From NCBI GenBank assembly GCA_040384565.1, contig JAZKJC010000005.1, forward strand, positions 76,796 through 140,795: DNA of 64,000 nucleotides. Reading direction: 5' to 3'. The notes below the pieces were generated by a model, which ran no database searches, was not told where the DNA came from, and was given only the letters and a program-made list of their open reading frames with translations. How positions within the stretch are numbered: position 1 is the first letter of the stretch; each line of letters begins with the position of its first letter. Positions 1 through 64,000 of this stretch are shown here, in pieces. The DNA comes from Patescibacteria group bacterium. Lineage in GTDB: Bacteria; Patescibacteriota; Saccharimonadia; Saccharimonadales; JAZKJC01. Position numbers and translations under genes: made by a program.

Positions 1-465
1 GATGTATTACAGATGACGTCGGAGGCCGCTCTGGAATTCTTCCAAAACATTCCATCTATTGCCCGCAAACTTCAAACAATGGTTGACGTGGGCCTTGGCT
101 ATATATCGCTTGGCCAGCCCGCCACGACACTTTCTGGAGGTGAAGCCCAGCGTGTCAAGTTGGCAACAGAATTATCACGCCGCCCAACCGGCCGTACGCT
201 ATATATATTGGACGAACCCACCACAGGCCTCCACATGGCAGACGTAGACAAGCTGTTGAGCGTCCTGCATGCTCTGGTGGATACTGGCAATAGTATGATT
301 ATTATCGAACACAACCTGGATGTCATCAAAAACGGCGACTGGATTATAGACATGGGCCCAGAGGGCGGCGCAGCCGGTGGCCAAATCATAGCCGTAGGCA
401 CTCCCGAACAAGTAGCCAAAAATAAACAAAGCTACACTGGCCAATACTTGACAAGAATGATATAA
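1..465 (+). CDS. uvrA: Excinuclease ABC subunit A, C-terminal part (5' end outside window)
   Basis: The frame is open from base 1. It carries the ABC signature [12 protein letters not shown], Walker [13 protein letters not shown], and [10 protein letters not shown]...DMGPEGG, typical of the second UvrA ATPase module. Confidence 0.9.
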
Positions 466-473
466 TATCATAT

Positions 474-908
474 ATGCCTTTTGTAAATCGTCCTTTATTT
501 CCACCTCCCTCACCTGAACTGCTAGAAACAGCATGCCGTGTCTCTGCTGAAGCTACTCTGAGAACGGTTGCTGCTGATCCAGCATTGGAATTGGATCAAC
601 GCATCGGAGTCATTGGCGATTATATGATTAGTTGTCTTTTTGCGTCAAAGCCAGAAACGGGTGTTAGTGGTTGGGAAGAGGTATGCAGAGAAGGCCTGAC
701 TCATGCTGGTGCCTCAGAAGAAGTCGTCGAAGAATTAAATACAACCTACATTCGCAAAAGGGGGGTTCAGCGAATAGTTTTTTCATTAGCCTATTTGCGT
801 GACAATGCAGGCACTAGAGGTGTTATTAAAAAGGATAAAAGCGTAACTATAGCTGATGAGACCGCATTTCTAAGGGGAGTGATTGAAAGAGCGCAGCAAG
901 ACGCCTAA
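474..908 (+). CDS. Hypothetical protein (144 aa)
   Basis: Clean ORF packed tightly after uvrA. No motif recognised. Confidence 0.45.
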   Translation: MPFVNRPLFPPPSPELLETACRVSAEATLRTVAADPALELDQRIGVIGDYMISCLFASKPETGVSGWEEVCREGLTHAGASEEVVEELNTTYIRKRGVQRIVFSLAYLRDNAGTRGVIKKDKSVTIADETAFLRGVIERAQQDA

Positions 909-912
909 CTCC

Positions 913-1566
913 TTAATCGATTTTTTTGTTGAGGAAGATATTTCTTAGACCATATTTAACTTTTTCGGCAAGCAGTTGTCGGGATTCTTTCTTTTTGAAT
1001 AAGTGGATTAATGCTAGTGCTAGGCTTAAAACTAGAATGCCAAACATGACCAGTTCGATATACTTATCTAGGTGGGGGATTCGGTTGCCTATATAGTAGC
1101 CCAGGCTTGGCATAGTCACTCCCCATACTACAGCGCCGACAACATTAAATATCATAAAACGCTGTCTTGGCATTTTGCTGATTCCGGCCACAACCGGAGC
1201 AAAGGTTCTGATTACCGGCACAAAACGTGCCAAAATGATGGTTTTACCACCATGTTTTTCATAAAATTCCTCTGCACGGTCAATATATTCACTTCTAAAT
1301 AATAAACTGTCCTTTTTGTTAAATAGCCTGCGCCCACTGCGTCGTCCGATGCTATAACCGACATTGTCCCCGATTACTGCGGCTATAACCACACATAAAA
1401 TAAGCAGAGGCAAGGAAAAATGTCCCTGAGACGCATATAGTCCAGCCCCAAATAGAAGGGTGTCCCCCGGCAAGAAGAACCCAATCAAAAGGCCCGATTC
1501 GGCAAAAACTATGGCCGAAATAATCAATAGTCCGCCGCTTTCAATCAGTTGTTTTATGTCAAACAT
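913..1566 (-). CDS. dedA: DedA/SNARE-associated family membrane protein
   Basis: The N-terminus reads FAESGLLIGFFLPGDTLLF, followed by several TM segments and the DedA-typical RFVPVIRTFAPVVAG. Confidence 0.85.
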   Translation of the reverse strand: MFDIKQLIESGGLLIISAIVFAESGLLIGFFLPGDTLLFGAGLYASQGHFSLPLLILCVVIAAVIGDNVGYSIGRRSGRRLFNKKDSLLFRSEYIDRAEEFYEKHGGKTIILARFVPVIRTFAPVVAGISKMPRQRFMIFNVVGAVVWGVTMPSLGYYIGNRIPHLDKYIELVMFGILVLSLALALIHLFKKKESRQLLAEKVKYGLRNIFLNKKID

Positions 1567-1610
1567 TCACTTCACAGCTTACCACACCCACTCTTTCTAC
1601 AAATCTACAA

Positions 1611-1646
1611 AATCTCACAAAAAACGACAATTGTCGTATAATGTGA
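1611..1646 (+). promoter_or_regulatory. Putative promoter with palindromic operator for the PaaX-like gene
   Basis: A -10 TATAAT lies at 1637-1642. The perfect 14-bp palindrome ACGACAATTGTCGT at 1624-1637 overlaps it. The 25-nt string AATCTCACAAAAAACGACAATTGTC (1611-1635) recurs exactly at 2238-2262. Confidence 0.5.
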
Positions 1647-1652
1647 TGTATT

Positions 1653-2213
1653 GTGCAGTCGCGTACTAAAACAAGAGTGATTACTAATTCAGTTATTAAG
1701 GGTTTAGTTGCTGCCGGTGCCATTGCTACAGCGGTCGTAGCTCCAAATTCTGTGCAACTTATAGACAAATATCTTCAGAAACGGGATAAGAAATCTGCCC
1801 AAAAAACTCTTTATTATCTCAAGTACAGAAAACTTATTACCGTCAAAAAAGTGGGAGATCTAAACCATTACAAATTGACGAGTAAAGGGTTTGATAAATA
1901 CCAGAAAATTCTTCTGGATGAATTAGTTATTAAAATTCCCCGGAACTGGGATGAAAAGTGGCGGCTAGTCATGTTTGATATCCCAGCTGGACACGATAAA
2001 CAAAGAAAGGAGCTTTTGCATAAGCTTAAGGATTTAAATTTCTACATGTTGCAGAAAAGTGCCTGGATTCATCCGTTTGATTGCGAGAAGCAGATAGGAA
2101 TACTACTGAACATCCTTGAACTGGAGCAATATACCTCCTATATAGAAGTCCAAAAAGGAAATTTTACTGAGCATGCTGCCGTTTATTTCCATAAACAAGG
2201 CCTACTAATGTAA
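1653..2213 (+). CDS. PaaX-like transcriptional regulator (winged helix plus Cas2-like fold)
   Basis: WRLVMFDIPAGHDKQRKELLHKLKDLNFYMLQKSAWIHP matches the PaaX-family core W..v.fdIP...R..lr..L...gf..l..s.WihP. The GTG start lies about 11 nt after the -10, so the mRNA may be leaderless. Confidence 0.6.
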   Translation: MQSRTKTRVITNSVIKGLVAAGAIATAVVAPNSVQLIDKYLQKRDKKSAQKTLYYLKYRKLITVKKVGDLNHYKLTSKGFDKYQKILLDELVIKIPRNWDEKWRLVMFDIPAGHDKQRKELLHKLKDLNFYMLQKSAWIHPFDCEKQIGILLNILELEQYTSYIEVQKGNFTEHAAVYFHKQGLLM

Positions 2214-2237
2214 TTAAAATACTAATAGACATAAATT

Positions 2238-2276
2238 AATCTCACAAAAAACGACAATTGTCTAAAAATGTGAGAT
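2238..2276 (+). promoter_or_regulatory. Second copy of the 25-nt operator-like repeat, inside an 8-bp inverted repeat
   Basis: 2238-2262 is identical to 1611-1635. ATCTCACA (2239-2246) and TGTGAGAT (2269-2276) are reverse complements. Confidence 0.4.
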
Positions 2277-2317
2277 TTTGTTTTTAGTTTAATTTGGGGA
2301 GTAAAGGGGGAAAAGTT

Positions 2318-2326
2318 TGCTATAAT
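2318..2326 (+). promoter_or_regulatory. Extended -10 promoter element for rplY
   Basis: TGCTATAAT sits 38 nt upstream of the ATG, with an AAGGAAGAG ribosome-binding site before the start codon. Confidence 0.45.
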
Positions 2327-2363
2327 GTTAGAACTATTTCAGAAATTACTATAAGGAAGAGTT

Positions 2364-3068
2364 ATGTCTAATGATGCTATTGCAGTTGAGCTGCAGGAAC
2401 GAACAGTTATAAGAAAAGGCCTAACAGGCTTGCGTGCGTCCGGATTAACTCCGGCGGTTATTCATGATCATGGCAAGGACTCCATCCATGTCATGGGTAT
2501 TTCTACCGAACTAAACAAGGTGTTTAGTGTTGCCGGTAAGCACCATCCTGTCCAACTGACAGTGGGGAAGCTAAATCATTTGGCGATTATTAAGGACGTA
2601 GATTTTGAGCCTACAAAGCATGTACTGCGTCACATAGTATTTCAGGCCATCAGCCAGAACGAAGAAGTCGAAACTGAAGTGCCTATTGTATTCAAAGAAG
2701 ACGTAGAGATCCCTGCAGAAAAGCTTAGCCTGCTTGTGTTAAAACAACTTGATCACGTTGAGGTTAAAGCACTGCCAAGAGATTTGCCGGATCAATTAGT
2801 CGTTGACCCAAGTACTCTGGCAGATGTTGGTGATCACTTAACCGTAGCCGATCTTCAGGTTCCATCCGGCGTGACGGTGCTAACTGATCCATCGTCACAA
2901 ATTGCCATAGTAGAAATCCCTAAGGATCAAGCTGCTGAAGCTGATGCCGCTGCCGCCGCACTGAAACAAGAAGCTGGTACAACAGACGAAGTAGCCACAG
3001 AGGAATCAACCGAAGAATCAACCGAAGCCACCGACACTAAAGAGTCGGAAAAAGAAAAGCAAGAATAG
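2364..3068 (+). CDS. rplY: 50S ribosomal protein L25 / general stress protein Ctc
   Basis: The N-terminal L25 fold sequence reads RKGLTGLRASGLTPAVIH...HPVQL...AIIKDVDFEP. An acidic C-terminal extension is typical of the Ctc form. Confidence 0.9.
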   Translation: MSNDAIAVELQERTVIRKGLTGLRASGLTPAVIHDHGKDSIHVMGISTELNKVFSVAGKHHPVQLTVGKLNHLAIIKDVDFEPTKHVLRHIVFQAISQNEEVETEVPIVFKEDVEIPAEKLSLLVLKQLDHVEVKALPRDLPDQLVVDPSTLADVGDHLTVADLQVPSGVTVLTDPSSQIAIVEIPKDQAAEADAAAAALKQEAGTTDEVATEESTEESTEATDTKESEKEKQE

Positions 3069-3069
3069 C

Positions 3070-4821
3070 CTACTCTTCCAAAAATCCACCCGACTGATGA
3101 GCCCATAGGCGGGCATAGAGACCTTTTTTGGCTAGCAGTTCGGCGTGCGAACCTTCTTCTACAATCTTACCCTCATCAAGCACGATGATTCGATCCATGC
3201 GCTGGATTGTGCTTAAGCGGTGGGCAATTACCAGCGCTGTCCGCTTTTTCATAAGCTCCCAAAGGGCTGACTGGATAAGCTTTTCGCTTTCAGAATCAAG
3301 GGCGCTCGTAGCCTCATCCAGTAGTAAAATAGGCGCGTCTTTAAGCATCGCCCGGGCAATAGCTACCCGTTGTCTTTGGCCACCGGAAAGCTTGATGCCC
3401 CTTTCTCCAACCAGGGTGTTATAGCCTTGCGGCAGGGATTGAATAAACTCATCCGCATGGGCACGCTGGGCAGCTGCCTTTATCATTGCTTGCGTAGCCG
3501 AGGGATTGCCATAGGCAATATTTTCAGCCAGCGAGCGGTGAAACAAAATAGGATCCTGAGGAACGTATGCAATCTGGCGGTGCAAATCCGACTGCGAAAT
3601 GGCGGTTATATTTTGATCGTCAATAGTTATTTCACCTGAGTTTATATCGTGAAACCGCAGAAGCAGGCGTGTAATGGTGGTTTTTCCGCCACCGCTGGGT
3701 CCAATTAAGCCTACTCGTTCACCGGCATGTACCGTGATGTTCAAATTATTAAACAGGGTGTTGTCGTTGGAACTTTCGTTGTAGTCAAACTGTACATTCT
3801 TAAACTTAACTTCACCTTTGTTAATTATGGATTTTTCCGGTACTTCAGGATCCTGAATTAACGGCTTGCGGCCGAGCAACTCCGTCATTTCATGCGAGTC
3901 GCCCAGTACGCCTTCCAGTCGGCGCACAAACAAGCTTGCCTGCATAAGGCTTTGGATAATTTGGACTCCGTAAACCTGGAACAATAGGAATGTCGCGATG
4001 CTTAAACTGCCGTTTTGAATTGCCCGTATACCAGCGACCAAAAGCACTGTTTGAAACACACCACACAAGATCTGAACCCAATAATGATTACGCATCCCAA
4101 TCTTCCAGCTTTGCCTGAAAAGATTGTGGCGTTTAGTGTTTGCGGTATTATAATGCTCAAGTTCATAATCGTTGGTAGCAAAAGTTTTTAAAGTAATTGC
4201 ATTGGTTACTGAATCAGCCAGTTCTCCGGTTTGAGCGGTTTCCTGAGCAACCGCCATGCGCCTTATAGACATTCTTTTAACAGCTAAATACACAATGACT
4301 GCTATCGACAAACACCATAGCAGCGCAACTGCCAGACCAATGCCGACATTGTAAACAATCATGACAATCAATGAAACCGTAACGGCAGAAAATAGGCTCA
4401 TGGCTTCAACAAAAAATGTAATATGAAACAACTCGTAGGCCTTAACAAACCGATTAGCCTGACTTACAAGCGAACCTCCAAAATTATCTACAAAAAAACT
4501 ATATTCCTGCTTGTGTAAATGATCAAAGCAATCCGAGTACATATCGCGCATCGTTAAAAGATCCAGTCGTGCGCCTATTCTGCTATCTATGAAATACCAT
4601 ACAGTAATGCCACCAAAGAAAGATAAAATGGCAAGCCAGATATAACTGGCGCTAACTGGATCGCCACTACTTATTTGCCCAATTGCTTTGGCAATGAATA
4701 AAGGGGTTAAAACACTCTGAAATACATAAGTTGGCCCGAGCAGAAACGTACCAAACGTCAACCATGGACGCCGTTGCCAGTATGACCAATAGATACGTAG
4801 TGTTTTTGTCCCTGTTGACAT
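3070..4821 (-). CDS. ABC exporter, fused permease/ATPase (MsbA-like type I half-transporter), paralog 1
   Basis: N-terminal 6-TM domain, Walker A GPSGGGKTT, signature LSGGQRQRVAIARA, Walker B ILLLDEATSALD, H-loop AHRLST, C-terminal tail WAHQSGGFLEE. Confidence 0.9.
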   Translation of the reverse strand: MSTGTKTLRIYWSYWQRRPWLTFGTFLLGPTYVFQSVLTPLFIAKAIGQISSGDPVSASYIWLAILSFFGGITVWYFIDSRIGARLDLLTMRDMYSDCFDHLHKQEYSFFVDNFGGSLVSQANRFVKAYELFHITFFVEAMSLFSAVTVSLIVMIVYNVGIGLAVALLWCLSIAVIVYLAVKRMSIRRMAVAQETAQTGELADSVTNAITLKTFATNDYELEHYNTANTKRHNLFRQSWKIGMRNHYWVQILCGVFQTVLLVAGIRAIQNGSLSIATFLLFQVYGVQIIQSLMQASLFVRRLEGVLGDSHEMTELLGRKPLIQDPEVPEKSIINKGEVKFKNVQFDYNESSNDNTLFNNLNITVHAGERVGLIGPSGGGKTTITRLLLRFHDINSGEITIDDQNITAISQSDLHRQIAYVPQDPILFHRSLAENIAYGNPSATQAMIKAAAQRAHADEFIQSLPQGYNTLVGERGIKLSGGQRQRVAIARAMLKDAPILLLDEATSALDSESEKLIQSALWELMKKRTALVIAHRLSTIQRMDRIIVLDEGKIVEEGSHAELLAKKGLYARLWAHQSGGFLEE

Positions 4822-4846
4822 AGTAGGCTTAGTTTAACATTTGCAG

Positions 4847-6649
4847 TTATTCTTCCAAAAATCCACCAGATTGGTGGGCCCACAGTTCGGCATATTCGCC
4901 ATTTTGGTCCAATAATGTTTGGTGGCTGCCGTCTTCTATAATTGCGCCAGTTTTCATGACCAGAATTCTGTCCATTTTTCTGATTGTGCTCAACCTATGT
5001 GCAATCACTATTGTTGTGCGGTTTTTCATAAGGCTATCTAGCGCGCTGGTAATAAGCTTTTCGCTCTTGCTGTCCAATGCGCTGGTTGCTTCATCCAAAA
5101 CCAATATGGGCGCACGGCTAAGCATGGCCCGGGCTATGGCCACACGCTGTTTTTCACCACCGGATAGCTTGATGCCACGCTCGCCAACAAGCGTTTCATA
5201 TTTTTGCGGCATAGACTCAATAAAATCTGCGGCATGAGCCAGCCGAGCGGCTGTGAATACTTCCTCATCAGTTGCATCCTCACGGCCGTAACGGATATTT
5301 TCCATGAGCGATCGGTGAAACAAAATTGGCTCTTGCGGCACAAATGCTATATGGCTACGCAAATCATCTTGGGTTATTTGGGTTATATTTTGGCCATCTA
5401 TCAGTATTTTGCCCTGCTGCAAATCAATAAACCGCATTAGAATTCTGGATAGCGTTGACTTACCCGAGCCAGAATGTCCAACCAGCCCTATCTTTTGCCC
5501 CGGGGTAATAAGCAAGCTAAAGTCATTTAAGACGTCACTATTTGTATTGGGATAGCGAAAATCAACATCTTTGAACTCAATCAGGCCATGCTCTATTTTA
5601 GCTTTTTCTGGATGAGTTGGATCCTGAACTTCTGGCGGTAGGTCTAATATTTCTGTCAGTTCTGCCGCTTCGGATAATGATTGTTCGACACGCTGAACTG
5701 TTTGGTTCAAACTGAGCAGATCCCCGTAGAGTGTAAGTACATAAAGCTGGGCAGTCGTAACAGCAACTGCGGAAGTATGGCCACTGGTTACTAAGTAAAC
5801 CGAAAGATATGCGAAAGCAAAATACAGTCCAAGCAGTAATGCCCAGCGATAGCTTCTTATATGAGCGTCAAAATTAAATGATCTCAAGCGTTTTTTGTAA
5901 CGATCCTGGCTAATTCGGTTAAAACGTCTTTCTTCATGACCTGCCCTGGCAAAAGTCTTAACGTTTAACATGTTAGTGATTGTGTCCGCAAAGACAGCCG
6001 TTACATTTGAATCAGCGGTAGATGCAACTCGTGTTATAGGCGACTTTTTGATAGTTAACCATGTAACGCTTGAGACAAAGAAGATAGCCCAGACAAGTAA
6101 CACTACTCCCAATAAAGGAGCAATGACTAGCAGTACTCCAACAGAAAAAACAACTTTGATTAGTAGCTGAAGCAGATCAAAGAAGAAAATTCCTTCTAAT
6201 TCTTGATATGACCTAACAAACCTAGAAGTTTGCGCTACTAGTGAGCCAGCAAAATTATCTGTATAAAATCTGTAACTATGAAACTGCAATTTATGGAAAA
6301 TGAACTGTTCAAGATCGCGCAATGTTTTACTTTGACGATATATAATAGAGTAGTCGTTAATCCTCCAAAAAGTCACTTCTATAATTTTTACCCCAACTAT
6401 TACCCAAACAGTGTTATACAACTGTTGAGCATCAATCCCGCTATTGAAGTGTGCTAATTGTTGGAGTAGACGTGCCAAGAAGTAACTGACAACAATGTTG
6501 CCCATTACTGTGGCGATGCTAACAGCAATTACATTAAACGTAAATAAATACTTGTAATGAAAAGCTATGCGTAAATAATATCGTAGCGTACGGATGGTTA
6601 TAGCGCTTCGCTTGGGAGGGTTTTGTGTGGTTGATGTCGGTGACAGCAT
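4847..6649 (-). CDS. ABC exporter, fused permease/ATPase, paralog 2
   Basis: Walker A GHSGSGKST, signature LSGGEKQRVAIARA, Walker B ILVLDEATSALD, tail WAHQSGGFLEE. Confidence 0.9.
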   Translation of the reverse strand: MLSPTSTTQNPPKRSAITIRTLRYYLRIAFHYKYLFTFNVIAVSIATVMGNIVVSYFLARLLQQLAHFNSGIDAQQLYNTVWVIVGVKIIEVTFWRINDYSIIYRQSKTLRDLEQFIFHKLQFHSYRFYTDNFAGSLVAQTSRFVRSYQELEGIFFFDLLQLLIKVVFSVGVLLVIAPLLGVVLLVWAIFFVSSVTWLTIKKSPITRVASTADSNVTAVFADTITNMLNVKTFARAGHEERRFNRISQDRYKKRLRSFNFDAHIRSYRWALLLGLYFAFAYLSVYLVTSGHTSAVAVTTAQLYVLTLYGDLLSLNQTVQRVEQSLSEAAELTEILDLPPEVQDPTHPEKAKIEHGLIEFKDVDFRYPNTNSDVLNDFSLLITPGQKIGLVGHSGSGKSTLSRILMRFIDLQQGKILIDGQNITQITQDDLRSHIAFVPQEPILFHRSLMENIRYGREDATDEEVFTAARLAHAADFIESMPQKYETLVGERGIKLSGGEKQRVAIARAMLSRAPILVLDEATSALDSKSEKLITSALDSLMKNRTTIVIAHRLSTIRKMDRILVMKTGAIIEDGSHQTLLDQNGEYAELWAHQSGGFLEE

Positions 6650-6672
6650 ATTAATTCCTTATTCTACGGTTA

Positions 6673-8454
6673 CTATTCCAAAAAACCGCCGGACTGGTGT
6701 GCCCATAGGTTGGCGTAGGTACCTTGTTGTTTAAGCAGCTGCTGGTGAGTGCCCTGCTCTATAATGCTACCTTCATCGAGTACTATTATCCGGTCTAGTC
6801 TTTGGATGGTGCTTAGTCGGTGTGCTATGACTATGGCGGTGCGGTTTTCCATGAGCTTGAGTAGGGCGTCCTGGATCAAGGCCTCGCTTTCCGAATCTAG
6901 TGCCGAGGTAGCCTCATCGAGTACCAGAATAGGTGCGTCCTTGAGCACGGCACGGGCTATGGCTACACGCTGGCGCTGACCGCCTGATAATTTGGTGCCG
7001 CGTTCACCTACCAACGTATCATAACCATGTGGTAACTTTTTGATAAACTCGTCGGCGTGGGCTTTGCGCGATGCGGAAATTACCTGTTCGCGACTGGCTT
7101 TGGGTTCACCATACTGAATATTTTCCATGAGGGAACGGTGAAACATTACTGGCTCCTGCGGTACGTATGCAATTGAGCTTCTCAGGCTATCAAGTGTAAC
7201 TGCTGTGATGTTCTGGCCATCTATAGTTATTCGTCCAGACTGCACATCCATAAACCGCAGTAACAATTTGGTTATGGTAGTTTTGCCGCCTCCGCTTCTG
7301 CCAACTAGCCCGATTTTCTCGCCTGGACTCACAGATAAATTTAGATTTTTGAAAATATGAAACTCCGCACTTTCCTCGTAGCCAAAAGTAACATTCTGAA
7401 ACTTGATGTTTGCATCTTTGACTATTAGTTTTGAGGCGCCTGGTATATTTTTAATCTTAGGTTCGTCTAGCAGTAGCTCTGTAAACTGGGCAGAGTCAGT
7501 AACGTCGGTTTCCAGTTGTTTATATATGGTGTTAAATTCCCATAATACTCTAGTAAACGTCGCGAAATAACTAAAAGAAATAATAATACCCTCAATACTT
7601 TGGGCACCACCCTTGGCGCTTGTCAGCGCAATTGTCAATCCTATCAAATTTATTAATACATACAAAGGTGAAGTTACGGTGTGGATGCGAAGATTTTGGT
7701 AATCCCACGATTTCAAAGTCTTACCAATAAAATCTTTAGTGTATTTGGTGTGCTGAGCCTGTTCTTGGCTAATCTTGGCAAAAGATTGAACCGCAAGCAT
7801 ATTGGTCATGGTATCAGAAATGTTGCCGGCGATAACATTACCGGCTACCTCACGGACGCTGACTAACTTTTGCCTATGGTTTATAAGCGGTAGTACCAGC
7901 AAAATAGTAAAACTTACCATACCAATCAGTACAAAAACAAGCAGCGGGGAGAAATGCCAAAGTATAAAAGCTATGAAAATTAGCGGGATTAAGTTTGCTA
8001 GAACGTTAATGGCTATGGTGTCCATAAAACGGTCAAAATTTTTGGCATAGCCGATTATTTTTTTGGTCAAAGAACCCGAGAAATTATCCTGAAAAAAAGA
8101 CAAATCTTTTTGAAGTATTTGCCTCATGGCGTCAATATAAAGTGATTGAATTCCCCAAGCATTGTTTCGGATTAAAAGATGCAACGCAATACGCCAAACT
8201 GCCTCACCTGCTAACCAAACACCACCAAGTGCCAATACATACGGCGTTAATTGGGCAAAAGTGGGCGAATGGCCGCCAATGTATAATCCTGCAATCTTTG
8301 CCATAAAATATGGTGGCAAGTAAAAAACAAGAATATTGCCAATGCCAGGTAGAATTACGCCAGGCACACTAACCCGCCAATTGCGGCGCCACTCACCGTA
8401 GTAATTTTTCAGAACCAGTCGTCTGGCCTTTTTGCTTAATTCATCTGAACCCAT
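6673..8454 (-). CDS. ABC exporter, fused permease/ATPase, paralog 3
   Basis: Walker A GRSGGGKTT, signature LSGGQRQRVAIARA, Walker B ILVLDEATSALD, tail WAHQSGGFLE. Confidence 0.9.
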   Translation of the reverse strand: MGSDELSKKARRLVLKNYYGEWRRNWRVSVPGVILPGIGNILVFYLPPYFMAKIAGLYIGGHSPTFAQLTPYVLALGGVWLAGEAVWRIALHLLIRNNAWGIQSLYIDAMRQILQKDLSFFQDNFSGSLTKKIIGYAKNFDRFMDTIAINVLANLIPLIFIAFILWHFSPLLVFVLIGMVSFTILLVLPLINHRQKLVSVREVAGNVIAGNISDTMTNMLAVQSFAKISQEQAQHTKYTKDFIGKTLKSWDYQNLRIHTVTSPLYVLINLIGLTIALTSAKGGAQSIEGIIISFSYFATFTRVLWEFNTIYKQLETDVTDSAQFTELLLDEPKIKNIPGASKLIVKDANIKFQNVTFGYEESAEFHIFKNLNLSVSPGEKIGLVGRSGGGKTTITKLLLRFMDVQSGRITIDGQNITAVTLDSLRSSIAYVPQEPVMFHRSLMENIQYGEPKASREQVISASRKAHADEFIKKLPHGYDTLVGERGTKLSGGQRQRVAIARAVLKDAPILVLDEATSALDSESEALIQDALLKLMENRTAIVIAHRLSTIQRLDRIIVLDEGSIIEQGTHQQLLKQQGTYANLWAHQSGGFLE

Positions 8455-8471
8455 TTAGACTAATAGTAACA

Positions 8472-10301
8472 TTATCGGTAGCCTTCGGCTTGTTTGCTGA
8501 ACATCTCATGGTAGAGGCCTTTTTTCTTAAGTAATTGTGAGTGAGAGCCGGTTTCTACTATTTTGCCGTGATCCACAACTATAATTCTGTCGGCTCTTCT
8601 GACTGTGCTGAAGCGGTGGCTGACTATAATGGTTGTTTTGCCCCGGTAGTGCTCAAAAATATTATTGAAAATATCATACTCGGCTTTTGCGTCTATTGCA
8701 GCTGTCGGTTCGTCTAATATAAGCACATTAGCTTGCCTATAAAACGCTCTTGCCAGTGCGACGCGCTGCCATTGGCCTCCACTTGGCTCAATACCTTTTT
8801 TGAAGCTACTGTCCAACACTGTATTCCAACCATGCTCATAACTTTTTACTAACTCGTCGACTCCACCAAACTTAGCAGCTTGAGTCAGCAGTTTTTGGTC
8901 GGGCTTTTGGCTAGAGCGGCCTATGTAAATATTTTCATCAATAGGCATGGGGTAATGATTAAAATCCTGGAACAAAGTCGCCAGCAATGAATACCATGAA
9001 TCAATTGATAAAGCATTTAAATCAATACCGTTTATTAATATCTGCCCTTTTGTGGGGCGGTAAAGCCGCAATAATAGCTTTATGAGCGTGCTTTTGCCAG
9101 CACCGTTTTCACCAACCAAAGCGACGTGTTCCCCCGGTCTAATATGTAGGTTAAGATTCTCAAATATAGCAGAATTTTGTTCCGGATAGCTAAAAGATAC
9201 GTTCTTAAACAGTATGTCAGGAGTGCTATTGTTTGGCAGCTTAATCGCTCCTGGAGTATCTACGATATGTGGCTTGGAATCGATTAAGTCAAAATAACTA
9301 TCTGCAAATAGTAAAGTTTCTTGCATCCTAGACAAGGTACCAAAAATATTATTCAGCGCGCCGCCAATCCTAAGCAACGCTCCGGACAAGAAGAAATACC
9401 TATCCAGTGAGATAGTCCGCCCCAATAATTGGCGAAGCAATATTATCGATCCAGCCCCTGTCCCCATGACTTCCAATATTTTTGTTGGCACTACTAATCG
9501 GCTGGCAAGACGGTATTTATGCTCTTGCTCACGGTAAAAATCATTATTCATACTATCAATTTTGCGCAGAACGTACTGAGTTGCCTGGGAGCTCCGAAGT
9601 TCCATTTGGCCTTTGGCCTGGCGTAGTATGTGATCTAACCCCCAGAAAATATGCCGTTGGTCGCCTTTAGCGTCCCAAACAAACCATTGTAGTTTTGCTA
9701 AACGACCTTCTGCCATAAGTGTCGGTATCAGAAAAACTGCAATCAATGGTACCAGCCACCATGTAATTTGAGCCACAATAATTGTTATGGCGATAAACCG
9801 CAGCAGCGCATAGAGTAAGTCAAGACAAGCGCTGGACAAATTGGAAAGCTGCCAAGTATAGGCGGCACCAACTTTATTGATTTTATTGCGAGTGCGTTCA
9901 CTGTAATACTCTTGTAGGTCTAGCTCACAAAGTGTTCTCATGAACGTATTGGTGGACCAATGCACAAAGGCGTAGTACAACAAATGTTTGGCGTATGTCA
10001 TAGTAAAGAAGCCAATAGCCATTACCGCGGCGGCCACTATATCTATCCATAGCCAAAACCAAATTCCAGTAGTTTGTCCATTTGCTATAAAGCCAGCCAA
10101 CAATGCGCCTAAGCGTGCCGTCGCATAAATTGATGTGACGAACGCGCCTATTTCCAGAAATGCCCCCAGGAAAAACACGCTCATAGCTTTTGAACGAATC
10201 TCCCAACCAGTTTTGAGCATACGTAAACTAAGCCCAATGTGCCGCTTTAAGGTGACTTGGTTTTGTTTAACATCATCCTTACTCATCCAGGAATCCTCCA
10301 C
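8472..10301 (-). CDS. ABC exporter, fused permease/ATPase, divergent member
   Basis: Walker A GENGAGKST, signature variant PSGGQWQRVALARA, Walker B VLILDEPTAAID, H-loop SHRFST. It lacks the QSGGFLEE tail. Its 5' end overlaps the upstream ABC gene by 23 nt. Confidence 0.85.
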   Translation of the reverse strand: MEDSWMSKDDVKQNQVTLKRHIGLSLRMLKTGWEIRSKAMSVFFLGAFLEIGAFVTSIYATARLGALLAGFIANGQTTGIWFWLWIDIVAAAVMAIGFFTMTYAKHLLYYAFVHWSTNTFMRTLCELDLQEYYSERTRNKINKVGAAYTWQLSNLSSACLDLLYALLRFIAITIIVAQITWWLVPLIAVFLIPTLMAEGRLAKLQWFVWDAKGDQRHIFWGLDHILRQAKGQMELRSSQATQYVLRKIDSMNNDFYREQEHKYRLASRLVVPTKILEVMGTGAGSIILLRQLLGRTISLDRYFFLSGALLRIGGALNNIFGTLSRMQETLLFADSYFDLIDSKPHIVDTPGAIKLPNNSTPDILFKNVSFSYPEQNSAIFENLNLHIRPGEHVALVGENGAGKSTLIKLLLRLYRPTKGQILINGIDLNALSIDSWYSLLATLFQDFNHYPMPIDENIYIGRSSQKPDQKLLTQAAKFGGVDELVKSYEHGWNTVLDSSFKKGIEPSGGQWQRVALARAFYRQANVLILDEPTAAIDAKAEYDIFNNIFEHYRGKTTIIVSHRFSTVRRADRIIVVDHGKIVETGSHSQLLKKKGLYHEMFSKQAEGYR

Positions 10302-12060
10302 TTTGACGGGTCCATAGGTCGGCGTAGATTTTGCCGTTTCTGATTAGTTCTTTGTGAGTGCCCTCTTCTGCGACTTCTCCATTATCCAGCACTATGATCC
10401 GGTCCATTTTCTGAATGGTGCTCAGGCGGTGGGCAATTACTATTGTGGTGCGGCCCTCCATAAGTTTCCATAGAGCGTCTTGAATGAATGCTTCTGACTC
10501 TGAATCCAGGGCACTGGTGGCTTCGTCCAAGACTAATATAGGAGCATTCTTTAACATTGCTCGGGCAATAGCGATACGCTGGCGTTGGCCTCCAGAAAGT
10601 TTGACGCCACGTTCACCAACCAGGGTGTCATAGCCTTTGGGTAGCTTCACGATGAACTCGTGGGCGTGTGCCATCTTGGCAATTTCCTCGATTTCCTGTT
10701 GGCTGGCATTGGGCCGGCTGTAGGCAATGTTTTCGGCTAGTGTACGATGGAATAGCAAAGGTTCCTGCGGCACATAGGCAATATGGCGGTGCAGGTCATC
10801 TTGAGTAATTGAGCGGATGTCCTGTCCGTCAATACTGATTGATCCACTGTCAATATCGCTGTAACGCAACAAGAGCCAGGATAGGGTGGTTTTGCCTGAT
10901 CCGGAATGACCAACCAGCCCGATTTTTTCTCCGGCTTTGATATGCAGGTTAATGCGTTTGAACAGGGCGTTGTTGTTCTCGGCATGCGTGAATGACATGC
11001 TAGCTATTTTTATGTCACCACGAACAATCCGGACTTCTTGCGGATCATCAGGATCTTTAATACTAGGTTCAATGTCCAGAATTTTTATCATATCGCTGGC
11101 ATCACCCAGGGCACGGTTATAGTTGCGCAGTACATTTTGAAACTCCCAAAGCCTTTGACCAATGTTGGCGGTGTAGTTGACTATTAAAAACAAAGTGGCT
11201 ATATCGGCCTTATAGACACCTGCGCCAATTATGGCAATGGCCATGGAAGTCACCCCTATACTCGAAGTTATCATGCTCGAATAGGTTTCGCGAATCATCG
11301 TAGCGCTAATTGAACGGTGTCCCATGTTTTTGGTGTGCGTGGCTGACTGCCAGTAACGTTTGGTTTCGTGTTGGCTAGCCGAAAAGCTTTTGACTGCCAT
11401 GACATTGGTAATGCTATCGGCCAGGTTACCGGTTTGTTTACTTTGGGCTTCGGCTTCCAGCGTGTTAGCCTCACGAACTGGCTTAGAAAAATGCACTGCT
11501 CCGACAATATAGATAATTGCCAGTGTTATGAGGGCAAAAGCGAATAGAGGTACCCGTGGTGCCAAGATTGCAATCGTAGCTAGCAGGGCAATCATAAGCG
11601 TATACAGGCTAAAAACAGTTGCGTCTACAAAACGCACATAAGCTCCCGTTAGCTTATTAGATTGTGATACCAGTGAGCCGGCAAAGCGATTAGCATGGAA
11701 ACCGGCACTCATTTGCATAAGGTGATCAAAAATACGCTGGGAAATATCCCGAACAACTCTTACCTCGAGATTCCATATTAGCCAAATATTAAGACGCCAA
11801 ACAGCCACGCCGCTCATGAAAGTCGCAATGCCATAAGCCACAATATATGGGCCAAAACTGCCCCATACGTTGGCATGGTCATAGTTACCTTGACTAATTT
11901 TTTGCAAAACCAAGGACATAATATATGGCACCAGAAAATCTAGCATTAATATAGCTAGGGGTATGGTGAAAATAAGCGGTACCATAAGGCGCTTATACTG
12001 AGCCGCATGATGCCAGAAAAGACTAATGGTCTTCCGGGTAGTAGAAGATGAATTTTTCAT
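10279..12060 (-). CDS. ABC exporter, fused permease/ATPase, paralog 4 (first gene of the minus-strand array)
   Basis: Walker A GHSGSGKTT, signature LSGGQRQRIAIARA, Walker B ILVLDEATSALD, tail WTRQSGGFLDE. Confidence 0.9.
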   Translation of the reverse strand: MKNSSSTTRKTISLFWHHAAQYKRLMVPLIFTIPLAILMLDFLVPYIMSLVLQKISQGNYDHANVWGSFGPYIVAYGIATFMSGVAVWRLNIWLIWNLEVRVVRDISQRIFDHLMQMSAGFHANRFAGSLVSQSNKLTGAYVRFVDATVFSLYTLMIALLATIAILAPRVPLFAFALITLAIIYIVGAVHFSKPVREANTLEAEAQSKQTGNLADSITNVMAVKSFSASQHETKRYWQSATHTKNMGHRSISATMIRETYSSMITSSIGVTSMAIAIIGAGVYKADIATLFLIVNYTANIGQRLWEFQNVLRNYNRALGDASDMIKILDIEPSIKDPDDPQEVRIVRGDIKIASMSFTHAENNNALFKRINLHIKAGEKIGLVGHSGSGKTTLSWLLLRYSDIDSGSISIDGQDIRSITQDDLHRHIAYVPQEPLLFHRTLAENIAYSRPNASQQEIEEIAKMAHAHEFIVKLPKGYDTLVGERGVKLSGGQRQRIAIARAMLKNAPILVLDEATSALDSESEAFIQDALWKLMEGRTTIVIAHRLSTIQKMDRIIVLDNGEVAEEGTHKELIRNGKIYADLWTRQSGGFLDE

Positions 12061-12308
12061 AGCTGCGAGCCTCCTGCTCGCACTGATAGTTAGTTAAAGT
12101 TAGTTTTTATTGAGAATGAACAATTTTTGAAGGATAGGCTAGCAGCCTGTGCGGGCAGCTTTGCCGACAAATTCAAATAACAGTGTGTCTAGCATGGTTT
12201 ATAGCCGCCCTTTCCTTAAATTTAATACAATGTTCAGCATTATACCACAAGCGTCAATAGCACCGCAAATTAAGAATTTAAAGGTTGGCGGTGTAAAATA
12301 TAAACATA

Positions 12309-13982
12309 ATGGCAGAAAACTTTCCTGGTATAGGTCCGGATTTCAGCTCTTTGGCGGAAATCAGTCCGCCAACTCCTGAGAAAAAGGACAAAAAAAAGGA
12401 CAAAAAGGAATCTAAAAAACCTGTTTTTGAGAGCATCAAACAGTCAGAAAAAGATGGCGAAAAAATTAAGGACGACAAGCCGGAAAAGAAGGAACCAACC
12501 GAAAAAGAAGCCCCTTTACAAAAAATGGGCGAGGCAGAGCAAAAGCTGGCCGCAACTGAAATTGCCAAAGATTTAATCGAGGAAAGAAAAGATGAAGTTG
12601 AGGCAGCTCCAGCAGATAGCATTGAAGAAAAGGTGGCCCTTGTTGCTGCCTCGTTTGACGAAGCGCTTGTTCAAGAAATAGCAGATGGCAAAGAGCTTGA
12701 AGCGGCTTTAGAAAATAGCAGCAAACTGACACTTGAAATAGTGGGAATTGAGGCAGGCGAATCTATAGCAGAGCCAACAGAATCTGAGGCTGAAAATACT
12801 GACACTGAAGAGGTCAACGTGCCATCAGAAACAAGTGAACCCACAGAAGAAACAGAAAAAGATGACTCAACTGCATCAGCCGCTACAACCCCATCAGCAT
12901 TACCAAGCGGGCCTACGGGTCCAACCCCACCAGTTCCCCCGCATGGTACTGGTCCAGCCGGACCAAGTAGTCCCGGCGGTGGCGCTTGGGGTCCTACTGG
13001 ACCAGGCGGCGCTGGCTTTACCGGCGGCAATATACCTCATCCCACACCAAACATTACTGCAAGCCAAGCGCCCGAGTACATCAATGTACGTCGTTCCAAC
13101 AGGCGCCATCTCCTGGTAGGAGGTTTAGTCGGGTATATGATTGGGCGCCGTCGAGGGCGTATCAAGACTGAGAAAAAATTACTACCTATCCAGCAAAAGC
13201 TTGAAAAAGAAGTCAAAACTCTAGAACAAAAAATTATTACGCGTGAAGAGAGAATACGCACCATTACCCGGGAACAATTAACCCAAAAACCAGAGATGCA
13301 GCATAAGTTGGTGGAACGGCTGCAAGCCAGCCGTGAACTAAAAGCTGATGCCCGGGAAAAGCCTGGTAAAGTGTTACATAAGGAAAAAATTGGTAAATTT
13401 GCCCTGGCAGGTGAACGGCCATTCAGCCAGGAACGAGAGAGGCAATTAAGCCGCTTTGAGCAGTCCAATACAGAGATGACAAAAGAGCAAATTAAACCAC
13501 CAGAACCAGTTAGAGCGCCAGAAAAGCCCAAAACCGTTGAGCTCATGGCAATGGCCGATCTATTATTGATCGCGGAACATGTAAAAATTGAGGGATCATC
13601 AGTCAAACGACTTTATGAGACAAATCGACTGAACCCGGAAGGCTTGCGCCGTGTCGTAAAGGCCTATTTGCGTGGCGAGCATTACGAACTGACTATACAT
13701 GATAATTTGATTACACCGGAACAGTTTGTGTTCGCGGAAACTTTACAGAAGACAGCTAAACCCGGCACAAGCGCACAGTCTGTGCATGGTGGTGGAGCGC
13801 AAGTTGTGCAGGACGACATTAGCCAGTCCAACCTTCCTGTTAATAATGGGATGTCCCCAAACTCGCAGGCAGTTCCACAGAGCCCCCCAACCGTGCAACA
13901 AAAAAAGCAGTCACATACCGGCGTTAAAACTGCCTCAGTAGTCGGCGCGGTTGCACTCATTATCTATCTGATGATGTTATAA
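12309..13982 (+). CDS. Hypothetical low-complexity membrane protein (557 aa)
   Basis: Long ORF with a Lys/Glu-rich N-terminus and a Pro/Gly-rich segment. It has an internal hydrophobic segment (LLVGGLVGYMIG), a charged coiled-coil-like stretch and a C-terminal hydrophobic anchor (VVGAVALIIYLMML). Confidence 0.55.
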   Translation: MAENFPGIGPDFSSLAEISPPTPEKKDKKKDKKESKKPVFESIKQSEKDGEKIKDDKPEKKEPTEKEAPLQKMGEAEQKLAATEIAKDLIEERKDEVEAAPADSIEEKVALVAASFDEALVQEIADGKELEAALENSSKLTLEIVGIEAGESIAEPTESEAENTDTEEVNVPSETSEPTEETEKDDSTASAATTPSALPSGPTGPTPPVPPHGTGPAGPSSPGGGAWGPTGPGGAGFTGGNIPHPTPNITASQAPEYINVRRSNRRHLLVGGLVGYMIGRRRGRIKTEKKLLPIQQKLEKEVKTLEQKIITREERIRTITREQLTQKPEMQHKLVERLQASRELKADAREKPGKVLHKEKIGKFALAGERPFSQERERQLSRFEQSNTEMTKEQIKPPEPVRAPEKPKTVELMAMADLLLIAEHVKIEGSSVKRLYETNRLNPEGLRRVVKAYLRGEHYELTIHDNLITPEQFVFAETLQKTAKPGTSAQSVHGGGAQVVQDDISQSNLPVNNGMSPNSQAVPQSPPTVQQKKQSHTGVKTASVVGAVALIIYLMML

Positions 13983-13992
13983 TAAACCCCCA

Positions 13993-14850
13993 ATGGAAAA
14001 GATAATACTCTACTACAAATTTGTACCGGTGACCGATCCAGATATGACTATGCGCTGGCAGCGTGAGTTGTGCGAGCGCCTGGGACTAAAAGGTAGGGTC
14101 ATAATAGCCAAGCATGGGATTAATGGCACATTGGGCGGTGAGCTAAAAAATGTTAAATCGTACGTAAAAGCTATGAACCTGACCGAGCAATTTAAGAAGA
14201 TTCAATATAAGTGGAGCGATGGTTCGGCCGAAGATTTCCCGAGGCTATCCATCAAAGTTCGCGACGAGCTGGTAACGCTGGCGCCAGGCGAATCTTTTGA
14301 CGTGCTTAATAGTACGAAAGGCCTCAAACCGAAAGCATGGCATAAATACCTAGAAGATCATCCGGATGCTATTGTGCTGGATGCCCGCAATGATTTTGAA
14401 AGTGACATCGGTGCCTTTAAGGGCAAGAACGTTGTAAAACCACAGATAAAAAACTTCCGTGATATTAAGCCTGAACTGGATAAACTGCCCAAAGATCAAC
14501 CAATATTAACCTACTGTACGGGTGACATACGCTGCGAATACCTAAGCGCCTACATGAAACACAAAGGTTTTGGGGAGGTCTACCATCTAGACGGCGGTAT
14601 AGTAAAATACGGCGAACAATATAAAGATGACGGCCATTGGGAAGGCAAATGCTTTGTTTTTGACAAGCGCTTAAGCGTTGCCTTTTCAGATGATTACAAA
14701 GATATTGGCGACTGCTCGCATTGCCAAAGCAAAACTAGCGAACACGTTAATTGTGCCAACCTAGCCTGTAATCAGTTTATTCTGCTGTGTGAAAACTGTG
14801 ACGAACAAATATACTGCAGCGACTGCGTGAAACTACTGGTCAATAATTAA
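13993..14850 (+). CDS. trhO: Rhodanese-domain tRNA uridine(34) hydroxylase (UPF0176/YceA family)
   Basis: The N-terminus ILYYKF..V.DP...R....E.C..LGLKGRVIIA.HGINGTLGG, a rhodanese region ending YCTGDIRCE, and a C-terminal Cys-rich tail are all typical of the family. Confidence 0.8.
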   Translation: MEKIILYYKFVPVTDPDMTMRWQRELCERLGLKGRVIIAKHGINGTLGGELKNVKSYVKAMNLTEQFKKIQYKWSDGSAEDFPRLSIKVRDELVTLAPGESFDVLNSTKGLKPKAWHKYLEDHPDAIVLDARNDFESDIGAFKGKNVVKPQIKNFRDIKPELDKLPKDQPILTYCTGDIRCEYLSAYMKHKGFGEVYHLDGGIVKYGEQYKDDGHWEGKCFVFDKRLSVAFSDDYKDIGDCSHCQSKTSEHVNCANLACNQFILLCENCDEQIYCSDCVKLLVNN

Positions 14851-14933
14851 GAACATAATGGTACTGCTTGCAAATATAATACAGAATGCTAGGATTGAAA
14901 TCATAGTGAATGTAAGAGTAGTGAGGTTACGAA

Positions 14934-15722
14934 GTGTCAGGTGATAATCATCCAAAAGGAAATTACAGTATGCAATTCTTCAATAGTGATAAGCGCAGTC
15001 GGAACATATTAGTGGTTTCTGGCGTGGGTGCTATAGGCGCAATTTATTACTTTAATAGACGACTATTTAGCGAAATGATAGACATTCCCGTTGCAGCTAT
15101 TCAGAATCCACAAGGAACTGGCTTGATTGTAGGTATTACCGGCTTAGGATATTTATTCAAGAATGTCTTCCAAGAACGTAATAACATGGTGCGCAGAGGC
15201 GTGGCTGCTGCAATGATGACGGGCGGGATACTTGCTGCTGCCGGGTTGTTCGGGACTAATCAAGGATATGGAAATGGTAAGAAAAGTGAACGTGCAGTAA
15301 CTTCTACAACAGACCCAGGCGGATCGACCACTCTACCAGAAAAATCCACGAGTCTACCCACAACAGCTGAAACCAAGAATAAAAAACCGTATGTATTTCA
15401 GTATGCCGATCCAAGGTGTCAAGACCTGGAGCCTAATACGCTTGAGCTTGGCGAAACAATCGGCAAACTTATTAAAAATAATACCCTTAATAGCAACAAA
15501 CAACCCGTATTTTCCCAACCCGACATTGATAAAATTGTATCAGGCCAAGATTTTGATAGTCATCCAGGCATCTCTTTGGATAGGGTAAAAGAAGGCTGGA
15601 CAGTAGATATTAATTGCGCCCCCCAGGCTACAACCACTTCGGCGGCTTTTATAACGTCTAGTACTGTTGAATTTGCTTGGAATCCTCAGGCTGCCATAGA
15701 AGCAGTTTCGGCTGCCGCTTAG
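14934..15722 (+). CDS. Hypothetical membrane-anchored protein (262 aa)
   Basis: Several N-terminal hydrophobic segments are followed by a Thr/Ser-rich linker and a Cys-containing C-terminal domain. The start codon is uncertain (GTG 14934 or ATG 14967). Confidence 0.5.
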   Translation: MSGDNHPKGNYSMQFFNSDKRSRNILVVSGVGAIGAIYYFNRRLFSEMIDIPVAAIQNPQGTGLIVGITGLGYLFKNVFQERNNMVRRGVAAAMMTGGILAAAGLFGTNQGYGNGKKSERAVTSTTDPGGSTTLPEKSTSLPTTAETKNKKPYVFQYADPRCQDLEPNTLELGETIGKLIKNNTLNSNKQPVFSQPDIDKIVSGQDFDSHPGISLDRVKEGWTVDINCAPQATTTSAAFITSSTVEFAWNPQAAIEAVSAAA

Positions 15723-17815
15723 CTTGTAAGGCTACCTTGGGTAGGGTCTGAAACAGAGACCATATATTGTGCCCAGGTCTTTGCTACGCTATTGCTGGAT
15801 ACGCCCTTTATTTCTATTTTCCCCTTGGGGTTGCCTTCCCAGATGACGGCTGTTTGCCCACCATTTCTGTGCCACATACTGCCGCCAAAATAAAAGTCCG
15901 TATTGGTATCGCCCGTGCCGGTTTTGCCTGCGACTGAAGCCGAACCCGAGGCAGGAATGGCTGCCCCGTAAGCAGTACCGTTAGCAGCTGTAATTACTTT
16001 ATTCATAGCCATGATAGCTAGACGGGCCGCAGGCTCCTCGATGACACGTTTGCCACTTTCAGTCGCATGCTGATAGAGCACTTTAGCTTCCTCGGCCTTT
16101 GACGGGTCTTTGTTTGGTTTGCCGGGGATAATTACTGACTTGATTAAAAACGGTGATCTATAAACGCCTTTATTGAGTATTAACCCGTTCATAGCTGCTG
16201 CGATTTGCAGGGTATTATATTGGCCAGTGCCTAGAATGACCGATGGAAATTCTTTTGCCGGAATCCCCAGAGCCTGCAGTGTTTCTATAAACTTAGGAAT
16301 ACCAATATAATCCTGCACAAGGCGGGCTGCTCCGACATTATCGGACTCGGCGACAATATCCCCAATTTGCTTTTTACAGACATCATTGGGGCACTTATGC
16401 TTGGGCTTAACAACCCAGTCTTTGCCACCTACGTCACCTTTAAAGGTTACTGGTGTGCTGATGTCTATTTCGGTTTCCAGTGTTAAAGTTTCATCTGCCG
16501 CAAATGCCAGAGCCGCGATGATTCCCTTAAAAACAGAGCCCGCCTCACGCTTGCCGTGTGCCGCAATATTCAGTTGTTCCTGGTCAAAAGCTTCGTTCCC
16601 AACCATTGCATTGATGGCCCCGCTTTGATGCATAGCTACGCCGGCGCCAGCTACATCAGGCCGTTGAACGTTAGCATCATTCTTTATGACATCACAGAGC
16701 GCTGCTTGATCTTTTGAGTTAATGGTTGTTTCTACTGTGGCGCCACTGTTTATGAGGTCCTGTCTATCCAGACCGGTTTTTTCATGTATCTCAGCAATAG
16801 TATATTCCATAAGATGCCTGGTACAGCGCTGGTTGCCTTCAGGGATATTTATCTGTGGGCGTGACCTGTTGGCTATTATAAAATCTGTAATCTTCATGGC
16901 CTTAAGTCGATCTCTGGCTTCAGCTGTCAGAGCACCTGTTTGAACCATAGCATCCAGAACTTGCTTATACTCTACGGTTCCTTCATGTATCTCTTCAGCC
17001 AGCAGCTCTTCTTTCGTTTTAATTCCATCACCTTCCGTAACAACAAGGTCTCTCTTATCAGGCCTGGCTAGGGTTGAACCAAGATACGCTGACTGGTATG
17101 GCTTCAAGGCTTCAGCTGATGTATTAAAATACGCTTGAGCAGCAGCTTCAGCACCATATGCACCGCGACCAAAATACACAATGTTGAGATACTTTTCTAG
17201 TATCTCCCGTTTGCGCTGCATCCTTTGGTCCTTGGGAACGTTATTTAGGGCTAAGGCAATCCGCATATCATGTATTTTTCGTGCGGCCTCTAGGCTTTTT
17301 CTAGTTGCTAAACCTGTTAATACGCCTTCACTTCGTAAATCTTTTTCGGTCGGTGCCTCGTAAGCATTTTTCACCATCTGGGTATCAATGGTTGAACCGC
17401 CCTGTACGAATGCACCGGCCTGGACATCTTTAATTAATGCTTTCACGGTTCTTGTACCATTCACGCCCTCATGTTCCCAGAAACGCCGGTCTTCAGAGGC
17501 AATCACGGCAGCTACAAGGTTGGGACTAATTTCGCTTAATGGTTTTGGATCAGAGTTCTTGACGGCCATTGTACCTATGGCGGTACTAGTGGGAGTACAA
17601 GGTTTGATATCTTCAAAACAGACCCGTCCAATAACATTGGTCTTGGGTTCAGGAATCGTATTTGCTGGCTGGAGTGCTCGTTCTGTAAGATCGTCTACGA
17701 AGTTAGCCAGTGCGTCTGGCATTTTATCCGGATTTTCATAGAGGTAATAACCGGCACCACTAAGAGTCCCCAGTAAAGCGACCCCCGTGCCTAACAAATT
17801 CATTCTATATCCCAT
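15719..17815 (-). CDS. Class A penicillin-binding protein (glycosyltransferase GT51 plus transpeptidase)
   Basis: GT51 motifs ASEDRRFWEHEGVN and GGSTIDTQ; transpeptidase motifs SVFK (SxxK) and KTGT; N-terminal TM anchor. Confidence 0.9.
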   Translation of the reverse strand: MGYRMNLLGTGVALLGTLSGAGYYLYENPDKMPDALANFVDDLTERALQPANTIPEPKTNVIGRVCFEDIKPCTPTSTAIGTMAVKNSDPKPLSEISPNLVAAVIASEDRRFWEHEGVNGTRTVKALIKDVQAGAFVQGGSTIDTQMVKNAYEAPTEKDLRSEGVLTGLATRKSLEAARKIHDMRIALALNNVPKDQRMQRKREILEKYLNIVYFGRGAYGAEAAAQAYFNTSAEALKPYQSAYLGSTLARPDKRDLVVTEGDGIKTKEELLAEEIHEGTVEYKQVLDAMVQTGALTAEARDRLKAMKITDFIIANRSRPQINIPEGNQRCTRHLMEYTIAEIHEKTGLDRQDLINSGATVETTINSKDQAALCDVIKNDANVQRPDVAGAGVAMHQSGAINAMVGNEAFDQEQLNIAAHGKREAGSVFKGIIAALAFAADETLTLETEIDISTPVTFKGDVGGKDWVVKPKHKCPNDVCKKQIGDIVAESDNVGAARLVQDYIGIPKFIETLQALGIPAKEFPSVILGTGQYNTLQIAAAMNGLILNKGVYRSPFLIKSVIIPGKPNKDPSKAEEAKVLYQHATESGKRVIEEPAARLAIMAMNKVITAANGTAYGAAIPASGSASVAGKTGTGDTNTDFYFGGSMWHRNGGQTAVIWEGNPKGKIEIKGVSSNSVAKTWAQYMVSVSDPTQGSLTS

Positions 17816-17869
17816 GACTTCTCGTTATAACATTACTCGTCAATAATTACCAGTTGATTTTAAAAAAAC

Positions 17870-18408
17870 CTTGCCAAACCTCCCACAATATTGTATATTC
17901 AAACAACATGGAACGAAACATTATGGAGACAAGCGTACAAGTTGAAGCTGAATCTGGTGTAGCGGGCTTAGGAGTAATTACTAAGCTTACTGTACTTGGC
18001 TTAGCCGTTGTATTACTACCCAGAATGTTCATGGGTGGTGATGACCTACCCAAACCACCTACCGCTGCCACTGAAGCCTTAGCACCTGCTGGCGTAGATT
18101 TGTCACCTGAAGATGAGATAGTCGTACCTACTACTGCCACCACTACCCTCCCGCTAGAAACAGCACCCCCAGACACTGCAGCTCCAGAGGCACCACCCAC
18201 CTCAGCTACCACAGCCAAGACAACCGTAACAACCCGAGTCCGCAGCACTACTACGACAAAACCAAAGCCCGCCACCACTGCCAAGCCTACAGCCACCACA
18301 ACTCAACCAACAACTACCGCTCCCGCCATTACGGCCGCACCTCCTACAACAGCATCAACGGCCGCTCCGACTACTACGATGGCTCCGACTACTACAACTA
18401 CTCTTAGC
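17870..18408 (+). repeat. Copy A of a perfect 539-bp direct repeat
   Basis: Base-for-base identical to 19740-20278 (offset 1870 bp) in my reading. The first mismatch is at 18409 versus 20279. Confidence 0.9.
17871..17899 (+). promoter_or_regulatory. Sigma70-like promoter of MERN-family gene 1
   Basis: TTGCCA (17871-17876), 17-nt spacer, TATATT (17894-17899). The ATG follows 8 nt later with no Shine-Dalgarno sequence. Confidence 0.55.
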
Positions 18409-18837
18409 CCACAAGTGATAGCGCGCAATCAGGATTTGGCCGTAGAATCAGAAGTTGCTCAGATGCTAGCTTCAATTAAGACTCAACCTAAGACAATGGT
18501 AGTTGACACATGTCCGCTCTATGATCTTCAAAGAATTATTGACGGCCGACACTTGGTGTTAAGTGGCCTTATACCTTATGTAAAAAACAATACTCGGTAT
18601 TTTGTGGGATGGAATAGCTCAAATAATAATGCTGCCGTAGCAATACGTGAACAGTTTGTGGATGGTACGCAATACAAAATTACGTTTCCCAGTAATGGCA
18701 GAAGCCGTGAAGAAGATCCTGATATAGTGTGCGGTTTGCAATCCAGAATTGTCCAATATGACCCAGGAGATAAGAAAGTATATGGCGTACTGCCAGATGT
18801 GCATCGGGGACTCGTTGGCTTAGTTGTAGAGCCTTAG
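17908..18837 (+). CDS. MERN-family membrane-anchored surface protein 1 (TM anchor, Thr/Pro-rich stalk, Cys-pair C-terminal domain)
   Basis: I chose the start at MERNIMETS because both paralogs start there; the track's 17854 start would run through the promoter. It has the TM segment GLGVITKLTVLGLAVVLL, a T/P/A-rich region of roughly 130 aa, and a C-terminal domain with DTCPLY...IVCGLQSRIVQYDP. Confidence 0.75.
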   Translation: MERNIMETSVQVEAESGVAGLGVITKLTVLGLAVVLLPRMFMGGDDLPKPPTAATEALAPAGVDLSPEDEIVVPTTATTTLPLETAPPDTAAPEAPPTSATTAKTTVTTRVRSTTTTKPKPATTAKPTATTTQPTTTAPAITAAPPTTASTAAPTTTMAPTTTTTLSPQVIARNQDLAVESEVAQMLASIKTQPKTMVVDTCPLYDLQRIIDGRHLVLSGLIPYVKNNTRYFVGWNSSNNNAAVAIREQFVDGTQYKITFPSNGRSREEDPDIVCGLQSRIVQYDPGDKKVYGVLPDVHRGLVGLVVEP

Positions 18838-18856
18838 TAAATTACGACAAAAACAC

Positions 18857-18885
18857 TTGCATATAAAACAAGTATATGGTATATT
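18857..18885 (+). promoter_or_regulatory. Sigma70-like promoter of MERN-family gene 2
   Basis: TTGCAT (18857-18862), 17-nt spacer, TATATT (18880-18885), with the ATG 9 nt downstream. The geometry matches that of the other two paralogs. Confidence 0.5.
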
Positions 18886-18894
18886 TGAACAATC

Positions 18895-19710
18895 ATGGAG
18901 AGAAATGTAACGGCAGAAAACGAAGCTGGTGGAGCATTAACTAAGCTAGTAGGTTTATTTGCACTGTTCGCAACTGTTGGTGCAGTAGCCGGCTGGCAGT
19001 ATCTAGGCAAAGGCATAGACAAAACAACTGATGCGAGCAGAACGGCATTTGATAAAGCGGCAGAGAGCCCAACATCGATACCAGAAGTTACGTCAACTAC
19101 GACTGAGCCACCAGAAGAGGAAGAAATGCTTGCCACTACAACTACAACAAAGAAAACGGTTTCCACTACTAAAGTACCTGTAACTAAAGTACCTGTAACC
19201 ACTTCTATTAAGTCTCCCACAACAACGTCGTCAACGGCTCCCGCAGTTACCTCATCAACGACTACTGTATCAACTACAACAAAAGTTCCTACACCAGGTG
19301 AAAGGGCATACTCCCAAGCCCAGAATTTATATCAGCAGGTCAGGGGTGGAACCCGCCCAATAAGAACAATAGATAGTTGTAGGATATTGGAAGTGAATGT
19401 TACTGGCACAAACCCAGGAAACTTTATGCTCAAGGAAGTCGTATTGTTTGACGTCGGAAGTAATACGGCTGTTTTAGGCGGCTGGGTTGATGATGATAAC
19501 GCGCCTAATCACGGCGAACCGATCATTGTAGGCCATAACGCTACGATTATCTCTGACGCGCAGCAATCCACAGATCGGAAATATTGTGGGCCTCAGTCAA
19601 AGATACTGTTTTATGACCCGGCAAATACTCACCTTGAAGGACTAATCCCTGAAGCGTCTGATTTGCCCGCAGAGAAAACACCGGTCGGTACAGCTGAAAA
19701 AATCGGCTAA
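18895..19710 (+). CDS. MERN-family membrane-anchored surface protein 2
   Basis: It starts MERNVTAENE, has the TM segment LTKLVGLFALFATVGAVAG and a Thr-rich stalk. The C-terminal domain has DSCRILEV...KYCGPQSKILFYDP, aligning with paralog 1. Confidence 0.75.
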   Translation: MERNVTAENEAGGALTKLVGLFALFATVGAVAGWQYLGKGIDKTTDASRTAFDKAAESPTSIPEVTSTTTEPPEEEEMLATTTTTKKTVSTTKVPVTKVPVTTSIKSPTTTSSTAPAVTSSTTTVSTTTKVPTPGERAYSQAQNLYQQVRGGTRPIRTIDSCRILEVNVTGTNPGNFMLKEVVLFDVGSNTAVLGGWVDDDNAPNHGEPIIVGHNATIISDAQQSTDRKYCGPQSKILFYDPANTHLEGLIPEASDLPAEKTPVGTAEKIG

Positions 19711-19739
19711 ACTCATTCAAAACAATAGAATATTATTTA

Positions 19740-20278
19740 CTTGCCAAACCTCCCACAATATTGTATATTCAAACAACATGGAACGAAACATTATGGAGAC
19801 AAGCGTACAAGTTGAAGCTGAATCTGGTGTAGCGGGCTTAGGAGTAATTACTAAGCTTACTGTACTTGGCTTAGCCGTTGTATTACTACCCAGAATGTTC
19901 ATGGGTGGTGATGACCTACCCAAACCACCTACCGCTGCCACTGAAGCCTTAGCACCTGCTGGCGTAGATTTGTCACCTGAAGATGAGATAGTCGTACCTA
20001 CTACTGCCACCACTACCCTCCCGCTAGAAACAGCACCCCCAGACACTGCAGCTCCAGAGGCACCACCCACCTCAGCTACCACAGCCAAGACAACCGTAAC
20101 AACCCGAGTCCGCAGCACTACTACGACAAAACCAAAGCCCGCCACCACTGCCAAGCCTACAGCCACCACAACTCAACCAACAACTACCGCTCCCGCCATT
20201 ACGGCCGCACCTCCTACAACAGCATCAACGGCCGCTCCGACTACTACGATGGCTCCGACTACTACAACAGCTCCTACG
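19740..20278 (+). repeat. Copy B of the perfect 539-bp direct repeat
   Basis: Identical to 17870-18408. It includes the promoter (19741-19769) and codons 1-167 of the CDS starting at 19778. Confidence 0.9.
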
Positions 20279-20737
20279 ACAACTACCACTACTAGACCGC
20301 CTACTCCGTTAGAAAAGGCAAATAATTATGCAGCTTCGCTTATAAGTCAAATCCGGCAGAATCCTAATCTGGGCGTAGCTACACGAGCTAATAACTGCTT
20401 AGTGTATAAATGGGTAGATACTGCAGGAGGGCGATTACATGTTGCCGACCCCATAAGATATCGTTCAGAATCCGCAGGACGAAGTGTCTTGTATCTCATT
20501 AGCTGGAATGAACAATTTGAAAGCAAACTAGTTGCTGTTGATGCCACTGATCCTGCCGACAAAAGCCCTTACACAATCAGTACAATAGAACAAATAAATA
20601 CGGTACCTACCCCTTATTGCGGAGAAAATATCCCCAGAACACTTACATTTGCAGGAGAATATAACCGAGTGTGGGGAACTTATGCGGACAGCACAACAAG
20701 TGATACGCGTCTTGTCGGTGTTGCGAGCCCTCTATAG
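19778..20737 (+). CDS. MERN-family membrane-anchored surface protein 3
   Basis: The first 167 codons are identical to gene 1. The C-terminal domain then diverges but keeps the two Cys positions (NNCLVYKW...PYCGENIPRTLTF). Confidence 0.75.
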   Translation: MERNIMETSVQVEAESGVAGLGVITKLTVLGLAVVLLPRMFMGGDDLPKPPTAATEALAPAGVDLSPEDEIVVPTTATTTLPLETAPPDTAAPEAPPTSATTAKTTVTTRVRSTTTTKPKPATTAKPTATTTQPTTTAPAITAAPPTTASTAAPTTTMAPTTTTAPTTTTTTRPPTPLEKANNYAASLISQIRQNPNLGVATRANNCLVYKWVDTAGGRLHVADPIRYRSESAGRSVLYLISWNEQFESKLVAVDATDPADKSPYTISTIEQINTVPTPYCGENIPRTLTFAGEYNRVWGTYADSTTSDTRLVGVASPL

Positions 20738-20838
20738 CTGGTATGCTCCGCTTGTGTATACACAGGAGCATACAACGACTAACTCGCTAGGACCTTACTT
20801 TATTTGCCTAAAGAGCAATAATATAGGATAATTAAAGC

Positions 20839-21531
20839 ATGCGAAGACTAATTGCTGCGGGTTTACTGGTAACTGGGACGGCAGGACTTGCCTATGCCAA
20901 TAATGAAACCTTAAAAGCAACAGTAGATAATCAAGTAAGGGAAATATCTAAGGACGCCGTTCCTGCACTAGCTAGAGCAAAGACTGGTGTCGGTTCTGTG
21001 CTACGTTCAGTTACAGGTAGGAATGAATTGGCGGACAGTACAAATAGTTCTAAGACACTGCCTCCGGTAAGTGGTTCTGAATTAGTGGCTATTGCTGACA
21101 AATTACGGGCAATGTCAAAAGTTGTATGTAAGGGCGACTTAGTGAAGCCCGGTGAAACCACTACGACTACCACCCAAAACAATTCGGTGGAAGTTTGTGT
21201 TGACGCACCGCATGCTTATATAAAAACAGGCAGGTCTATATCTTGGTTGGTGCTTCCTCTCCTAATAGTACCGCCCTCTGGTTCTTTTGCGGTTGATGTA
21301 GTGCAAACGTACGCGAACGCCTCAGACAAGCAATGCGAGGCTCCGATAAATATAGGCAGGCCACTGGCTGAAGAAACTGTTCAAGTAAATATTGATGAAA
21401 ATGCTTTCCGCACTAAGGGTGTACCTATGCAAATAGTGCTGGATCGACATGGTTCCACACCGTGTGATGAGCCGCCTTATGAATCACATACTGGCAATCA
21501 GGCAGATCAAGGAGGCGTAAGGGCTGAATAG
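20839..21531 (+). CDS. Hypothetical secreted protein (230 aa)
   Basis: It has the signal-peptide-like N-terminus MRRLIAAGLLVTGTAGLAYA, a short poly-Thr tract and four Cys residues. No family recognised. Confidence 0.6.
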   Translation: MRRLIAAGLLVTGTAGLAYANNETLKATVDNQVREISKDAVPALARAKTGVGSVLRSVTGRNELADSTNSSKTLPPVSGSELVAIADKLRAMSKVVCKGDLVKPGETTTTTTQNNSVEVCVDAPHAYIKTGRSISWLVLPLLIVPPSGSFAVDVVQTYANASDKQCEAPINIGRPLAEETVQVNIDENAFRTKGVPMQIVLDRHGSTPCDEPPYESHTGNQADQGGVRAE

Positions 21532-21545
21532 CGGCTGGTTTATTT

Positions 21546-22394
21546 TTAGGTGCTGGGATCGGGCACTATGCCCGCATCCACCGTTAGCTTTTCAAACTGG
21601 CATTCTTGAACGGGTTTGGCATTAATGGTGATGTTACTATCAGCATTTTTGATATCTTTTATTTTATCAGTGAGTCTTGTCTTGTACGGACGGGCCGCGG
21701 AAGCTGTTGATGCAGTTGATGACCTGTCGATAGTTAGAGTTTTTAGGTTTGGCATTAATGCTTTTATGTCTTCTGCAAGGCCGTCATCGTACAGCTTTCT
21801 AATCTTAGCGGCTTCTGCTGTTTTGCCCTCCGGATAGATAAGGCATTCCGCAGCTGTGGCACTAGCCGCACTGCTAAGCTGCCACAGGTTATTAATAAGA
21901 TCACCGGGAGCACTCTTCTTGCAGGCTCCCCAGTCGCCTTTATATGTCTGGGTGGCCTTTTTTGCCAGGTTAAACCGCGGATTAAACAGCTCATAGTTGC
22001 CACTTACTGTAGCAGTCGCGTCATACCTGCCTTCACTGTCCGGTTCTGATTTTTTGACCGTAACATCGCCCATGTGTATGACTGATTCTGCTTCAAACGG
22101 GAGATTCAAACCGACAGTAAAATCACAATCAATAAATGCTGGCCGGTTATCAAAATAGCGCGCGCTAACGGGTACCACACCAGTAATCTTCCCAACTGCA
22201 AAGGCACTCAGCTTGAATACCGTAGCACTCGGTAATTCCAGTTCCGGAACATTCCTGGCGGCTTCGCGTTCGTCGTAGTTATAAAAAACTACGCTGCCAA
22301 TCTCTCTTTCAAAACCGGGCTTATTACCAAGCGCGAAAGACTCCGCGGTTAGGGCGCCGACTGCGAAAGCAAATGCGGCGAGCTTGCTGGTCAT
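21546..22394 (-). CDS. Hypothetical secreted four-Cys protein, paralog B (282 aa)
   Basis: It has the signal-like N-terminus MTSKLAAFAFAVGALTAESFA. It shares KLSAFAVGKITG, four Cys positions and a C-terminal QECQFEKLTV with the upstream gene. Confidence 0.65.
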   Translation of the reverse strand: MTSKLAAFAFAVGALTAESFALGNKPGFEREIGSVVFYNYDEREAARNVPELELPSATVFKLSAFAVGKITGVVPVSARYFDNRPAFIDCDFTVGLNLPFEAESVIHMGDVTVKKSEPDSEGRYDATATVSGNYELFNPRFNLAKKATQTYKGDWGACKKSAPGDLINNLWQLSSAASATAAECLIYPEGKTAEAAKIRKLYDDGLAEDIKALMPNLKTLTIDRSSTASTASAARPYKTRLTDKIKDIKNADSNITINAKPVQECQFEKLTVDAGIVPDPST

Positions 22395-22396
22395 AA

Positions 22397-23239
22397 TTAC
22401 TTTTCCTCCTGGTTCGGAGATAAACTTAGGCTTAACACCTTAAAATCTGTAAATTCGCAGTTGGTAGTTGGTGTACTGGTAATCTCGGTTTTCCCTTGCG
22501 ATTGCTGTTCTAGAACTACTCCTAGTTTTTTTGTATGCGGCGAGCTAGCTGGGTCGATTGCGGGGGGTATATGGATGTTAACAATAGCGGCTTTTGGGTG
22601 AGCGACTTTAACAATATCAGTCATGCTTTCTGTAACAGATGTCTGAAATTCTGGTTTAGCGAGTATACAGTCGCCCACAGTGTCGGCTGTGGCTTGTGCG
22701 ACTGGGTTCATGTCGCGCACTAGGTTAAGGCCATTGCTCACTTTGCAGTTTCCAAAACCGTAGCCTATATCGGCTTTGCTTTTAGAGAGATCGATCCCGG
22801 AGGCAATGACCGGAGGCTTATTTAAAGTAACATCTACCGTAGAGCGGTCCGGGCTTTCTACCACCGTGATATCTGACGCTCTCGCCGCAATGACCGTTCC
22901 GACTGCCGCGTATTTATTGGTTACATTTACTTCGCAGCCCAATCTATCAAATGTTCCGCTGACGGTAAATTCCGAGGTCGCTAGTCCGGTTATGAATGCG
23001 CTAAATTTGCTGACTCTGGCAGTCGGAGGGCCAATATCAATAGTTTTTTTGGCATTGGATTTATATTCAAATCCTAGGCCTGTTGCTTTCCCCGAGACTT
23101 CACCAGCAGCGTCAACTACGAACGGAAACCCGATAACACCAATAAAATTAAGAGATGCAATCGCAAGCCCGCCCATGGCAGCATTAAACCCGGCTGTGTA
23201 TGCTAAACTCCCACCAAATCTCTCAACTAATCTATTCAT
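22397..23239 (-). CDS. Hypothetical four-Cys envelope protein, paralog A (280 aa)
   Basis: It has a hydrophobic N-terminus. It shares KFSAFITGLATS, four Cys positions (GCEV, GNCKV, GDCIL, TNCEF) and an overall length matching 21546-22394. Only 2 nt separate the two genes. Confidence 0.65.
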   Translation of the reverse strand: MNRLVERFGGSLAYTAGFNAAMGGLAIASLNFIGVIGFPFVVDAAGEVSGKATGLGFEYKSNAKKTIDIGPPTARVSKFSAFITGLATSEFTVSGTFDRLGCEVNVTNKYAAVGTVIAARASDITVVESPDRSTVDVTLNKPPVIASGIDLSKSKADIGYGFGNCKVSNGLNLVRDMNPVAQATADTVGDCILAKPEFQTSVTESMTDIVKVAHPKAAIVNIHIPPAIDPASSPHTKKLGVVLEQQSQGKTEITSTPTTNCEFTDFKVLSLSLSPNQEEK

Positions 23240-23432
23240 ATGGTAGTCCTAAGTACATATGAAGTATAACTATAATATTTTGTAGCTGTCAACTATAATA
23301 TATTACAAAAAGATTAAGATTATGTATTCTCGGCCAAAATTTAAGTTTAAGGCCAAGAATTGAACATAAACTTGATTTATTGGCGTTAATGAGCTTTAAT
23401 TTAGATATACATTATGAGAGAAAATATTTTAC

Positions 23433-24401
23433 ATGGCTAGACCAACTACTCTTGACCGAACTTATGGATCCTCGCGCAGTTCATCTTCATCCTCACGCGG
23501 GGGGGGAAACCGATCCCCACGAGTATCCAGAGGGCCGCGTGGGCCTATATTTACTCGCAGAAAGCTGTTGGGTGTTCTGCTGACTGGGAGCATACTGGCT
23601 GCTGGCAATGCTAACGTTAAGGTAGATGATAAAAAATCTCCCATGGCTACAGTCGGGGGACTTTGCGTAGGAAATGAATTATGTGATAAGACGCTAGCTG
23701 TCGGCGGCAGATTAGCCGCAAAAGGCGGCAGTGTGGTTATGGCGGGTTATAGGAGCGCAACTACACCTGAAGGGCCAAAAGCTATCATAACGAGCGATTA
23801 CCCCCCAAGTGCCGACCCAAACGCGCCACCTCCCGACCCCAAAACAGCCGTAAAGTATCCGTCGGTTATAAGTAGTGGTGAATACCCGGAACGCTCAAAA
23901 GAAGATTGCGACAATAAGGTTACGGGCACAATGATTGGCAGTGTAGCCCGCTATGTAATAAATATTTATGATTACGATCCTAAAAAACCCCAAAAAGGCA
24001 TCGGTATTGGCGTAGTTATGAAAATAGAAGGTGAAGATAAAAAAAGATACGACAAAGTTAATTGTAACGACAATACAACCGAAGTAAGCGCTGGCAATTA
24101 TATAAGCTACGCTTGCAAATGGGCGCAAGATGGCGCTGCTCAGGCGGATCTGCGGGGTATAATAAAAGCTGCCCAAAAATCTCCTGAATCTATCATTCCA
24201 AAAGATGACCCAGAGGTTAGCCCAGAGCAGCTTGCAAACGCAGAAAGTGTCTATGATTCTGCCGAGTGGGGCGGAGATGGAAAAGATGATCCAGCCCGGA
24301 CAAACGTTTATGCATTTTATATGAAACAAATGCCGGATGGCCAGATGGCACCTGCGCATCTTTTTTGCGTTGACGAAAGTGTACCTGCTCCCAAGCTATA
24401 A
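23433..24401 (+). CDS. Hypothetical single-pass envelope protein with Ser/Arg-rich N-terminal tail (322 aa)
   Basis: The N-terminus RSSSSSSRGGGNRSPRVSRGPRGPIFTRRKLLGVLLTGSILAAG is followed by a Cys-containing domain. No family recognised. Confidence 0.6.
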   Translation: MARPTTLDRTYGSSRSSSSSSRGGGNRSPRVSRGPRGPIFTRRKLLGVLLTGSILAAGNANVKVDDKKSPMATVGGLCVGNELCDKTLAVGGRLAAKGGSVVMAGYRSATTPEGPKAIITSDYPPSADPNAPPPDPKTAVKYPSVISSGEYPERSKEDCDNKVTGTMIGSVARYVINIYDYDPKKPQKGIGIGVVMKIEGEDKKRYDKVNCNDNTTEVSAGNYISYACKWAQDGAAQADLRGIIKAAQKSPESIIPKDDPEVSPEQLANAESVYDSAEWGGDGKDDPARTNVYAFYMKQMPDGQMAPAHLFCVDESVPAPKL

Positions 24402-24536
24402 TCCAGTAGTTATACCAGCTAGGGGCATAATTATTCAACAAACATTCACTGAAGTATATTTTACTATGAAAGTAGATTGACAATAAGTATAATTTCCATG
24501 TAATCTATAGAAACGTAGCGCTTATAGGAGCTTATC

Positions 24537-27059
24537 GTGGAAATTGGTCCCGACTACTTTCTGCCATCAGAGCAGAGAATCGTCCATCAAGATAAAGATA
24601 ATTCTGGAGTTGAACCAGGGGGTGTAATTAAGTGGGTTGCTACTGGCTTGTCCGGAGTTATGGGTCTCGCATTTATACCTGAAGTTACGCTTATGAGGCC
24701 CTCAGAAAGAACTGAAGTTTTGTCTGTCGGCGCTGGGAGTGAGTTAGCATGGGGTTACGCGACTATGCGGGCTAGTGATGCAGCCCCTGAAGTACTGTTA
24801 CCGGCAGCACAAGCTATTGAGTTATCTCAGCGGGTTGTGGCTGATATGGAGGGCGCACTAAGCGTGGTAGCAGCAAGCTCGCCAGTCAAACCAATAGCTG
24901 CTGCCAAGCAAGCTGCCCGTACGGCTTCTGAGTTAGAACAAGCCGCTCCAATCCAAGTGGCAAGAATGTCTGAACCGGGTCAAATGCGTCCAATAGCCGT
25001 AGCCGCTTCTTCCTCTAGGCCGGCAACGGTGATTAGGTCATCTGCACCTGCCGTCGAATCAGTAGCTTTATCTGCTCAGCATATTGTGTCCACAAAGCCG
25101 ATAGTTATGAGCATAAGGCCCAAAATGAGCGAAGCATCTGAGGCAGCTTTTGAGCCGAATACAGACAAAACGTTAAAAATAGCTGCAGCTGGCGAACGGC
25201 TTCCCGTACTAACCGCGGTGGAAACAAAGCTTGCGGCAGCTCCGCTGTCTAGTGTTACTGCTGCCACTATGCAGGAATCACCGCATTCTATAGCAGGCAG
25301 ATCATTTGTCTTGCCGATGGATAAACCGCGTAAGACAAGTGATTACGGGATGCGAGGTGGCCGCCTGCATGCAGGTGTTGACTTAGCGGATATGCATCGG
25401 GACAAGAATCCCCGTGTTAAGTCGGTAGAAAGTGGCACAGTTATAGAAGCAGGTATAAACGGCGCATTCGGGAAATACGTACGCGTTAGGCATGGCACAG
25501 ATGAGACGGGAAGAATTGTAGATACCGAGTATGCTCACTTAAGCCGTATTGATGTGCGGGAGACTCAAATTGTTGAGCAGGGACAACAAATAGGCCTTAT
25601 GGGTAATACAGGAGCTTCCAGGGGGGGGCACCTTCATTTCGGAGAGATTTGGGTGGATGGAACACATAAAAATGGTCGCCGCGTAAACCCAAACCTTTCT
25701 TTAGCCGGACGGATTTTCCCTGGTGCTGTTGTACTTGAATCAGGTGTCAGCTCTGTTCCCGCGGTAGCCGTTGAAGCCGTGGAACCTGATGTTGCTACCC
25801 AAGCCGAAACGGCAGAGTCCGCAGTTAAGGCAATTGCGGGGATAATGAGTATATCGCCGGAATCAGCCAGGATGTCACGTGCTTCGGAGCAGATTTTCTC
25901 AACCCTTTCCGGCTTAACAGTACGGCCGGTGGTCCCCAAAATAATTCAGTATCACAATGGAGACCGGCGTAATCGGCGTGGCGGCTCCCAGAGCAGCTCT
26001 GCTCCACCTGCACCGAATATGTCCGAATCACCCGAGGATGGTTTTGCGGCTAATGATGGTGCCGCAGGCGTAATGCCAATCGCTCCCAGAATACCGCAGA
26101 ACGGACAATCAGGTTCTGCTCATGAGGGATCAACCCCAGTGCCAAATACTCTCCCCACTACGGGTCCAGCGGTAACGCCACAGTCACCGAGCGGTGAAGT
26201 TGCTCCGAGCGCTCAACCGCCCCAAGCTTTCACTGGAGAACAAGCGCCTGGGCACAATGAAGATAAGAATGACAAAGAAAAGAAAGTTCCTCCGCCTAGA
26301 ATGTCCGAAGCATCGGAAGAGCTCTTTGCGGCACTTGGTGAAGGTACCGCTTTTGCTTTGGCTCTTGAGGCAGCTGAAGGAACTGGCCCTGCAGCCAATA
26401 ATGGTAATTTGCCGGTGCAGCCGGAAGCACCTCGCTCAGGCCCGGAAGCTCCAGCTATTGCCAGACTATTCACTCCGCAGGTAGTAAAACAGATGCTACC
26501 GAACGCTCCGCCGGGAAATATCGACAAGTATCTGCCTTTAATATTGGATGCCTTGCATGAATTTGGCCTGGATGACAGACAGATGGTGTTGTTCACATTA
26601 GCAACTACCGCTCCAGAAACCCCTGGCTTTGAACCTATATCAGAACGTTCAGATGGTTCCAGATATGATCCCGACCCTTCTATTAACCCTAGTGCAAAAC
26701 GGCGTGCAGTAGCTGTAAGAAACGGTAACACAACCAAGGGCGATGGTTATCGATATAGGGGAAGAGGCTTTGAGCAATTAACTTGGAAGAATAGCTACAG
26801 AGCATATGGCGATATTATTGGAGTCAACCTTGTAGACAATCCTGATCTCGCAAATGATCCACGTAACGCGGCTCGTATTATGGCGGCCTTTATAAAAGCC
26901 CGTGAAAGTCGTATCCGAGCCGGGTTGAACCGGAATGACACTAGGGATCCCCGCGCGGCTATTAATGGCGGTTCAAATGGCCTAAGCTTGTTCACAACAA
27001 CATATCAAAGAGGTATGTCCATTACGGATGAGCTGATTAGGTCTGGCCAGCCAGGCTAG
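24537..27059 (+). CDS. Membrane-anchored bifunctional peptidoglycan hydrolase: M23 (LytM) endopeptidase plus GH19-like lysozyme/chitinase domain
   Basis: GTG start preceded by AGGAG, with the N-terminal TM segment WVATGLSGVMGLAFI. M23 motifs: HAGVDLA, YAHLS, GNTGASRGGHLHFGE. After an Ala/Pro-rich linker the C-terminal region has the GH19-type pattern APETPGF...GDGYRYRGRGFEQLTWKNSY...DNPDLA...INGGSNGL. Confidence 0.8.
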   Translation: MEIGPDYFLPSEQRIVHQDKDNSGVEPGGVIKWVATGLSGVMGLAFIPEVTLMRPSERTEVLSVGAGSELAWGYATMRASDAAPEVLLPAAQAIELSQRVVADMEGALSVVAASSPVKPIAAAKQAARTASELEQAAPIQVARMSEPGQMRPIAVAASSSRPATVIRSSAPAVESVALSAQHIVSTKPIVMSIRPKMSEASEAAFEPNTDKTLKIAAAGERLPVLTAVETKLAAAPLSSVTAATMQESPHSIAGRSFVLPMDKPRKTSDYGMRGGRLHAGVDLADMHRDKNPRVKSVESGTVIEAGINGAFGKYVRVRHGTDETGRIVDTEYAHLSRIDVRETQIVEQGQQIGLMGNTGASRGGHLHFGEIWVDGTHKNGRRVNPNLSLAGRIFPGAVVLESGVSSVPAVAVEAVEPDVATQAETAESAVKAIAGIMSISPESARMSRASEQIFSTLSGLTVRPVVPKIIQYHNGDRRNRRGGSQSSSAPPAPNMSESPEDGFAANDGAAGVMPIAPRIPQNGQSGSAHEGSTPVPNTLPTTGPAVTPQSPSGEVAPSAQPPQAFTGEQAPGHNEDKNDKEKKVPPPRMSEASEELFAALGEGTAFALALEAAEGTGPAANNGNLPVQPEAPRSGPEAPAIARLFTPQVVKQMLPNAPPGNIDKYLPLILDALHEFGLDDRQMVLFTLATTAPETPGFEPISERSDGSRYDPDPSINPSAKRRAVAVRNGNTTKGDGYRYRGRGFEQLTWKNSYRAYGDIIGVNLVDNPDLANDPRNAARIMAAFIKARESRIRAGLNRNDTRDPRAAINGGSNGLSLFTTTYQRGMSITDELIRSGQPG

Positions 27060-27123
27060 TCAGAGAACCACAGAGAATAGCCAGATATCTAGTTAATGTA
27101 CCCTGATAAAGACATACTACTTG

Positions 27124-28020
27124 TTAGGGAGTCTTAGGCGCAGCTGGGACTTCAAATGGTTCTAGAGGTTGGTCAAGACCTTTACAATCGGTTGGGGCTT
27201 CAAAAGTGCCTCCACGTACGTTGACTACAACACCATCATTGAAATCTCGCTCAACGTCTTTAAAAAAGGCTTTAGCACGGTCATCATCTATATTTTCATA
27301 CTGCGTATCATCAGCCGCTCTTGCCCAGGCATTAAAAGGGTATTCGTCTTTGTCTTGGGCAAAAGTTACGGTTATTGTCTGGTCTTTTGGCGCACACTCA
27401 ATGGTACCATCAGTACTTCTCCAACGGCTGGACTCAGTTGTTGGAGCTGGCAGAGTAACTGGGGATAGGCTGGTGGTTGTAGCAGCAGCCGGTTGTGTGG
27501 TTGCACTAGAGTCTTCTCCCTCTACTCTATCTACACCTGATCCGGAAGCTGAGGCTACATTAGTATCACCAAAATGTATATTGCTTGTCAAAGCAGATAA
27601 CCCAACTAAAGCAAGCACGCCCACAAAAGCACCCGCTAAGATCCTTTGTCCGTCCCGGCGCATGGCTTCACTTCTGACTGCTAAGACAGTTTTTGTTACT
27701 TCACGTCTTGGAGGAGCAACATGTCCTTTAGGGGTCTTTTTTTCCGCTTCCACAAATACGATCGGAGTAGACAATTCTTTTTTTAAGTTCGCTAAATCAC
27801 TCTTGGTTTTAGACCCGAGCCCTAATGTAAGAATCCGCCATTTAATTGGACCATAGGTATCTCTATCACTTGGGAATCGTGTACGAAAAGTCCTCTCATT
27901 AGTAAGATTGCCTGTTAATCTTTCTGGGGGACGGTTAATATGACTACCCGTTCCTGGGCGCCTTGTTTCTGTTGTTACTCTTCCACCTTTTTGATACATA
28001 TCCATAGTACTAAACCTCAC
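27124..28020 (-). CDS. Hypothetical single-pass envelope protein (298 aa)
   Basis: It has a basic N-terminal tail, the TM segment ILAGAFVGVLALVGLSALTS, a Thr-rich linker and a C-terminal domain with two Cys. A 216-aa antisense ORF exists; I preferred the minus strand because its architecture matches its neighbours and fits the operon context. Confidence 0.55.
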   Translation of the reverse strand: MRFSTMDMYQKGGRVTTETRRPGTGSHINRPPERLTGNLTNERTFRTRFPSDRDTYGPIKWRILTLGLGSKTKSDLANLKKELSTPIVFVEAEKKTPKGHVAPPRREVTKTVLAVRSEAMRRDGQRILAGAFVGVLALVGLSALTSNIHFGDTNVASASGSGVDRVEGEDSSATTQPAAATTTSLSPVTLPAPTTESSRWRSTDGTIECAPKDQTITVTFAQDKDEYPFNAWARAADDTQYENIDDDRAKAFFKDVERDFNDGVVVNVRGGTFEAPTDCKGLDQPLEPFEVPAAPKTP

Positions 28021-28080
28021 TTATATTAATATTATTACCACTAAATACCTAAGAATGCAACATTATTTAAAACCATACAT

Positions 28081-29361
28081 CTACCTTACGCGGACTCGCT
28101 GCACACGTTTAGCTACATCAGTTACTTTTCTGGCAGCCCGTGGTAACCGGCCATTGCGGGGCTCTGGAGGCTTGATTGCCGTGAATCCGGTTGCAGTAAA
28201 TCTTTCAAATGGAAAGGTGCTGGCAATCTTATGCTCGCCTGCGTCAATCGGTACTGCCACGCTACTATCTACTCCAGTTTCATCAGCCATGTGCGTATCA
28301 TCTGGGGGCTCAAGCGGTGTTTGAGGGCTGTGTTTAAGTTCACCTTTATCATCCGGTTCATCTACTGTGATAACTTCAGCAGTATTTGAGCTACCTTCAT
28401 GATCAATATAGTGAGCCAACAATAGGGCCATAGGGTGGAACTCAATCGGTTCAACCACTTCCTGTGCTTCTACTATCACGCTCGGCAAAGGATATTCCCC
28501 ATATTTTGGATCAAAGGAATTACGCCCATCGACAAAGAGCACGCCATCAGCGTCTAAGCCTAGATAGAGCTGATAATCCGCTCTATCCTCCGCAATTATG
28601 GGCAGTTCATCACGGCCTATAGGTTGTATTATTGGATGCTCCACATCCGGATCGTACCGAACACCATGCATCCTTAGCACTTCATCAGCAGTGGGGGTAG
28701 CCAGAGTAACGCCCCAGCCACTGGGAGTGTTCGGGTCAAAAAAACTTTGGTCTCCTATCATGACGCTCCGTATACCACTGCCATTTTCACCATCTGCCTC
28801 TTGTCTTGCCATTGCCATGAGCTGTTCCAGGGTTTCTCTTCTAGAGCCGTCAGACCCATCGGCAAAATGTGAGTTATTTAGCAGGCCGCCGACTACTGTT
28901 TCAAGATTACGGTGGCCAGCAACTCCTACAAACAAAGGCGAAAGTTCCCTGACACGGTCGGCATCCAGATCTTCTTGCAAGGCTTTTGTTGTTATACGGC
29001 TAGCATAGGCCGGATCATCAGTGCCGTTAGGAACAACTACTTTCAGGCATGCTATAACGCCTACACCGAAACTTGCTTCTATAGGGATCGGCTGCCCATC
29101 AATAAAGCGGGTACCTTCTGCTAAAAGTAACGGCATAGCAGTCGTATCTAAAGCAACAGTTTCACGGCCAGTCTGGACGAATTGCTGCATATAAGCGTCT
29201 TCAAAGCCTGCTTCTCCAGGAAGCATAGGAACTGATATGCACCGGCTATTCGAACCATCAACCAGCGTTTGCCCGTGCACGTAATCAGGCGACAAAGCAG
29301 CATCAGTACTTGCAGAGTCTGGCTTAAACATCTCGGCTAGGGAATGAGGAGTTTTTATCAT
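28081..29361 (-). CDS. Hypothetical soluble acidic protein (426 aa)
   Basis: Long ORF whose start overlaps the upstream stop by 4 nt (ATGA at 29358-29361). I saw no TM segment, Walker motif or other recognisable motif. Confidence 0.6.
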   Translation of the reverse strand: MIKTPHSLAEMFKPDSASTDAALSPDYVHGQTLVDGSNSRCISVPMLPGEAGFEDAYMQQFVQTGRETVALDTTAMPLLLAEGTRFIDGQPIPIEASFGVGVIACLKVVVPNGTDDPAYASRITTKALQEDLDADRVRELSPLFVGVAGHRNLETVVGGLLNNSHFADGSDGSRRETLEQLMAMARQEADGENGSGIRSVMIGDQSFFDPNTPSGWGVTLATPTADEVLRMHGVRYDPDVEHPIIQPIGRDELPIIAEDRADYQLYLGLDADGVLFVDGRNSFDPKYGEYPLPSVIVEAQEVVEPIEFHPMALLLAHYIDHEGSSNTAEVITVDEPDDKGELKHSPQTPLEPPDDTHMADETGVDSSVAVPIDAGEHKIASTFPFERFTATGFTAIKPPEPRNGRLPRAARKVTDVAKRVQRVRVR

Positions 29362-31541
29362 GAGCCAAGTCCTAATTGCTCCGGTAGATTATTGCGCTTC
29401 ACTGGCCGGCCAATATTACGGGCTACTTTGGTTTCGCTGTCCGGCTGCTGTCCCGAGCGCCAGCTTAGTACCTTATGTCCATGCAACAATACGCCGGATA
29501 AAGCGACTTCGCTTTCAGATAAAGGTTCGCCTGTGGGTTCGTACTGACCCTCTAAACCCTTCAGCGTTGCTTTATCATATCCCAGCTTATTCTTTTTTGC
29601 GGCGATATCGCTTCTGGTGGCTATTGTTCGATGAACGCGCACCGACTGTCCATCTGCCGTTCGGACAAACAACACGCCGTCGCCTTCGGCAATTGAATCT
29701 TTTACTTTTGTATGTATTTTTGGCCCTGAGCGGGAATTAACCCGTTGGATTCGGGTTGGAGCGAACCGGCGTTGCAAAGGCTGTTCGGTAAGCATTTCTA
29801 CAAGTGTGGGATGGTAGGGTAGTGCCGCTGGCTGGGTTTCAAAATAATTCATTCCTTCATTTAATACTCTAAGCAGTCTTCCAGGGGCAGCAAGGGCATC
29901 AACAATGAGGAATTTGCGTTTTCGCATATCACCATGTTTGGAAGTTACCTCCACATGGGCGGCAAGCCCAAACATCATATTTTCTTTATGCGGATTCCAG
30001 AATGATTGTAATAACTCCTCAATATAATAACCATGAGGCGCGGAGTGGGGCATAACGTCTCCGTCTCTGTACACCACAGTGCCCTTTATGCCAGCTTTAT
30101 CAGGATCCGTTTCATTCATCGATATACGTCTAAACAGTTCATTGCCCTGAGTAGCTTCCATAATAAATCTGACGTCAAAAGGAAGCTTGCTGTATTTGAT
30201 ACTTACTCCAGACGCGTCCATTTCATAAGCTTCGTCATGCAAAGTTTTAGTTGGGTCCTCCGCGTCATAGAGGTCACGGAAAAATTCTATATCAAATGGA
30301 TCCATGCCCCTTAAAAAGGCGCGCATAGGATTCGGGATCCTAACGTTTTTTATATCTTCTATGGCTTGTACGTAGCCTTTGGATTGCTCTACGTGGTGGC
30401 CGTATCCTAGTGCTTGCATGACTGCCCGCCGGATGTTGTCGCGGCGGTTTTCTATACGGGCAAGCTCGTGGTCCAGTTGGGCTCTGGAAGCTTGTTTTGC
30501 TTCATCATCCTCTGCCGGCTTATGCTTATAATCTGCCTTTATTGCCGCTTCTTTCCGGTCTTCTGTGAGCATGGCATTATAGCCGCGGCAAGGAATACTC
30601 CAGTCCGCGGGTGTAACACTATGAAATCGGTAAATCTCAATCAGTTTGAGGACAGCAGCGTTGATATTTCTTTTCTTGGCGGTGACATAGTGCGCGGCGT
30701 TATCAAACCGGAAATCTCCTGCTACATGCATATCATGAAATGTCTCCATAAGCGTGTCTACGATTTTTCTGTATCTGTCTTTGTCCTTAAAATCTTCCGC
30801 GAACTCTTCCGCGAAGCGTAAGCCGGCTGCCTTGAGCCAACCCTCTTCCATAGGTGGCACCTCATCTGGATCTATCTGGGATAGTAAGTCCTCTGGCGGG
30901 AGGTCAAGTAACTGAAAATACGCGTCCCAGTGATTAATATCGGTGTCAGCCAGTACGCCGGCTAGCCGCCATTCTCCTTGACCTTTAATGTGATCCATAT
31001 GCCCCAAAGGTCCTGGTGTGTCTTCATCCAATTCGAACACTAGAAGACAGTTACTAAGCTCCTCCAGTACCGTGCCCTTATGTTCTGCTTTGGCCCTCAA
31101 TACGGCCGCCTGGCGGTAAATTTCTCCTTCTGCCCAGTCTTCATCAAGTACCGCATGAATTACTTCTTCGCTTGATCCGCCGCCAGAAAGCGGCCCTATG
31201 CTGGTTCTTTCCGTATGAACACGGCCGTGCACAGCCCAAGCGGGATCCCAGTTTTTAAACTCAACAAGGATTCTAGGAAACGCGACGTCGTGAAACAAGT
31301 CGTCATAGCCTTCGCCTAGCGCAACGTAACCTATTGCCACGGAAGAACGCCACTCCTCCAATGGGCTACGCTCACGTCTCAAAGCGTTTGGATCCACTTG
31401 AGAGGCAGAAAACCTCAACAGCTCCTCATGGGTGAGACCTGCCCCCAGGACTTCCGCAGCGACTGCCGAAGCTGGAGTAACACTACTTTCTGGCGTACCC
31501 ACAGGTGACACTGATGTTCCCGGTGCTTCTACATTTGGCAT
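29358..31541 (-). CDS. Hypothetical soluble protein (727 aa)
   Basis: This is the longest orphan ORF in the window and the first gene of the minus-strand unit. I recognised no nucleotide-binding or catalytic motif. Confidence 0.6.
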   Translation of the reverse strand: MPNVEAPGTSVSPVGTPESSVTPASAVAAEVLGAGLTHEELLRFSASQVDPNALRRERSPLEEWRSSVAIGYVALGEGYDDLFHDVAFPRILVEFKNWDPAWAVHGRVHTERTSIGPLSGGGSSEEVIHAVLDEDWAEGEIYRQAAVLRAKAEHKGTVLEELSNCLLVFELDEDTPGPLGHMDHIKGQGEWRLAGVLADTDINHWDAYFQLLDLPPEDLLSQIDPDEVPPMEEGWLKAAGLRFAEEFAEDFKDKDRYRKIVDTLMETFHDMHVAGDFRFDNAAHYVTAKKRNINAAVLKLIEIYRFHSVTPADWSIPCRGYNAMLTEDRKEAAIKADYKHKPAEDDEAKQASRAQLDHELARIENRRDNIRRAVMQALGYGHHVEQSKGYVQAIEDIKNVRIPNPMRAFLRGMDPFDIEFFRDLYDAEDPTKTLHDEAYEMDASGVSIKYSKLPFDVRFIMEATQGNELFRRISMNETDPDKAGIKGTVVYRDGDVMPHSAPHGYYIEELLQSFWNPHKENMMFGLAAHVEVTSKHGDMRKRKFLIVDALAAPGRLLRVLNEGMNYFETQPAALPYHPTLVEMLTEQPLQRRFAPTRIQRVNSRSGPKIHTKVKDSIAEGDGVLFVRTADGQSVRVHRTIATRSDIAAKKNKLGYDKATLKGLEGQYEPTGEPLSESEVALSGVLLHGHKVLSWRSGQQPDSETKVARNIGRPVKRNNLPEQLGLGS

Positions 31542-31780
31542 AAATTACTCGTTCGAGATGTTATTGACATATGACAACCCTAATTCACTTTCAATTTTTC
31601 CATCAAACCATGGATAGAAACATAATGCAAGGGTTTGGTGTGTAGTTTGCAACGTTTACATCTGTTGATGTACCAGATTTTTGTAGAATTTACTACGACT
31701 ATTTTGACAATCAATCAATTAGGGTGTTGAATGAACTGTATCAAAAATGAACGATATATTATCTATATAAGGAGGTAGTT

Positions 31781-32071
31781 ATGGCTGATAGTGCAAAACC
31801 AGGATTCGTACGGATGGCAGTTGAATGGGGTTTAGTGGTTGGAGTCGGTGTTAGTTCGTTTATTGGACACCAAGATCTTGCCGGTCAGCATGAAGAACAC
31901 TCGCCCGGTGTTATAAAAACGGTGGGGCATGCTGTATTAGATCATGCGCGCGTATTTGGTATAGCGGAGCCATCTCCTACTCACGGCGCCAAACACGAGG
32001 GACAATTATTTGGATATGATATTTTGGGTCTTATATCGCTGGGTGGTTATATGTACGCAAGAAGGAGTTAA
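31781..32071 (+). CDS. Hypothetical small His-rich membrane protein (96 aa)
   Basis: A strong RBS (AAGGAGG) precedes the ATG. Two hydrophobic segments flank a loop containing eight His residues. Confidence 0.5.
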   Translation: MADSAKPGFVRMAVEWGLVVGVGVSSFIGHQDLAGQHEEHSPGVIKTVGHAVLDHARVFGIAEPSPTHGAKHEGQLFGYDILGLISLGGYMYARRS

Positions 32072-32180
32072 GAATGGTCGTGCTCCAGACTTAAATTTGA
32101 CAAAATAGCTATTGCGTGATTAATTACGAATGTAGTTATGTGGAAAAGTTTAAGTTATTAATATATATCGAGGTAGTGGT

Positions 32181-33755
32181 ATGAGAGCTGAACAAGGATA
32201 TGGCGACAAGACAAGACGAGTAGGCTTAGTAGGGGATGACGGGTCATTAGAAGATCCAGGAGTATTATCAGCTCCAGAAGCAGATCCATCGACTAGTATG
32301 GCCGCGTTATTTTCTCACGCGCCCGGTGTGGATGTGATTGAAGCTGAAAGTAGTGGAAGTGGAGTCCATAGATTTGTAAGCGAGGTTGCTGGCAGGGAGC
32401 CTTTAGAGATGACTTTACCCCACCCCACAGTTAATCTTCCTGGTGCTGGTGCTCACGAAGCTGGAGATACTGCCTTAGCAGCTAATGCACGACCAATTGA
32501 AGTAGATATTGACCCTAATGGAATCATGGGTGAAGTAATTGTTACTGCTCGTGACTTGCAACTCACAAAAGCAATGGAGCATAGAGATGCTTTGAGTTTA
32601 TGGCAGCGTAGAGACGCTAAATTTGCTAATGCGGTTCCAGTTGAGCCCTATGGACTTAGATTTGACGCGCAGGACGCGGCTACCACGCAACTCGTGCGAC
32701 TATTACCTCCTGTGCTAGTGGAAGTAACGGACAGTATTTTTGCTGAGGTTTTAGATCCACTAGCGCGTGGCCATTCAGAGGCGAATTATGTAGTTAAATT
32801 TGGTGGTGTAAAGGATGGAAAAAAAGGAGTTGAAGAAAGATTCTTTGGAAATCGTGTGCCCCACAAAGTGATCGCAGGGCGCAATGAACGTCTTGCTGAT
32901 CTGACTCAGGCTTCTGGCAAGGTAGGCTTGGAGAGTGTAGCTGCACACCCAATTGATCCAAACGCAGCTACAGTTAGAGCGTTAAAAACGCTAGGCGTAC
33001 CCATTGCTTTAACGATCCAAGAGAGAATTGTTGTAGATGATGAAGAAATAACCAGGGACAGAACTTTTGTTGATGGTATGAAATTTGCACTTGCCGTAGA
33101 AGGAAAAGTGCCAGTTCCAATGACTGCTGATATGGAAAATGCATTAGCAATGGAGGCGGAATTGCTGACAGCGGAAACAGATGGTTCGGAAGCACCTATA
33201 AGTCCGTTAAATGTTGTGTTAACAAGCGCATTGAAAGTAATAGCCAGGCGCGATACTGTGTTTAGGATAAAAGGCGGTAGGGGCAGCACGTATGAAACGC
33301 AGCTCTTAATTGCGGCAGATGATGGATCAAGGTTATTACTTGCAGGATCACCGGAATTAACTCAAGCGCCAGGCAGCCGCCGTGAGCCCGTTGTATTAAC
33401 TGAAGTAGGAGCATTCGCAATACATCCTAATATTGTTGATAGCGTCCAGCAGCATTTGAATGGACAAAGAACCAATGAAGAGGTGCCGGTAGAAGCAGGA
33501 TTAGGGGCAAAAATCAAAAGAGCTCCGCGTGTTGAAGCTGATCTTATTGGTATAACTGAAGGTTTGATGAATGCACAAAGAGTTGGTATTAGAGGTACTA
33601 AGGTAGAAATAAGATCCCCCCGACGCAGAGTAAGCAATGTTCAAGCAGCTGCGCAGCTGGCAATTGAAGCTTCTCCAACTGATGAGCCTGAAGTCTCTGG
33701 AGATGATCTACTCAGTGGAACAACAGATGACGTTCATCGCGAACTTTCAGAGTAA
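32181..33755 (+). CDS. Hypothetical soluble acidic protein (524 aa)
   Basis: Long ORF with the RBS GAGGTAGTGG before the ATG. No TM segment or known motif recognised. Confidence 0.6.
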   Translation: MRAEQGYGDKTRRVGLVGDDGSLEDPGVLSAPEADPSTSMAALFSHAPGVDVIEAESSGSGVHRFVSEVAGREPLEMTLPHPTVNLPGAGAHEAGDTALAANARPIEVDIDPNGIMGEVIVTARDLQLTKAMEHRDALSLWQRRDAKFANAVPVEPYGLRFDAQDAATTQLVRLLPPVLVEVTDSIFAEVLDPLARGHSEANYVVKFGGVKDGKKGVEERFFGNRVPHKVIAGRNERLADLTQASGKVGLESVAAHPIDPNAATVRALKTLGVPIALTIQERIVVDDEEITRDRTFVDGMKFALAVEGKVPVPMTADMENALAMEAELLTAETDGSEAPISPLNVVLTSALKVIARRDTVFRIKGGRGSTYETQLLIAADDGSRLLLAGSPELTQAPGSRREPVVLTEVGAFAIHPNIVDSVQQHLNGQRTNEEVPVEAGLGAKIKRAPRVEADLIGITEGLMNAQRVGIRGTKVEIRSPRRRVSNVQAAAQLAIEASPTDEPEVSGDDLLSGTTDDVHRELSE

Positions 33756-33800
33756 ACTCTAGGTACGTACAAAGCCATTCAACGCTATAATACGTAAGCT

Positions 33801-34334
33801 ATGTTGAGGCTTCAGCGAGAACCCCGTACGCCGCGCTTTGTTCCGGACTATCTGGCCCGGTCTGTTGAGGCTGTGGATTTTAAACAGCTTGCCGATCAAG
33901 GTATCCGCTATATCGCCTTTGATGCTGACAGTACGCTGGTTAACTTCCGTGGGCGGGAACTATCACCAAGTACGAAGTTGTTTTTGCAAAAGCAGCGCAA
34001 ACTGTTTGATAAATGGTGTATTGCCAGCAACCGTATCACCAATGATCTATTGCCTTTGGCTGAAAGCATGGACGCGCAGGTCATCCGCGCGTCTTTGTGG
34101 ACTCGCAAGCCATCCCGCCGGTTTTTTAACACTGTATTGACATTTTTTGGCGGCAAACCGCAGGAGATAGCCATGATAGGCGACAAGCTCATAGCTGATA
34201 TATGGGGGGCCAAACGGGCTGGCATGGTTACCATATGGGTGGAAAAGATTGGTCAGGATAACCCGTTGGACTGGATATTCCGGGTGCGGCAAATAGAAAA
34301 ATGGCTCATGAGAGCCTACAGGCCCAAAAAATGA
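33801..34334 (+). CDS. HAD-superfamily phosphatase, YqeG-like (subfamily IIIA)
   Basis: HAD motif I FDADSTLV, motif IV-like IGDKLIADIWGAKRAG, and the size are all typical of the YqeG family. Confidence 0.7.
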   Translation: MLRLQREPRTPRFVPDYLARSVEAVDFKQLADQGIRYIAFDADSTLVNFRGRELSPSTKLFLQKQRKLFDKWCIASNRITNDLLPLAESMDAQVIRASLWTRKPSRRFFNTVLTFFGGKPQEIAMIGDKLIADIWGAKRAGMVTIWVEKIGQDNPLDWIFRVRQIEKWLMRAYRPKK

Positions 34335-35905
34335 ATGATATTCTTACTCGCAAACTTAAAGATGTGCCCAAGACTCCGGGGGTGTATTTTCATAAAAATG
34401 CTAAGGGGCAGATTATTTATGTGGGCAAGGCGGCGGTGTTGCGTAACCGGGTACGGCAATATTTTCAGGCCAGCCGGAGCCGTGATCCCAAGACTGAGGC
34501 GCTGGTAGCGGAAATTGCTGATGTCGACTGGATGGAAGTAGAGACTGAACTGGACGCGTTGTTTTTGGAGGGCGAGTTAATCAGGCGCTATATGCCGCCA
34601 TATAATATTCTGCTTCGTGATGATAAATCGTTTGTGTATATTCGGATAGACGAAGCCAGTGATTATCCAACCGTCACTACAACCCGCCGGCCGCTAGATG
34701 ACGGTGCCAAATACTTCGGGCCTTACTTAAGCGTCATGAGTGTGCGGCAAGCGCTGAAACTGCTGCGCAGAGTTTTCCCGTTTGCTGTTCGCCGTGTCCA
34801 GGGCCAAAAACGCGCCTCGCTGTACTATCACCTGGGGCTGGATCCGGGCTTGGAGGACGGCCACACAAACCTGGAAGATTACCGGGCAAATTTGCGCAGA
34901 CTCATAGCGGTTATTGATGGCAAGCGTAAAAACATCGAGCGCGAACTAGAAAAAAACATGAAACAATTTGCGAAAAATTCGCAATTTGAAGAAGCGGCTA
35001 ATGCCAGGAACCAGCTATTTGCGCTGCGGCGGTTAAATCATCAGGTAATATTTAGCGATAAGGAATTTTTGGATATCAGCAAAGACCATGCCCTAAGTGA
35101 GCTTGTGGAACTTTTGGGGCTAGAAAAGTTCCCGAGGCGAATCGAGGGCTATGACATATCGCACATGAGCGGCACTGATGTAGTTGCCAGCATGGTGGTG
35201 TTTGAGAACGGCGTTACCAACAAGGGTGAATATCGTAAATTCAAAACTAAAATAAATCAAAACGACGATTTTTACAATATGAACGAAACTATCAAACGCC
35301 GTTTAAGTGATAAAAACCTAAAAGCCTGGGGCAAGCCAGACCTAATGCTGATAGATGGTGGCAAAGGCCAGCTGGATGCCGCCATCCGCGCCCGCGACGC
35401 TGCCGCTAATGTACAAGGTTCAACCTTGTACATACCAATTATTGGGCTGGCTAAGCGGGAAGAACAGATTGTGATTCAGAAAAAGAAAGTGAGCAAAGAG
35501 CAAAGAGCAAAGAGCGGTGAGGGGGCACTAGAGCCTATAATTAGCCTAAATGATGAGGTGCTCCACAAGTTGGGCGGGTTTAAAACTGAGTCAGACGATT
35601 TTATACTGATAAATCTGCCCCACAGCACAAACTTAATCAAGCTATTGCAGAGAATTAGGGATGAGTCGCACAGATTTGCAGTTAGTTACCACTCAGTTTT
35701 GAAAGTAAAACGCCAGACAGCCAGTATGCTTGATGAGATTCCTACGATTGGTCCAAGTACGCGCAAAAAGCTTATACTGACTTTTGGTAGCATGAGGGGA
35801 TTGTTACAGGCGCGGGAAATGGAAATAGAAAAAACGATCGGAGTTAAAAAAGCAGCCATTCTAAAACAATATTTAAAACCCATAAGACAAGAGTCCAAAA
35901 GATGA
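34331..35905 (+). CDS. uvrC: Excinuclease ABC subunit C
   Basis: GIY-YIG N-terminus PGVYF...IIYVGKA..LRNRV..YF, a UVR domain, an endonuclease region (DGGKGQL, LLQRIRDESHRFA) and a C-terminal HhH region. I took the ATG at 34331, which overlaps the upstream TGA. Confidence 0.9.
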   Translation: MNDILTRKLKDVPKTPGVYFHKNAKGQIIYVGKAAVLRNRVRQYFQASRSRDPKTEALVAEIADVDWMEVETELDALFLEGELIRRYMPPYNILLRDDKSFVYIRIDEASDYPTVTTTRRPLDDGAKYFGPYLSVMSVRQALKLLRRVFPFAVRRVQGQKRASLYYHLGLDPGLEDGHTNLEDYRANLRRLIAVIDGKRKNIERELEKNMKQFAKNSQFEEAANARNQLFALRRLNHQVIFSDKEFLDISKDHALSELVELLGLEKFPRRIEGYDISHMSGTDVVASMVVFENGVTNKGEYRKFKTKINQNDDFYNMNETIKRRLSDKNLKAWGKPDLMLIDGGKGQLDAAIRARDAAANVQGSTLYIPIIGLAKREEQIVIQKKKVSKEQRAKSGEGALEPIISLNDEVLHKLGGFKTESDDFILINLPHSTNLIKLLQRIRDESHRFAVSYHSVLKVKRQTASMLDEIPTIGPSTRKKLILTFGSMRGLLQAREMEIEKTIGVKKAAILKQYLKPIRQESKR

Positions 35906-36615
35906 GGGGTATACTGATAAGAATTATGTGGCCATTAATTGTAATAATCGCCGGATTGCTACTGATAGGAAGTATACGAATTTTGATAGTTAAAAGGTCG
36001 GTTACAACATATAAAAATTATTGGAATAAACTTGCCGAAACGTCGTATCCAACCAGTAGCTTATTGTATGTAGCTTTAGGTGATTCTGCTGCGCAGGGTA
36101 TAGGCGCTAGTAAACCCCAGAAAGGCTATGTGGGGCTGATAGCTTCAGAGCTGGAAACTCAATATGGCAACTCAGTCCGGGTGATAAATCTCAGCTTTAC
36201 CGGAGCAAAAGTCCAGGATGTAATTAATGAACAACTACCAGCGCTTAAAAAGCTGCCTATAGATAAAAATACAATCATAACCTTAGGTGTTGGAGCAAAC
36301 GATACCGGCAATTTTGAGGAATCCAAATTCCGCGTGCAAATTGAAAACCTATTTTCGCAACTTCCCGCGCAAACAATCGTAGCTGATATACCATACTTTG
36401 GTGGCGGGCGGCACAATAAACGTGAGCAGTCAGCCATTAACGGATCAGTAATCATTCGTGAAAGTGCTCAAAAAAACGGAATTAAGGTGGCTGATTTGCA
36501 TGACATAACTAAACTTCGTGATGATCTAAGTACTTACGCCGTAGACTTTTTCCATCCCAATGACAAAGGCTACCGTAATTGGTATGAAGCCTTTAGACAA
36601 CCGCTAAACCTTTAG
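35902..36615 (+). CDS. SGNH/GDSL-family hydrolase
   Basis: N-terminal TM segment, block I ALGDSAAQG, block III GVGANDT, block V DFFHPND. Confidence 0.75.
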   Translation: MRGILIRIMWPLIVIIAGLLLIGSIRILIVKRSVTTYKNYWNKLAETSYPTSSLLYVALGDSAAQGIGASKPQKGYVGLIASELETQYGNSVRVINLSFTGAKVQDVINEQLPALKKLPIDKNTIITLGVGANDTGNFEESKFRVQIENLFSQLPAQTIVADIPYFGGGRHNKREQSAINGSVIIRESAQKNGIKVADLHDITKLRDDLSTYAVDFFHPNDKGYRNWYEAFRQPLNL

Positions 36616-36640
36616 GTTTGCTATACTTAAAGCCTAAGTT

Positions 36641-37861
36641 ATGAGTAGTGAGTTTACTGCCGAGTTTTTCCGCGCAAACCGTGAAAAATTAAGGACATTA
36701 TTTACGGGGACAGCACCGATTGTATTAACGGCAAACGGTTTGATGCAGCGTAGTACCGATACTGCCTACCCTTTCAAGCAAGATAGTAGTTTTTGGTACT
36801 TGACGGGTATTGACGAGCCAAACATTGTTTTGGTTATGGATAGGGCCAGGGAATACCTTATTGTCCCCGAGTTAAGTCCAACTAGGGTTGCTTTTGATGG
36901 CGCTATTGACGTTAATAAACTGATTGCAACCAGCGGTATATCGGACGTGACTAATGAAAAAGAGGGCTGGAAACGTCTTGAGACAAGATTAAAAAAAGTA
37001 ACAAACCTCGCTGTCGTGTCACCAGCGCCTGCCTATATTGAAACAATTGGAATGTATACTAACCCGGCTCGGGCCAGACTATCTAAAGATATAAAAAGCA
37101 TAAATCCGGATTTGACACTGCTAGACCTAAGGCAGCACATAGGGCGAATGCGCATGGTTAAAGGGCCAGAAGAGCTGGCAACACTTAAAAAGAGCATAGA
37201 TACTACTGTAAAAGCACTCCAAAAAGTTCATAGAAAATTTGTAAAAAAACAATATTCAAACGAATATGAAATTGAATTAGATTTAACAAGAGAATTTTGG
37301 CGCAAGGGGGCTAGCGGGCATAGTTTTGAGCCGATTGTCGCAGCTGGCAAAAAGGCCGCCACCATTCATCCTACAGGCAATAACGGAGAGGTTGTCTACG
37401 ACGAACCACTTTTACTTGATGTTGGCGCTGAACACAATCATTATGCCGCTGATATTTCACGTACATGGATGATCCAGCCTACTAAGCGTTTTGGCGCTGT
37501 CTATAATTCCGTCAAGGAAGTGGCTGATTACGCCATGTCAATTTTGAAGCCCGGGGTGATAATTCGGGATTATGAAAAACAAGTAGAGAGCCACATGGGT
37601 GAAAAGCTTCGCGAGCTGGGATTGATTAAAACTATCGATCACGACAGCGTAAGGCAGTATTTTCCGCACGCCACGTCGCACTTCCTAGGTATTGATGTCC
37701 ACGATGTTGGCGACTATGACAGACCACTTGAACCTGGTGTGGTTATGACTGTGGAGCCGGGTATCTACATACCAGAGGAGGGTATTGGTGTCCGTATAGA
37801 AGACGACGTCCTGATTACTCAAAAAGGCTCAAAAAACTTAAGCGGTAATCTGGTTAGATGA
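36641..37861 (+). CDS. pepP: Xaa-Pro aminopeptidase (M24B family)
   Basis: It has the creatinase-like N-terminus with FWYLTG. M24 metal-ligand context: LLLDVGAEHNHYAADISRT, HATSHFLGIDVHD, TVEPGIY, RIEDDV. Confidence 0.85.
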   Translation: MSSEFTAEFFRANREKLRTLFTGTAPIVLTANGLMQRSTDTAYPFKQDSSFWYLTGIDEPNIVLVMDRAREYLIVPELSPTRVAFDGAIDVNKLIATSGISDVTNEKEGWKRLETRLKKVTNLAVVSPAPAYIETIGMYTNPARARLSKDIKSINPDLTLLDLRQHIGRMRMVKGPEELATLKKSIDTTVKALQKVHRKFVKKQYSNEYEIELDLTREFWRKGASGHSFEPIVAAGKKAATIHPTGNNGEVVYDEPLLLDVGAEHNHYAADISRTWMIQPTKRFGAVYNSVKEVADYAMSILKPGVIIRDYEKQVESHMGEKLRELGLIKTIDHDSVRQYFPHATSHFLGIDVHDVGDYDRPLEPGVVMTVEPGIYIPEEGIGVRIEDDVLITQKGSKNLSGNLVR

Positions 37862-37884
37862 ATCGCATCTGGTACAATAGTTAA

Positions 37885-38256
37885 ATGATCATGAACAATA
37901 GACCAATTGGGCGGCTCTTTTTGCGTTGGTTTATTTGTAGCCTAGGTCTATGGGTAGCGGCTGGTTTGCTGGGGCAGGGCATAAATTACGATAGCCGCAT
38001 AGGCGTTATTTTAGTTGCCGGTCTTATACTCGCAGCCGTAAACGCTATCATTAAGCCTATTGTAGTGATCCTGTCATTACCAGCTATTCTGTTCAGCCTT
38101 GGGCTATTCATGATAGTTATTAATGGCTTGATGGTACTGTTGGTAAGTAAATTGTATTCTGGCCTGGAGGTTACAAATTTCGGGGCTGCAATGCTTGCCG
38201 GAATGGTTATAGGCTTGGTAAACTACTTAGTGACGACTATATTGGAGGATAAATGA
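37885..38256 (+). CDS. DUF360 / phage-holin-4-like small membrane protein
   Basis: Four hydrophobic segments with AVNAIIKPIVVILSLPAILFSLGLF, typical of the YvlD/DUF360 family. Confidence 0.65.
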   Translation: MIMNNRPIGRLFLRWFICSLGLWVAAGLLGQGINYDSRIGVILVAGLILAAVNAIIKPIVVILSLPAILFSLGLFMIVINGLMVLLVSKLYSGLEVTNFGAAMLAGMVIGLVNYLVTTILEDK

Positions 38257-38270
38257 TAAAACAGTTAAAA

Positions 38271-38354
38271 GCTTACAGCTTACAGCTTACAGTTAAAAGA
38301 GTAATATTTTGTCTAAATGGTCTACTGTCAGCTGTCTACTGTCAGCTGTCTACT
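38271..38354 (+). repeat. Two short tandem-repeat tracts in the secG upstream region
   Basis: GCTTACA x3 lies at 38271-38291. GTCTACTGTCAGCT x2.5 lies at 38320-38354. Confidence 0.85.
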
Positions 38355-38374
38355 AATTTCGCCGGAGGCGGAAG

Positions 38375-38587
38375 ATGAGTATTTATAATTATGTAACAAT
38401 GGTTTCTATGGTTCTGGCGACAATTTTGATATTGCTTCAAACGCGCGGAGCAAGCTTGGGTGCTGGAATGGGCGGTGGCGGTGAAGTTAATACAGTTAGG
38501 CGTGGTTCTGATAAAACGATTCACCAGATAACTATTATTGTAGTCATAGTTTTTGCCGCTTCGCTCTTATTAGGGCTTGTCTCCTAG
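38375..38587 (+). CDS. secG: Preprotein translocase subunit SecG
   Basis: 70 aa with two TM segments and the Gly-rich loop LLQTRGASLGAGMGGGG, typical of SecG. Confidence 0.8.
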   Translation: MSIYNYVTMVSMVLATILILLQTRGASLGAGMGGGGEVNTVRRGSDKTIHQITIIVVIVFAASLLLGLVS

Positions 38588-38604
38588 AGCTCCGCCTAGA
38601 TAAA

Positions 38605-40395
38605 ATGATAAAACGTCTCACAAGATTACGTTGGCGCCGCCGAATTCGCAAAGGTCGCCGGCAGGTAGAGGATATTAGCGTACAAGCGGAAGAGCAAATG
38701 GAAAGGCACTTTTTCAAGCGTCTAACTCGCTTATTCAATGTACGTCGTTTTGTTATAGGCTGGATAACGCTTATTGTATTACTTGGCCTGGCAGTTACAA
38801 TGCAGCTTCGCTCTCTAGGGGGCTACTACCAGGAGTTACAGCCTGTGCCTGGCGGAAGCTTTACCGAAGGCATGATAGGAACGTTCACAAATGCCAACCC
38901 TTTATACTCTACAGGGTTAGTCGATAGCACAGTATCCCGCCTGGTTTTTTCTGGATTACTTAAATATGATGAACAAAATAAATTGGTCGGTGACTTAGCA
39001 GAAAACTGGCAAGCTGACGAAAACAGCAAAATATATACCGTTACGTTGAGACCTCATTTAAAATGGCATGATGACAAGCCTCTAACAGCGGATGACGTAG
39101 TATTTACTTTTCACGCAATTCAAAACCCAGACACTAAATCTCCATTTTTTAGAGCTTGGCAAGGCGTAGATATAAAAGCGGTGGATGCCAAGACAATAGT
39201 TTTTACATTGCCCAGCCCCTTAGCGCCTTTTATATATAGTTTAACAACAGGAATTGTACCGAAGCATCTGCTGAGTGACATTGAGCCCTCTCAGCTTAGA
39301 TCTTTGCAATTTAATACGTCGCGTCCTATAGGATCAGGGCCATTTAAGTGGGACACAGTCGAAACAACGTCAAATGGCCCAGACAGTAAATTGCAACAAA
39401 TTGGCCTACAATCTTTCGAGAATTATCATCACGGAAAGCCCAAACTTGAGCGCTTTATCGTAAGAGCTTATACGTCAGAGAAAGATCTGGTCGATAGCTT
39501 TCAAAGGCAAGAAATCAGCGGGTTAGTCGGGTTAGATCGTCCCCCCGATAGTATTAAAGATGTTGAAAACATTCAGGAAAATACTGCCTCACTCACCGCC
39601 GAAACCATGGTATTCTTGCGTACTGACAGTGAATTGCTCAAGGACGTACGTGTTCGGCAAGCCCTTTTAAAGGCAATTGACGTGCCAGCACTGGTGAGCG
39701 GGCTTGATTATCCTGCGATAGCCGCCGATGAGCCGTTACTACATGGTCAGCTTGGCTACAACGCTACACTTAAGCAGGTACCATTTAGTATAGAAGAAGC
39801 TAATAAGTTGCTTGATGAAAGTGGCTGGAAACGATTAGATGACAAGTCGGTCAGAATGAATGGTGACAAAAAGCTAATCCTTAAGTTTGTGGCTCAGAAT
39901 AACGCCGACTATGTATACTTGACCAAACAAATCCAAAAGGCTTGGCTATCGGTTGGGGTTGAAACTCAAGTAATACTTCAAAACGATGCCGATCTGCAGG
40001 ATACAATTAATGAGAGAGACTATGATGCTTTGCTTTATGGTATTTCGATAGGCGTCGATCCAGACGTATTTGCCTATTGGCATAGTACGCAGGCTGATCC
40101 ACGTGCTAGCTCACGACTTAACTTCTCAAACTATAAATCAGCCACAGCCGATAAAGCCTTAGAAGCTGGCCGTACCAGGATTGACCCAAGTCTGCGGGCT
40201 GCAAAATACATTCCTTTTTTGCAGAGCTGGCGAGGCGACGTGCCAGCAATTGCTCTTTATCAACCGCGTTTTTTGTACATTACAAGCGACAGGCTTTTTA
40301 ATTTTCAGCCAAGAGCCATCAATACTGCAGCTGACCGTTTTAATAATGTGCATAACTGGATGATTCTCCAAGACTATACCCTTAAAACAAGATAA
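38605..40395 (+). CDS. ABC transporter substrate-binding protein, peptide/nickel family (SBP family 5), TM-anchored
   Basis: An N-terminal basic tail and TM anchor are followed by family-5 features (LV..L...W......YTF.LR...WHDG.P.TA.DV.F), and the length is about 600 aa. Confidence 0.8.
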   Translation: MIKRLTRLRWRRRIRKGRRQVEDISVQAEEQMERHFFKRLTRLFNVRRFVIGWITLIVLLGLAVTMQLRSLGGYYQELQPVPGGSFTEGMIGTFTNANPLYSTGLVDSTVSRLVFSGLLKYDEQNKLVGDLAENWQADENSKIYTVTLRPHLKWHDDKPLTADDVVFTFHAIQNPDTKSPFFRAWQGVDIKAVDAKTIVFTLPSPLAPFIYSLTTGIVPKHLLSDIEPSQLRSLQFNTSRPIGSGPFKWDTVETTSNGPDSKLQQIGLQSFENYHHGKPKLERFIVRAYTSEKDLVDSFQRQEISGLVGLDRPPDSIKDVENIQENTASLTAETMVFLRTDSELLKDVRVRQALLKAIDVPALVSGLDYPAIAADEPLLHGQLGYNATLKQVPFSIEEANKLLDESGWKRLDDKSVRMNGDKKLILKFVAQNNADYVYLTKQIQKAWLSVGVETQVILQNDADLQDTINERDYDALLYGISIGVDPDVFAYWHSTQADPRASSRLNFSNYKSATADKALEAGRTRIDPSLRAAKYIPFLQSWRGDVPAIALYQPRFLYITSDRLFNFQPRAINTAADRFNNVHNWMILQDYTLKTR

Positions 40396-40444
40396 TGCTT
40401 GCTTGAGTTTTGCGTATAAACTCCGTAAGATAGGCTCACTGTAT

Positions 40445-40531
40445 GGGCGAGTGGTGAAATTGGTAAACACGCAGCCTTGAGGTGGCTGTGCCGTAAAAAG
40501 CTTGGAGGTTCAAGTCCTCTCTCGCCCACCA
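40445..40531 (+). tRNA. tRNA-Leu (anticodon GAG)
   Basis: Acceptor GGGCGAG/CTCGCCC plus A plus CCA; anticodon stem-loop CAGCC-TTGAGGT-GGCTG; long variable arm; T-arm GGAGGTTCAAGTCCTCT. Confidence 0.9.
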
Positions 40532-40570
40532 AAACAACATGACGACCTTTGTGGTCGTCTTGTTGTTTTG
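40532..40570 (+). terminator. Rho-independent terminator after tRNA-Leu
   Basis: A 17-bp stem with one mismatch (AAAACAACATGACGACC / GGTCGTCTTGTTGTTTT) is followed by a T-run. Confidence 0.75.
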
Positions 40571-40854
40571 TAGCCGCAGGACTTGAACCGTAGATATACA
40601 CTGCCAGATGGCAGTTTATGTTTTCCTTGCCCCGCCTGTCTTTCCGAGCCCCCTGTCTTTCTGACAAGAAAGCCAGGCAGAACGGACAGGTTGGTCATTT
40701 ATGGAGGCTTCAGCCAAAGAAATGCATATATAGCAAGTCCTCTCTCACACCAGCTGTAATTCCCCTATTTTTGCTATTAAATTCCCATTCTAACCAGTTG
40801 TTTGGTATGATACTGGGTAGAATGCTAACGCTTAGCCAGGGATATTAATAGTTT

Positions 40855-42492
40855 ATGAGTAAAGTTGCGCATTATCTGCAAGAACATTTGGTTGGTGAGG
40901 TGATGACTAGCGCTGATGCGCGCCGGTATTTTGCGACAGATTCCAGTATCTTCACAATGGCGCCCGCCATAGTTGTATACCCTAGGAGCGAAAATGACGT
41001 TCGTAAGACTGCCCGCTTTACCTGGCAATTAGCCGAACGAGGCCGGATCATCCCCATTACGCCTCGTGGCCTTGGGACTGATCAGAGCGGTGCCGCGCTA
41101 GGCAGTGGAATTATGTTGATATTCCCGGCTCATATGCACAGGATTTTAGAATTAGATGGCAAGAGTGGAGACGTAACGCTTGAACCGGGCATTAACTATG
41201 GCAAGCTACAACAAACCTTACATACCCATAATCGTTTTTTGCCACCTTACCCTGCCTCTCAGGAATATTCAACGGTTGGAGGCGCGATAGCCAACAATGC
41301 CGGTGGTGAACGAAGCATAAAATACGGTTCAACGGCGGCATTTGTTCAACGGCTACGTGTTGTTTTGGCAAACGGCGAAGTCATAGAAGTACGTAAGCTT
41401 AATAAGCGGGAGCTAAATAAAAAGCTTGGCTTAAACAGTATGGAGGGCGAAATCTATCGTCAAGTTGATCGGCTGATAGAGGAAAACCATGAGTTGATTG
41501 AAAAATCTATTTTGCCGGTATCTAAGAACTCGGCAGGATACGCACTGGCCGATATAAAGAAAAAAGATGGATCATTTAACTTGATTCCCCTCTTGGTAGG
41601 CTCGCAAGGCACTTTGGGCATTGTGACAGAAGCCACCATGACTACTGAGCTTCATAGTCCACACACCACTCTTGTAGTAGCATTCGTAGACGATCTATCG
41701 GTTGCACAGGAAATTATCAATGAGCTAAGGAAGTTTTCAGAATTACCGGCCACAATAGAAATGGTAGACAATCATTTATTGGAATTTGTTCAAGCCCATA
41801 ACCCGGCTCTTTTAAAAGATGTTTTACAGCCACCGTTTCAAAAGTTGGCGCTTTTTATTGAGTTTGATAATCTAACTGACCGTATCCAGAAACGCATGGC
41901 AAAGCGTACCACAAAACTTTTAAACCATTACCAAGTACCATTTCGTAGCGAAACAGACCCCGAGCTTAAAGAACAGCTTTGGAAAATTAGGCATGCCGCT
42001 TCTACTATACTTTCCCACAACGAGTCTGGCGCCAAGCCTGTTCCAATAATCGAGGATGGGGTTGTTCCTACCGAACGTTTTCAAGAGTTTTTGGAGGGTG
42101 TTTATGACCTATTTGCCACACATCATCTGCCGGTATCGGTCTGGGGCCATGCCGGAAATGCTCACTTGCATGTGCAGCCACTGCTGAATTTGTCTCAGGT
42201 TGGCGACCGCCAAAAGCTTTTTAAGTTGTTGGAGGATTATTACACTCTAGTAATACGCCTTGGTGGCAGTACTACTGGCGAACACGGCGATGGCCGCCTG
42301 CGTGGTCCTTTTTTGGAGCAGCTTTACGGTCCTGCTGTCTATGATCTTTTTCGTCAAATCAAAAGCATCTTTGATCCTTACGGGACAATGAATCCAGGTG
42401 TCAAAATTGGGGTAAGCCTAGAAGACATCAAGCCCTTGCTGCGCCAAGAATACGACTTTTCGCATCTATACGACCACATGCCTCGTAGTTAA
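40855..42492 (+). CDS. FAD-binding oxidoreductase (GlcD / D-lactate dehydrogenase-like)
   Basis: FAD-binding PCMH-type region (VVYPRSENDV...ITPRGLGTDQSGAA...GGAIANNAGG) and a C-terminal FAD-oxidase domain with GEHGDGRLR. Confidence 0.8.
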   Translation: MSKVAHYLQEHLVGEVMTSADARRYFATDSSIFTMAPAIVVYPRSENDVRKTARFTWQLAERGRIIPITPRGLGTDQSGAALGSGIMLIFPAHMHRILELDGKSGDVTLEPGINYGKLQQTLHTHNRFLPPYPASQEYSTVGGAIANNAGGERSIKYGSTAAFVQRLRVVLANGEVIEVRKLNKRELNKKLGLNSMEGEIYRQVDRLIEENHELIEKSILPVSKNSAGYALADIKKKDGSFNLIPLLVGSQGTLGIVTEATMTTELHSPHTTLVVAFVDDLSVAQEIINELRKFSELPATIEMVDNHLLEFVQAHNPALLKDVLQPPFQKLALFIEFDNLTDRIQKRMAKRTTKLLNHYQVPFRSETDPELKEQLWKIRHAASTILSHNESGAKPVPIIEDGVVPTERFQEFLEGVYDLFATHHLPVSVWGHAGNAHLHVQPLLNLSQVGDRQKLFKLLEDYYTLVIRLGGSTTGEHGDGRLRGPFLEQLYGPAVYDLFRQIKSIFDPYGTMNPGVKIGVSLEDIKPLLRQEYDFSHLYDHMPRS

Positions 42493-42651
42493 GGCCTCAA
42501 CCTAAAATAACTTCGTCAGTTGGTTGGATGATTTTCGAGCTAAAGCTGCTACTGGGGAAGTAGGCGTACCTTTGGTACGTTGGACTGAGTCAGGAGCAGC
42601 TTTAGACGAAAAGGGCCAGTCAAATGGGGGAGTTATTTTAGGTTGAGGCCT
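42492..42651. other. 160-nt rod-like inverted-repeat element (possible structured RNA or MITE-like element)
   Basis: The 21-bp arms AGGCCTCAACCTAAAATAACT (42492-42512) and AGTTATTTTAGGTTGAGGCCT (42631-42651) are perfect reverse complements. Nested pairings are TTTTCG/CGAAAA, CTAAAGCTGCT/AGCAGCTTTAG and the apical CGTACC-TTTG-GTACG. Confidence 0.6.
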
Positions 42652-42723
42652 AAGGGCCGTTATTTCAGTTTTGCCTTTTAAGCTCCGAATGCTATGATAA
42701 CCCCTGTTCATTAACACATTATC

Positions 42724-42809
42724 GCGCGAGTGGCGGAATGGTAGACGCGCTAGCTTCAGGAGCTAGTGAGAGCAATCTCGTGGAGGTTCAAGTCCTCTTT
42801 CGCGCACCA
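42724..42809 (+). tRNA. tRNA-Leu (anticodon CAG)
   Basis: Acceptor GCGCGAG/TTCGCGC plus A plus CCA; anticodon stem-loop CTAGC-TTCAGGA-GCTAG; long variable arm; T-arm GGAGGTTCAAGTCCTCT. Confidence 0.9.
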
Positions 42810-42810
42810 T

Positions 42811-42887
42811 GGGCGGTTAGCTCAGTTGGCTAGAGCATCTGTTTTACACACAGAGGGTCATAGGTTCGAGTCCTATACCGCCCACCA
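42811..42887 (+). tRNA. tRNA-Val (anticodon TAC)
   Basis: Acceptor GGGCGGT/ACCGCCC plus A plus CCA; D-arm AGCTCAGTTGGCTAGAGC; anticodon loop TTTACAC; T-arm ATAGGTTCGAGTCCTAT. It starts 1 nt after tRNA-Leu-CAG. Confidence 0.9.
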
Positions 42888-42894
42888 TCTAAAG

Positions 42895-42919
42895 AATCCA
42901 CCATTGAGGTGGATTTTTT
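42895..42919 (+). terminator. Rho-independent terminator after tRNA-Val
   Basis: Hairpin AATCCACC-ATTGA-GGTGGATT followed by TTTT. Confidence 0.8.
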
Positions 42920-42985
42920 AGAAGGCAGCTGGTTGGGAATCGAACTCTTGATATATACTAGTAAAGTTAAGGAGAGGAGGTTAAT

Positions 42986-43228
42986 TTGGCAGCAGGTGAT
43001 CAATTGCGTAGTGCGGCACAGCAAGCCCGGCAAGCCGCCGAAGATAAAAAACGTCAAATGCAGACCATGCGAGCAGATATAGAAAAAATGAAACGCGAGA
43101 TGCTAAAAATGCATGAAACGGCAAATGCCTGGGATCAGGAGATAGCCAAACTGGACAGCCAAATCAAAGACATGGAACGCCAGGCTCAGGCCGCCGATCA
43201 GGCTGAACGTAATATCAAGAACGCTTAA
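42986..43228 (+). CDS. Hypothetical small coiled-coil protein (80 aa)
   Basis: TTG start behind a strong RBS (GGAGAGGAGG). The heptad-like charged sequence sits immediately upstream of the SPFH gene. Confidence 0.5.
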   Translation: MAAGDQLRSAAQQARQAAEDKKRQMQTMRADIEKMKREMLKMHETANAWDQEIAKLDSQIKDMERQAQAADQAERNIKNA

Positions 43229-43243
43229 TAAGGAGATTTCTGT

Positions 43244-43996
43244 ATGTCAGGTTTTGTAATCTTTATACTAATCAGTGCTGTTATCATTATTGCCTACGGC
43301 GTCAGAATCATTAATCAGTTTGAGAGAGGTATTGTACTGACGCTTGGGAAGTACAGTAGTACGCGTTCGCCAGGTCTAAATATCATCATACCTATAATTC
43401 AGACCATCCGAAAAGTAGATATTCGTTCTACGCCGGTTGATGTACCTAAACAAGAAGTTATTACTAAAGATAACGTCACTATCGGGGTTGACGCGGTAGT
43501 TTATTTTAGGGCCGTAGACCCCGCAAAGGCAGTGCTTGAGACAACTAACTACACCTATGCAACTTCACAATTTGCACAAGCGGCGCTGCGTGATGTAGTC
43601 GGAAACGTTGAACTGGACGAGCTGCTTGGTAAGCGCGAAGAAATATCCCAACAAATCAAAAACATCGTTGATGCCGAAACAGACAAATGGGGCATAGACG
43701 TAGAAAATGTCAAAATTCAAAACATCGAATTGCCTCAGGATATGAAACGGGCCATGGCCAAACAAGCCGAAGCCGAGCGTGAACGTAGGGCTACCGTCAT
43801 CAATGTAGATGCCGAAAAGTTGGTTTCCAAAACTTTAGCTGAAGCCGCCGCCATGTTGTCAGCCACGCCTGGAGCAATTAATCTCCGTACTCTTAACACC
43901 TTAGAGCGGATATCGTCTGAACCTTCCCAAAAGACCCTTATACTTTTCCCTATTGATCTTATTGATGCTATCCGCGGTATCGCCCACAAACAATAA
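43244..43996 (+). CDS. SPFH/Band-7 (stomatin-prohibitin family) membrane protein
   Basis: An N-terminal TM segment is followed by the SPFH core IVLTLGKY....PGLN.IIP....R.VD.R......P.QEVITKDNV...DAVVYFRV.DP and an Ala/Glu-rich coiled coil. Confidence 0.85.
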   Translation: MSGFVIFILISAVIIIAYGVRIINQFERGIVLTLGKYSSTRSPGLNIIIPIIQTIRKVDIRSTPVDVPKQEVITKDNVTIGVDAVVYFRAVDPAKAVLETTNYTYATSQFAQAALRDVVGNVELDELLGKREEISQQIKNIVDAETDKWGIDVENVKIQNIELPQDMKRAMAKQAEAERERRATVINVDAEKLVSKTLAEAAAMLSATPGAINLRTLNTLERISSEPSQKTLILFPIDLIDAIRGIAHKQ

Positions 43997-44060
43997 TCTT
44001 CCATAAACCTTGAGTTAGTTTGCGAATTGACCTCTGGTGCGCTATGCTAGTCTAGTTCAT

Positions 44061-44157
44061 TGTGGCTCTTTAGCTCAGTTCGCAAACGCAGAGGCTTGAA
44101 GAGCCCAAGGCGTAGCCGGGCAAATCATAATATGTCTCTGGGGACACAAGGCTCTTT
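44061..44157 (+). pseudogene. Scrambled tRNA-Phe-derived pseudo-copy
   Basis: 44061-44080 is identical to 44188-44207 (5' flank plus acceptor and D-arm). 44088-44105 is identical to 44214-44231 (anticodon arm). 44138-44156 is the exact reverse complement of 44225-44243. It does not fold as a cloverleaf. Confidence 0.7.
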
Positions 44158-44190
44158 AACAATTACCATAACAGTACCGCATGCAAATGT

Positions 44191-44266
44191 GGCTCTTTAG
44201 CTCAGTTGGTAGAGCAGAGGCTTGAAGAGCCTTGTGTCCCCAGTTCGAGTCTGGGAGGAGCCACCA
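44191..44266 (+). tRNA. tRNA-Phe (anticodon GAA)
   Basis: Acceptor GGCTCTT/AGGAGCC plus A plus CCA; D-arm GCTCAGTTGGTAGAGC; anticodon stem-loop GAGGC-TTGAAGA-GCCTT; T-arm CCCAGTTCGAGTCTGGG. Confidence 0.9.
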
Positions 44267-44428
44267 AGCTTTGCCTACGGCAAAGTAATTAACATTTAGC
44301 ATTGATCAATTAACATTTTTGGACAAAAATCTGCGATTTTTGAGTTCTATAAGAATTTCAGCGAAGCTGTCCAACATTGAAAATTGAAAATTGTTACTTG
44401 AAAATCGTTTTTGCTAAACCAAAAACCT

Positions 44429-44504
44429 GCGGGTGTAGCTCAGTGTTTAGAGCGCTTCCTTGCCAAGGAAGAGGCCGAGGGTTAGAGTCCCTCCACCCGC
44501 ACCA
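44429..44504 (+). tRNA. tRNA-Gly (anticodon GCC)
   Basis: Acceptor GCGGGTG/CACCCGC plus A plus CCA; anticodon stem-loop CTTCC-TTGCCAA-GGAAG. The D-loop AGTGTTTA and T-loop TTAGAGT are non-canonical. Confidence 0.8.
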
Positions 44505-44546
44505 TTTAGACCCAAACGATTTTGAAACAGTATAGTTTCAAACAAA

Positions 44547-44569
44547 AGAGACCATAGTGGTCTCTTTTT
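44547..44569 (+). terminator. Hairpin terminator after tRNA-Gly
   Basis: Hairpin AGAGACCA-TAG-TGGTCTCT followed by TTTT. Confidence 0.7.
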
Positions 44570-44584
44570 GATATACTCGCCATA

Positions 44585-45139
44585 ATGGCTTTAACTATCA
44601 ACGCACCAAAGAATATACTTCTGATACCTTTCTTTGTAGTGCTCGTGATAATCGCAATACCATTTGCGTTATTCTTTAGTTTAATTAGATTACCTTTCGC
44701 AAAAAGGCGTATAGATAAGCTACAAGATATGCTAAAGAATGATTGGATGCCAAGAAAGAAGTACATGTACATTGGCTTAAATAGTAATTTTGCTTTGTCT
44801 GATTTTGTTAAGGATAAGATTATCCGTAACTATGGCGAACACATAGTGTGGGATGAATGGAATGAGAAGCAAAAAGAATGGAGAGAAAGCGAACCAGATA
44901 ACTCACGCCGTGTTACGACGTTCTGGCAAGATATTGGTGGGGACTTTGATGGCGACCCTATGATTATTATCGCAACCTATCAACCTGATGACTTCGTGAT
45001 TTCAAATAATAAAAATTTTTATCAATTTTGGCTATATGAAGATGACAGGGTGAATTATAATGACGAAAAATTAAAAACCAAAGAAGCAGAAAAGAAAATA
45101 GAAGCAATTGTAGAGAAAGCCTTAGATAGCTGGCGCTAA
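44585..45139 (+). CDS. Hypothetical membrane protein (184 aa)
   Basis: ORF with an N-terminal hydrophobic segment in AT-rich DNA. No family recognised. Confidence 0.45.
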   Translation: MALTINAPKNILLIPFFVVLVIIAIPFALFFSLIRLPFAKRRIDKLQDMLKNDWMPRKKYMYIGLNSNFALSDFVKDKIIRNYGEHIVWDEWNEKQKEWRESEPDNSRRVTTFWQDIGGDFDGDPMIIIATYQPDDFVISNNKNFYQFWLYEDDRVNYNDEKLKTKEAEKKIEAIVEKALDSWR

Positions 45140-45444
45140 TCCAACAAAGTAGTCGATAGGCTGAAATCATTAACAAGATTTTGTAGTTTTGGATTTGCTA
45201 CATTTTCAATGGCTGATGTTTGAAATGCGTCAACTATCTTGCACCATTCGCAACTTTGAGCCCGAAAAAGGCTCTTTTTTATCTGTTAATTTCGGGTTTT
45301 AACGTCTTGTTGTTAATCAATAGAGATTTTTCATAATATGGAAGCCCGAAAGTTCCTTTACAGAGGTGTTAGATATATAAAATTAATGTTTTAACCCCGC
45401 ACGGTTTATTTGTTTACTGCATATTGTTGTTCTATAGTAAAGTT

Positions 45445-45690
45445 ATGAAAAAGCGTACGGTGAGTCAGGAATATCAAGCAGTCTTTCAAAAAGAAACTGA
45501 AGGCGGCTTTTCGGTATGGGTACCGGACTTGCCAGGCTGCGCTTCCCAAGGCGAAACTCTAGAAGAAGCTTTACATAACATTAAAGAAGCAATAGAGCTC
45601 TATTTAGAAGATAGTCCTGTTGCAAAAGATGCTGCGGATTATAACTATAAACGGCAATTTGTAGTGCCGGTCACGCTTGCACATGCCTAA
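45445..45690 (+). CDS. hicB: HicB-family antitoxin (UPF0150 fold)
   Basis: YQAVFQKETEGGFSVWVPDLPGCASQGETLEEALHNIKEAIELYLED is the typical HicB N-terminal domain. I preferred the ATG at 45445 over the upstream TTG. Confidence 0.8.
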   Translation: MKKRTVSQEYQAVFQKETEGGFSVWVPDLPGCASQGETLEEALHNIKEAIELYLEDSPVAKDAADYNYKRQFVVPVTLAHA

Positions 45691-45900
45691 GCTATCTAAG
45701 TTTCCGCACTACAACTAGTTCGCGCGTTTCAAAAGTTGGGTTTTAGGAAAGTAAGTCAAAAAGGTAGCCATATTAAAATGCAGGATCCACAAGGACGAAC
45801 AGCCATTATCCCGAACCATAAAACTATTAAGCCAGGGACGCTCAAGAAAGGTATAATTAATCCGCTTGGCATTTCTGTAGAAGAACTCGTAAGAATCTAA
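45684..45900 (+). pseudogene. hicA: hicA-family mRNA interferase toxin, apparently frameshifted
   Basis: The ATG at 45684 overlaps the hicB stop and gives MPKLSKFPHYN before a stop at 45717-45719. The next frame, from about 45713, reads QLVRAFQKLGFRKVSQKGSHIKMQDPQGRTAIIPNHKTIKPGTLKKGIINPLGISVEELVRI, a full HicA domain. Confidence 0.7.
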
Positions 45901-46033
45901 AATAAAAAACCTGCTTCCTATTCTGGTTGTCCCAGACACGTACACCATACGGTCACAGTTTGGAAAGCCGGTCAGGTGTACCTCCTATAGTACTGACACA
46001 GCATAAGCGTCAGAGGCTGTTATAATTGCAGAT

Positions 46034-46564
46034 ATGCCGTATCTTGTAGTAGCTTATCCAAAGCTTGATGATGAAGATTTTGGGTTCATTCAAAATTATA
46101 GAAAAGAAAACGATGCTCGCTACTTTCATCTAATTGACCCACATATTACACTGGTTTTTGCGATTAATGATATTGATGAGCAAGAATTCTTAAGTGAAGT
46201 ACGTAAGCAAGTTGTTGGTACAAAAGCATTTCGATTTGAAATTAAAGTTGCAACAATAAACTTAGATAATTCGGGCAATTTCTACCATGAATTCCTAGTC
46301 CCAGATACTGGCTACTCTAATATAGTGAAATTGCATAATGCACTTTATGCCGATAAGTTCGAAGATTATCTGCGCCTTGATATAGACTTCATTCCCCACA
46401 TAGGTATTGGGAATAGTGACGAAGCTCAACATTCTAAAATGCGAGTAGATGATCTGAACACACAAGCTATTTCCATAGAGGGTAAGGTAAGCAGTATTGA
46501 TGTGATTGAATACAAAGAGGAAAGTATACGAACTATAGAAAAAATTAAGCTAACAAGTATATAG
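46034..46564 (+). CDS. 2H-phosphoesterase superfamily protein (2'-5' RNA ligase-like)
   Basis: Two H-x-T/G-x motifs (PHITLVF and PHIGIGN) sit at the expected spacing in a protein of about 175 aa. Confidence 0.5.
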   Translation: MPYLVVAYPKLDDEDFGFIQNYRKENDARYFHLIDPHITLVFAINDIDEQEFLSEVRKQVVGTKAFRFEIKVATINLDNSGNFYHEFLVPDTGYSNIVKLHNALYADKFEDYLRLDIDFIPHIGIGNSDEAQHSKMRVDDLNTQAISIEGKVSSIDVIEYKEESIRTIEKIKLTSI

Positions 46565-46748
46565 GAGCTTAGGTGTTTATTAAATCTGACTGACTTTTTC
46601 TAAATCTCTAAGAAGTAATGTTTTACTTTCGTAGCAAATAGCGCACTATGAATGAAACTGGTGTTTTTCAAACATTTAGACTCACGAAAGATCACTTTGC
46701 TCTGAAAGCAGACTTGCTAACCATACAATAGTATGTATAATTATATGT

Positions 46749-47021
46749 ATGGACTTTGAATGGAACGATAGCAAAAGTGCCGAAAATGTAGCAAAGCACA
46801 GACTGTCATTCTACAAAGCCCAAGAAGCTTTTTTCGATGTTAAAAGAGTTATCTTGCTAGATAAGAAACACTCGTCGGAGGAAAAGAGATACTTTTGCAT
46901 TGGTAAAACGACCAACGGTGGCATTGCCACCGTTAGATTTACTATAAGAAATAGCCATATTCGTATCATTGGTGCAGGATATTGGCGGAAAGGAAAGAAA
47001 ATATATGAGCAACACAATTAA
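46749..47021 (+). CDS. brnT: BrnT-family ribonuclease toxin (DUF497)
   Basis: MDFEWNDSKSAENVAKHRLSFYKAQEAFFD...RFTIRNSHIRIIGAGYWRKG is typical of BrnT. Confidence 0.8.
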   Translation: MDFEWNDSKSAENVAKHRLSFYKAQEAFFDVKRVILLDKKHSSEEKRYFCIGKTTNGGIATVRFTIRNSHIRIIGAGYWRKGKKIYEQHN

Positions 47022-47259
47022 CTATACTGATGCGCCAGCGGACATAGAAGCGGCTTTGGATAATGTGACTATCACAAGTGATTTTCTACCATCACCAGAC
47101 GAACTCATTCGCAAGACAGAAAAAGAAAAGATCACCATAGCCATTGATAAACATAGCCTTGATTTATATAAGCGATACGCTAAGAAACATAATGCTAAGT
47201 ATCAAACCATGATAAATGGCGTACTTGGATCGTATGCGGACAAGTTTCTAAATAAATAA
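47005..47259 (+). CDS. brnA: BrnA-family antitoxin
   Basis: It overlaps the brnT 3' end. The sequence ...TITSDFLPSPDEL...ITIAIDKHSLDLYKRYAKKHNAKYQTMINGVL has a BrnA-type C-terminus. Confidence 0.75.
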   Translation: MSNTINYTDAPADIEAALDNVTITSDFLPSPDELIRKTEKEKITIAIDKHSLDLYKRYAKKHNAKYQTMINGVLGSYADKFLNK

Positions 47260-47353
47260 GAAATGCTTGTTTTCAGTATAATCACCTAAGCAAATTGTTT
47301 GAAGTAGTATAACTACGCAGTATGGTTATACTTTCGTTAACAATGCTGCACCA
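47251..47353 (+). repeat. 103-bp cassette-end element, copy R1
   Basis: It aligns without gaps to 49976-50078, with about 86 of 103 positions identical by hand count. Internally it is an imperfect palindrome (GCAAATTGTTTGAAGTAGTAT / ATACTTTCGTTAACAATGC). Confidence 0.75.
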
Positions 47354-47360
47354 TGTCAAG

Positions 47361-47385
47361 AGCCGACTTTTATGGTCGGCTTTTT
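47361..47385 (+). terminator. Rho-independent terminator after brnA/R1
   Basis: Hairpin AGCCGAC-TTTTATG-GTCGGCT followed by TTTT. Confidence 0.75.
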
Positions 47386-47431
47386 ACATGGTCTGAGATT
47401 TTAACCCTAGGTCTCTTCAAAAATAATTAAT

Positions 47432-47489
47432 AGGCCGAGCTTTCCTTGACCGCAGCGGTCAAGGGTCTAGAGTCCCTCCACCCGCACCA
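47432..47489 (+). repeat. Duplicated 3' end of tRNA-Gly (att-like direct repeat), interrupted by a hairpin insert
   Basis: GGGTCTAGAGTCCCTCCACCCGCACCA (47463-47489) matches tRNA-Gly 44479-44504 with one inserted base. AGGCCGAG (47432-47439) matches tRNA positions just upstream. The two matches are separated by a 23-nt insert containing the hairpin CTTGACC-GCAGC-GGTCAAG. Confidence 0.75.
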
Positions 47490-47548
47490 ATTTACTTATT
47501 CTAGAAGACTTCTCATTTGAGAGGTCTTTTTGATATGATTAAAACAAT

Positions 47549-48127
47549 ATGCGTGCACATACATTTAACGATCAGTGGCATACGATCTGGCCAAACACGA
47601 GTCCAATAGCCGAAGACTTACGAAAACAGTTGAAGTATTGGGTTCGGATGCACATGTTGCCTGACGCTAAAAGATATCCCGATACTGATGAAGAGCTACA
47701 GATGGTTATATCCCGACATACGCGGCTTCTAAATGCTTTAGGAAGTAAAGACTACTTGTATATTGTTACGGCCAATTGGACAGACGCTGCCATTGTTAGT
47801 TCGAAGCATAATCCTGGCTTCGTCCATGAAGGTTATTCAAACGAGCTCTGGTTGACCTTAGATGAAGATGTTGACGTCTTTCGTCACTTATATATCGGTC
47901 AGTCAGCATGGCCTTCAGAAGTCTTCTCTGATCTGCTAAGCCAAGTAGCTGATGACAAACTGGCAGGCGTCATAATTGCTCCGCCCAATGTTAGCTGGCT
48001 GTATCTACCATACGACGGAGGCGTTGACATCATTACACCGCTAGAGAGCCAACATGATAAGATCGTGAATGATTTTTCAGAATGGTTGGCTCCAGAATGG
48101 TCTGAACCTAAACTATTTAGAATGTGA
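47549..48127 (+). CDS. Hypothetical protein (192 aa)
   Basis: Clean ORF. No family recognised. Confidence 0.45.
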   Translation: MRAHTFNDQWHTIWPNTSPIAEDLRKQLKYWVRMHMLPDAKRYPDTDEELQMVISRHTRLLNALGSKDYLYIVTANWTDAAIVSSKHNPGFVHEGYSNELWLTLDEDVDVFRHLYIGQSAWPSEVFSDLLSQVADDKLAGVIIAPPNVSWLYLPYDGGVDIITPLESQHDKIVNDFSEWLAPEWSEPKLFRM

Positions 48128-48241
48128 GAATTACATTTTCTGACTTTGAATACAAGTTACAGCTTCAATAAAAATATTGCACCATTTCTATGTATAACAT
48201 GAAAATACCTCGAAAAGAGGTGTTTTTGCTATAGTGTGCAC

Positions 48242-48970
48242 ATGGAATTACAAATTCAGTGTTCGGGATATGCAATTGTTGCAGATTGGTACGAGGGTGC
48301 AGACGTTAATAAGATTTTAATCGTGTTACCTGGCTACAGCTCATCTAAAGCTAGACAGAAAGTTCATGCTGAGGCTATGGTTCAGGATACTGGCACTTGC
48401 GCTCTGGCTGTTGATTTTAGTGGCCATGGCAATAGTCCATTTGAGTTGCGAGACACACGGCCTGCTCAACATTTCCTGGAGCTTATTTACGTATTTGATT
48501 GGCTCAAAGAACAGCATCCTAACGCCACCATTTCGGTGTCTGGATCAAGCTATGGTGGTTTTTTAGCAGTGCAGCTTACTAAGTATCGTGAATTTGCCAA
48601 CCTAATCTTCCGTGCACCGGCTATCTATAAGCCTGACGCTTTCTATGATTTGTGGTCGGTTCGTATAGATAACGAACAGTCTTACGATAAAACTTTGCAT
48701 GAATACCGAAAAGACCCAAAAGCACTTGCAAAGCATCCACTGATTCGCAGGGCTTCAGTATTTACCGGAAAGACACTTGTAGTGGTGCATGAAAATGACG
48801 GGATAGTGCCTCGGCAGACAACGGATGCTTACATTAATGCATTTGACGCTGACAGCATTATGGCCAAAGGGTTTGCCCATACAATCGATGCCAATAATCT
48901 GAATGTAGGCCAGCTACAGGAATATCAAGATCATATTGCGAATTGGCTAAACAATACGACAGTCAAATAG
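48242..48970 (+). CDS. Alpha/beta-fold hydrolase
   Basis: Nucleophile elbow GSSYGG (GxSxG), preceded by an LPGYSS...DFSGHGNS block, with C-terminal D and H candidates (HENDG, AHT). Confidence 0.7.
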   Translation: MELQIQCSGYAIVADWYEGADVNKILIVLPGYSSSKARQKVHAEAMVQDTGTCALAVDFSGHGNSPFELRDTRPAQHFLELIYVFDWLKEQHPNATISVSGSSYGGFLAVQLTKYREFANLIFRAPAIYKPDAFYDLWSVRIDNEQSYDKTLHEYRKDPKALAKHPLIRRASVFTGKTLVVVHENDGIVPRQTTDAYINAFDADSIMAKGFAHTIDANNLNVGQLQEYQDHIANWLNNTTVK

Positions 48971-49041
48971 TAGGTGGTTAGAATCGCTATACTTTGATCA
49001 ACAATGCTACACACAATTTAGACGCAAACGACTTTGATACC

Positions 49042-49163
49042 TGACCCACACTCACTTTTTCGCTCTCAAGGGCGCTTCACTCAGTGTAAATTTGCTTGAA
49101 ACCAAATTTACTCTGGTTGCACTCAGCAATAACCCCATCGATCGAAAAAGTGAGTGTGGATCA
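49042..49163. other. 122-nt element bounded by 21-bp inverted repeats (MITE-like or structured RNA)
   Basis: TGACCCACACTCACTTTTTCG (49042-49062) pairs with CGAAAAAGTGAGTGTGGATCA (49143-49163) with one mismatch. An internal perfect 9-bp hairpin is GTAAATTTG (49086-49094) / CAAATTTAC (49103-49111). Confidence 0.6.
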
Positions 49164-49260
49164 GCTTTGAGGTAGTATAGTTTTAAACATTCGAGTACAT
49201 TAATGCTTTTTTGTAAGTTTGATTATTTGCAGAGTCCACTTAGTCCTATAGACTAAGTTT

Positions 49261-49506
49261 ATGAATGTAATCAATGTGCACGATGCAAAAACGAATTTTT
49301 CCAAACTTCTCGCAAGAGCTGCCCAAGGCGAGCGTATCATAATAGGCAAGGCTGGCAAACCTGTTGCCCGCTTAGAGCCGTTTTCAAATACTAAAGCCGT
49401 ACATCGACACTTTAAGGGTGGTGGGTTGCGTTTGCAAGAGCAAGCAGGACGTCCGTTGACACCAGAATATATCAATGAGCTTGCTGCTAGTAAATACGAT
49501 GACTAG
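49261..49506 (+). CDS. Phd/YefM-type antitoxin
   Basis: MNVINVHDAKTNFSKLLARAAQGERIIIGKAGKPVARLEPF is the typical prevent-host-death N-terminus. Confidence 0.8.
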   Translation: MNVINVHDAKTNFSKLLARAAQGERIIIGKAGKPVARLEPFSNTKAVHRHFKGGGLRLQEQAGRPLTPEYINELAASKYDD

Positions 49507-49921
49507 CGCCCAAGTATTCCTAGATGTTAATGCGTTGATATATGCACTTGATGAGACAAGTGAGCAGTATACTGATGCCGTCAATATCATACAGAAGTTG
49601 CTAGATAACGATGTAACGCTCTGCACTTCACACCATGTTATCGCAGAGGTTATACATGTAGCCCGTAAGATTAGTGGGACGAGCGCTACTGAAGTTGTAA
49701 GGGAAATTAGCAAAATACCCGATTTAGTACTTGTTGAGCCAGATGCGGTCTTGGCCTTTGCCAAGCGTTATGCAGCACTGAGCGATAAACTTCGTATGGG
49801 TGTGAATGACGCGCTTTTACTACAGCTTATGATTGACGCAGGTATTCCCCAACTGCTTAGTTATGATAAGCGGCTCGCTAACCGAGCGACCAGTTTAGGC
49901 ATCAAGCAGGTTGCCCGATAA
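49499..49921 (+). CDS. vapC: PIN-domain toxin (VapC-like)
   Basis: The ATG overlaps the antitoxin stop (ATGACTAG). It reads FLDVNALIYALDE, with further acidic residues conserved, and is about 140 aa long. Confidence 0.7.
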   Translation: MTSAQVFLDVNALIYALDETSEQYTDAVNIIQKLLDNDVTLCTSHHVIAEVIHVARKISGTSATEVVREISKIPDLVLVEPDAVLAFAKRYAALSDKLRMGVNDALLLQLMIDAGIPQLLSYDKRLANRATSLGIKQVAR

Positions 49922-49975
49922 ATTAAACAACTTAACCAGATACTTTAGTTTATAACCATCAACATTGCTGGAGTG

Positions 49976-50078
49976 AATAAATAAGAAATGCTTGCCCTTG
50001 GCGTAATCACTTAGGCAAATTGCTTGAAGTATTAAAATTACGCAGCAGGGTCATACTTTCGTTAATAATGCTGCACCA
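49976..50078 (+). repeat. 103-bp cassette-end element, copy R2
   Basis: See 47251-47353. The core ATACTTTCGTTAATAATGCTGCACCA is shared. A partial third copy of the core lies at 48988-49014. Confidence 0.75.
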
Positions 50079-50115
50079 GATCAATGTTTAGAAATAATCT
50101 GCTGTAAGGCGTATA

Positions 50116-50817
50116 GTGAGCATCGTGGTTAGATTTATACTCATTGTGCTTTTGGTTTGCTTAGCTGTCTTTGCGCTATTAATGCTATTGGATGCTATAC
50201 GGAAGCCAATAAAACACAAAGCTCTGTGGATCGTCATAGTTCTGATGGGTACAATTGGGCAGCTTTTATATTACTTCGTTGGGAGTAAGCAACGCACCGA
50301 CAACGCTGCTCCCCATAAACGTTACCTGCCAGTGGGCGCATTAGTAGCAATAATTGTTGCTCTATTTGGTATTGGGGTTTTTGGGCCCGCTGTTGTTGGG
50401 CTTAAGTCTTATCAAATGGACGGTCCATCTATGGAACCAACTTATCATGATGGCGACCGACTTATTACATGGAGTAATTTCTTGAATCCAAAGCCCGGTG
50501 ATGTGGTGATGGTCCGTGTTGGCACAGTTGCAGGAGGAAACAGACTACTTATTAAGCGAATTATTGCCACCAGTGGGGAACGCGTCGTAATTAAAGACGG
50601 TACTCTTACCATTTTTAACGATTCTTCAACAGAGGGCTTTTCGCCTGATAGTTCGTTTGGCTTAGACAACATTCGCACCTCTGCCACTGCCGATCTAGTC
50701 GTGCCAGAGGGTACGGTTTACGTTTTAGGCGATAATCGCGCTAATTCATTAGACTCGCGAAGTTTTGGACCAGTTGAGATAAGTAATATTGCAGGCAAAG
50801 TACTGTTTACATATTGA
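50116..50817 (+). CDS. lepB: Signal peptidase I with extra N-terminal membrane domain
   Basis: S26 motifs GPSMEPTY (catalytic Ser), LIKRIIATSGERV (catalytic Lys) and GDNRANSLDSRSFGPV. GTG start. Confidence 0.85.
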   Translation: MSIVVRFILIVLLVCLAVFALLMLLDAIRKPIKHKALWIVIVLMGTIGQLLYYFVGSKQRTDNAAPHKRYLPVGALVAIIVALFGIGVFGPAVVGLKSYQMDGPSMEPTYHDGDRLITWSNFLNPKPGDVVMVRVGTVAGGNRLLIKRIIATSGERVVIKDGTLTIFNDSSTEGFSPDSSFGLDNIRTSATADLVVPEGTVYVLGDNRANSLDSRSFGPVEISNIAGKVLFTY

Positions 50818-50959
50818 ACCTTGATATATTTACAGCACCAACTCAACTCAGACCTATTTAAAATAATGTAAATTCTAAGGCTGGCTCAGTTTGCTTGTCC
50901 TTAAGTATGTACAACCGCTGCTTGCCGTGCCATACTGAAACCATTAAAGCGTAAGGGTT

Positions 50960-51913
50960 ATGAAGAAAAATCCGAGCAATTGGTTCTATTATGGCCTTGT
51001 TTTTGCTGCGTGGGCTGTATATATGCTGTTTACTTTAGCGTCACCTGAGCAAAGTTCCAGCCAAGTCAAGCTTAGCCCCATAGCAATTCTGGCGTTAAGA
51101 GCAACACTGCTTGTGCCATATATGCTAACATGGCTGGTTGCAGTGACTGGCTGGTATTACTTCCATATGTTCGCAACTGATGCGAAGCGCAAACACCTGG
51201 CTAACCACTACGCTTTTCGTTTTATATCAAGAGGGCTTGGGTTGTTGATTTTTGACCTAGTAGGGGTGCCAATGATTAGTGCTGCTCGCACATTTTGGGC
51301 CCAAAACCTCCAGGCTGCCGAATGGCTAACCATTATTAGCAATTATTTTCATATTATTATTCCGCTATTAGCTTTTAGTTACCTATACGTTGGTACGCGC
51401 AAACTTGTTTTGAGCAGTCATTATGCTGCCAGCCTGAAGAATAATATACTGCCTTCACTTATTGCTACAACAATTTTTATTTCCTTTTTCTCAATAGCAT
51501 TATTTGGTAACACGTCTCGTCAAATGATTTCTGAAACTGGACGCTTTGCCAGCTATTATGTATCCGATACTCTTATAGTTTTAACAATTATTATACCGCT
51601 ATCAATAACTTGGCTATTGGGTATCCAAGCAGCTCTTAATACCGAAAGATACGTACATTCGCTTACTCTCATTTGGCGTTCTGCTTTCATCCGGTTTTTC
51701 CATGGTCTTTTGGCGATTATTGGCAGCTCGATCATCCTACAGGGCATCACAGCTTTTGGGAGTGAACAGCTGCAACAGGTCAATCTGCTACTTATATTAC
51801 TGGTTATATACATGTTTATTATAATCCAGGCCGTTGGGTATCTCTTGATCAGATCAAGTGCCAAACAACTTCACAAATTGTTATTAGCCGGGGTAGCTCA
51901 TGAGGCTCATTGA
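50960..51913 (+). CDS. Hypothetical polytopic membrane protein (317 aa)
   Basis: It has about eight hydrophobic segments. Its 3' end overlaps the histidine kinase start by 14 nt. Confidence 0.55.
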   Translation: MKKNPSNWFYYGLVFAAWAVYMLFTLASPEQSSSQVKLSPIAILALRATLLVPYMLTWLVAVTGWYYFHMFATDAKRKHLANHYAFRFISRGLGLLIFDLVGVPMISAARTFWAQNLQAAEWLTIISNYFHIIIPLLAFSYLYVGTRKLVLSSHYAASLKNNILPSLIATTIFISFFSIALFGNTSRQMISETGRFASYYVSDTLIVLTIIIPLSITWLLGIQAALNTERYVHSLTLIWRSAFIRFFHGLLAIIGSSIILQGITAFGSEQLQQVNLLLILLVIYMFIIIQAVGYLLIRSSAKQLHKLLLAGVAHEAH

Positions 51914-53675
51914 AAAAATAATTCTGCTGTTTTTAGGAATTTCATTACTGCCTCTACTAATATTGAGCTTTTTGTTTTACTCAAGTGTCAGCAATACACT
52001 GGAGAAGCAAACCAAAGACCAGTTGAACAGTATCGCTACAATTCAAAAAAGCCGTCTTATAAATATTCGATCCCAGAATCTTAAACGATTAGCTGATTTT
52101 ACTAGCCGCATGCAACTGAGGACGGTTTTACAAGCTTATAACCAAACCAGTGATAAAAGTAAAGCCAATCAAATCCTTGCCATTATCAACGACGCCAAGA
52201 ATATTGGACGTGATATCCAGGATATTTATATTATGGATACAAACGGCAAAGTACTAGTATCAACTCAAAATGACCCCATGCAAAACATAATGATGTCGGC
52301 TCAGCTTTTTAAGCTTGGCAAGTCAGGTAACTCTATAAAAATAGCTAGTAGACCAGACACCAAAAAAGCGGTTTTTTATTTAAGTGGACCTTTGATGCTC
52401 TCCGGTCAACAATTAGGTGTGGTTGGCATTGAGGTGAATGCTGACGAAATATTGGAAATTGTGGCAGACCATACCGGCCTTGGTGAAACAGGTGAAATTG
52501 CCTTGGGACAGCGCCTAGAAAATGGGCAGGTTGCATATATCGCACCGCTGCGTTTTGATGAGCAGGCAACAAATCGTGTCATTAATGATCCTGCCTTACC
52601 AGTATATAGGGCACTTACGGGCGAAGAATATGTGTTCACAGATATAAAAGATTACCGCAACCATGATGTGATTGCTGCGACGCGCTACATAGAAGATAGC
52701 CAATGGGGTTTAGTGGCTAAAATTGACCGTTCGGAAGCATTCTTGCCCTTGAAGCGTTTGCGCAGCGAATTCGTGTTGCTTACTTTTATTAATTCAGTTG
52801 TGGTGGTATTTGCGGCGATTGCCCTAGCGCGCAGGGTTACCCAGCCGATATTAGATATTGATGAAGTGGCCGAACAAACCAGCCGAGGTAACCTGAAAAA
52901 GCGGGTTGCCAACGCTCCTAATGACGAAATTGGGAACCTAGCAGGCACATTCAATGTGATGCTGGATAGCCTGGAAGAACTGGATAAAGCCAAGAATGAC
53001 TTTGTGTCCTTAGCGTCCCACCAACTGCGTACGCCACTAACCGCCACAAAATGGACGTCAGAAGAACTGTTGACACCAGGGGAAAACCTAAGCGAGACCC
53101 GCAAAGCACACTACCTGCGCCAGATACACGCCTCTAACGAAAGAATGATCCGGTTAGTCAATGAGCTGTTGGATGCTTCAAAAATTGGGTTTGGGACATT
53201 GCCAGAGAAACTAGAAATTGTGCGGATAGAGGAAGTGCTGAAACATGTACTACACGACATCGCCTTAGAAATCCAGGGGCAACAGATCAAAATTACCAAA
53301 AAGATAGAAAAGAATCTGCCACCAACCTATATTGACCGTACATGGGTTCAAGTTATCTTGCAAAACCTGATTTCTAACGCCACCAAATATAGCAAACCCG
53401 GCCAACCCGTGGCTATTACGGTGAAGCGTCAGGACAACGACATCCTGGTTGAGGTCAAAGACAAAGGTTATGGCATCCCCGCTTCCCAGCAAGGCAAAAT
53501 TTTTACCAAGTTGTTTAGGGCAGATAATGCCCAGCAATTAGTAAGTGATGGGTCTGGGCTTGGCCTGTATATCAGCAAGGCATTAGCAGAACAGGCAGGC
53601 GGTAAAATTTGGTTTGAATCGGTAGAAAACAAGGGCACATCGTTCTATGTTAAACTGCCAATTAGGCAACAATAA
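51900..53675 (+). CDS. Sensor histidine kinase (extracellular sensor, HAMP, HisKA, HATPase_c)
   Basis: Two TM segments flank a sensor domain of roughly 260 aa. It has a HAMP region, the H-box SHQLRTPL, an N-box NLISNATKY, and G-boxes DKGYGIP and GSGLGLYI. Confidence 0.9.
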   Translation: MRLIEKIILLFLGISLLPLLILSFLFYSSVSNTLEKQTKDQLNSIATIQKSRLINIRSQNLKRLADFTSRMQLRTVLQAYNQTSDKSKANQILAIINDAKNIGRDIQDIYIMDTNGKVLVSTQNDPMQNIMMSAQLFKLGKSGNSIKIASRPDTKKAVFYLSGPLMLSGQQLGVVGIEVNADEILEIVADHTGLGETGEIALGQRLENGQVAYIAPLRFDEQATNRVINDPALPVYRALTGEEYVFTDIKDYRNHDVIAATRYIEDSQWGLVAKIDRSEAFLPLKRLRSEFVLLTFINSVVVVFAAIALARRVTQPILDIDEVAEQTSRGNLKKRVANAPNDEIGNLAGTFNVMLDSLEELDKAKNDFVSLASHQLRTPLTATKWTSEELLTPGENLSETRKAHYLRQIHASNERMIRLVNELLDASKIGFGTLPEKLEIVRIEEVLKHVLHDIALEIQGQQIKITKKIEKNLPPTYIDRTWVQVILQNLISNATKYSKPGQPVAITVKRQDNDILVEVKDKGYGIPASQQGKIFTKLFRADNAQQLVSDGSGLGLYISKALAEQAGGKIWFESVENKGTSFYVKLPIRQQ

Positions 53676-53698
53676 AACTAATTAAGGAAGCAAATACT

Positions 53699-54094
53699 AT
53701 GAGAGAAGAGCCTTATAAAATCCTAATTGTGGAAGACGAGGAGGCACTATCTGATGTTTTGGTAGAAAGGTTCCAGAACGAGGGGTTTAACGTTATAAAA
53801 GCGCAGGACGGTGAGCAAGCTCTGACAATGGCCTTGGCTGAACAACCAGACCTCATACTACTAGATATAGTTATGCCCAAAATGAGCGGACTGGAAATGT
53901 TAGAAAAACTGCGCGCGGATGAACGCGGCAAGGAAATCATGGTGATGATGCTAACAAACTTAAGTGACAACGAAAGTGTCCAGAAAGCGGTTGCCAGCAA
54001 CGCTGTCCATATTCTTGTAAAATCGGATTGGGATATTAGTTCAATCGTTCAAGACGTCCGTGACAAGTTGGCAAACTTGCCTAAAAAAGCATAG
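53699..54094 (+). CDS. Single-domain response regulator (receiver only)
   Basis: KILIVEDE, phospho-acceptor context LILLDIVMP, LTN, and K in ILVKS. There is no output domain. Confidence 0.85.
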   Translation: MREEPYKILIVEDEEALSDVLVERFQNEGFNVIKAQDGEQALTMALAEQPDLILLDIVMPKMSGLEMLEKLRADERGKEIMVMMLTNLSDNESVQKAVASNAVHILVKSDWDISSIVQDVRDKLANLPKKA

Positions 54095-54106
54095 ACTTGC
54101 TTGATT

Positions 54107-54640
54107 TTAGTTGCTGATTACCTCGTAAGTAAGTAGCAACGTGCCCTGAGTATTTAGGCGCTCATGTTTGATCAGCTCTAGCTTTACGTCAACGGGCAAA
54201 TCCGATAGTAGTGGTTTGCCTTGACCGAATAGGCGGGGTTCAACAGTGACATATAATTTGCTTATTAGCTTAGCTGCTAAAAAGTCACTTATCATTTGTG
54301 GACCGCCCACTATTAGTAATTTATTATGGCCCTGGGATTCCAATCGATCAACTAACTGGCCTGGTGTTTCCATGCTGAATTCCAGTTTTCCTGGCATACT
54401 TTCCAGCTCATAGCTGGGTGCTTTGGAGGTTAATACGATGCGTAACAAATCAGCTCTATGGTTTAGCGATCCCTTAATAACCTTGTATGTGCCACTGCCC
54501 ATAACAACAATTCCATACTCTGCCATGAGTGCGTAAAAATGTTGCTGCTCCTCTGATGAAGCCAATTCTTTAGAGCCAGATTTATCATGACGCGTGAGCT
54601 TGCCGTCCAGCGACATTACTACCGCAACAGAAACCTCCAC
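54107..54640 (-). CDS. RibD C-terminal domain / dihydrofolate-reductase-like reductase
   Basis: VAVVMSLDGKLT..., GSGTY, LLIVGGPQMISDFLAAKLISKLYVTVEPRLFG is the typical RibD_C pattern. Confidence 0.7.
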   Translation of the reverse strand: MEVSVAVVMSLDGKLTRHDKSGSKELASSEEQQHFYALMAEYGIVVMGSGTYKVIKGSLNHRADLLRIVLTSKAPSYELESMPGKLEFSMETPGQLVDRLESQGHNKLLIVGGPQMISDFLAAKLISKLYVTVEPRLFGQGKPLLSDLPVDVKLELIKHERLNTQGTLLLTYEVISN

Positions 54641-54642
54641 TT

Positions 54643-55293
54643 CTATTTACCTTTTTTGAGCCAGTTGACACCCAGGTATACAAAAGGTGTTTCAATCACT
54701 GACATAGCGCACTTGAGTAGCCAATAGGGAACGATAAGGCTTATTAAAAACCCGACGTTAGCTTCAAACGGCCGGGCAAAATTGTAAAACGCCAGACTAA
54801 TGAAGAGAATTGTGTCGAGTAGCTGGGCTGCAAAATTGGAAGCGTTATTACGCAGCCAAAGGGCTTTTTTGCCTAAACGTTCCCGGATTTTGGCAAAAAT
54901 AAATATGTCTGTAAATTGCGCCAAGCCAAATGCAATCAAACTGGCTCCGGAAATCCGCATCGATGACTGAAAAATTTTGTCATAAGCTGATTCTGTGCCG
55001 CCAAATCTTGCGGAAGGCGGCAATGCCGTAGCTAGAGCCGCGAACACAAACGTGAAGAACACCACCATTAGCCCGGTTTGCATCATGTTGCGGGCCCGTT
55101 CTTTGCCGTAGACCTCAATGACGATGTCGTTGATAGAAAACACAATCGGGAAGAGAAATATCGCCACGCTGGCATTGAGGTGCATCCAGCTAAAGTTGGT
55201 TAATGGGAACGTTTTCGCGCCCATAAGCTCAGTCGCAACGATGCAAAAAATATAAATAGCAAACAGGAAATCTAATTTGTGAACTGCTTTCAT
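54643..55293 (-). CDS. yhhQ: Queuosine-precursor transporter (YhhQ/VUT family)
   Basis: Polytopic membrane protein with FP..FSINDIVIEVYGKERA and FAAQLLDT..F motifs, characteristic of YhhQ. Confidence 0.75.
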   Translation of the reverse strand: MKAVHKLDFLFAIYIFCIVATELMGAKTFPLTNFSWMHLNASVAIFLFPIVFSINDIVIEVYGKERARNMMQTGLMVVFFTFVFAALATALPPSARFGGTESAYDKIFQSSMRISGASLIAFGLAQFTDIFIFAKIRERLGKKALWLRNNASNFAAQLLDTILFISLAFYNFARPFEANVGFLISLIVPYWLLKCAMSVIETPFVYLGVNWLKKGK

Positions 55294-55500
55294 GTAAAAC
55301 CTCCGGTAAATTTATTAGAAATTAGGAAAAATAACTATTGGACGGTGTGAGGCGAATAATTGTTGAGAACATCTACACGCTCGTTCATAATGATTGCTCG
55401 CTCATAATAACTAGAGTATATGTGCCATTTAGCAAAACATCAAAACAAAACTGATTATATATACCCATCAGAAACTACTTTCCGGCTTTTTGGCTTGCCC

Positions 55501-55581
55501 TTTCCGGCCAGAAGTTCCCGAAATTTGATAACCATACCCCCGGGTATGCTGATAAAATTTCAAAAACTTCTGGCCAGGAAA
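55501..55581. other. 81-bp near-perfect palindrome (rod-like hairpin)
   Basis: The left arm TTTCCGGCCAGAAGTT...GAAATTT...CATACCC pairs with the right arm GGGTATG...AAATTTC...AACTTCTGGCCAGGAAA. That gives stems of about 15, 7 and 7 bp separated by symmetric internal loops. Confidence 0.6.
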
Positions 55582-55657
55582 TCCTCAACCCAAAAAACCG
55601 AAAACCAATTTCTGTTGGGTATAATCTCCTATCTGTTAGAATAGTAGTGTTTTAGAT

Positions 55658-55731
55658 GGCGCGTTGGCCGAAAAGTTAGGCGCAGCTCTGCAAAAGCTGA
55701 TAAACGGGAGCGTTACCCGTACGCGCCTCCA
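55658..55731 (+). tRNA. tRNA-Cys (anticodon GCA) with non-canonical D- and T-loops
   Basis: Acceptor GGCGCGT/ACGCGCC plus the U73 discriminator and CCA. Anticodon stem-loop CAGCT-CTGCAAA-AGCTG. The T-arm ACGGG-AGCGTTA-CCCGT lacks TTC, and the D-loop GAAAAGTTA lacks GG. Confidence 0.65.
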
Positions 55732-55769
55732 TCTTACCTTGCGTAAAGCTACGTAGAATTTGACAAAAT

Positions 55770-55854
55770 GGGCGAGTGCTGGAATGGTAGACAGTCTTGA
55801 CTTAAAATCAAGTGGCCAAAAGCCGTGTGGGTTCGACTCCCACCTCGCCCACCA
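55770..55854 (+). tRNA. tRNA-Leu (anticodon TAA)
   Basis: Acceptor GGGCGAG/CTCGCCC plus A plus CCA; D-arm TGGAATGGTAGACA; anticodon stem-loop CTTGA-CTTAAAA-TCAAG; long variable arm; T-arm TGGGTTCGACTCCCA. Confidence 0.9.
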
Positions 55855-56071
55855 TACTTATTCAACATATAAAATAAACAAAATTAGCAAAACCCTCCCT
55901 GTTAGAGATCAGGCAATATTTTATCAGGCCTCCTTTTTACCTGGCCCTAGCCCACACCACAATGAAAAGTGAAGAAGTTTTTGATTGCACTGAGTCACTG
56001 TTGCTTTTCACATATCCTGCGTATACTATTGAGCTATTGGTTAGAATGGTTCCGATAAGGCACTTATCATA

Positions 56072-57247
56072 ATGCAAAATAAAAATCAGTCTATTATATC
56101 CTTAAGACAACGTTGGTTTTTGAGAATACAGCTTATTGCGGCATCGTTATCTTTATTTGTAGTAATTAGCTCGAGGGCAATACCTTTTATCTTCTCTGGT
56201 GTATGCGATAACGTTCAGGGTTGGGACGGACTTGGTTGTTCACTTTATGGTTTATATATTGGTCGAGTTATTGCCGGCGTGTCCTTAATCGTACTGAGCA
56301 TAGCGCTGTTAAAACGGTTTGTTATTGATAGCCGACATGTGGCCACGCTAATTACCATTCCCTTGGTCGCTTTTATTGCTGCGGCAGTTTTCTCTAACGG
56401 CCTTGATTATGTATCTCCTGATTTTCCCTATGATCTAACAGGTTATGTATTGCTTTTCATTCTCGGCACGATTTTCATTAGTGTCCTAGTACTTTTAGCA
56501 ATACTATTTTTTAGTTATACAAATAAAATCAGTCGAACTGCCGGTTATGTTGCCTGTATTTTACTCGTTCCGACTATATATAATCTTACGCAATTTGTGT
56601 CTACCAGCTTTCGATCTTCTCAACTTATCCAAGAGCAGAAGGAGGAGCTATCCAACCTGTCATTTAAGGTATACCAACCAACATATATTCCAAGTGGGTA
56701 TTATTTATCAACTGGCCTAGCTGGGCCTGGCTTAAGGCCAGGAGGGTTAATTTACACAGAGAAAGGCGAACGTGAACTTCCGATCTCGTCTTACTACAAC
56801 TTTTGGTATAAGTCTACCTTTACTTATGGCGGTGATTCTAGGCAGCCCGAAAACTTCCAACTTTACGAATATGAAGCCAGCACAGACTATAACCCACCAA
56901 GAGATTGCGGCGGCACAATGACAATTATTCAGACAGCGGGAAGGACGGCAGGGGGAGCCGACACGTACGGTGACAAAGACCATCCATGTGAGCTTGTAGG
57001 AAAAGCTGTTAGCGGGTGTGACGTATATTATGAAGAATATTCATGGAAAGAAGGAACTTTTGAAAATACTAGCTTATATGGTTATTGCAAGCTAGGTTCA
57101 ACAGTTACAGTCATCACAGCCGATAATAGACATGCGAAAAAACAAAATGTTCCTCAAAAAGCAGAAATGATAAAAATATTCGATTCACTCAAAGAACTGA
57201 CCCAACAACAACTAGAAAATTACGCCTCAGAAGACAGTAAAAATTGA
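56072..57247 (+). CDS. Hypothetical membrane protein with extracytoplasmic C-terminal domain (391 aa)
   Basis: About five N-terminal TM segments are followed by a soluble Cys-containing domain of roughly 200 aa. No family recognised. Confidence 0.55.
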   Translation: MQNKNQSIISLRQRWFLRIQLIAASLSLFVVISSRAIPFIFSGVCDNVQGWDGLGCSLYGLYIGRVIAGVSLIVLSIALLKRFVIDSRHVATLITIPLVAFIAAAVFSNGLDYVSPDFPYDLTGYVLLFILGTIFISVLVLLAILFFSYTNKISRTAGYVACILLVPTIYNLTQFVSTSFRSSQLIQEQKEELSNLSFKVYQPTYIPSGYYLSTGLAGPGLRPGGLIYTEKGERELPISSYYNFWYKSTFTYGGDSRQPENFQLYEYEASTDYNPPRDCGGTMTIIQTAGRTAGGADTYGDKDHPCELVGKAVSGCDVYYEEYSWKEGTFENTSLYGYCKLGSTVTVITADNRHAKKQNVPQKAEMIKIFDSLKELTQQQLENYASEDSKN

Positions 57248-57492
57248 AAATAGCCAGCTTCAAGATTGCTAAGTTGGCTTATAAACTTTGTAGCGGAGAA
57301 CTACCTCTAGATTCAGGTTCAAATGTAATTGTCGTCAATAATATGCTAGAAAATAGGACAGAAAATGAGGAATATCTTTACTCCTATAATGTAGACAACC
57401 TTAAGCTAAACAAACTTACCTGAAGATTACTAAGTTTTTGCCAATTACAGTGCTATACTTAGAATACATAAATAAACGGGGGTTTTACTGAG

Positions 57493-58056
57493 ATGTCACC
57501 ACTTATTCTAATCGGCATTATTATAGTCGTAATTGTTATTGCTGGCATTGCAATGTACAACGCATTGGTCCGGCTTAATGTACGCGTTGACGAGGCGTGG
57601 AGCGACATAACTGTCCAACTTAAACGTCGTGCCGATCTGATACCAAACCTTGTCAGCACCGTTAAGGGCTATGCCACGCATGAAAAGAGCGTATTTGAGG
57701 AAGTTACCGCAGCCAGAGCCAATATGCTTAACGCCGGTAGCCCAAAACAAGCAGCTGAGGCTGAGAACCAGTTCCAAGCAGCCCTTAAAAGCATTTTTGC
57801 GGTTGCTGAGGCCTACCCAGACCTAAAAGCTAGTGAGAACTTTAAAGAATTACAAGCAGAATTAACAGATACTGAGGACAAAATTCAAGCTGCCAGGCGC
57901 TTTTATAACGGTTCCGCGCGTGACCTTAACATCAAGATCAAGACCTTTCCTACTAATATCTTTGCCGGATCACTTGGGTTCAAAGAGCGTGAGTTTTTTG
58001 AAGTCGATGAAGCCGAAGAAGCTAAGATTCAAAATCCAGTCGACGTCAAATTTTAA
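57493..58056 (+). CDS. lemA: LemA family protein
   Basis: An N-terminal TM segment is followed by YN.LV.L...V.EAWS.I.VQLKRRADLIPNLV..VKGYA.HE, which is diagnostic for LemA. Confidence 0.9.
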   Translation: MSPLILIGIIIVVIVIAGIAMYNALVRLNVRVDEAWSDITVQLKRRADLIPNLVSTVKGYATHEKSVFEEVTAARANMLNAGSPKQAAEAENQFQAALKSIFAVAEAYPDLKASENFKELQAELTDTEDKIQAARRFYNGSARDLNIKIKTFPTNIFAGSLGFKEREFFEVDEAEEAKIQNPVDVKF

Positions 58057-58073
58057 TCTGAGGTTGAACCCCA

Positions 58074-58941
58074 ATGTATAGCCAAATTGCTGCCAATAAG
58101 CGCAAGACAGTGTTTATGATGATACTATTTGTAGCTTTAGTGGCAGGTTTGGGCTGGCTTTTTGGGCAATATAGTGGCCAGCCCTTTATTACCCCATACG
58201 TATTTATTGGGGCGGCTGTATATGCTGGGCTAAGCTATTTTGCCGGATCCAAAATGGCACTTGGCATGAATGGCGCTCACCCAATTGAGAAAAAAGACAA
58301 CCCTAGGCTGTGGCGAATCGTAGAAAACCTGAGTATTACAGAAGGACTTCCCATGCCCAAGATCTACATTATTGATGATCCGGCTCCCAATGCCTTTGCT
58401 ACTGGACGCAATCCTAACACTGCCATTGTAGGGGCCACGACTGGGTTATTAGAAATTATGGACGACAAGGAACTAGAGGGCGTCATGGCTCACGAGCTTG
58501 GCCACGTCAAAAATTACGACATAAGAGTCTCTATGGTAGCGTTCGCGCTGGTTGCGGTCATTTCTATTCTTGCCGACATTATGCTCCGGATGACATGGTT
58601 CCGTGACCGGGATGACGATAATAGTAGTGGTGGGCAAATCTTCTTTGTCCTGGGGATAGTGGCGGCAATTCTGGCGCCAATTATCGCGACTATGATTCAG
58701 CTGGCCATATCAAGGCGACGCGAATATCTGGCTGATGCGACAGGGGCTCTGGCAACACGCTATCCTGAAGGTTTGGCAAGCGCGCTGGAAAAAATTGGCC
58801 AATACGGCAGCGTACTTAAAAAACAGAATCCATCTACGGCACACATGTTTTTCTCTAACCCGCTACGCGGACGGGGTATGATGCAATTATTTAGTACCCA
58901 TCCACCCGTAGCAGACCGGGTCAAGATTCTTCGGGGAATGA

Positions 58942-58955
<14 letters not shown>
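58074..58955 (+). CDS. htpX: Zinc metalloprotease HtpX (M48 family)
   Basis: HELGHV zinc motif, PNAFATG, four TM segments and a C-terminal STHPP..RV. Confidence 0.9.
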
Positions 58956-61946
<2,991 letters not shown>

Positions 61947-61949
61947 ATT

Positions 61950-62495
61950 ATGAGCAAGGTAGTATTTGTGACGGGGAATCAGTACAAAGCAGACTATTTT
62001 GCCAAACTGGCGGGCGTGCAGGTAGATCACCGTGCAGTTGAGTATCATGAAATTCAGAGTCTCGACCTAAAGCTGGTTGCCACCGAAAAAGCCAAGGCGG
62101 CATACCAGGCGCTAAATAAGCCAGTAATTATAGAAGACACGGCACTTACTATACGTTCTATGGGCGATTTGCCCGGACCACTTATCAAATGGTTTATAGA
62201 GGAGCTAGGATTTGAAAAACTTTGCCGTCTGGCGGATTTTGATCCGGACCGTTCCGCCGTAGCCTCTAGTATGTATGTCTGTTACGACGGTAAAAACTTG
62301 AAATATTTTAGCGGTGAACTTGAAGGCTCAATAGCAGATCATCCAAGCGGCACATCTGGCTTTGGCTGGAACCGGACGTTTATACCGGCAGGTCAGGGCT
62401 TAACTCTAGGCGAAATGCCCGACGTTATGTTTCAGGAGTACTACCTTAAGGTCAAACCACTCGACAAAATCGGAGAATTCATCCGCTCTCTGTAA
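61950..62495 (+). CDS. Non-canonical purine NTP pyrophosphatase (Ham1/RdgB/ITPase family)
   Basis: VVFVTGNQYK at the N-terminus, EDTAL, and FGWNRTFIP-type C-terminal motifs. Confidence 0.7.
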   Translation: MSKVVFVTGNQYKADYFAKLAGVQVDHRAVEYHEIQSLDLKLVATEKAKAAYQALNKPVIIEDTALTIRSMGDLPGPLIKWFIEELGFEKLCRLADFDPDRSAVASSMYVCYDGKNLKYFSGELEGSIADHPSGTSGFGWNRTFIPAGQGLTLGEMPDVMFQEYYLKVKPLDKIGEFIRSL

Positions 62496-62507
62496 GCTTG
62501 GTTAAAA

Positions 62508-63449
62508 TCATTCGACTAATTCGGCAAAAGTGAAGCTTGCATCACGGGGAGTTAGGACTCTTTTCTCAAGACTGCCATTGCGGTAATGTCGTGCATACAC
62601 GCTACGTCTGCCATCTCTACCCCCAACTACAACAGAAGCCCGTCCGTCAACGATCTCTAAGGCTGCATTGTTATCTATCCCCAGCCCGAGCTCACCAAGT
62701 TTACGCCGCTTGTACATCATTTTGCAAAAGCTTTCTTTCCTGGATATTCTGGACTGATTTGCGGAGTGGCTGTCATAATGCGGAGCTGCGACGCTGTTGC
62801 TAATATAACTCAGCCCTTTCATGTAGTGATAACTTTCGGGCTTAGTTAGATCTCGACTGGTTTGCAAGCTTGATGAATCAGAGAGGCAGCCATCGAACCA
62901 AACTAGAGCTCCTGCGCTAGTACCAGACATAACCACACCCCGCTCAATAGCTTTAGCCAGCATTTCAACAATGCCGTGCGGTCTCCACACTTGATTAAGC
63001 ATGCGATTGGTGTCTGCCCCAAGCACAAAAACAAGGTCTGCAGCTTCAATTTTTTCGCTCATTTCATTGCTGAGAGGTAATCTAGACAAATCTATGGGCA
63101 AATCTTCTAGCCTGGGTCGCTTAAGATTATGTGGTTGATACAAAAAAGGATGCAGCACCGCCGCCGTTGCAACTTTGCCATAATAATTCAGGTAGCGCCG
63201 GCTTACATTATTGACACCAGTCTCAGATCGCCAGCGGGCCGAGGGGATGATCAGAACATTTGGACTTTGCTGTCCCGTCATTTCAAGACCAGCGTCCAAC
63301 AGGATATTGCTGGAATGCGGATCCTGATAGTCGTGTGCGGGGTCGCCGCCTATAAGCACACCCCTAAAATTAGGGTTTATTTGCGGCGCTGGGAAGACAG
63401 CGGGGGCTACTACAGTATCCGTAGAGTGCATTATGTTATCATAGCACAA
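62508..63449 (-). CDS. Peptidase S51 family (dipeptidase E / cyanophycinase-like)
   Basis: The nucleophile context VMSGTSAGALVW is followed by APHYDSH, and the fold has the expected size. Confidence 0.6.
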   Translation of the reverse strand: MCYDNIMHSTDTVVAPAVFPAPQINPNFRGVLIGGDPAHDYQDPHSSNILLDAGLEMTGQQSPNVLIIPSARWRSETGVNNVSRRYLNYYGKVATAAVLHPFLYQPHNLKRPRLEDLPIDLSRLPLSNEMSEKIEAADLVFVLGADTNRMLNQVWRPHGIVEMLAKAIERGVVMSGTSAGALVWFDGCLSDSSSLQTSRDLTKPESYHYMKGLSYISNSVAAPHYDSHSANQSRISRKESFCKMMYKRRKLGELGLGIDNNAALEIVDGRASVVVGGRDGRRSVYARHYRNGSLEKRVLTPRDASFTFAELVE

Positions 63450-63547
63450 AATACAAATAAATACAAATTTAACAGTTCAGATTTTATCGCATGCGACAAT
63501 AAAAATTATCTTGATAAATGTTATAAAAATTGTTACAATTTTTAATT

Positions 63548-63763
63548 ATGACGACATTAAGCGTTTCACTAGATGAAGAGCTGAAAAAGGAAATCGAAAG
63601 ATTCTCTAAAGAAGACGGCGTGTCAAAAAGCGTTGTCGTCCGTCGCTTGTTAAAACAGGCCGCCTGGGAAAGAACCTGGAAAGACATGTCAAGCCAATTA
63701 CGCAAAAAATTTGATGAACTGAATTTTACCACCGTTGACGACATAGAAAAATATTTGGGATGA
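63548..63763 (+). CDS. Ribbon-helix-helix (CopG-like) antitoxin
   Basis: MTTLSVSLDEELKKEIERFSKEDGVSKSVVVRRLL is an RHH beta-strand plus helix pattern. Its stop overlaps the downstream ATG (ATGA). Confidence 0.7.
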   Translation: MTTLSVSLDEELKKEIERFSKEDGVSKSVVVRRLLKQAAWERTWKDMSSQLRKKFDELNFTTVDDIEKYLG

Positions 63764-64000
63764 AACCCATCCGTGTGGTTCTGGACACAAATGTCTATAT
63801 TGCGGCTGCCCTAAACCCGCAAAGCATCATCTACAAAATTGTTGAAGACTCAGCCGCGCAATATCTGGCTGCTTACTACACTTCGCCGGAAATACTGCAT
63901 GAACTACAAAACAAGCTTGAAAATAAATTTCAGTTCTCCCGATCTGATGTTGTGCGCTGGATAAGCCGAATAGAGGAAGCTGTGACAGTTCTGCGCCCAA
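63760..64000 (+). CDS. PIN-family toxin (3' end outside window)
   Basis: IRVVLDTNVYIAAALNP..., typical of the PIN family of TA toxin components. The frame stays open to the window end. Confidence 0.7.
   Translation, partial: MKPIRVVLDTNVYIAAALNPQSIIYKIVEDSAAQYLAAYYTSPEILHELQNKLENKFQFSRSDVVRWISRIEEAVTVLRP

Follow-up and report, generated by a model that had tools for sequence, protein, structure and literature searches.

How do two neighboring genes come to possess a promoter and a 5' coding region that are identical base for base, when the remainder of their coding sequences has diverged to saturation? This question is raised by a tandem trio of genes, designated A, B, and C, in a MAG of an uncultured Patescibacteria group bacterium at NCBI, of which a stretch of 64 kb, termed the window, was analyzed (Table 1). 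Each of the three is a complete gene with a promoter of its own. The trio adjoins a PBP1a gene of opposite transcription direction, whose start according to NCBI lies at 17803, giving a protein of 694 aa (MES2971145.1). This PBP/family-gene neighborhood is kept in relatives, which are represented by short contigs of one sample (SRR24791550), possibly from more than one organism, and for which orthology calls are tentative. The protein of gene C is missing from the protein collection, in which those of A, B, and the PBP of the same NCBI contig are present.

Table 1. Features of the tandem locus, in coordinates of the 64-kb window
Feature	Position	Strand	Description
PBP gene	15719..17815	-	class A penicillin-binding protein (transglycosylase + transpeptidase); divergent from gene A
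Repeat copy 1	17870..18398	+	promoter, 8-nt spacer, gene A codons 1-164 (N-terminus, membrane helix, most of the Thr/Pro stalk)
Gene A promoter	17871..17899	+	σ70-like; TTGCCA, 17 nt, TATATT
Gene A	17908..18837	+	309 aa; MES2971146.1, V4702_02370; N1 anchor, stalk, A-type head
Head of gene A	18403-18834	+	A-type
Gene B promoter	18857..18885	+	TTGCAT, 17 nt, TATATT; ATG 9 nt downstream
Gene B	18895..19710	+	271 aa; MES2971147.1, V4702_02375; N2 anchor, stalk, B-type head
Head of gene B	19282-19707	+	B-type
Repeat copy 2	19740..20268	+	identical to copy 1; gene C promoter and codons 1-164
Gene C promoter	19741..19769	+	identical to gene A promoter
Gene C	19778..20737	+	319 aa; N1 anchor and stalk same as A; C-type head
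18-bp tandem unit	20234..20274	+	GCTCCGACTACTACAACA, 2.3 copies; extends across the 3' breakpoint of the repeat
Head of gene C	20294-20734	+	C-type; no detectable homolog elsewhere

The proteins encoded by the trio share a common architecture, in which a short N-terminus with a single hydrophobic helix near it is followed by a Thr/Pro/Ala-rich stalk of 90-130 residues (33-36% Thr) and a C-terminal head of ~140 residues. Each protein contains exactly two cysteines, both in the head and 69-74 residues apart. The stalk is predicted to be of sufficient length to traverse the wall and to display the head on the outer side of the membrane. In Gram-positive LPXTG/MSCRAMM proteins, a Pro/Thr-rich segment that is presumed to span the wall presents a globular domain, and sortase anchors the C-terminus. 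The proteins described here resemble these in combining a low-complexity Pro/Thr-rich segment with a head domain, but differ in that the anchor, the sole hydrophobic helix, is N-terminal and LPXTG is absent at the C-termini (...GLVGLVVEP, ...GTAEKIG, ...VGVASPL). For an N-in signal anchor, N1 has an unusual, acidic flank.

The original prediction described the heads as divergent yet still alignable through their cysteines, and gene B as sharing only the architecture of its neighbors. All heads do carry the two cysteines, and A-type and B-type heads show clear homology (hhalign probability 97.7%, E 1.6e-12), and gene B is a true paralog; the homology of head C to the B-type is, however, marginal (hhalign 42.5%, E 2.6e-4). 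The heads match no known family in Pfam, NCBIfam, PHROGs, or PADLOC, and the matches of A, B, C, and neighboring orphan genes to these collections (such as Pneumo_att_G and DnaX tau) were dismissed as low-complexity noise. A profile search of PDB sequences with the head returned only E > 1. AlphaFold2 models of heads A and B, built from 8-sequence alignments, were of low confidence (pLDDT 53.6 and 47.6), and a Foldseek comparison of these low-confidence models with the PDB yielded nothing at E <= 0.001. With no match of the heads to a known family or fold, the earlier label "adhesin" amounts to a guess.

Repeat copies 1 and 2 are identical at 529 of 529 bases, as assembled in the MAG, over a tract that comprises 38 non-coding and 491 coding nucleotides and includes every synonymous site of 164 codons. 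The repeat had been described as extending over 539 bp and providing A and C with a common N-terminus of 167 residues. The start positions and the identity of promoter and prefix were correct, but the last 10 nt contain five mismatches (at 18399, 18400, 18404, 18407, and 18408); the exact length is 529 bp, and the common prefix is 164 residues long. Past the repeat, the DNA identity of A and C drops within 10 bp to 48.7%, compared with 46.2% for shuffled sequence. No other long perfect repeat is present in the window, where other paralog arrays are 67-83% identical.

Both edges of the tract coincide with recognizable elements, in agreement with their predicted placement just 5' of the -35 box and inside the Thr/Pro stalk. 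The 5' edge is located 1 nt ahead of the TTGCCA-17 nt-TATATT match, in a promoter block whose conservation extends to paralogs and to other species; in one relative (L002), for example, genes 1 and 2 are 86% identical over the first 60 columns and ~45-55% identical further on. The 3' edge falls within the 18-bp tandem unit of Thr codons, which could constitute local homology and serve as a recombination anchor. The start codons of A, B, and C are positioned 8-9 nt past the -10 box. Because the ATG of gene A follows the -10 box by 8 nt and is not preceded by a Shine-Dalgarno sequence, the gene A mRNA probably has little or no leader. The gene B promoter was spotted by eye and is below the thresholds of the promoter scan.

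The perfect identity of the two copies, or their arrangement in tandem, could have been generated during assembly. De Bruijn assemblers use a single sequence for both passes through a repeat edge and can merge near-identical variants, such that near-identical paralogs collapsed onto one edge would appear truly identical; alternatively, strain variants could have been placed in series. The source is a MAG, one de Bruijn edge can serve both repeat copies, the protein collection lacks the gene C protein, and the contigs of a separate k=31 assembly (Logan, SRR26324625), whose reads may be the same set behind the MAG, break at the repeat. In window coordinates, the first of these contigs runs up to 17899, the second covers 18369-19769, and the third begins at 20239. 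The predicted risk of assembly collapse is real, with three contigs stopping exactly 30 nt inside the repeat edges. The same assembly nevertheless contains all four junctions (PBP side to repeat, repeat to head A, gene B 3' end to repeat, and repeat to head C), and the sole linear path that uses them is the published order. Because the Logan contigs break at both repeat edges and hold all four junctions, we regard the tandem layout as genuine. Furthermore, the edges are sharp, and their locations, at the -35 box and the tandem unit of the stalk, make biological sense. An assembly artefact is therefore quite unlikely, and at most would change the "perfect" identity into a "near-perfect" one.

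Since the 529 identical bases, non-coding and synonymous positions included, directly adjoin saturated divergence, recent recombination or gene conversion, as had been proposed, is the only reasonable source of the repeat. An alternative is that the identity has been maintained by purifying selection alone, as the module holds functional elements such as the promoter, the start codon, and the membrane anchor. Such selection, however, would have to account for identity at all synonymous sites and in the promoter spacer, in a module that differs by ~30% in the DNA of a relative and is only ~50% identical in gene B. L002 gene 1, which carries the syntenic N1 module of a relative, exhibits only ~66-73% DNA identity to A, and therefore selection alone cannot explain 100% identity between A and C. 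This explanation is effectively refuted. We consider it likely that a single homologous-recombination event, of recent date, in a tandem array of a rare gene family produced the identity of A and C.

In the simplest route, gene conversion or templated gap repair would have copied the promoter, anchor, and stalk of one paralog into the other; an unequal crossover followed by a deletion would be equivalent. Recombination would have been anchored in the common promoter block and the stalk repeats. The tract would then stop where family-wide homology stops, which is at the CTTG of the -35 box on the 5' side and at the short tandem Thr-codon unit just ahead of the head on the 3' side. The donor was probably gene A, as a relative likewise has the N1 module in the PBP-adjacent position. 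The outcome would be two different heads that are now expressed under one and the same promoter and carried on the same anchor and stalk. In relatives, heads and anchors have probably been re-assorted by the same process over evolutionary time. Gene conversion between tandem paralogs is a textbook mechanism; what is new here is the protein family.

This family is very rare and is specific to a Patescibacteria lineage. An HMMER scan of 1.84 billion protein representatives returned 13 matches, of which ~7 are real, and word-index protein searches recovered only the query gene itself, P0002, and P0003. A protein search with head C alone gave no match, gene C itself included. GTDB representative genomes contained no family match, and the source MAG was not recovered there either. 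Two short matches in a JGI metagenome scan were spurious, as was the single match in viral scans, which fell on the strand opposite to a large ORF. Literature searches on the accession numbers, on Patescibacteria gene conversion, and on Thr-rich surface proteins found nothing relevant.

Within the family, head groupings conflict with anchor groupings. A-type heads are found in A, L004, L005, and P0012 (42-56% identical) and B-type heads in B, P0002, L002 gene 2, and P0003 (48-62% identical), and head C stands alone. The anchors, in turn, form the groups N1 (A and C, which are identical, and P0002 at 58%), N2 (B and L002 gene 2), and N3 (L004 and P0012). The combinations seen are N1+A, N1+C, N1-like+B, N2+B, and N3+A. 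Head A is 42-56% identical to heads of other organisms but only 23% identical to head C, with which it shares an identical 5' module. The earlier suggestion to look for heads attached to different N-termini elsewhere gave a positive outcome, as A-type heads occur on N3 in P0012 and L004, and a B-type head on an N1-like anchor in P0002. In one relative, a segment identical at 46 of 49 nt is common to two paralogs with different heads. Two apparent head-only genes of relatives, P0006 (128 aa) and P0007 (107 aa), were discarded as such when their DNA revealed full-length ORFs.

A constant module joined to differing heads, the variation of head/anchor combinations among relatives, and the 46/49 nt segment would also be expected if heads were exchanged at high frequency behind a constant expression module, with the repeat as the switch site. 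The original comparison with antigen-variation cassettes implied a system of this kind. Several observations, however, render such programmed variation highly improbable. tblastn searches of the 64-kb window with heads and anchors recovered the three complete genes only, with no silent, promoterless, or partial copies. P0006 and P0007 are full-length genes with mis-called starts, and every family gene possesses its own promoter. No recombinase domain was found in the window ORFs scanned, and the window contains no long inverted repeats, the A/C repeat being direct. Recombination between these direct repeats would entail the irreversible loss of head A and gene B. The likeness to antigen-variation cassettes is thus not upheld, and of the rearrangements that the repeat was predicted to mediate, deletion stands and duplication is also possible, but direct repeats cannot invert. 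The wider pattern is one of concerted or mosaic evolution, not programmed switching.

Comparison with known systems delineates this pattern. The vsp, vpma, and vsa loci of Mycoplasma are clusters of genes with a conserved 5' region and N-terminal export or anchor sequence and divergent surface C-terminal parts, which are rearranged through site-specific inversion by a dedicated recombinase, usually with a single active promoter. The Patescibacteria locus is likewise a cluster of genes with a constant 5'/N-terminal part and a divergent C-terminal part, but it has direct repeats, a promoter for each gene, no recombinase nearby, and an N1 anchor that lacks a lipobox. Neisseria pilE/pilS and Borrelia vlsE combine a constant expressed part with variable parts through gene conversion, a process that needs many promoterless silent cassettes; in contrast to systems of the pilE/pilS, vlsE, and msp2 type, no silent cassette was found here in 64 kb. 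Rhs/CdiA polymorphic toxins possess a constant N-terminal delivery part and a C-terminal tip that is swapped by recombination at a common junction, and are accompanied by orphan tips. The locus shares with them a constant N-terminal part with a differing C-terminal part; however, its proteins are only ~300 aa long, the downstream genes are complete paralogs rather than orphan tips, and no toxin or immunity signatures were detected in Pfam, NCBIfam, or PADLOC. In the babA/babB/babC genes of Helicobacter pylori, intragenomic recombination places the 5' region and regulation of one paralog onto the body of another, and the resulting chimeras are conserved at their ends but diverge in the binding region (PMC4552749). 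The trio resembles bab in that the 5' region has moved between paralogs of (here, predicted) surface proteins. Unlike the trio, the bab genes are at separate loci, have CT repeats subject to phase variation, and encode beta-barrel adhesins of the outer membrane, whereas the genes described here are in tandem, encode proteins of an unrelated family with an N-terminal membrane helix, and show no phase-variable tract.

The conserved gene order raises the possibility that the family, rather than engaging targets outside the cell, works with the adjoining PBP1a in cell-wall synthesis, in a manner functionally comparable to LpoA/LpoB-type regulators. The membrane anchor and long flexible linker would then reach the wall, and the identical modules would reflect a shared anchoring requirement; the repeat would still owe its origin to recombination. 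The window, L002, and L004 all carry a divergent PBP/family-gene pair, with a PBP of only 26.5% identity in L004, and the pairing probably also exists on the P0012 contig. Conservation of gene order alone is weak evidence, however, and no resemblance to a known PBP regulator is seen in sequence or fold. In addition, three strongly diverged heads per genome and their re-assortment better fit variable binding partners, such that a role as PBP partner appears unlikely.

One published account (PMC11623550) presents the recognition of, and attachment to, partner cells by ultrasmall Patescibacteria as largely unknown, with published work pointing mostly to type IV pili. The locus contributes a few proteins with diverged heads that are candidates for surface display, and clear sequence evidence of their reshuffling by recombination. 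We tentatively propose, as a doubtful possibility, that the family is a modular cell-surface recognition system of an episymbiotic Patescibacteria lineage, in which recombination finds built-in anchors in the conserved promoter block and the Thr-codon stalk. If so, anchor-and-stalk modules, or equivalently heads, would be exchangeable among tandem paralogs, several putative binding heads would be carried on a uniform scaffold, and lineages would re-assort heads as partner organisms change. The repeat itself breaks short-read assemblies at this locus and permits a deletion of 1870 bp, through which head A and gene B would be lost; as a result, cells may differ in their gene content here, and MAGs may misreport it.

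Genes A and C, two of three tandem paralogs that encode an N-terminal membrane anchor, a Thr/Pro stalk and a C-terminal head, share an exact direct repeat of 529 bp. It begins, as the original prediction had placed it, just 5' of the -35 box, one base ahead of the TTGCCA promoter match, and its 3' edge falls within a tandem unit of 18 bp made up of Thr/Ala/Pro codons. That observation is real, although slightly mis-measured: of the 539 bp claimed, the final 10 bases contain 5 mismatches, and the A and C proteins have 164 N-terminal residues in common rather than 167, with 491 identical coding bases counted from the ATG. Zero differences in 529 bp place the divergence of the copies below about 0.6% at 95% confidence. 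Directly past the 3' edge, the identity of A and C drops to 48.7% when their DNA is aligned globally, as against 46.2% for shuffled sequence, so that divergence there is saturated. No comparable repeat occurs in the rest of the 64-kb window; the tandem ABC-transporter paralogs reach 67-79% identity in short blocks. Both copies contain an antisense ORF, almost certainly not a gene and a Val/Gly-rich mirror of the Thr/Pro/Ala codons.

In a separate k=31 assembly of SRR26324625, from Logan, three contigs match the locus: L001 and L008, which align to the window with 100% identity, and L009, placed through an exact match to the adjoining gene for a class A penicillin-binding protein (PBP). Each shares exactly 30 nt (k-1) with the repeat, and all four repeat junctions therefore exist in reads; the sole linear path through them runs from the PBP side into the repeat, head A and gene B, and again through the repeat to head C. 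These junctions and their path rule out an invented duplication, and the collapse risk foreseen for the assembly is directly visible in contigs that stop 30 nt into the repeat. The junctions establish layout, not base-perfect identity within the repeat, and SRR26324625 may be the MAG's own source run. A graph assembler writes out a single edge for both copies and may fuse variants that are nearly identical. A, B and PBP match exactly proteins from a 144-kb contig of an NCBI MAG, 'Patescibacteria group bacterium'. In a collection of 15 billion proteins, A, B and PBP of that NCBI contig are present and the gene C protein, with either start, is absent; the GenBank record may lack an annotation of gene C.

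Features of the locus, of related contigs and of the remainder of the window (window positions unless a contig is named)
Feature	Position	Strand	Remark
PBP gene	15719-17815	-	divergent from A, B, C; MES2971145.1
Gene A	17908-18837	+	309 aa; MES2971146.1 (exact look-up)
Gene B	18895-19710	+	271 aa; MES2971147.1 (exact look-up)
Gene C	19778-20737	+	319 aa
Exact repeat	17870-18398; 19740-20268		529 bp
Antisense ORFs	17847-18299; 19717-20169	-	150 aa
Family promoter sites	17871-17910; 18857-18897; 19741-19780
Family promoter sites, relatives	L002 700-752, 1680-1722; L005 668-710
Logan contig L009	ends at 17899
Logan contig L001	18369-19769
Logan contig L008	begins at 20239
46/49-nt common segment	L003 1-49; L005 1-49; also L005 979-1008		junction of N-terminus and stalk
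ABC exporter genes	3070-12060	-	five in tandem; 583-609 aa each
Orphan membrane/secreted proteins	~12.3-31.5 kb
M23 peptidase-domain protein	24537-27059	+	840 aa
Adjacent orphan genes	21546-22394; 22397-23239	-
DUF3800-IX RNA match	45904-45973	-	Rfam
109-nt direct repeat	47251-47359; 49976-50084		83% identical
44-nt repeat	1611-1654; 2238-2281		86% identical
PaaX-like regulator gene	1653-2213

The promoter match of A and C reads TTGCCA-17 nt-TATATT, with the ATG 8 nt past the -10 box, and that of B has the same design (TTGCAT-17 nt-TATATT, 9 nt, ATG). Family-wide, the design (CTTG..., 17-nt spacer, TATATT, 8-9 nt, ATGG) is kept across paralogs and across organisms ~66% identical in DNA. No Shine-Dalgarno sequence is visible between the -10 box and the ATG of A and C; this, with the 8-nt distance, leads us to infer leaderless or near-leaderless mRNAs, and the conserved design would imply leaderless-type transcripts in the family. 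A gene at 20839 starts 6 nt past a GATAAT box.

A, B and C each have one hydrophobic helix, in the first ~40 residues, a stalk in which Thr makes up 33-36% and is accompanied by Pro, Ala and Ser, and a head of ~140 residues. None of the three proteins has Cys outside the head, where two stand 69-74 residues apart. In L004, a relative's contig, the anchor carries more Lys/Arg ahead of the helix and an acidic stretch behind, which suggests an N-in, C-out orientation; since the N1 anchor of A and C is itself acidic ahead of its helix, this topology is putative.

A, B and C gave nothing past low-complexity noise against Pfam, NCBIfam, PHROGs and PADLOC, and neither Foldseek with the low-confidence AlphaFold2 models (pLDDT 53.6 for head A, 47.6 for head B) nor a PDB sequence search gave a usable match for the heads. 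When 1.84 billion representative proteins were scanned in full with HMMER and a head profile, only about seven matches proved to be true members (A, B, P0002, P0003, P0006, P0007 and P0012); the others are long repetitive proteins. The GTDB representative genomes, JGI metagenome contigs and viral contigs scanned made no real additions. Profile comparison shows the A-type head to be homologous to the B-type (probability 97.7%, E 1.6e-12), and head C, which retains the helix, two Cys, Trp and C-terminal VG motif, to be only marginally related to B-type (42.5%, E 2.6e-4).

Family members outside the window lie on short contigs of SRR24791550 and one JGI contig, and a search there for heads on different N-termini, as originally proposed, was positive. 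Contig L002 carries a PBP gene, then a family gene whose anchor and stalk are N1-like (58% identity to A and C) and whose head is B-type; the second family gene of L002 pairs an N2 anchor with a B-type head, as in gene B. L004 and P0012 have A-type heads on a third anchor, N3, beside a PBP-like gene. By pairwise identity the heads fall into A-type (42-56%), B-type (48-62%) and C alone, and the anchors into N1, N2 and N3; as the two groupings disagree, heads and anchors must have recombined more than once in the family. Among paralogs, conservation is highest in the promoter block, and the two L002 genes are 86% identical over the initial 60 columns of their alignment and close to random beyond. 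In SRR24791550 the different-headed paralogs P0003 (B-type) and P0007 (A-type) share 46/49 nt, including an identical 30-mer, and the contig ends at this segment suggest a similar tandem layout with short shared tracts. P0006 and P0007 were considered as head-only silent cassettes and rejected; they are full-length genes with mis-called starts.

The best-supported explanation of the A/C repeat is one recent homologous-recombination event, as had been predicted from its identity beside strong divergence. Most simply this would be gene conversion or templated gap repair, in which one paralog had its promoter, anchor and stalk overwritten by those of the other. Selection is excluded as the cause, because identity extends to all synonymous and non-coding sites and the module is ~30% different in DNA in a relative. 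The tract ends coincide with the limits of family-wide homology (CTTG of the -35 box; the Thr-codon tandem unit ahead of the head), as would be predicted had the conserved promoter and repetitive stalk supplied flanking homology. Of the two genes, A is more likely to have been the donor, since the N1 module is also PBP-adjacent in L002. The repeats could mediate amplification or, as predicted, deletion (1870 bp, removing head A and gene B); being direct, they cannot mediate the inversion also proposed.

The comparison first drawn, with adhesin or antigen-variation cassettes, is not supported, and the locus is not a cassette system. With all head and anchor types, tblastn found no further copies within the window, whose scanned ORFs contain no recombinase domain; A, B and C each have their own promoter. 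The window has no long inverted repeats, and A, B and C carry no toxin/immunity signatures or LPXTG motif. Partner recognition by the heads, if true, would raise the significance of the locus; the family might instead act in cell-wall synthesis, a role that the conserved pairing with PBP1a would allow. The closest documented analogue of the A/C conversion is the bab adhesin paralogs of H. pylori, in which gene conversion yields chimeras of the 5' region of one gene and the body of another (PMC4552749), although A, B and C differ from bab in protein family, anchoring and tandem layout. The A/C repeat adds a further case to a well-known process, in a very rare Patescibacteria protein family that is itself undescribed.

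A second paralog array, of ABC exporters (ABC_membrane and ABC_tran domains), is much older than the A/C repeat, its conserved blocks being 62-79% identical in DNA. The M23 protein, which lies within the run of orphan membrane/secreted proteins, also matches GH19 (chitinase/lysozyme-like) weakly; it could serve to break down cell walls, an activity that would be of relevance if the organism lives as an episymbiont. Distant paralogy links the two adjacent orphan genes (23% identity, E 1e-5), neither of which matches a known family. The Rfam match scores 52 bits (gathering threshold 36.8), and the copies of the 109-nt repeat lie 2.7 kb apart. The 44-nt repeat, whose copies flank the PaaX-like regulator gene, contains the near-palindrome CGACAATTGTCG and may be an operator site.

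Follow-up and report, generated by a model that had tools for sequence, protein, structure and literature searches.

A putative bifunctional peptidoglycan hydrolase joining M23 and GH19 endolysin-type domains in a Patescibacteria group bacterium

The tail lysin gp13 of phage phi29 holds a lysozyme-like domain connected by a linker to an M23 endopeptidase and breaches the wall from outside, PrgK carries a LytM/M23-type domain, and the N-terminal activity of the effector TseP is reported as an amidase, rather than M23. The M23 endopeptidase of gp13 has been documented alongside the modular LysA endolysins of mycobacteriophages, which combine a peptidase, a GH19, GH25 or amidase domain and a wall-binding domain, and in which Pfam M23 is paired with amidases, not with GH19 (PMC3314691). 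Cultivated Patescibacteria are all obligate epibionts that lack many biosynthetic pathways (PMC10633639, PMC11623550). How Patescibacteria epibionts pass through the wall of a host, and how these minimal cells with few enzymes remodel their own wall, are the two questions touched by the gene described here.

This gene belongs to a metagenome-assembled genome (MAG) of an ultrasmall bacterium of the Patescibacteria (CPR) and was analysed within a window of 64 kb (64,000 nucleotides), where its locus is chromosomal and not that of a phage, a plasmid or a type IV secretion system (T4SS). Its product is very probably an exported bifunctional peptidoglycan (PG) hydrolase, organized as follows:

24466..24493, + strand: candidate sigma-70-like promoter (ATGAAA-16-TATAAT) 5' of the hydrolase gene, identified by its consensus match alone
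24526..24530, + strand: Shine-Dalgarno sequence AGGAG, 6 nt 5' of the GTG start, a strong ribosome-binding site
24537..27059, + strand: open reading frame of 840 aa with a GTG start, stop codon included, encoding the putative bifunctional PG hydrolase
24537..24620, + strand: acidic N-terminal segment, aa 1-28, net charge -4, presumed cytoplasmic
24621..24686, + strand: sole hydrophobic segment, aa 29-50 (GVIKWVATGLSGVMGLAFIPEV), a candidate signal-anchor or uncleaved or cleaved signal peptide
24687..25268, + strand: spacer 1, aa 51-244 (~195 aa), rich in Ala/Ser/Pro/Val, with RP.P(I/V)AA-like motifs and the first copy of the linker motif
25125..25151, + strand: linker motif MS(E/R)(A/S)(S/P)E..F, copy 1, aa 197-205
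25269..25721, + strand: Peptidase_M23 domain, aa 245-395, with H278, D282, H334, H365 and H367
25722..26459, + strand: spacer 2, aa 396-641 (~245 aa), rich in Pro/Ala/Ser/Glu, with linker motif copies at aa 446, 495 and 589
25872-25898, 26019-26045 and 26301-26327, + strand: the other copies of MS(E/R)(A/S)(S/P)E..F
26460..27056, + strand: GH19 endolysin-type glycosidase domain, aa 642-840, with E694, E703, Y710, G742-R743-G744, Q747 and T749

The protein is identical to an NCBI entry named 'MAG: peptidoglycan DD-metalloendopeptidase family protein [Patescibacteria group bacterium]'. Since the same protein is found in the NCBI MAG contig and in a Logan assembly, and the layout of the orthologs P0069 and P0103 is alike, an assembly artefact is ruled out. 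Across the region, sigma-70-like sites show no excess over shuffled sequences. A recent horizontal transfer of the gene finds no compositional signal, its GC3 (0.40) being within the range of its housekeeping neighbours (0.39-0.50).

Pfam Peptidase_M23 (PF01551; MEROPS M23) matches aa 277-382 with E=3.7e-21 and 75.6 bits, above the cut-off of 28.7. The zinc ligands HxxxD and HxH and the catalytic His are all present, and the motifs HAGVD (H278, D282), YAH (H334) and HLH (H365, H367) align with those of ShyA, TagE, zoocin A and 9gy1, in agreement with the original prediction that the M23 active-site motifs are intact. The best NCBIfam relatives are MepM, ShyA/ShyC and DipM, with scores below the equivalog cut-offs (56.6 vs 341 for MepM, 51.1 vs 700 for ShyC, and 41.4 vs 900 for DipM). 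The sequence and structure relatives of the domain include zoocin A and lysostaphin, and several phage tail/tape-measure M23 PHROGs also match it. From its intact catalytic residues and fold, this zinc-dependent head is expected to cut peptide cross-links.

The C-terminal head, proposed from the beginning as a GH19 domain of about 200 residues, is matched by phrog_181 'endolysin' over aa 645-828 (E=1.5e-31), and a phmmer search of the PDB retrieves the SPN1S endolysin 4ok7 at 1.3e-9. Pfam, which recognized Peptidase_M23 as expected, yields for Glyco_hydro_19 a partial match of 40 residues (aa 736-775) with 23.1 bits, under the cut-off of 25.5, so this half of the proposed domain check was not borne out. 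Relatives of this domain carry PF00182. The Pfam Glyco_hydro_19 model is built largely on chitinases. In the alignments A1 and A2, E694, E703, G742-R743-G744, Q747 and T749 occupy invariant columns, and the catalytic Glu residues are therefore kept; by the published residue roles, E694 would be the acid, E703, nine residues later, the base, and T749 the water-coordinating residue (PMC8547705). The AF2 model of the domain has a pLDDT of 93.4, and its best Foldseek matches are the GH19 endolysins 9ms7, 4ok7, 8p8e and 9eoi, with TM values of 0.70-0.82. Ranks 1-8 and from 11 on are GH19 endolysins or chitinases, phage endolysins or TseP (rank 5), and ranks 9-10 correspond to 7r6s, described solely as a 'putative bacteriophage protein'. 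Profile matches, alignment and model thus assign aa 642-840 to the GH19 endolysin type, with a predicted alpha-helical two-lobe fold.

Judging by the intact catalytic residues and the fold, this head would be an inverting muramidase that cuts glycan strands, and its designation as a muramidase rather than a chitinase is suggested solely by the fact that it resembles endolysins more closely than chitinases. The subfamily exhibits the motif A-T-x-x-x-E-T..F.P-I-x-E, compared to AQxxHESxGF in endolysins, and the equivalent of the substrate residue H48 is Pro693, a position that is variable across the subfamily.

Both heads are held by long low-complexity spacers, of ~440 aa in total, roughly the 450 aa originally estimated. 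Their richest blocks consist of 72-78% A/P/S/E/G/V/T/Q, and no homologs of the spacers are found among 173 relatives. The four copies of MS(E/R)(A/S)(S/P)E..F lie in these spacers, two of them in predicted helices, and at least two copies occur in 0 of 20000 shuffles. The copies are 70-79% identical in DNA and differ in their Ser codons, which rejects recent DNA duplications. RPxP(I/V)AA motifs are common to the spacers of the hydrolase and to P0069 and P0103. The full-length AF2 model was built on a shallow alignment and renders even the M23 domain poorly, so that its low pLDDT is only a weak sign of disorder. Considered as random coils, the spacers would have an estimated reach of roughly 10-16 nm, similar to the envelope thickness of the producer itself.

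The weakly hydrophobic N-terminal segment is expected to direct export, and would most likely be retained as a signal-anchor that tethers the enzyme to the membrane of the producer. Of the membrane-anchoring TM helix originally proposed, the single hydrophobic segment at aa 29-50 is indeed present, but its hydrophobicity is marginal (KD19 = 1.56; Wimley-White -2.5 kcal/mol) and its N-terminal flank has a net charge of -4. A membrane-tethered hydrolase is somewhat favoured. Due to the marginal anchor and the acidic flank, the enzyme may instead be released, and a possible G-L-A cleavage site follows the hydrophobic segment. P0069 and P0103 hold clearer N-terminal signal peptides than the hydrolase, ending in AFA or ALA.

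The window also contains genes for PBP1a, UvrC, a rhodanese, an M24 peptidase and LigA, as well as seven tRNAs. The flanks of the hydrolase gene are paralog arrays of anchored, very fast-evolving surface proteins, and its predicted location in the middle of a block of orphan surface proteins has been confirmed: the neighbours are orphans, mostly N-terminally anchored, and some belong to paralog arrays. None of them has a significant match in Pfam, NCBIfam or PHROGs that would indicate its function, and 0 of 9 neighbouring open reading frames match a PHROG family. Two of these neighbours deserve a description:

27124..28020, - strand: convergent (tail-to-tail) neighbour of 298 aa, with a cytoplasmic N-terminus, one TM segment (KD 2.28 at aa 127) and an ectodomain bracketed by Cys
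29358..31541, - strand: orphan of 727 aa, kept beside the hydrolase in the related genome L004 (716 aa; z = 13.3)

The 298-aa protein has a weak match to DUF7261, below the cut-off, and is the positional counterpart of a 248-aa gene in L004. A convergent gene with a TM segment and an ectodomain recurs beside the hydrolase in four loci, with a between-loci similarity (z = 2.5) that is marginal and not significant. No homolog of the 727-aa neighbour is found in 5.8 billion proteins. A gene of the Phage_holin_4_2 family, located 11 kb from the hydrolase, is syntenic and adjoins the M24 peptidase gene. By Pfam, no VirB4, VirD4, VirB6, pilin or type IV pilus (T4P) genes are found in the 64-kb window or in 23 kb of the syntenic L004, although strongly diverged T4SS components may be hidden among the orphans, and no genes or markers of type VI secretion (T6SS) are present at the locus. 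The hydrolase itself holds no secretion-marker domain of the kind that typifies polymorphic toxins and effectors of the T6SS, T7SS or CDI (PAAR, LXG, MIX, etc.; Pfam and NCBIfam) and no target-recognition or wall-binding domain (SH3b, LysM or PG_binding; Pfam), and no demonstrable immunity or FemABX-type resistance gene adjoins it.

The related genomes L004 and L005 show synteny with this locus. Identity in UvrC amounts to 57-61%, genes for the rhodanese, GDSL, M24, holin-like, ABC and PBP1a proteins recur, and each genome has a positional ortholog of the hydrolase. The architecture of these orthologs is reshuffled: that of L004 (GDSL-M23-GH19) includes an extra GDSL/SGNH esterase and a degenerate M23 HxH motif, and in that of L005 (LysM-GH19-M23) the domain order is swapped. 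P0069 and P0103 exhibit the same M23-spacer-GH19 order as the hydrolase. The fusion of M23 to a GH19-like domain is present in 0 of 242 sampled loci and in 6 of the 150 best representatives; with five to six other representatives joining M23 to the same type of GH19 domain, it is not unique. No single gene covers both domains among 50,697 phage records, and no M23-GH19 fusion was found in sequenced phages or plasmids. Members of the GH19-like subfamily are widespread in cellular genomes and mostly cellular in origin: 80 genome loci reach 38-47% identity, compared to 2 viral loci at 40% or more. The pattern scan of genome contigs used motif variants other than the FEQLT of the hydrolase and gave matches from other phyla, the matches listed in the metagenome scan were loci with the C-terminal domain only, and the contigs of P0150 and P0102 are too short for an informative context. 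The M23-GH19 protein represents a rare combination of two well-known parts.

The proposal put forward here, given about even probability, is that the hydrolase acts mainly in cis, on the wall of its producer. The two long spacers would allow the heads to explore a restricted volume of wall near their anchorage, and cutting both types of bond at one spot would open a local hole rather than dissolve the sacculus. Such an activity could serve the insertion of new material, the separation of daughter cells or buds, or the making of room for surface structures. An own-wall target is favoured because the gene is chromosomal, with a lineage-conserved positional ortholog beside housekeeping genes and a native codon composition, because an anchor followed by M23 is the canonical layout of housekeeping endopeptidases, and because signatures of secretion systems or immunity are not recognized at the locus. 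Several observations count against it. To our knowledge, no GH19-type lysozyme has a housekeeping role in growth; the structures nearest to the model are those of phage endolysins and of TseP, an effector of the T6SS; the architecture appears unusually unstable for a housekeeping enzyme, as suggested by the changes in L004 and L005; the gene is surrounded by paralog arrays whose anchored surface proteins evolve fast; and the NCBIfam scores, far under every equivalog cut-off, would not indicate one of the known housekeeping enzymes.

The original suggestion of action at a distance, on a neighbouring cell's wall rather than in routine autolysis, finds no direct support. A hydrolase displayed on long tethers at the surface of an epibiont could open the PG of the host locally at the attachment site, cutting glycan as well as cross-links, a role that we consider possible but doubtful. 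The breach would give entry to the membrane or cytoplasm of the host, or would allow muropeptides to be harvested, with the tether preventing runaway lysis of the host. The source is a member of the Patescibacteria, and the closest folds are those of wall-breaching enzymes (phage GH19 endolysins and TseP). The 'breaching' contexts in which characterised GH19 lysozymes act, the reshuffled architecture of the syntenic orthologs and the flanking arrays of anchored, very fast-evolving proteins are consistent with this role, but do not prove it. The GDSL/SGNH esterase of the L004 ortholog makes a third wall-modifying activity plausible, and the recurrent convergent TM-ectodomain neighbour could be a self-protection factor. 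However, such putative 'immunity' neighbours show no significant mutual similarity (z = 2.5), the hydrolase is devoid of targeting domains and secretion markers, and a literature search found no report of host-directed activity for a PG hydrolase of Patescibacteria. Moreover, with an estimated tether reach of about one envelope thickness, the heads would meet the producer's own wall first. A more elaborate version, which we regard as unlikely, depicts a 'drill' with long reach that an obligate epibiont tethers to its surface, and whose two heads would open the host wall only at cell contact; the helical MSEASE..F motifs, maintained by selection, the RPxP(I/V)AA motifs and the TM-ectodomain neighbour would then be adaptations to an arms race between host and parasite, serving docking, regulation or self-protection.

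Other roles are still less probable. As an enzyme like VirB1, PrgK or CwlT, the hydrolase would clear a gap in the wall for type IV pili, a T4SS or another envelope-spanning structure. The T4SS hydrolases of monoderms are membrane-anchored and join a glycosidase to a peptidase, and the VirB1 homologs of Patescibacteria often hold Peptidase_M23 or LysM (PMC12102498); in Southlakia epibionticum, lysozyme-like/CHAP-like and M15-type proteins encoded beside virB4 are essential. These Southlakia hydrolases, however, belong to other families (GH73/phage-tail lysozyme, CHAP-like and M15) and are therefore not homologs of the one described here, and the absence of T4SS or T4P matches by Pfam from the whole window and from 23 kb of L004 leaves a T4SS-linked, VirB1-like role unsupported and quite improbable. 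Should the signal peptide be cleaved, the free two-headed enzyme might kill competitors in the manner of lysostaphin or zoocin A, both relatives of its M23 domain, and the G-L-A site and the AFA or ALA endings of P0069 and P0103 point in this direction. Such a bacteriocin-like lysin is very unlikely, given a protein with no SH3b, LysM or PG_binding domain for target recognition, a locus with no demonstrable adjoining immunity or FemABX-type resistance gene, and an acidic N-region of 28 residues that is atypical for a cleaved Sec signal. A domesticated or resident prophage lysin, either an endolysin or a tail-associated lysin, might be suspected from the PHROGs that match the two domains (phrog_181 'endolysin' and the tail/tape-measure M23 families) and from the holin-family gene 11 kb away. 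This origin is largely refuted by the PHROG-negative neighbours (0 of 9), the housekeeping synteny conserved across genomes and the native GC3 and codon composition; with no gene covering both domains in 50,697 phage records and a holin-family gene that is itself syntenic beside the M24 peptidase gene, its probability is minimal.

The gene offers a concrete candidate, easy to test, for action on either wall: both of its catalytic domains are intact and can be separated, its position is conserved in the lineage, and its orthologs have a reshuffled architecture. A host-acting enzyme would give access to the workings of epibiotic parasitism and would supply new lysins with two activities; if the 'drill' were correct, a wall-breaching factor of Patescibacteria parasitism would, for the first time, have been identified outside a T4SS cluster. 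An autolysin would represent the first housekeeping role known to us for a GH19-type lysozyme, and would illustrate how functions are fused in reduced genomes. As the parts are well known, the finding is incremental until experiment decides the target.

Among known systems, PrgK (pCF10), TraG (pIP501) and CwlT (ICEBs1) resemble the hydrolase in their N-terminal membrane anchor, their glycan-cleaving and peptidase domains and the local opening of PG (PMC12102498). Unlike it, they cleave glycan with an SLT or GH23/GH73-type lysozyme domain rather than GH19 and mostly use CHAP or NlpC/P60 as the peptidase; their genes lie inside T4SS clusters, and low-complexity spacers of ~200 aa are absent. SEML1_0006 and SEML1_0007 of Ca. 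Southlakia epibionticum are also multi-domain PG hydrolases of a Patescibacteria epibiont, essential in co-culture, but hold GH73, phage-tail lysozyme, cysteine-proteinase fold and M15 DD-peptidase domains and adjoin virB4; no M23+GH19 counterpart was found in the Southlakia Tn-seq supplements. Phi29 gp13 differs in being a virion component with a non-GH19 glycosidase, a short linker and the opposite domain order.

MepM, ShyA, ShyC and DipM resemble the hydrolase in joining an N-terminal anchor to an M23 domain, which in them is C-terminal, and in their catalytic residues, but have no glycosidase, hold folded regulatory N-domains in place of low-complexity spacers, and are approached by its M23 domain with 40-60 bits only, vs equivalog cut-offs of 341-900. 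TseP (8xcl), a dual effector, is likewise a two-activity PG hydrolase with a C-terminal lysozyme domain of GH19-like fold, although it is delivered by the T6SS and deployed against neighbouring bacteria. Mycobacteriophage LysA also joins a peptidase and a GH19 muramidase on one polypeptide, with much domain shuffling (PMC3314691); it is, however, a cytoplasmic phage protein freed via holins and bearing a C-terminal wall-binding domain, whereas the hydrolase is chromosomal, with a segment for export and none for wall binding. Finally, the GH19 phage endolysins SPN1S (4ok7), PWe2 (9ms7) and KTN6 gp46 (8p8e) are only 21-24% identical to the C-terminal head and differ at H48 (93% His in endolysins), which is Pro693 in the hydrolase, but share with it the fold (TM 0.70-0.82), the Glu-x8-Glu catalytic pair, the GRG..QLT motif and the water-coordinating Thr.

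The hydrolase lies exactly where the original prediction had placed it, preceded by a promoter-like site and a ribosome-binding site:

24466–24493: promoter-like site, 5' of the hydrolase gene
6 nt 5' of the GTG start, forward strand: AGGAG ribosome-binding site
24537..27059, forward strand: hydrolase ORF, 840 aa, GTG start

The GC3 of the gene (0.40) is similar to that of its neighbors, and an identical protein is found in NCBI, on a 144-kb contig, as 'MAG: peptidoglycan DD-metalloendopeptidase family protein [Patescibacteria group bacterium]'. Its predicted assignment to the M23 peptidases is solid, and the active site is intact as claimed: Pfam matches Peptidase_M23 to residues 277–382 (E=3.7e-21, 75.6 bits, cut-off 28.7), and all five active-site residues (H278, D282, H334, H365, and H367) align with those of ShyA, TagE, zoocin A, and 9gy1.

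For the C-terminus, which had been read as GH19-type, Pfam departs from the expectation of two domain matches, since Peptidase_M23 exceeds its cut-off but Glyco_hydro_19 stays below (23.1 vs 25.5 bits, over 40 residues). Taken alone, this result would speak against GH19, but every other test supports it. The phrog_181 'endolysin' profile spans residues 645–828 (E=1.5e-31), the GH19 endolysin of phage SPN1S (4ok7) is matched at 1.3e-9 (phmmer against the PDB), and PF00182 or PG_binding_1 is present in the closest database relatives. The catalytic glutamates are retained on alignment: E694 and E703, together with T749, do not vary in either of two alignments, and the two glutamates are spaced by nine residues, like E49/E58 of SPN1S. 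Together with G742-R743-G744, Q747, and Y710, these three correspond to the residues that PMC8547705 assigns, in GH19 endolysins, to acid and base catalysis, water coordination, and the core of substrate binding; the sole deviation is at the substrate residue equivalent to H48, a position that is P693 in this protein and varies within the subfamily. The AF2 model of residues 642–840 (pLDDT 93.4) finds its best PDB matches in the GH19 endolysins 9ms7, 4ok7, 8p8e, and 9eoi (TM 0.70–0.82), followed by the T6SS effector TseP, and then by GH19 chitinases.

Sequence and structural model together show two intact catalytic centers, for both peptidoglycan bond classes, in a protein that also has an export-type segment at its N-terminus and two long spacers that lack conservation. 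The expected transmembrane helix is borne out in part: a hydrophobic N-terminal segment exists, the only one in the protein, preceded by an acidic stretch of 28 residues (charge −4), but its hydrophobicity is marginal (KD 1.56; Wimley-White −2.5 kcal/mol). The spacers (residues ~51–244 and 396–641) are about as long as described, ~440 aa in total, with a biased composition, and neither has a homolog among 173 retrieved relatives. Because the full-length AF2 model is confident in the GH19 domain only, their low pLDDT is weak evidence for disorder. The motif MS(E/R)(A/S)(S/P)E..F occurs four times in the spacers (residues 197, 446, 495, and 589), twice within predicted helices, and 0/20000 shuffles contained at least two copies. 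As the copies are just 70–79% identical at the DNA level, with differing serine codons, the peptide seems to be maintained by selection. Another recurrent motif, (S)RPAP(I/V)AA, is found in the relatives P0069 and P0103, with weaker versions in the hydrolase (MRPIAVAA and SRPATVI). These spacer motifs may serve in docking, processing, or auto-inhibition.

The protein would be exported by Sec and stay as a signal-anchor, with its catalytic heads moving about on flexible tethers. A rough polymer estimate puts the reach of the M23 head at ~10 nm and that of the GH19 head at ~16 nm, the contour lengths being far longer. Such a reach roughly equals the thickness of one envelope, so the spacers would be needed just for the heads to act across the wall of the producer itself, and on this estimate they imply by themselves no action on another cell.

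When 1.84 billion representative proteins were scanned exhaustively with HMMER, 74 matches fell below 1e-30, all via the C-terminal domain (40–50% identity, in proteins of 190–1857 aa), and M23 is also present in six of the best 150 relatives. The fusions are arranged as follows:

P0069 and P0103: order and layout as in the hydrolase; signal peptides clear, spacers Pro-rich
P0150: M23 then GH19
P0025: LysM-GH19-M23
P0108: GDSL-M23-GH19
P0102: GH19-PG_binding-M23-NlpC/P60

Other relatives join the GH19-like domain to VanY/M15 or LysM, and on Rhizobium plasmids (H28/H29) it lies inside genes annotated as M15 metallopeptidases. These repeated M15/VanY fusions in other bacteria make a metallopeptidase with this glycosidase a wider module pairing, apparently an undescribed one. 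P0026 and P0027 carry the same type of fusion as the plasmids. Outside these relatives, fusion of M23 to the subfamily is rare: among the matches listed, 0/242 loci with the subfamily (genomes, viral contigs, and metagenomes) have M23 in the same ORF, and no single gene spans both parts of the hydrolase among 50,697 phage and 72,556 plasmid records. The subfamily is broadly cellular, being found in Cyanobacteria, Vampirovibrionales, Acidobacteriota, and Pseudomonadota, and at comparable identity few viral contigs carry it. Predatory Vampirovibrionales (L007, L012; Vampirovibrio chlorellavorus) are among the closest genome matches of the domain, at 45% identity.

Two of the six M23 + GH19 fusions, at loci L004 (254-kb contig) and L005, are positional orthologs of the hydrolase, sharing with the window ABC, rhodanese, UvrC (57–61% identity), GDSL, M24, holin-family, and PBP1a genes. 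The L004 ortholog (10001–12952) has a degenerate M23 HxH motif (GTHFS) and an N-terminally fused GDSL domain. By this synteny the gene is kept as a feature of the lineage, but its architecture has been repeatedly rebuilt. The main neighbors are:

13–465: partial ABC ORF
3070–12060, reverse strand: tandem run of five ABC exporter paralogs (ABC_membrane + ABC_tran), 583–609 aa each
17854–20737, forward strand: array of three paralogous orphans (17854/18895/19778; z 11–73), with N-terminal anchors or signals
21546–23239, reverse strand: array of two paralogous orphans (21546/22397; z 12), with N-terminal anchors or signals
27124–28020, reverse strand: tail-to-tail neighbor of the hydrolase, a single TM segment separating its cytoplasmic N-terminus from an ectodomain
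28081–31541, reverse strand: co-oriented 727-aa and 426-aa ORFs with stop/start overlap (ATGA); both lack TM segments and known domains
35902–36615, forward strand: GDSL/SGNH esterase, own gene after uvrC
37885–38256, forward strand: Phage_holin_4_2 family membrane protein, 123 aa (E=3.7e-24), directly 3' of the M24 aminopeptidase gene

The gene content of the window is that of an ordinary chromosome (L25, rhodanese, PBP1a, UvrC, GDSL esterase, M24 peptidase, LigA, and histidine kinase), with five tandem ABC exporters and seven tRNAs; the last of the exporter genes is kept in L004. As in the surface-protein block originally described, the immediate flanks of the hydrolase are orphans, mostly with an N-terminal anchor or signal. 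Proteins of the two paralog arrays have no Pfam, NCBIfam, or PHROG match, and the identical start of the 17854 and 19778 proteins (MERNIMETSVQ) implies a recent duplication. The 727-aa orphan has no homolog beyond itself in 5.8 billion proteins; a 716-aa gene adjoining the L004 hydrolase, in the same position, is a true, diverged homolog (z = 13.3). A tail-to-tail TM-ectodomain gene follows the hydrolase gene in four loci (the window, L004 12966–13712, L001 3726–4949, and L003 3922–5178), the similarity being marginal between the window and L004 (z = 2.5) and clear between L001 and L003. The M24 and holin-family pair is kept in L004, so the latter gene is chromosomal rather than a prophage remnant, and its product might conceivably be linked to hydrolase control. 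L005 likewise has a separate GDSL/SGNH esterase gene after uvrC (4340–5074), and the fusion in L004 hints at a functional tie, such as peptidoglycan de-O-acetylation ahead of glycan cleavage. A low-GC stretch (0.38–0.40) with small ORFs holds a match to the Rfam DUF3800-IX sRNA (RF02968) at 45904–45973, reverse strand (52 bits, gathering score 36.8).

Local action in cis ranks first among the possible roles, with an even chance of being correct; it is favored by the chromosomal core gene, its native composition, the lack of secretion or immunity markers, and the combination of an anchor with M23, a housekeeping layout. Breaching of the host wall at the contact site ranks second, as a tentative alternative for which several observations speak: the epibiotic lifestyle of the Patescibacteria (PMC10633639, PMC11623550), the 'breaching' pedigree of GH19 lysozymes among the structural matches, the unstable architecture of the orthologs, the fast-evolving surface-gene neighborhood, and the recurrent, convergent TM-ectodomain neighbor.

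A role in the assembly of envelope machines, by analogy with PrgK, TraG, and CwlT and with the essential hydrolases adjoining virB4 in Southlakia, is unlikely, as these belong to families other than those of the hydrolase and a T4SS context is absent; Pfam finds no T4SS, T4P, T6SS, or phage structural genes in the window. Release as a bacteriocin is more doubtful still, and a prophage lysin is the least probable: none of the nine ORFs neighboring the hydrolase matches a PHROG family, and none of the phage records has both parts in a single gene.

As a candidate the gene is clear-cut and open to test, and the question in CPR biology that it bears on is a genuine one. Multi-activity peptidoglycan hydrolases, such as phi29 gp13 and TseP, are well known, and both domains belong to textbook families. 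Other examples are the mycobacteriophage LysA (PMC3314691) and PrgK/TraG/CwlT (PMC12102498). What is unusual here is the joining of M23 to a cellular GH19-like subfamily, the lack of any wall-binding domain, whose place is taken by spacers (~440 aa) and an N-terminal anchor, and an architecture rebuilt between syntenic orthologs of one Patescibacteria lineage; the parts themselves would not surprise a specialist, and the novelty lies in the combination of all three.

Follow-up and report, generated by a model that had tools for sequence, protein, structure and literature searches.

Organization of the Locus

The locus lies within the window, the whole 64,000-nucleotide stretch of DNA analyzed, which derives from a soil Saccharimonadales (Patescibacteria) MAG. 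Three genes follow one another on the minus strand: gene A (29358..31541, 727 aa) and gene B (28081..29361, 426 aa), both listed as open reading frames with an ATG start, and gene C (27124..28020), which encodes 298 aa from a GTG or, as is likelier, 293 aa from the ATG at 28005. The overall observation of the initial annotation, comprising the open reading frames, their overlap and the absence of motifs, was confirmed, and the three frames on one strand, the first two sharing ATGA, were found at these positions. The minus-strand sequence across the A/B junction is ...ggctcATGAtaaa..., in which 29361-29358 are ATGA. Within the 3' end of gene A, 8 nt upstream of the gene B start, lies a Shine-Dalgarno-like AGGA; the overlap is therefore genuine and compatible with translational coupling. 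The spacer between B and C, previously given as 60 nt, has that length with the GTG start of C but reaches 75 nt with the ATG start, which is adopted in the public gene call and preceded by GTGAGG 9 nt upstream.

A fourth conserved partner, the up gene (32181..33755, plus strand, 524 aa), is divergent from A. The AT-rich intergenic region between the two (31542..32180) displays no consensus promoter exceeding shuffled sequences. It contains a called gene for a 96-aa product with hydrophobic segments (31781-32071, plus strand), preceded by a strong AGGAGG ribosome-binding site. This product has no similarity to the small open reading frames at the same position in loci L091 and L082, and its membership of the module is therefore uncertain. 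The up partner had not been described previously, nor had the exceptional evolution rate of the cluster and the confident, unmatched fold of protein A presented below.

On the other side, a peptidoglycan hydrolase gene (24537..27059, plus strand, 840 aa) is convergent with C. Its product combines an N-terminal membrane anchor, a Peptidase_M23 domain (Pfam, 3.7e-21) and a C-terminal lysozyme-like domain of GH19/endolysin-like type, the last matched by Glyco_hydro_19 below the cut-off (7e-5) and by the PHROG endolysin family phrog_181 (1.5e-31, residues 645-828). Next come seven genes (17854..24401) whose products, of 230-327 aa, are membrane-anchored or secreted. Several of these proteins carry an N-terminal transmembrane segment or signal peptide, to which three of them add a Cys-containing C-terminal domain on a long linker rich in Thr and Pro. 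A class A penicillin-binding protein, PBP1a (15719..17815, minus strand), with glycosyltransferase and transpeptidase domains (Pfam Transgly, 4e-42; Transpeptidase, 6e-17) and the SxxK, SxN, and KTG motifs, lies at the far end of the conserved cluster. A motif scan of the cluster proteins revealed no Walker A, HExxH, or DEAD motif in any open reading frame, in agreement with the earlier statement that the 727- and 426-aa proteins bear no recognizable signature.

Features of the Encoded Proteins

Protein A is acidic (pI 5.6) and soluble, lacking a signal peptide or transmembrane segment, and belongs to a rare family of about 600-774 aa. A word-indexed search returned only the protein itself, while exhaustive phmmer (HMMER) searching recovered 18 distant homologues (E 9e-25 to 8.5e-4, 22-30% identity). 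Consequently, the earlier designation of A and B as orphans holds in that no relative of either above about 30% identity exists among 5.8 billion proteins, but distant syntenic homologues of both were found. The AF2 model of A is confident (pLDDT 79.7, pTM 0.83) and predicts alpha/beta domains separated by long helical hairpins, followed by a beta-rich C-terminal domain; Foldseek searches of the PDB and BFVD gave no match for it. A could be placed in no family of Pfam, NCBIfam, PHROG, or PADLOC. An assignment to DUF5691 was rejected, as the match to residues 185-255 (E 0.002, 18.1 bits) lies below the 27-bit gathering cut-off and is obtained for 1 of the 19 family members. In the alignment of homologues, G139 and G525 are the only (near-)invariant residues, and no invariant catalytic residue is present. 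With glycine-only invariance, no motifs and a predicted helical-hairpin architecture, A looks more like a scaffold than an enzyme.

Protein B (pI 4.6; family range about 340-430 aa) comprises a folded core at residues ~60-320, a disordered acidic/Pro-rich linker of ~100 aa and an Arg-rich C-terminal peptide. Its structure model is of low confidence, the best fold matches being capsid jelly rolls without significance. The up protein is also acidic (pI 5.0) and soluble. Its N-terminal part is variable and disordered, whereas the C-terminal domain, ~300 aa long, is conserved; the protein matches no Pfam family and is unrelated to A or B by hhalign. The pI of A, B, and up is 4.5-6.4 in most members, ranging up to 8.7, and none of the families contains a conserved hydrophobic segment, which bears out the description of A and B as acidic and soluble.

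Protein C consists of a basic cytoplasmic N-domain (pI 10.9, net +13), a single transmembrane helix, a Ser/Thr/Pro-rich linker, and an acidic ectodomain with two Cys. The helix, which spans roughly residues 127-145 when C is read as 298 aa, corresponds to the single pass proposed earlier. The cytoplasmic domain is basic in all nine members (pI 9.4-11.3, net charge +3 to +17), and homology of family C between loci has weak sequence support. A DUF7261 match to C was likewise rejected: it covers residues 120-272 (E 2.8e-4, 21.6 bits, under the 27-bit cut-off) and spans the transmembrane segment and low-complexity linker. DUF5691 and DUF7261 are the best sequence-profile matches for A and C, respectively, and both are families without known function.

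The termini of A and B differ in their conservation. Both were described as ending in basic tails, which is correct for the window genome. In the B family, the last 25 residues carry a net charge of +3 to +9 in six of seven aligned members, and an Arg-rich C-terminal peptide occurs in 8/9 members; B of L094 and of L095 have short Arg-rich terminal peptides, yet are net negative across the last 25 residues. In the A family, the C-terminal charge varies from -7 to +8, so that the basic tail is not conserved.

Substrates of VirB/D4 systems carry Arg-rich C-terminal signals. The positively charged peptide of most B members, by analogy, recalls these, and could imply that A and B, perhaps with up, are effectors or exported proteins directed at the host through a non-Sec route such as a patescibacterial type IV secretion system (T4SS), C and the hydrolase aiding delivery through two cell walls. 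Long disordered regions in the A and B models and the extremely fast divergence of all cluster proteins, as in an arms race, would fit such a role, and saccharibacterial T4SSs, which have no recognizable relaxases or coupling proteins, may export proteins (PMC10633639). However, VirB4, VirB6, and PrgI are absent from the window cluster and the related loci, and the basic end of A is not retained by its family. The proteins have no domain of toxin or enzymatic type, an immunity-gene pattern was not seen, and in the alignment the divergence of A is spread evenly along the protein rather than focused in a C-terminal toxin module. Tight translational coupling with a dedicated bitopic partner is also more like a resident complex. 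Export is thus considered unlikely.

Conservation of Gene Order and Rate of Divergence

Synteny was compared across 12 independent loci in related genomes. The shared order consists of divergent up, A, B, C, and the convergent hydrolase, then Thr/Pro-rich surface proteins and PBP1a where contigs extend. In 11 of the 12, a same-strand gene begins between -4 and about +90 nt after the A homologue, with the 4-nt overlap of A and B seen in three loci; in the twelfth, a C-type gene comes directly after the A homologue. B is missing from L082. Joint occurrence of A and the following gene in other genomes, proposed previously as a check, was accordingly observed, and the three genes behave across these loci as a conserved unit, as the operon reading anticipated. 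The up gene is found in all 11 loci extending upstream, and its product is homologous to the positional counterparts in L090 (4.7e-21), L082 (2.8e-8), and L085 (2.5e-7).

The hydrolase is convergent to C in 7/7 loci reaching that far. It occupies the same position in L082, L083/84, L085, L086, L094, and L095 with differing catalytic domains, the sets among loci being M23 with lysozyme-like, CHAP with glucosaminidase, VanY with glucosaminidase, and VanY with phage lysozyme. Its retention in place while domains are exchanged suggests selection on activity and position rather than simple inheritance. Between hydrolase and PBP1a, proteins of similar size and orientation occur in L083, L085, and L086, and the 230-aa surface protein of the window is homologous to a 209-aa protein of L083 (2e-8). 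PBP1a forms the cluster end in the window and these three loci, with 23-32% identity between loci. The suggested link to a neighboring surface module thereby extends beyond one genome, to the hydrolase, the Thr/Pro-rich anchored proteins and PBP1a. Taken as a whole, the initial interpretation is partly supported, with respect to the conserved unit and its envelope neighborhood but not to the basic tail of A.

Divergence is far more rapid within the cluster than in the genes on either side. Identities of A, B, and up are 24-28%, against 78.6% for UvrC and 56% for M24; those of the hydrolase (24%) and PBP1a (29%) compare with 61.5% for LytR. Fast evolution and patchy distribution, in a multi-gene operon of uncharacterized proteins including a membrane protein, are shared with many defense systems, and A-B-C, with or without up, might protect against phage or host attack and lie by chance in a variable surface island. 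This is highly improbable: no PADLOC model matches, effector-type domains or motifs (nuclease, NTPase, TIR, SIR2, protease, or other) are absent, no defense genes were seen nearby, and the constant partner is a cell-wall hydrolase.

The block adjoins UvrC in the window and L083 and LytR in L085-L090, indicating that it has been held together through relocation. An association with cell-wall genes by historical accident, A-B-C serving an unrelated role in cytoplasm and membrane (e.g., signaling or storage) and adjacency persisting by inertia, would be compatible with about a dozen loci from related lineages and perhaps one ancestral arrangement. The arrangement persists although the sequences have diverged to ~20-25% identity, the whole block has moved at least once, and the hydrolase has had its catalytic domains replaced. 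Neutral linkage would hardly be expected to endure all of this, and such an accident is regarded as somewhat improbable.

As an insertion of 19 kb, the region separates genes that in 63 of 80 related species are direct neighbors. It could therefore be what remains of a mobile element or phage, decayed or domesticated in the chromosome; A and B would then be unrecognized components of virions or of transfer, and the hydrolase would be a captured lysin. The resemblance of the hydrolase to endolysins and tape-measure-associated peptidases, its cassette-like domain exchange, the insignificant jelly-roll matches of B, and a Portal_Mu match at noise level (E 0.07) point in this direction. Against it, integrase, terminase, capsid, relaxase, and ATPase are all absent, A, B, C, and up match no PHROG, and the BFVD search was empty. 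By tblastn, A and B had no match in 50,697 phage records, and A had none in 72,556 plasmids or in IMG/VR patterns. GC and GC3 of the block resemble the remainder of the genome, PBP1a appears functional, and the same order recurs in divergent chromosomes. A mobile origin is accordingly judged very unlikely.

Proposed Role of the Cluster

The constant cell-wall enzyme neighbor, together with the lack of resemblance to any known family or solved structure, makes the A-B-C cluster appear to be an envelope module that evolves fast and has not been described before; its role we infer. The favored proposal, put forward tentatively, is that A-B, perhaps with up, constitute a non-enzymatic cytoplasmic scaffold tethered via C to a lineage-specific module for cell-wall or surface remodeling. 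We infer all physical contacts and the actual function of the module as follows. A and B would be cytoplasmic structural proteins co-produced from one translationally coupled message, probably joined by the acidic up protein. Their assembly would form on the inner membrane face by docking onto the basic cytoplasmic domain of C, while the Arg-rich peptide of B, on its long disordered linker, may provide a second hook to anionic lipid or a partner. The C ectodomain would couple the complex to the extracytoplasmic half, i.e., the bifunctional hydrolase, the mucin-like surface proteins and PBP1a. Such a Saccharimonadales-specific module might place or control local cell-wall opening, synthesis, and surface display, its likely site of action being the contact of the epibiont with host or phages, which would account for the very fast divergence.

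The predicted charge complementarity between acidic A, B, and up and the basic cytoplasmic domain of C supports the scaffold proposal. The fast evolution is in keeping with an interface that is exposed or contested, and hosts reportedly use Esx effectors against Saccharibacteria and alter their own surfaces (PMC13622651). Several points count against it. Synteny is no proof of common function, and PBP1a, a housekeeping protein, could be merely a stable neighbor. Slow evolution is the norm for cytoplasmic scaffolds, and a housekeeping one would not be expected to diverge as extremely as A and B do. Furthermore, the cluster includes no ATPase or other energy source, B is missing in one locus, and the weak support for family C and the low-confidence B model also weigh against the proposal.

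Comparison with Known Systems

The module is restricted to some soil Saccharimonadales. Among the genes flanking PBP1a in cultured Southlakia epibionticum no such cluster occurs, so that it is not general to Saccharibacteria. Bifunctional lytic enzymes serve monoderm envelope machines in the VirB1-like proteins PrgK, TraG, and CwlT and in the S. epibionticum T4SS, where peptidase and lysozyme genes lie beside virB4. Shared with these is a large membrane-anchored hydrolase, uniting peptidase and glycosidase, encoded directly beside the membrane and cytoplasmic proteins of one apparatus. Unlike VirB1-type machines, the cluster contains no VirB4, VirB6, PrgI, pilin array, coupling protein, or Walker A motif, and the S. 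epibionticum T4SS locus differs from it in gene content.

As in the cell-wall island of Haloquadratum walsbyi (PMC4535781), an envelope block outpaces its flanks in divergence, with cassette-like domain replacement. Unlike islands of that type, the cluster keeps its gene order and families while the sequences diverge, and it includes soluble cytoplasmic proteins, for which hypervariable surface islands are not known.

Membrane-tethered scaffolds that position peptidoglycan synthases and hydrolases include RodZ-MreB with PBPs, EzrA/GpsB with PBP1 in Firmicutes, and FtsEX with PcsB/CwlO/RipC. The cluster differs from these in showing no sequence or fold similarity, no FtsE-like ATPase, and no actin or tubulin fold, and its rate of evolution is well above that of any housekeeping scaffold. 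The likeness lies in the proposed logic only: soluble proteins, a bitopic link, a class A PBP and a hydrolase, encoded by clustered genes. In addition, the layout of B, in which a disordered linker and a basic end peptide follow the folded core, is reminiscent of the FtsZ C-terminus with its tether-and-hook design.

Gene Layout of the Operon

The three ORFs that the initial annotation had described as a coupled orphan operon, perhaps forming a cytoplasmic component or effector of the neighboring surface module, were recovered on the minus strand at 29358-31541 (A, 727 aa), 28081-29361 (B, 426 aa), and 27124-28020 (C). The minus strand at the A/B junction reads ggctcATGAtaaa, so that the ATG of B and the TGA of A share 29361-29358, in agreement with the proposed ATGA overlap, and an AGGA motif lies 8 nt upstream, within A. 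Regarding C, a start at the ATG at 28005, giving 293 aa, is more likely than the 298-aa reading; the public gene call uses this ATG, and GTGAGG is located 9 nt upstream of it. A and B proved acidic and soluble, as claimed, with pI values of 5.6 and 4.6, respectively, and with neither a signal peptide nor a conserved hydrophobic segment. Walker A, HExxH, and DEAD motifs were searched for in both proteins and were absent, while C possesses the single TM helix attributed to it. The scan for promoters and terminators gave nothing above the shuffled background. The only public database entries for A and B, V4702_02420 and V4702_02415, call them hypothetical proteins and belong to a 144-kb contig of a MAG named "Patescibacteria group bacterium".

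Relatives of A and the Conserved Cluster

Word-indexed searches of 5.8 billion proteins with A and B returned the queries alone, as did a word-indexed search with the profile of the A-family alignment, and to this extent the term "orphan" is apt. It is no longer apt for A once exhaustive phmmer is considered, which gave 18 distant relatives among 1.84 billion cluster representatives (E 9e-25 to 8.5e-4). These are 22-30% identical to A, range from 271 to 774 aa (mostly 600-774 aa), and align over the full length. Soil-type metagenomes are the source of most of them, usually as singletons. One carries the label Saccharimonadales and another Limnocylindria, the latter probably mis-binned because its flanks match the window. 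A is a new protein family, characterized by full-length homology, a size of about 600-774 aa, and a conserved position beside B, C, and a divergent gene termed up (524 aa, 32181-33755, plus strand).

Gene order was compared in 12 independent loci, comprising the window and the contigs of 11 A relatives. All 11 loci with sequence upstream of A carry a divergent up gene there, which encodes an acidic protein of 400-640 aa; its homology is displayed by the match between the window and locus L090 (4.7e-21) and by many other links. The co-occurrence check favored a linked pair, with a same-strand gene of 320-430 aa following A at the B position in 11 of the 12 loci, at a spacing of -4 to about +90 nt; the 4-nt overlap is found in three loci. 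The C position, after B, is occupied by a gene of 230-320 aa. The exception is L082, in which a C-type gene (5468-6424) with a basic N-domain, a TM segment, a Pro-rich linker, and a two-Cys domain lies directly after the A homologue, with no B; among full-length homologues with a known gene context, this one, of 607 aa, is the shortest. The A, B, and up profiles were mutually unrelated in hhalign comparisons. Three anonymous ORFs have thereby become a defined, testable object, consisting of four new protein families in a fixed operon layout with an invariant link to a peptidoglycan hydrolase and a class A PBP.

Chromosomal Setting

The uvrC gene (34301-35905) lies 2.8 kb from A, and its product shares 62-76% identity with the UvrC proteins of 80 species representatives, the labels of which are almost all Saccharibacteria or Saccharimonadales. 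A rhodanese/UPF0176 gene (13993-14850) is 19 kb from uvrC in the window, with the cluster from PBP1a to up located between them. The rhodanese gene and uvrC adjoin directly, without the block, in 63 of the 80 related species, and none of the four genes A, B, C, and up was found by tblastn and HMM searches at the 80 UvrC loci. Nor was the A-B-C cluster seen in the PBP1a neighborhood of cultured S. epibionticum. The block adjoins UvrC in the window and L083, and LytR_cpsA_psr in L085-L090. These different flanks and the block-free rhodanese-UvrC junctions show that the block has moved as a unit at least once. A foreign island was rejected as an explanation, since the composition is ordinary and other chromosomes carry the block as well. 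The remaining window represents ordinary chromosome, with ribosomal protein L25, ABC exporters, DNA ligase, tRNAs, and a histidine kinase.

Several other features of the window were observed. Five tandem paralogous ABC exporter genes occupy 3070-12060 on the minus strand, encoding fused TMD+NBD proteins of 583-609 aa that are mutually 29-42% identical; a related short fragment is present at 13-465, and related Saccharimonadales likewise have these exporter genes upstream of the rhodanese gene. The gene at 12309-13982 (plus strand) encodes a protein of 557 aa and low complexity, in which Lys/Glu and Pro/Gly are abundant and which ends in a single hydrophobic tail anchor; it belongs to no Pfam family and is about 40% identical in 30 related loci. 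An Rfam DUF3800-IX RNA match (45904-45973, minus strand; 52 bits, gathering score 36.8) falls within the stretch of lowest GC content, at 44-48 kb (0.38-0.40), which may be a small island.

Predicted Folds and Architectures

Nothing at or above threshold was obtained from Pfam, NCBIfam, PHROGs, or PADLOC for A, B, C, or up, either with single proteins or with every family member, and PDB sequence searches with single proteins and profiles were empty. Pfam DUF5691 was rejected for A, with 18.1 bits against a gathering threshold of 27 bits and a 70-residue local match in only one of 19 family members. DUF7261 was likewise rejected for C, with 21.6 bits against 27, the match consisting of the TM segment and the low-complexity linker. 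The AlphaFold2 model of A, built from a 19-sequence alignment, is confident (pLDDT 79.7, pTM 0.83). It predicts a disordered N-terminus, two alpha/beta domains with a helical bundle between them, one helix of which is 53 residues long, and a C-terminal domain rich in beta structure. Foldseek found no match for this model in the PDB (best E 0.11, TM at most 0.10) or in BFVD (best E 0.075, TM 0.11), and none for B in the PDB. Profile and structure searches, which the initial annotation had proposed, gave no known family or fold for A, and no enzyme homology was found. Within the A family, G139 is invariant and G525 nearly so, with no other residue invariant or nearly invariant and no conserved constellation of Asp, Glu, His, Cys, Ser, or Lys, a pattern that favors a structural role over a catalytic one.

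Sequence conservation in C is barely detectable, and yet all nine members share one architecture, in which the cytoplasmic domain is basic (pI 9.4-11.3, net charge +3 to +17) and a single TM helix connects it to an acidic ectodomain (pI 4.1-5.2); the ectodomain contains two Cys residues in seven of the nine. In B, a disordered linker about 100 residues long leads to an Arg-rich terminal peptide, for example RVQRVRVR, NRRLWQR, or KRRVWKR. The presence of a TM helix was rejected for B, since hydrophobic residues 92-110 are a predicted beta-strand and are not conserved. A hidden ATPase was also rejected, Walker A being absent from all 15 ORFs of the cluster.

Hydrolase, Surface Proteins, and PBP1a

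A large peptidoglycan hydrolase gene lies downstream of the operon, convergent with C, in all seven loci reaching that far. Its catalytic domains differ between loci: M23 with a GH19/endolysin-like domain in the window (24537-27059, plus strand, 840 aa), M23 in L085, CHAP with glucosaminidase in L083 (14217-16145), VanY with glucosaminidase in L086 (14211-16667), VanY with Phage_lysozyme2 in L095 (4273-6516), and glucosaminidase in L094 (5884-7516), accompanied by a separate PG_binding_1 gene. L082 carries an additional small LysM+CHAP gene on the opposite side. A hydrolase fixed in position and changing in domains looks like cassette-style domain replacement. Beyond it are small membrane-anchored proteins, several of which possess a Thr/Pro-rich linker and a Cys-containing C-terminal domain, followed in the window, L083, L085, and L086 by a class A PBP (PBP1a at 15719-17815, minus strand, in the window).

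In the window, a perfect 529-bp direct repeat is present at 17870-18398 and 19740-20268. It stems from recent gene conversion or duplication, unless it is an assembly artefact. The surface-protein genes at 17854-18837 (327 aa) and 19778-20737 (319 aa) encode an identical N-terminus, TM helix, and Thr/Pro-rich linker and differ in their C-terminal Cys domains. Beside PBP1a, a 262-aa membrane protein (14934-15722, plus strand) combines a Ser/Thr-rich linker with a two-Cys domain at its C-terminus. This domain resembles the ectodomain of C in layout and may represent a paralogous ectodomain type.

Evolutionary Rate and Proposed Role

Between the window and L083, identity is 78.6% for UvrC, 56% for the M24 peptidase, and 46% for the GDSL lipase, compared with 24-28% for A, B, and up. 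Between L085 and L086, it is 61.5% for LytR and 68% for ABC-F, compared with 24-29% for A, up, the hydrolase, and PBP1a. These gaps show that the whole cluster, cytoplasmic proteins included, evolves several times faster than its flanks. Such a rate suggests a module at a contested surface; actinomycete hosts are reported to attack Saccharibacteria with Esx effectors and also to remodel the host surface itself (PMC13622651).

A conserved and rapidly evolving cluster is established by the data. Its cytoplasmic half consists of up, A, and B, its extracytoplasmic half of the hydrolase, the surface proteins, and PBP1a, and C forms the membrane-spanning link between the two. The operon and its envelope linkage, as anticipated by the surface-module reading, stood, while its role is one that we infer. 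Acidic, soluble up, A, and B would dock onto the basic cytoplasmic domain of C, and the Arg-rich terminal peptide of B, on its disordered linker, would help to join the two halves. Charge complementarity and this tethered peptide point tentatively to a docked, membrane-proximal scaffold, possible rather than probable. It is rather unlikely that these four proteins, together with the hydrolase, the mucin-like surface proteins, and PBP1a, form an unrecognised, ATPase-less trans-envelope apparatus of new folds, specific to soil Saccharimonadales, for contacting or breaching the host wall. An unrelated function with inherited linkage is given the same low probability.

Much of bacterial diversity belongs to the Patescibacteria, in which roughly half of the genes are without assigned function. 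For Saccharibacteria and similar epibionts, envelope building and host-wall engagement are known only in fragments, namely type IV pili and a T4SS-like system. Should the module organise the remodelling of the cell wall where epibiont and host meet, it would represent an envelope machine of a new kind and would mark the arms races of soil epibionts with hosts and phages. Even if this role is false, the alignments provide profiles for annotating a recurrent dark-matter cluster.

Comparison with Known Systems

Compared with monoderm and patescibacterial T4SS, the cluster differs in lacking a VirB4-type ATPase, with no AAA/VirB4 Pfam match in the cluster or related loci and no P-loop fold match for the A model. 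A VirB6/PrgH-like polytopic protein, a PrgI/VirB3-like protein, and a pilin array are also absent, with no Pfam matches and with no more than one or two hydrophobic segments in any membrane protein of the cluster. A bifunctional VirB1-like hydrolase is present (M23 + lysozyme-like, 840 aa), which is not diagnostic alone. Gene content differs from that of the S. epibionticum T4SS locus, and the patescibacterial T4SS of PMC12102498 and PMC10633639 is a different system. A conserved T4SS-like basic tail on A was rejected too, such a tail not being conserved among its homologues. That the proteins are exported, host-directed effectors is unlikely, given this variable tail and a cluster without T4SS parts.

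A domesticated phage or other mobile module is quite improbable: PHROGs gave 0 matches for A, B, C, and up, Portal_Mu reached only E 0.07, below the cut-off, tblastn of A and B against phages gave no match, and IMG/VR, phage, and plasmid searches returned nothing. Between 14.9 and 33.8 kb there are no integrase or terminase Pfam domains, and tRNA genes are more than 6 kb from this block. A defence system is more improbable still, with no match of A, B, C, or up to the PADLOC protein models; the sole match in the searched set was PglX (E 0.0024), on an unrelated 282-aa protein. The cluster proteins also differ from cytoskeletal and division scaffolds: PDB searches by sequence, profile, and fold revealed no likeness to the FtsA/MreB actin fold, the FtsZ tubulin fold, spectrin-like EzrA, or GpsB/DivIVA, and the top Foldseek PDB matches of A are generic helical bundles with TM below 0.12. 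Unknown genes are common in Patescibacteria genomes, which tempers any claim of novelty. With this caveat, the A, B, C, and up families and the predicted fold of A lie outside anything catalogued.
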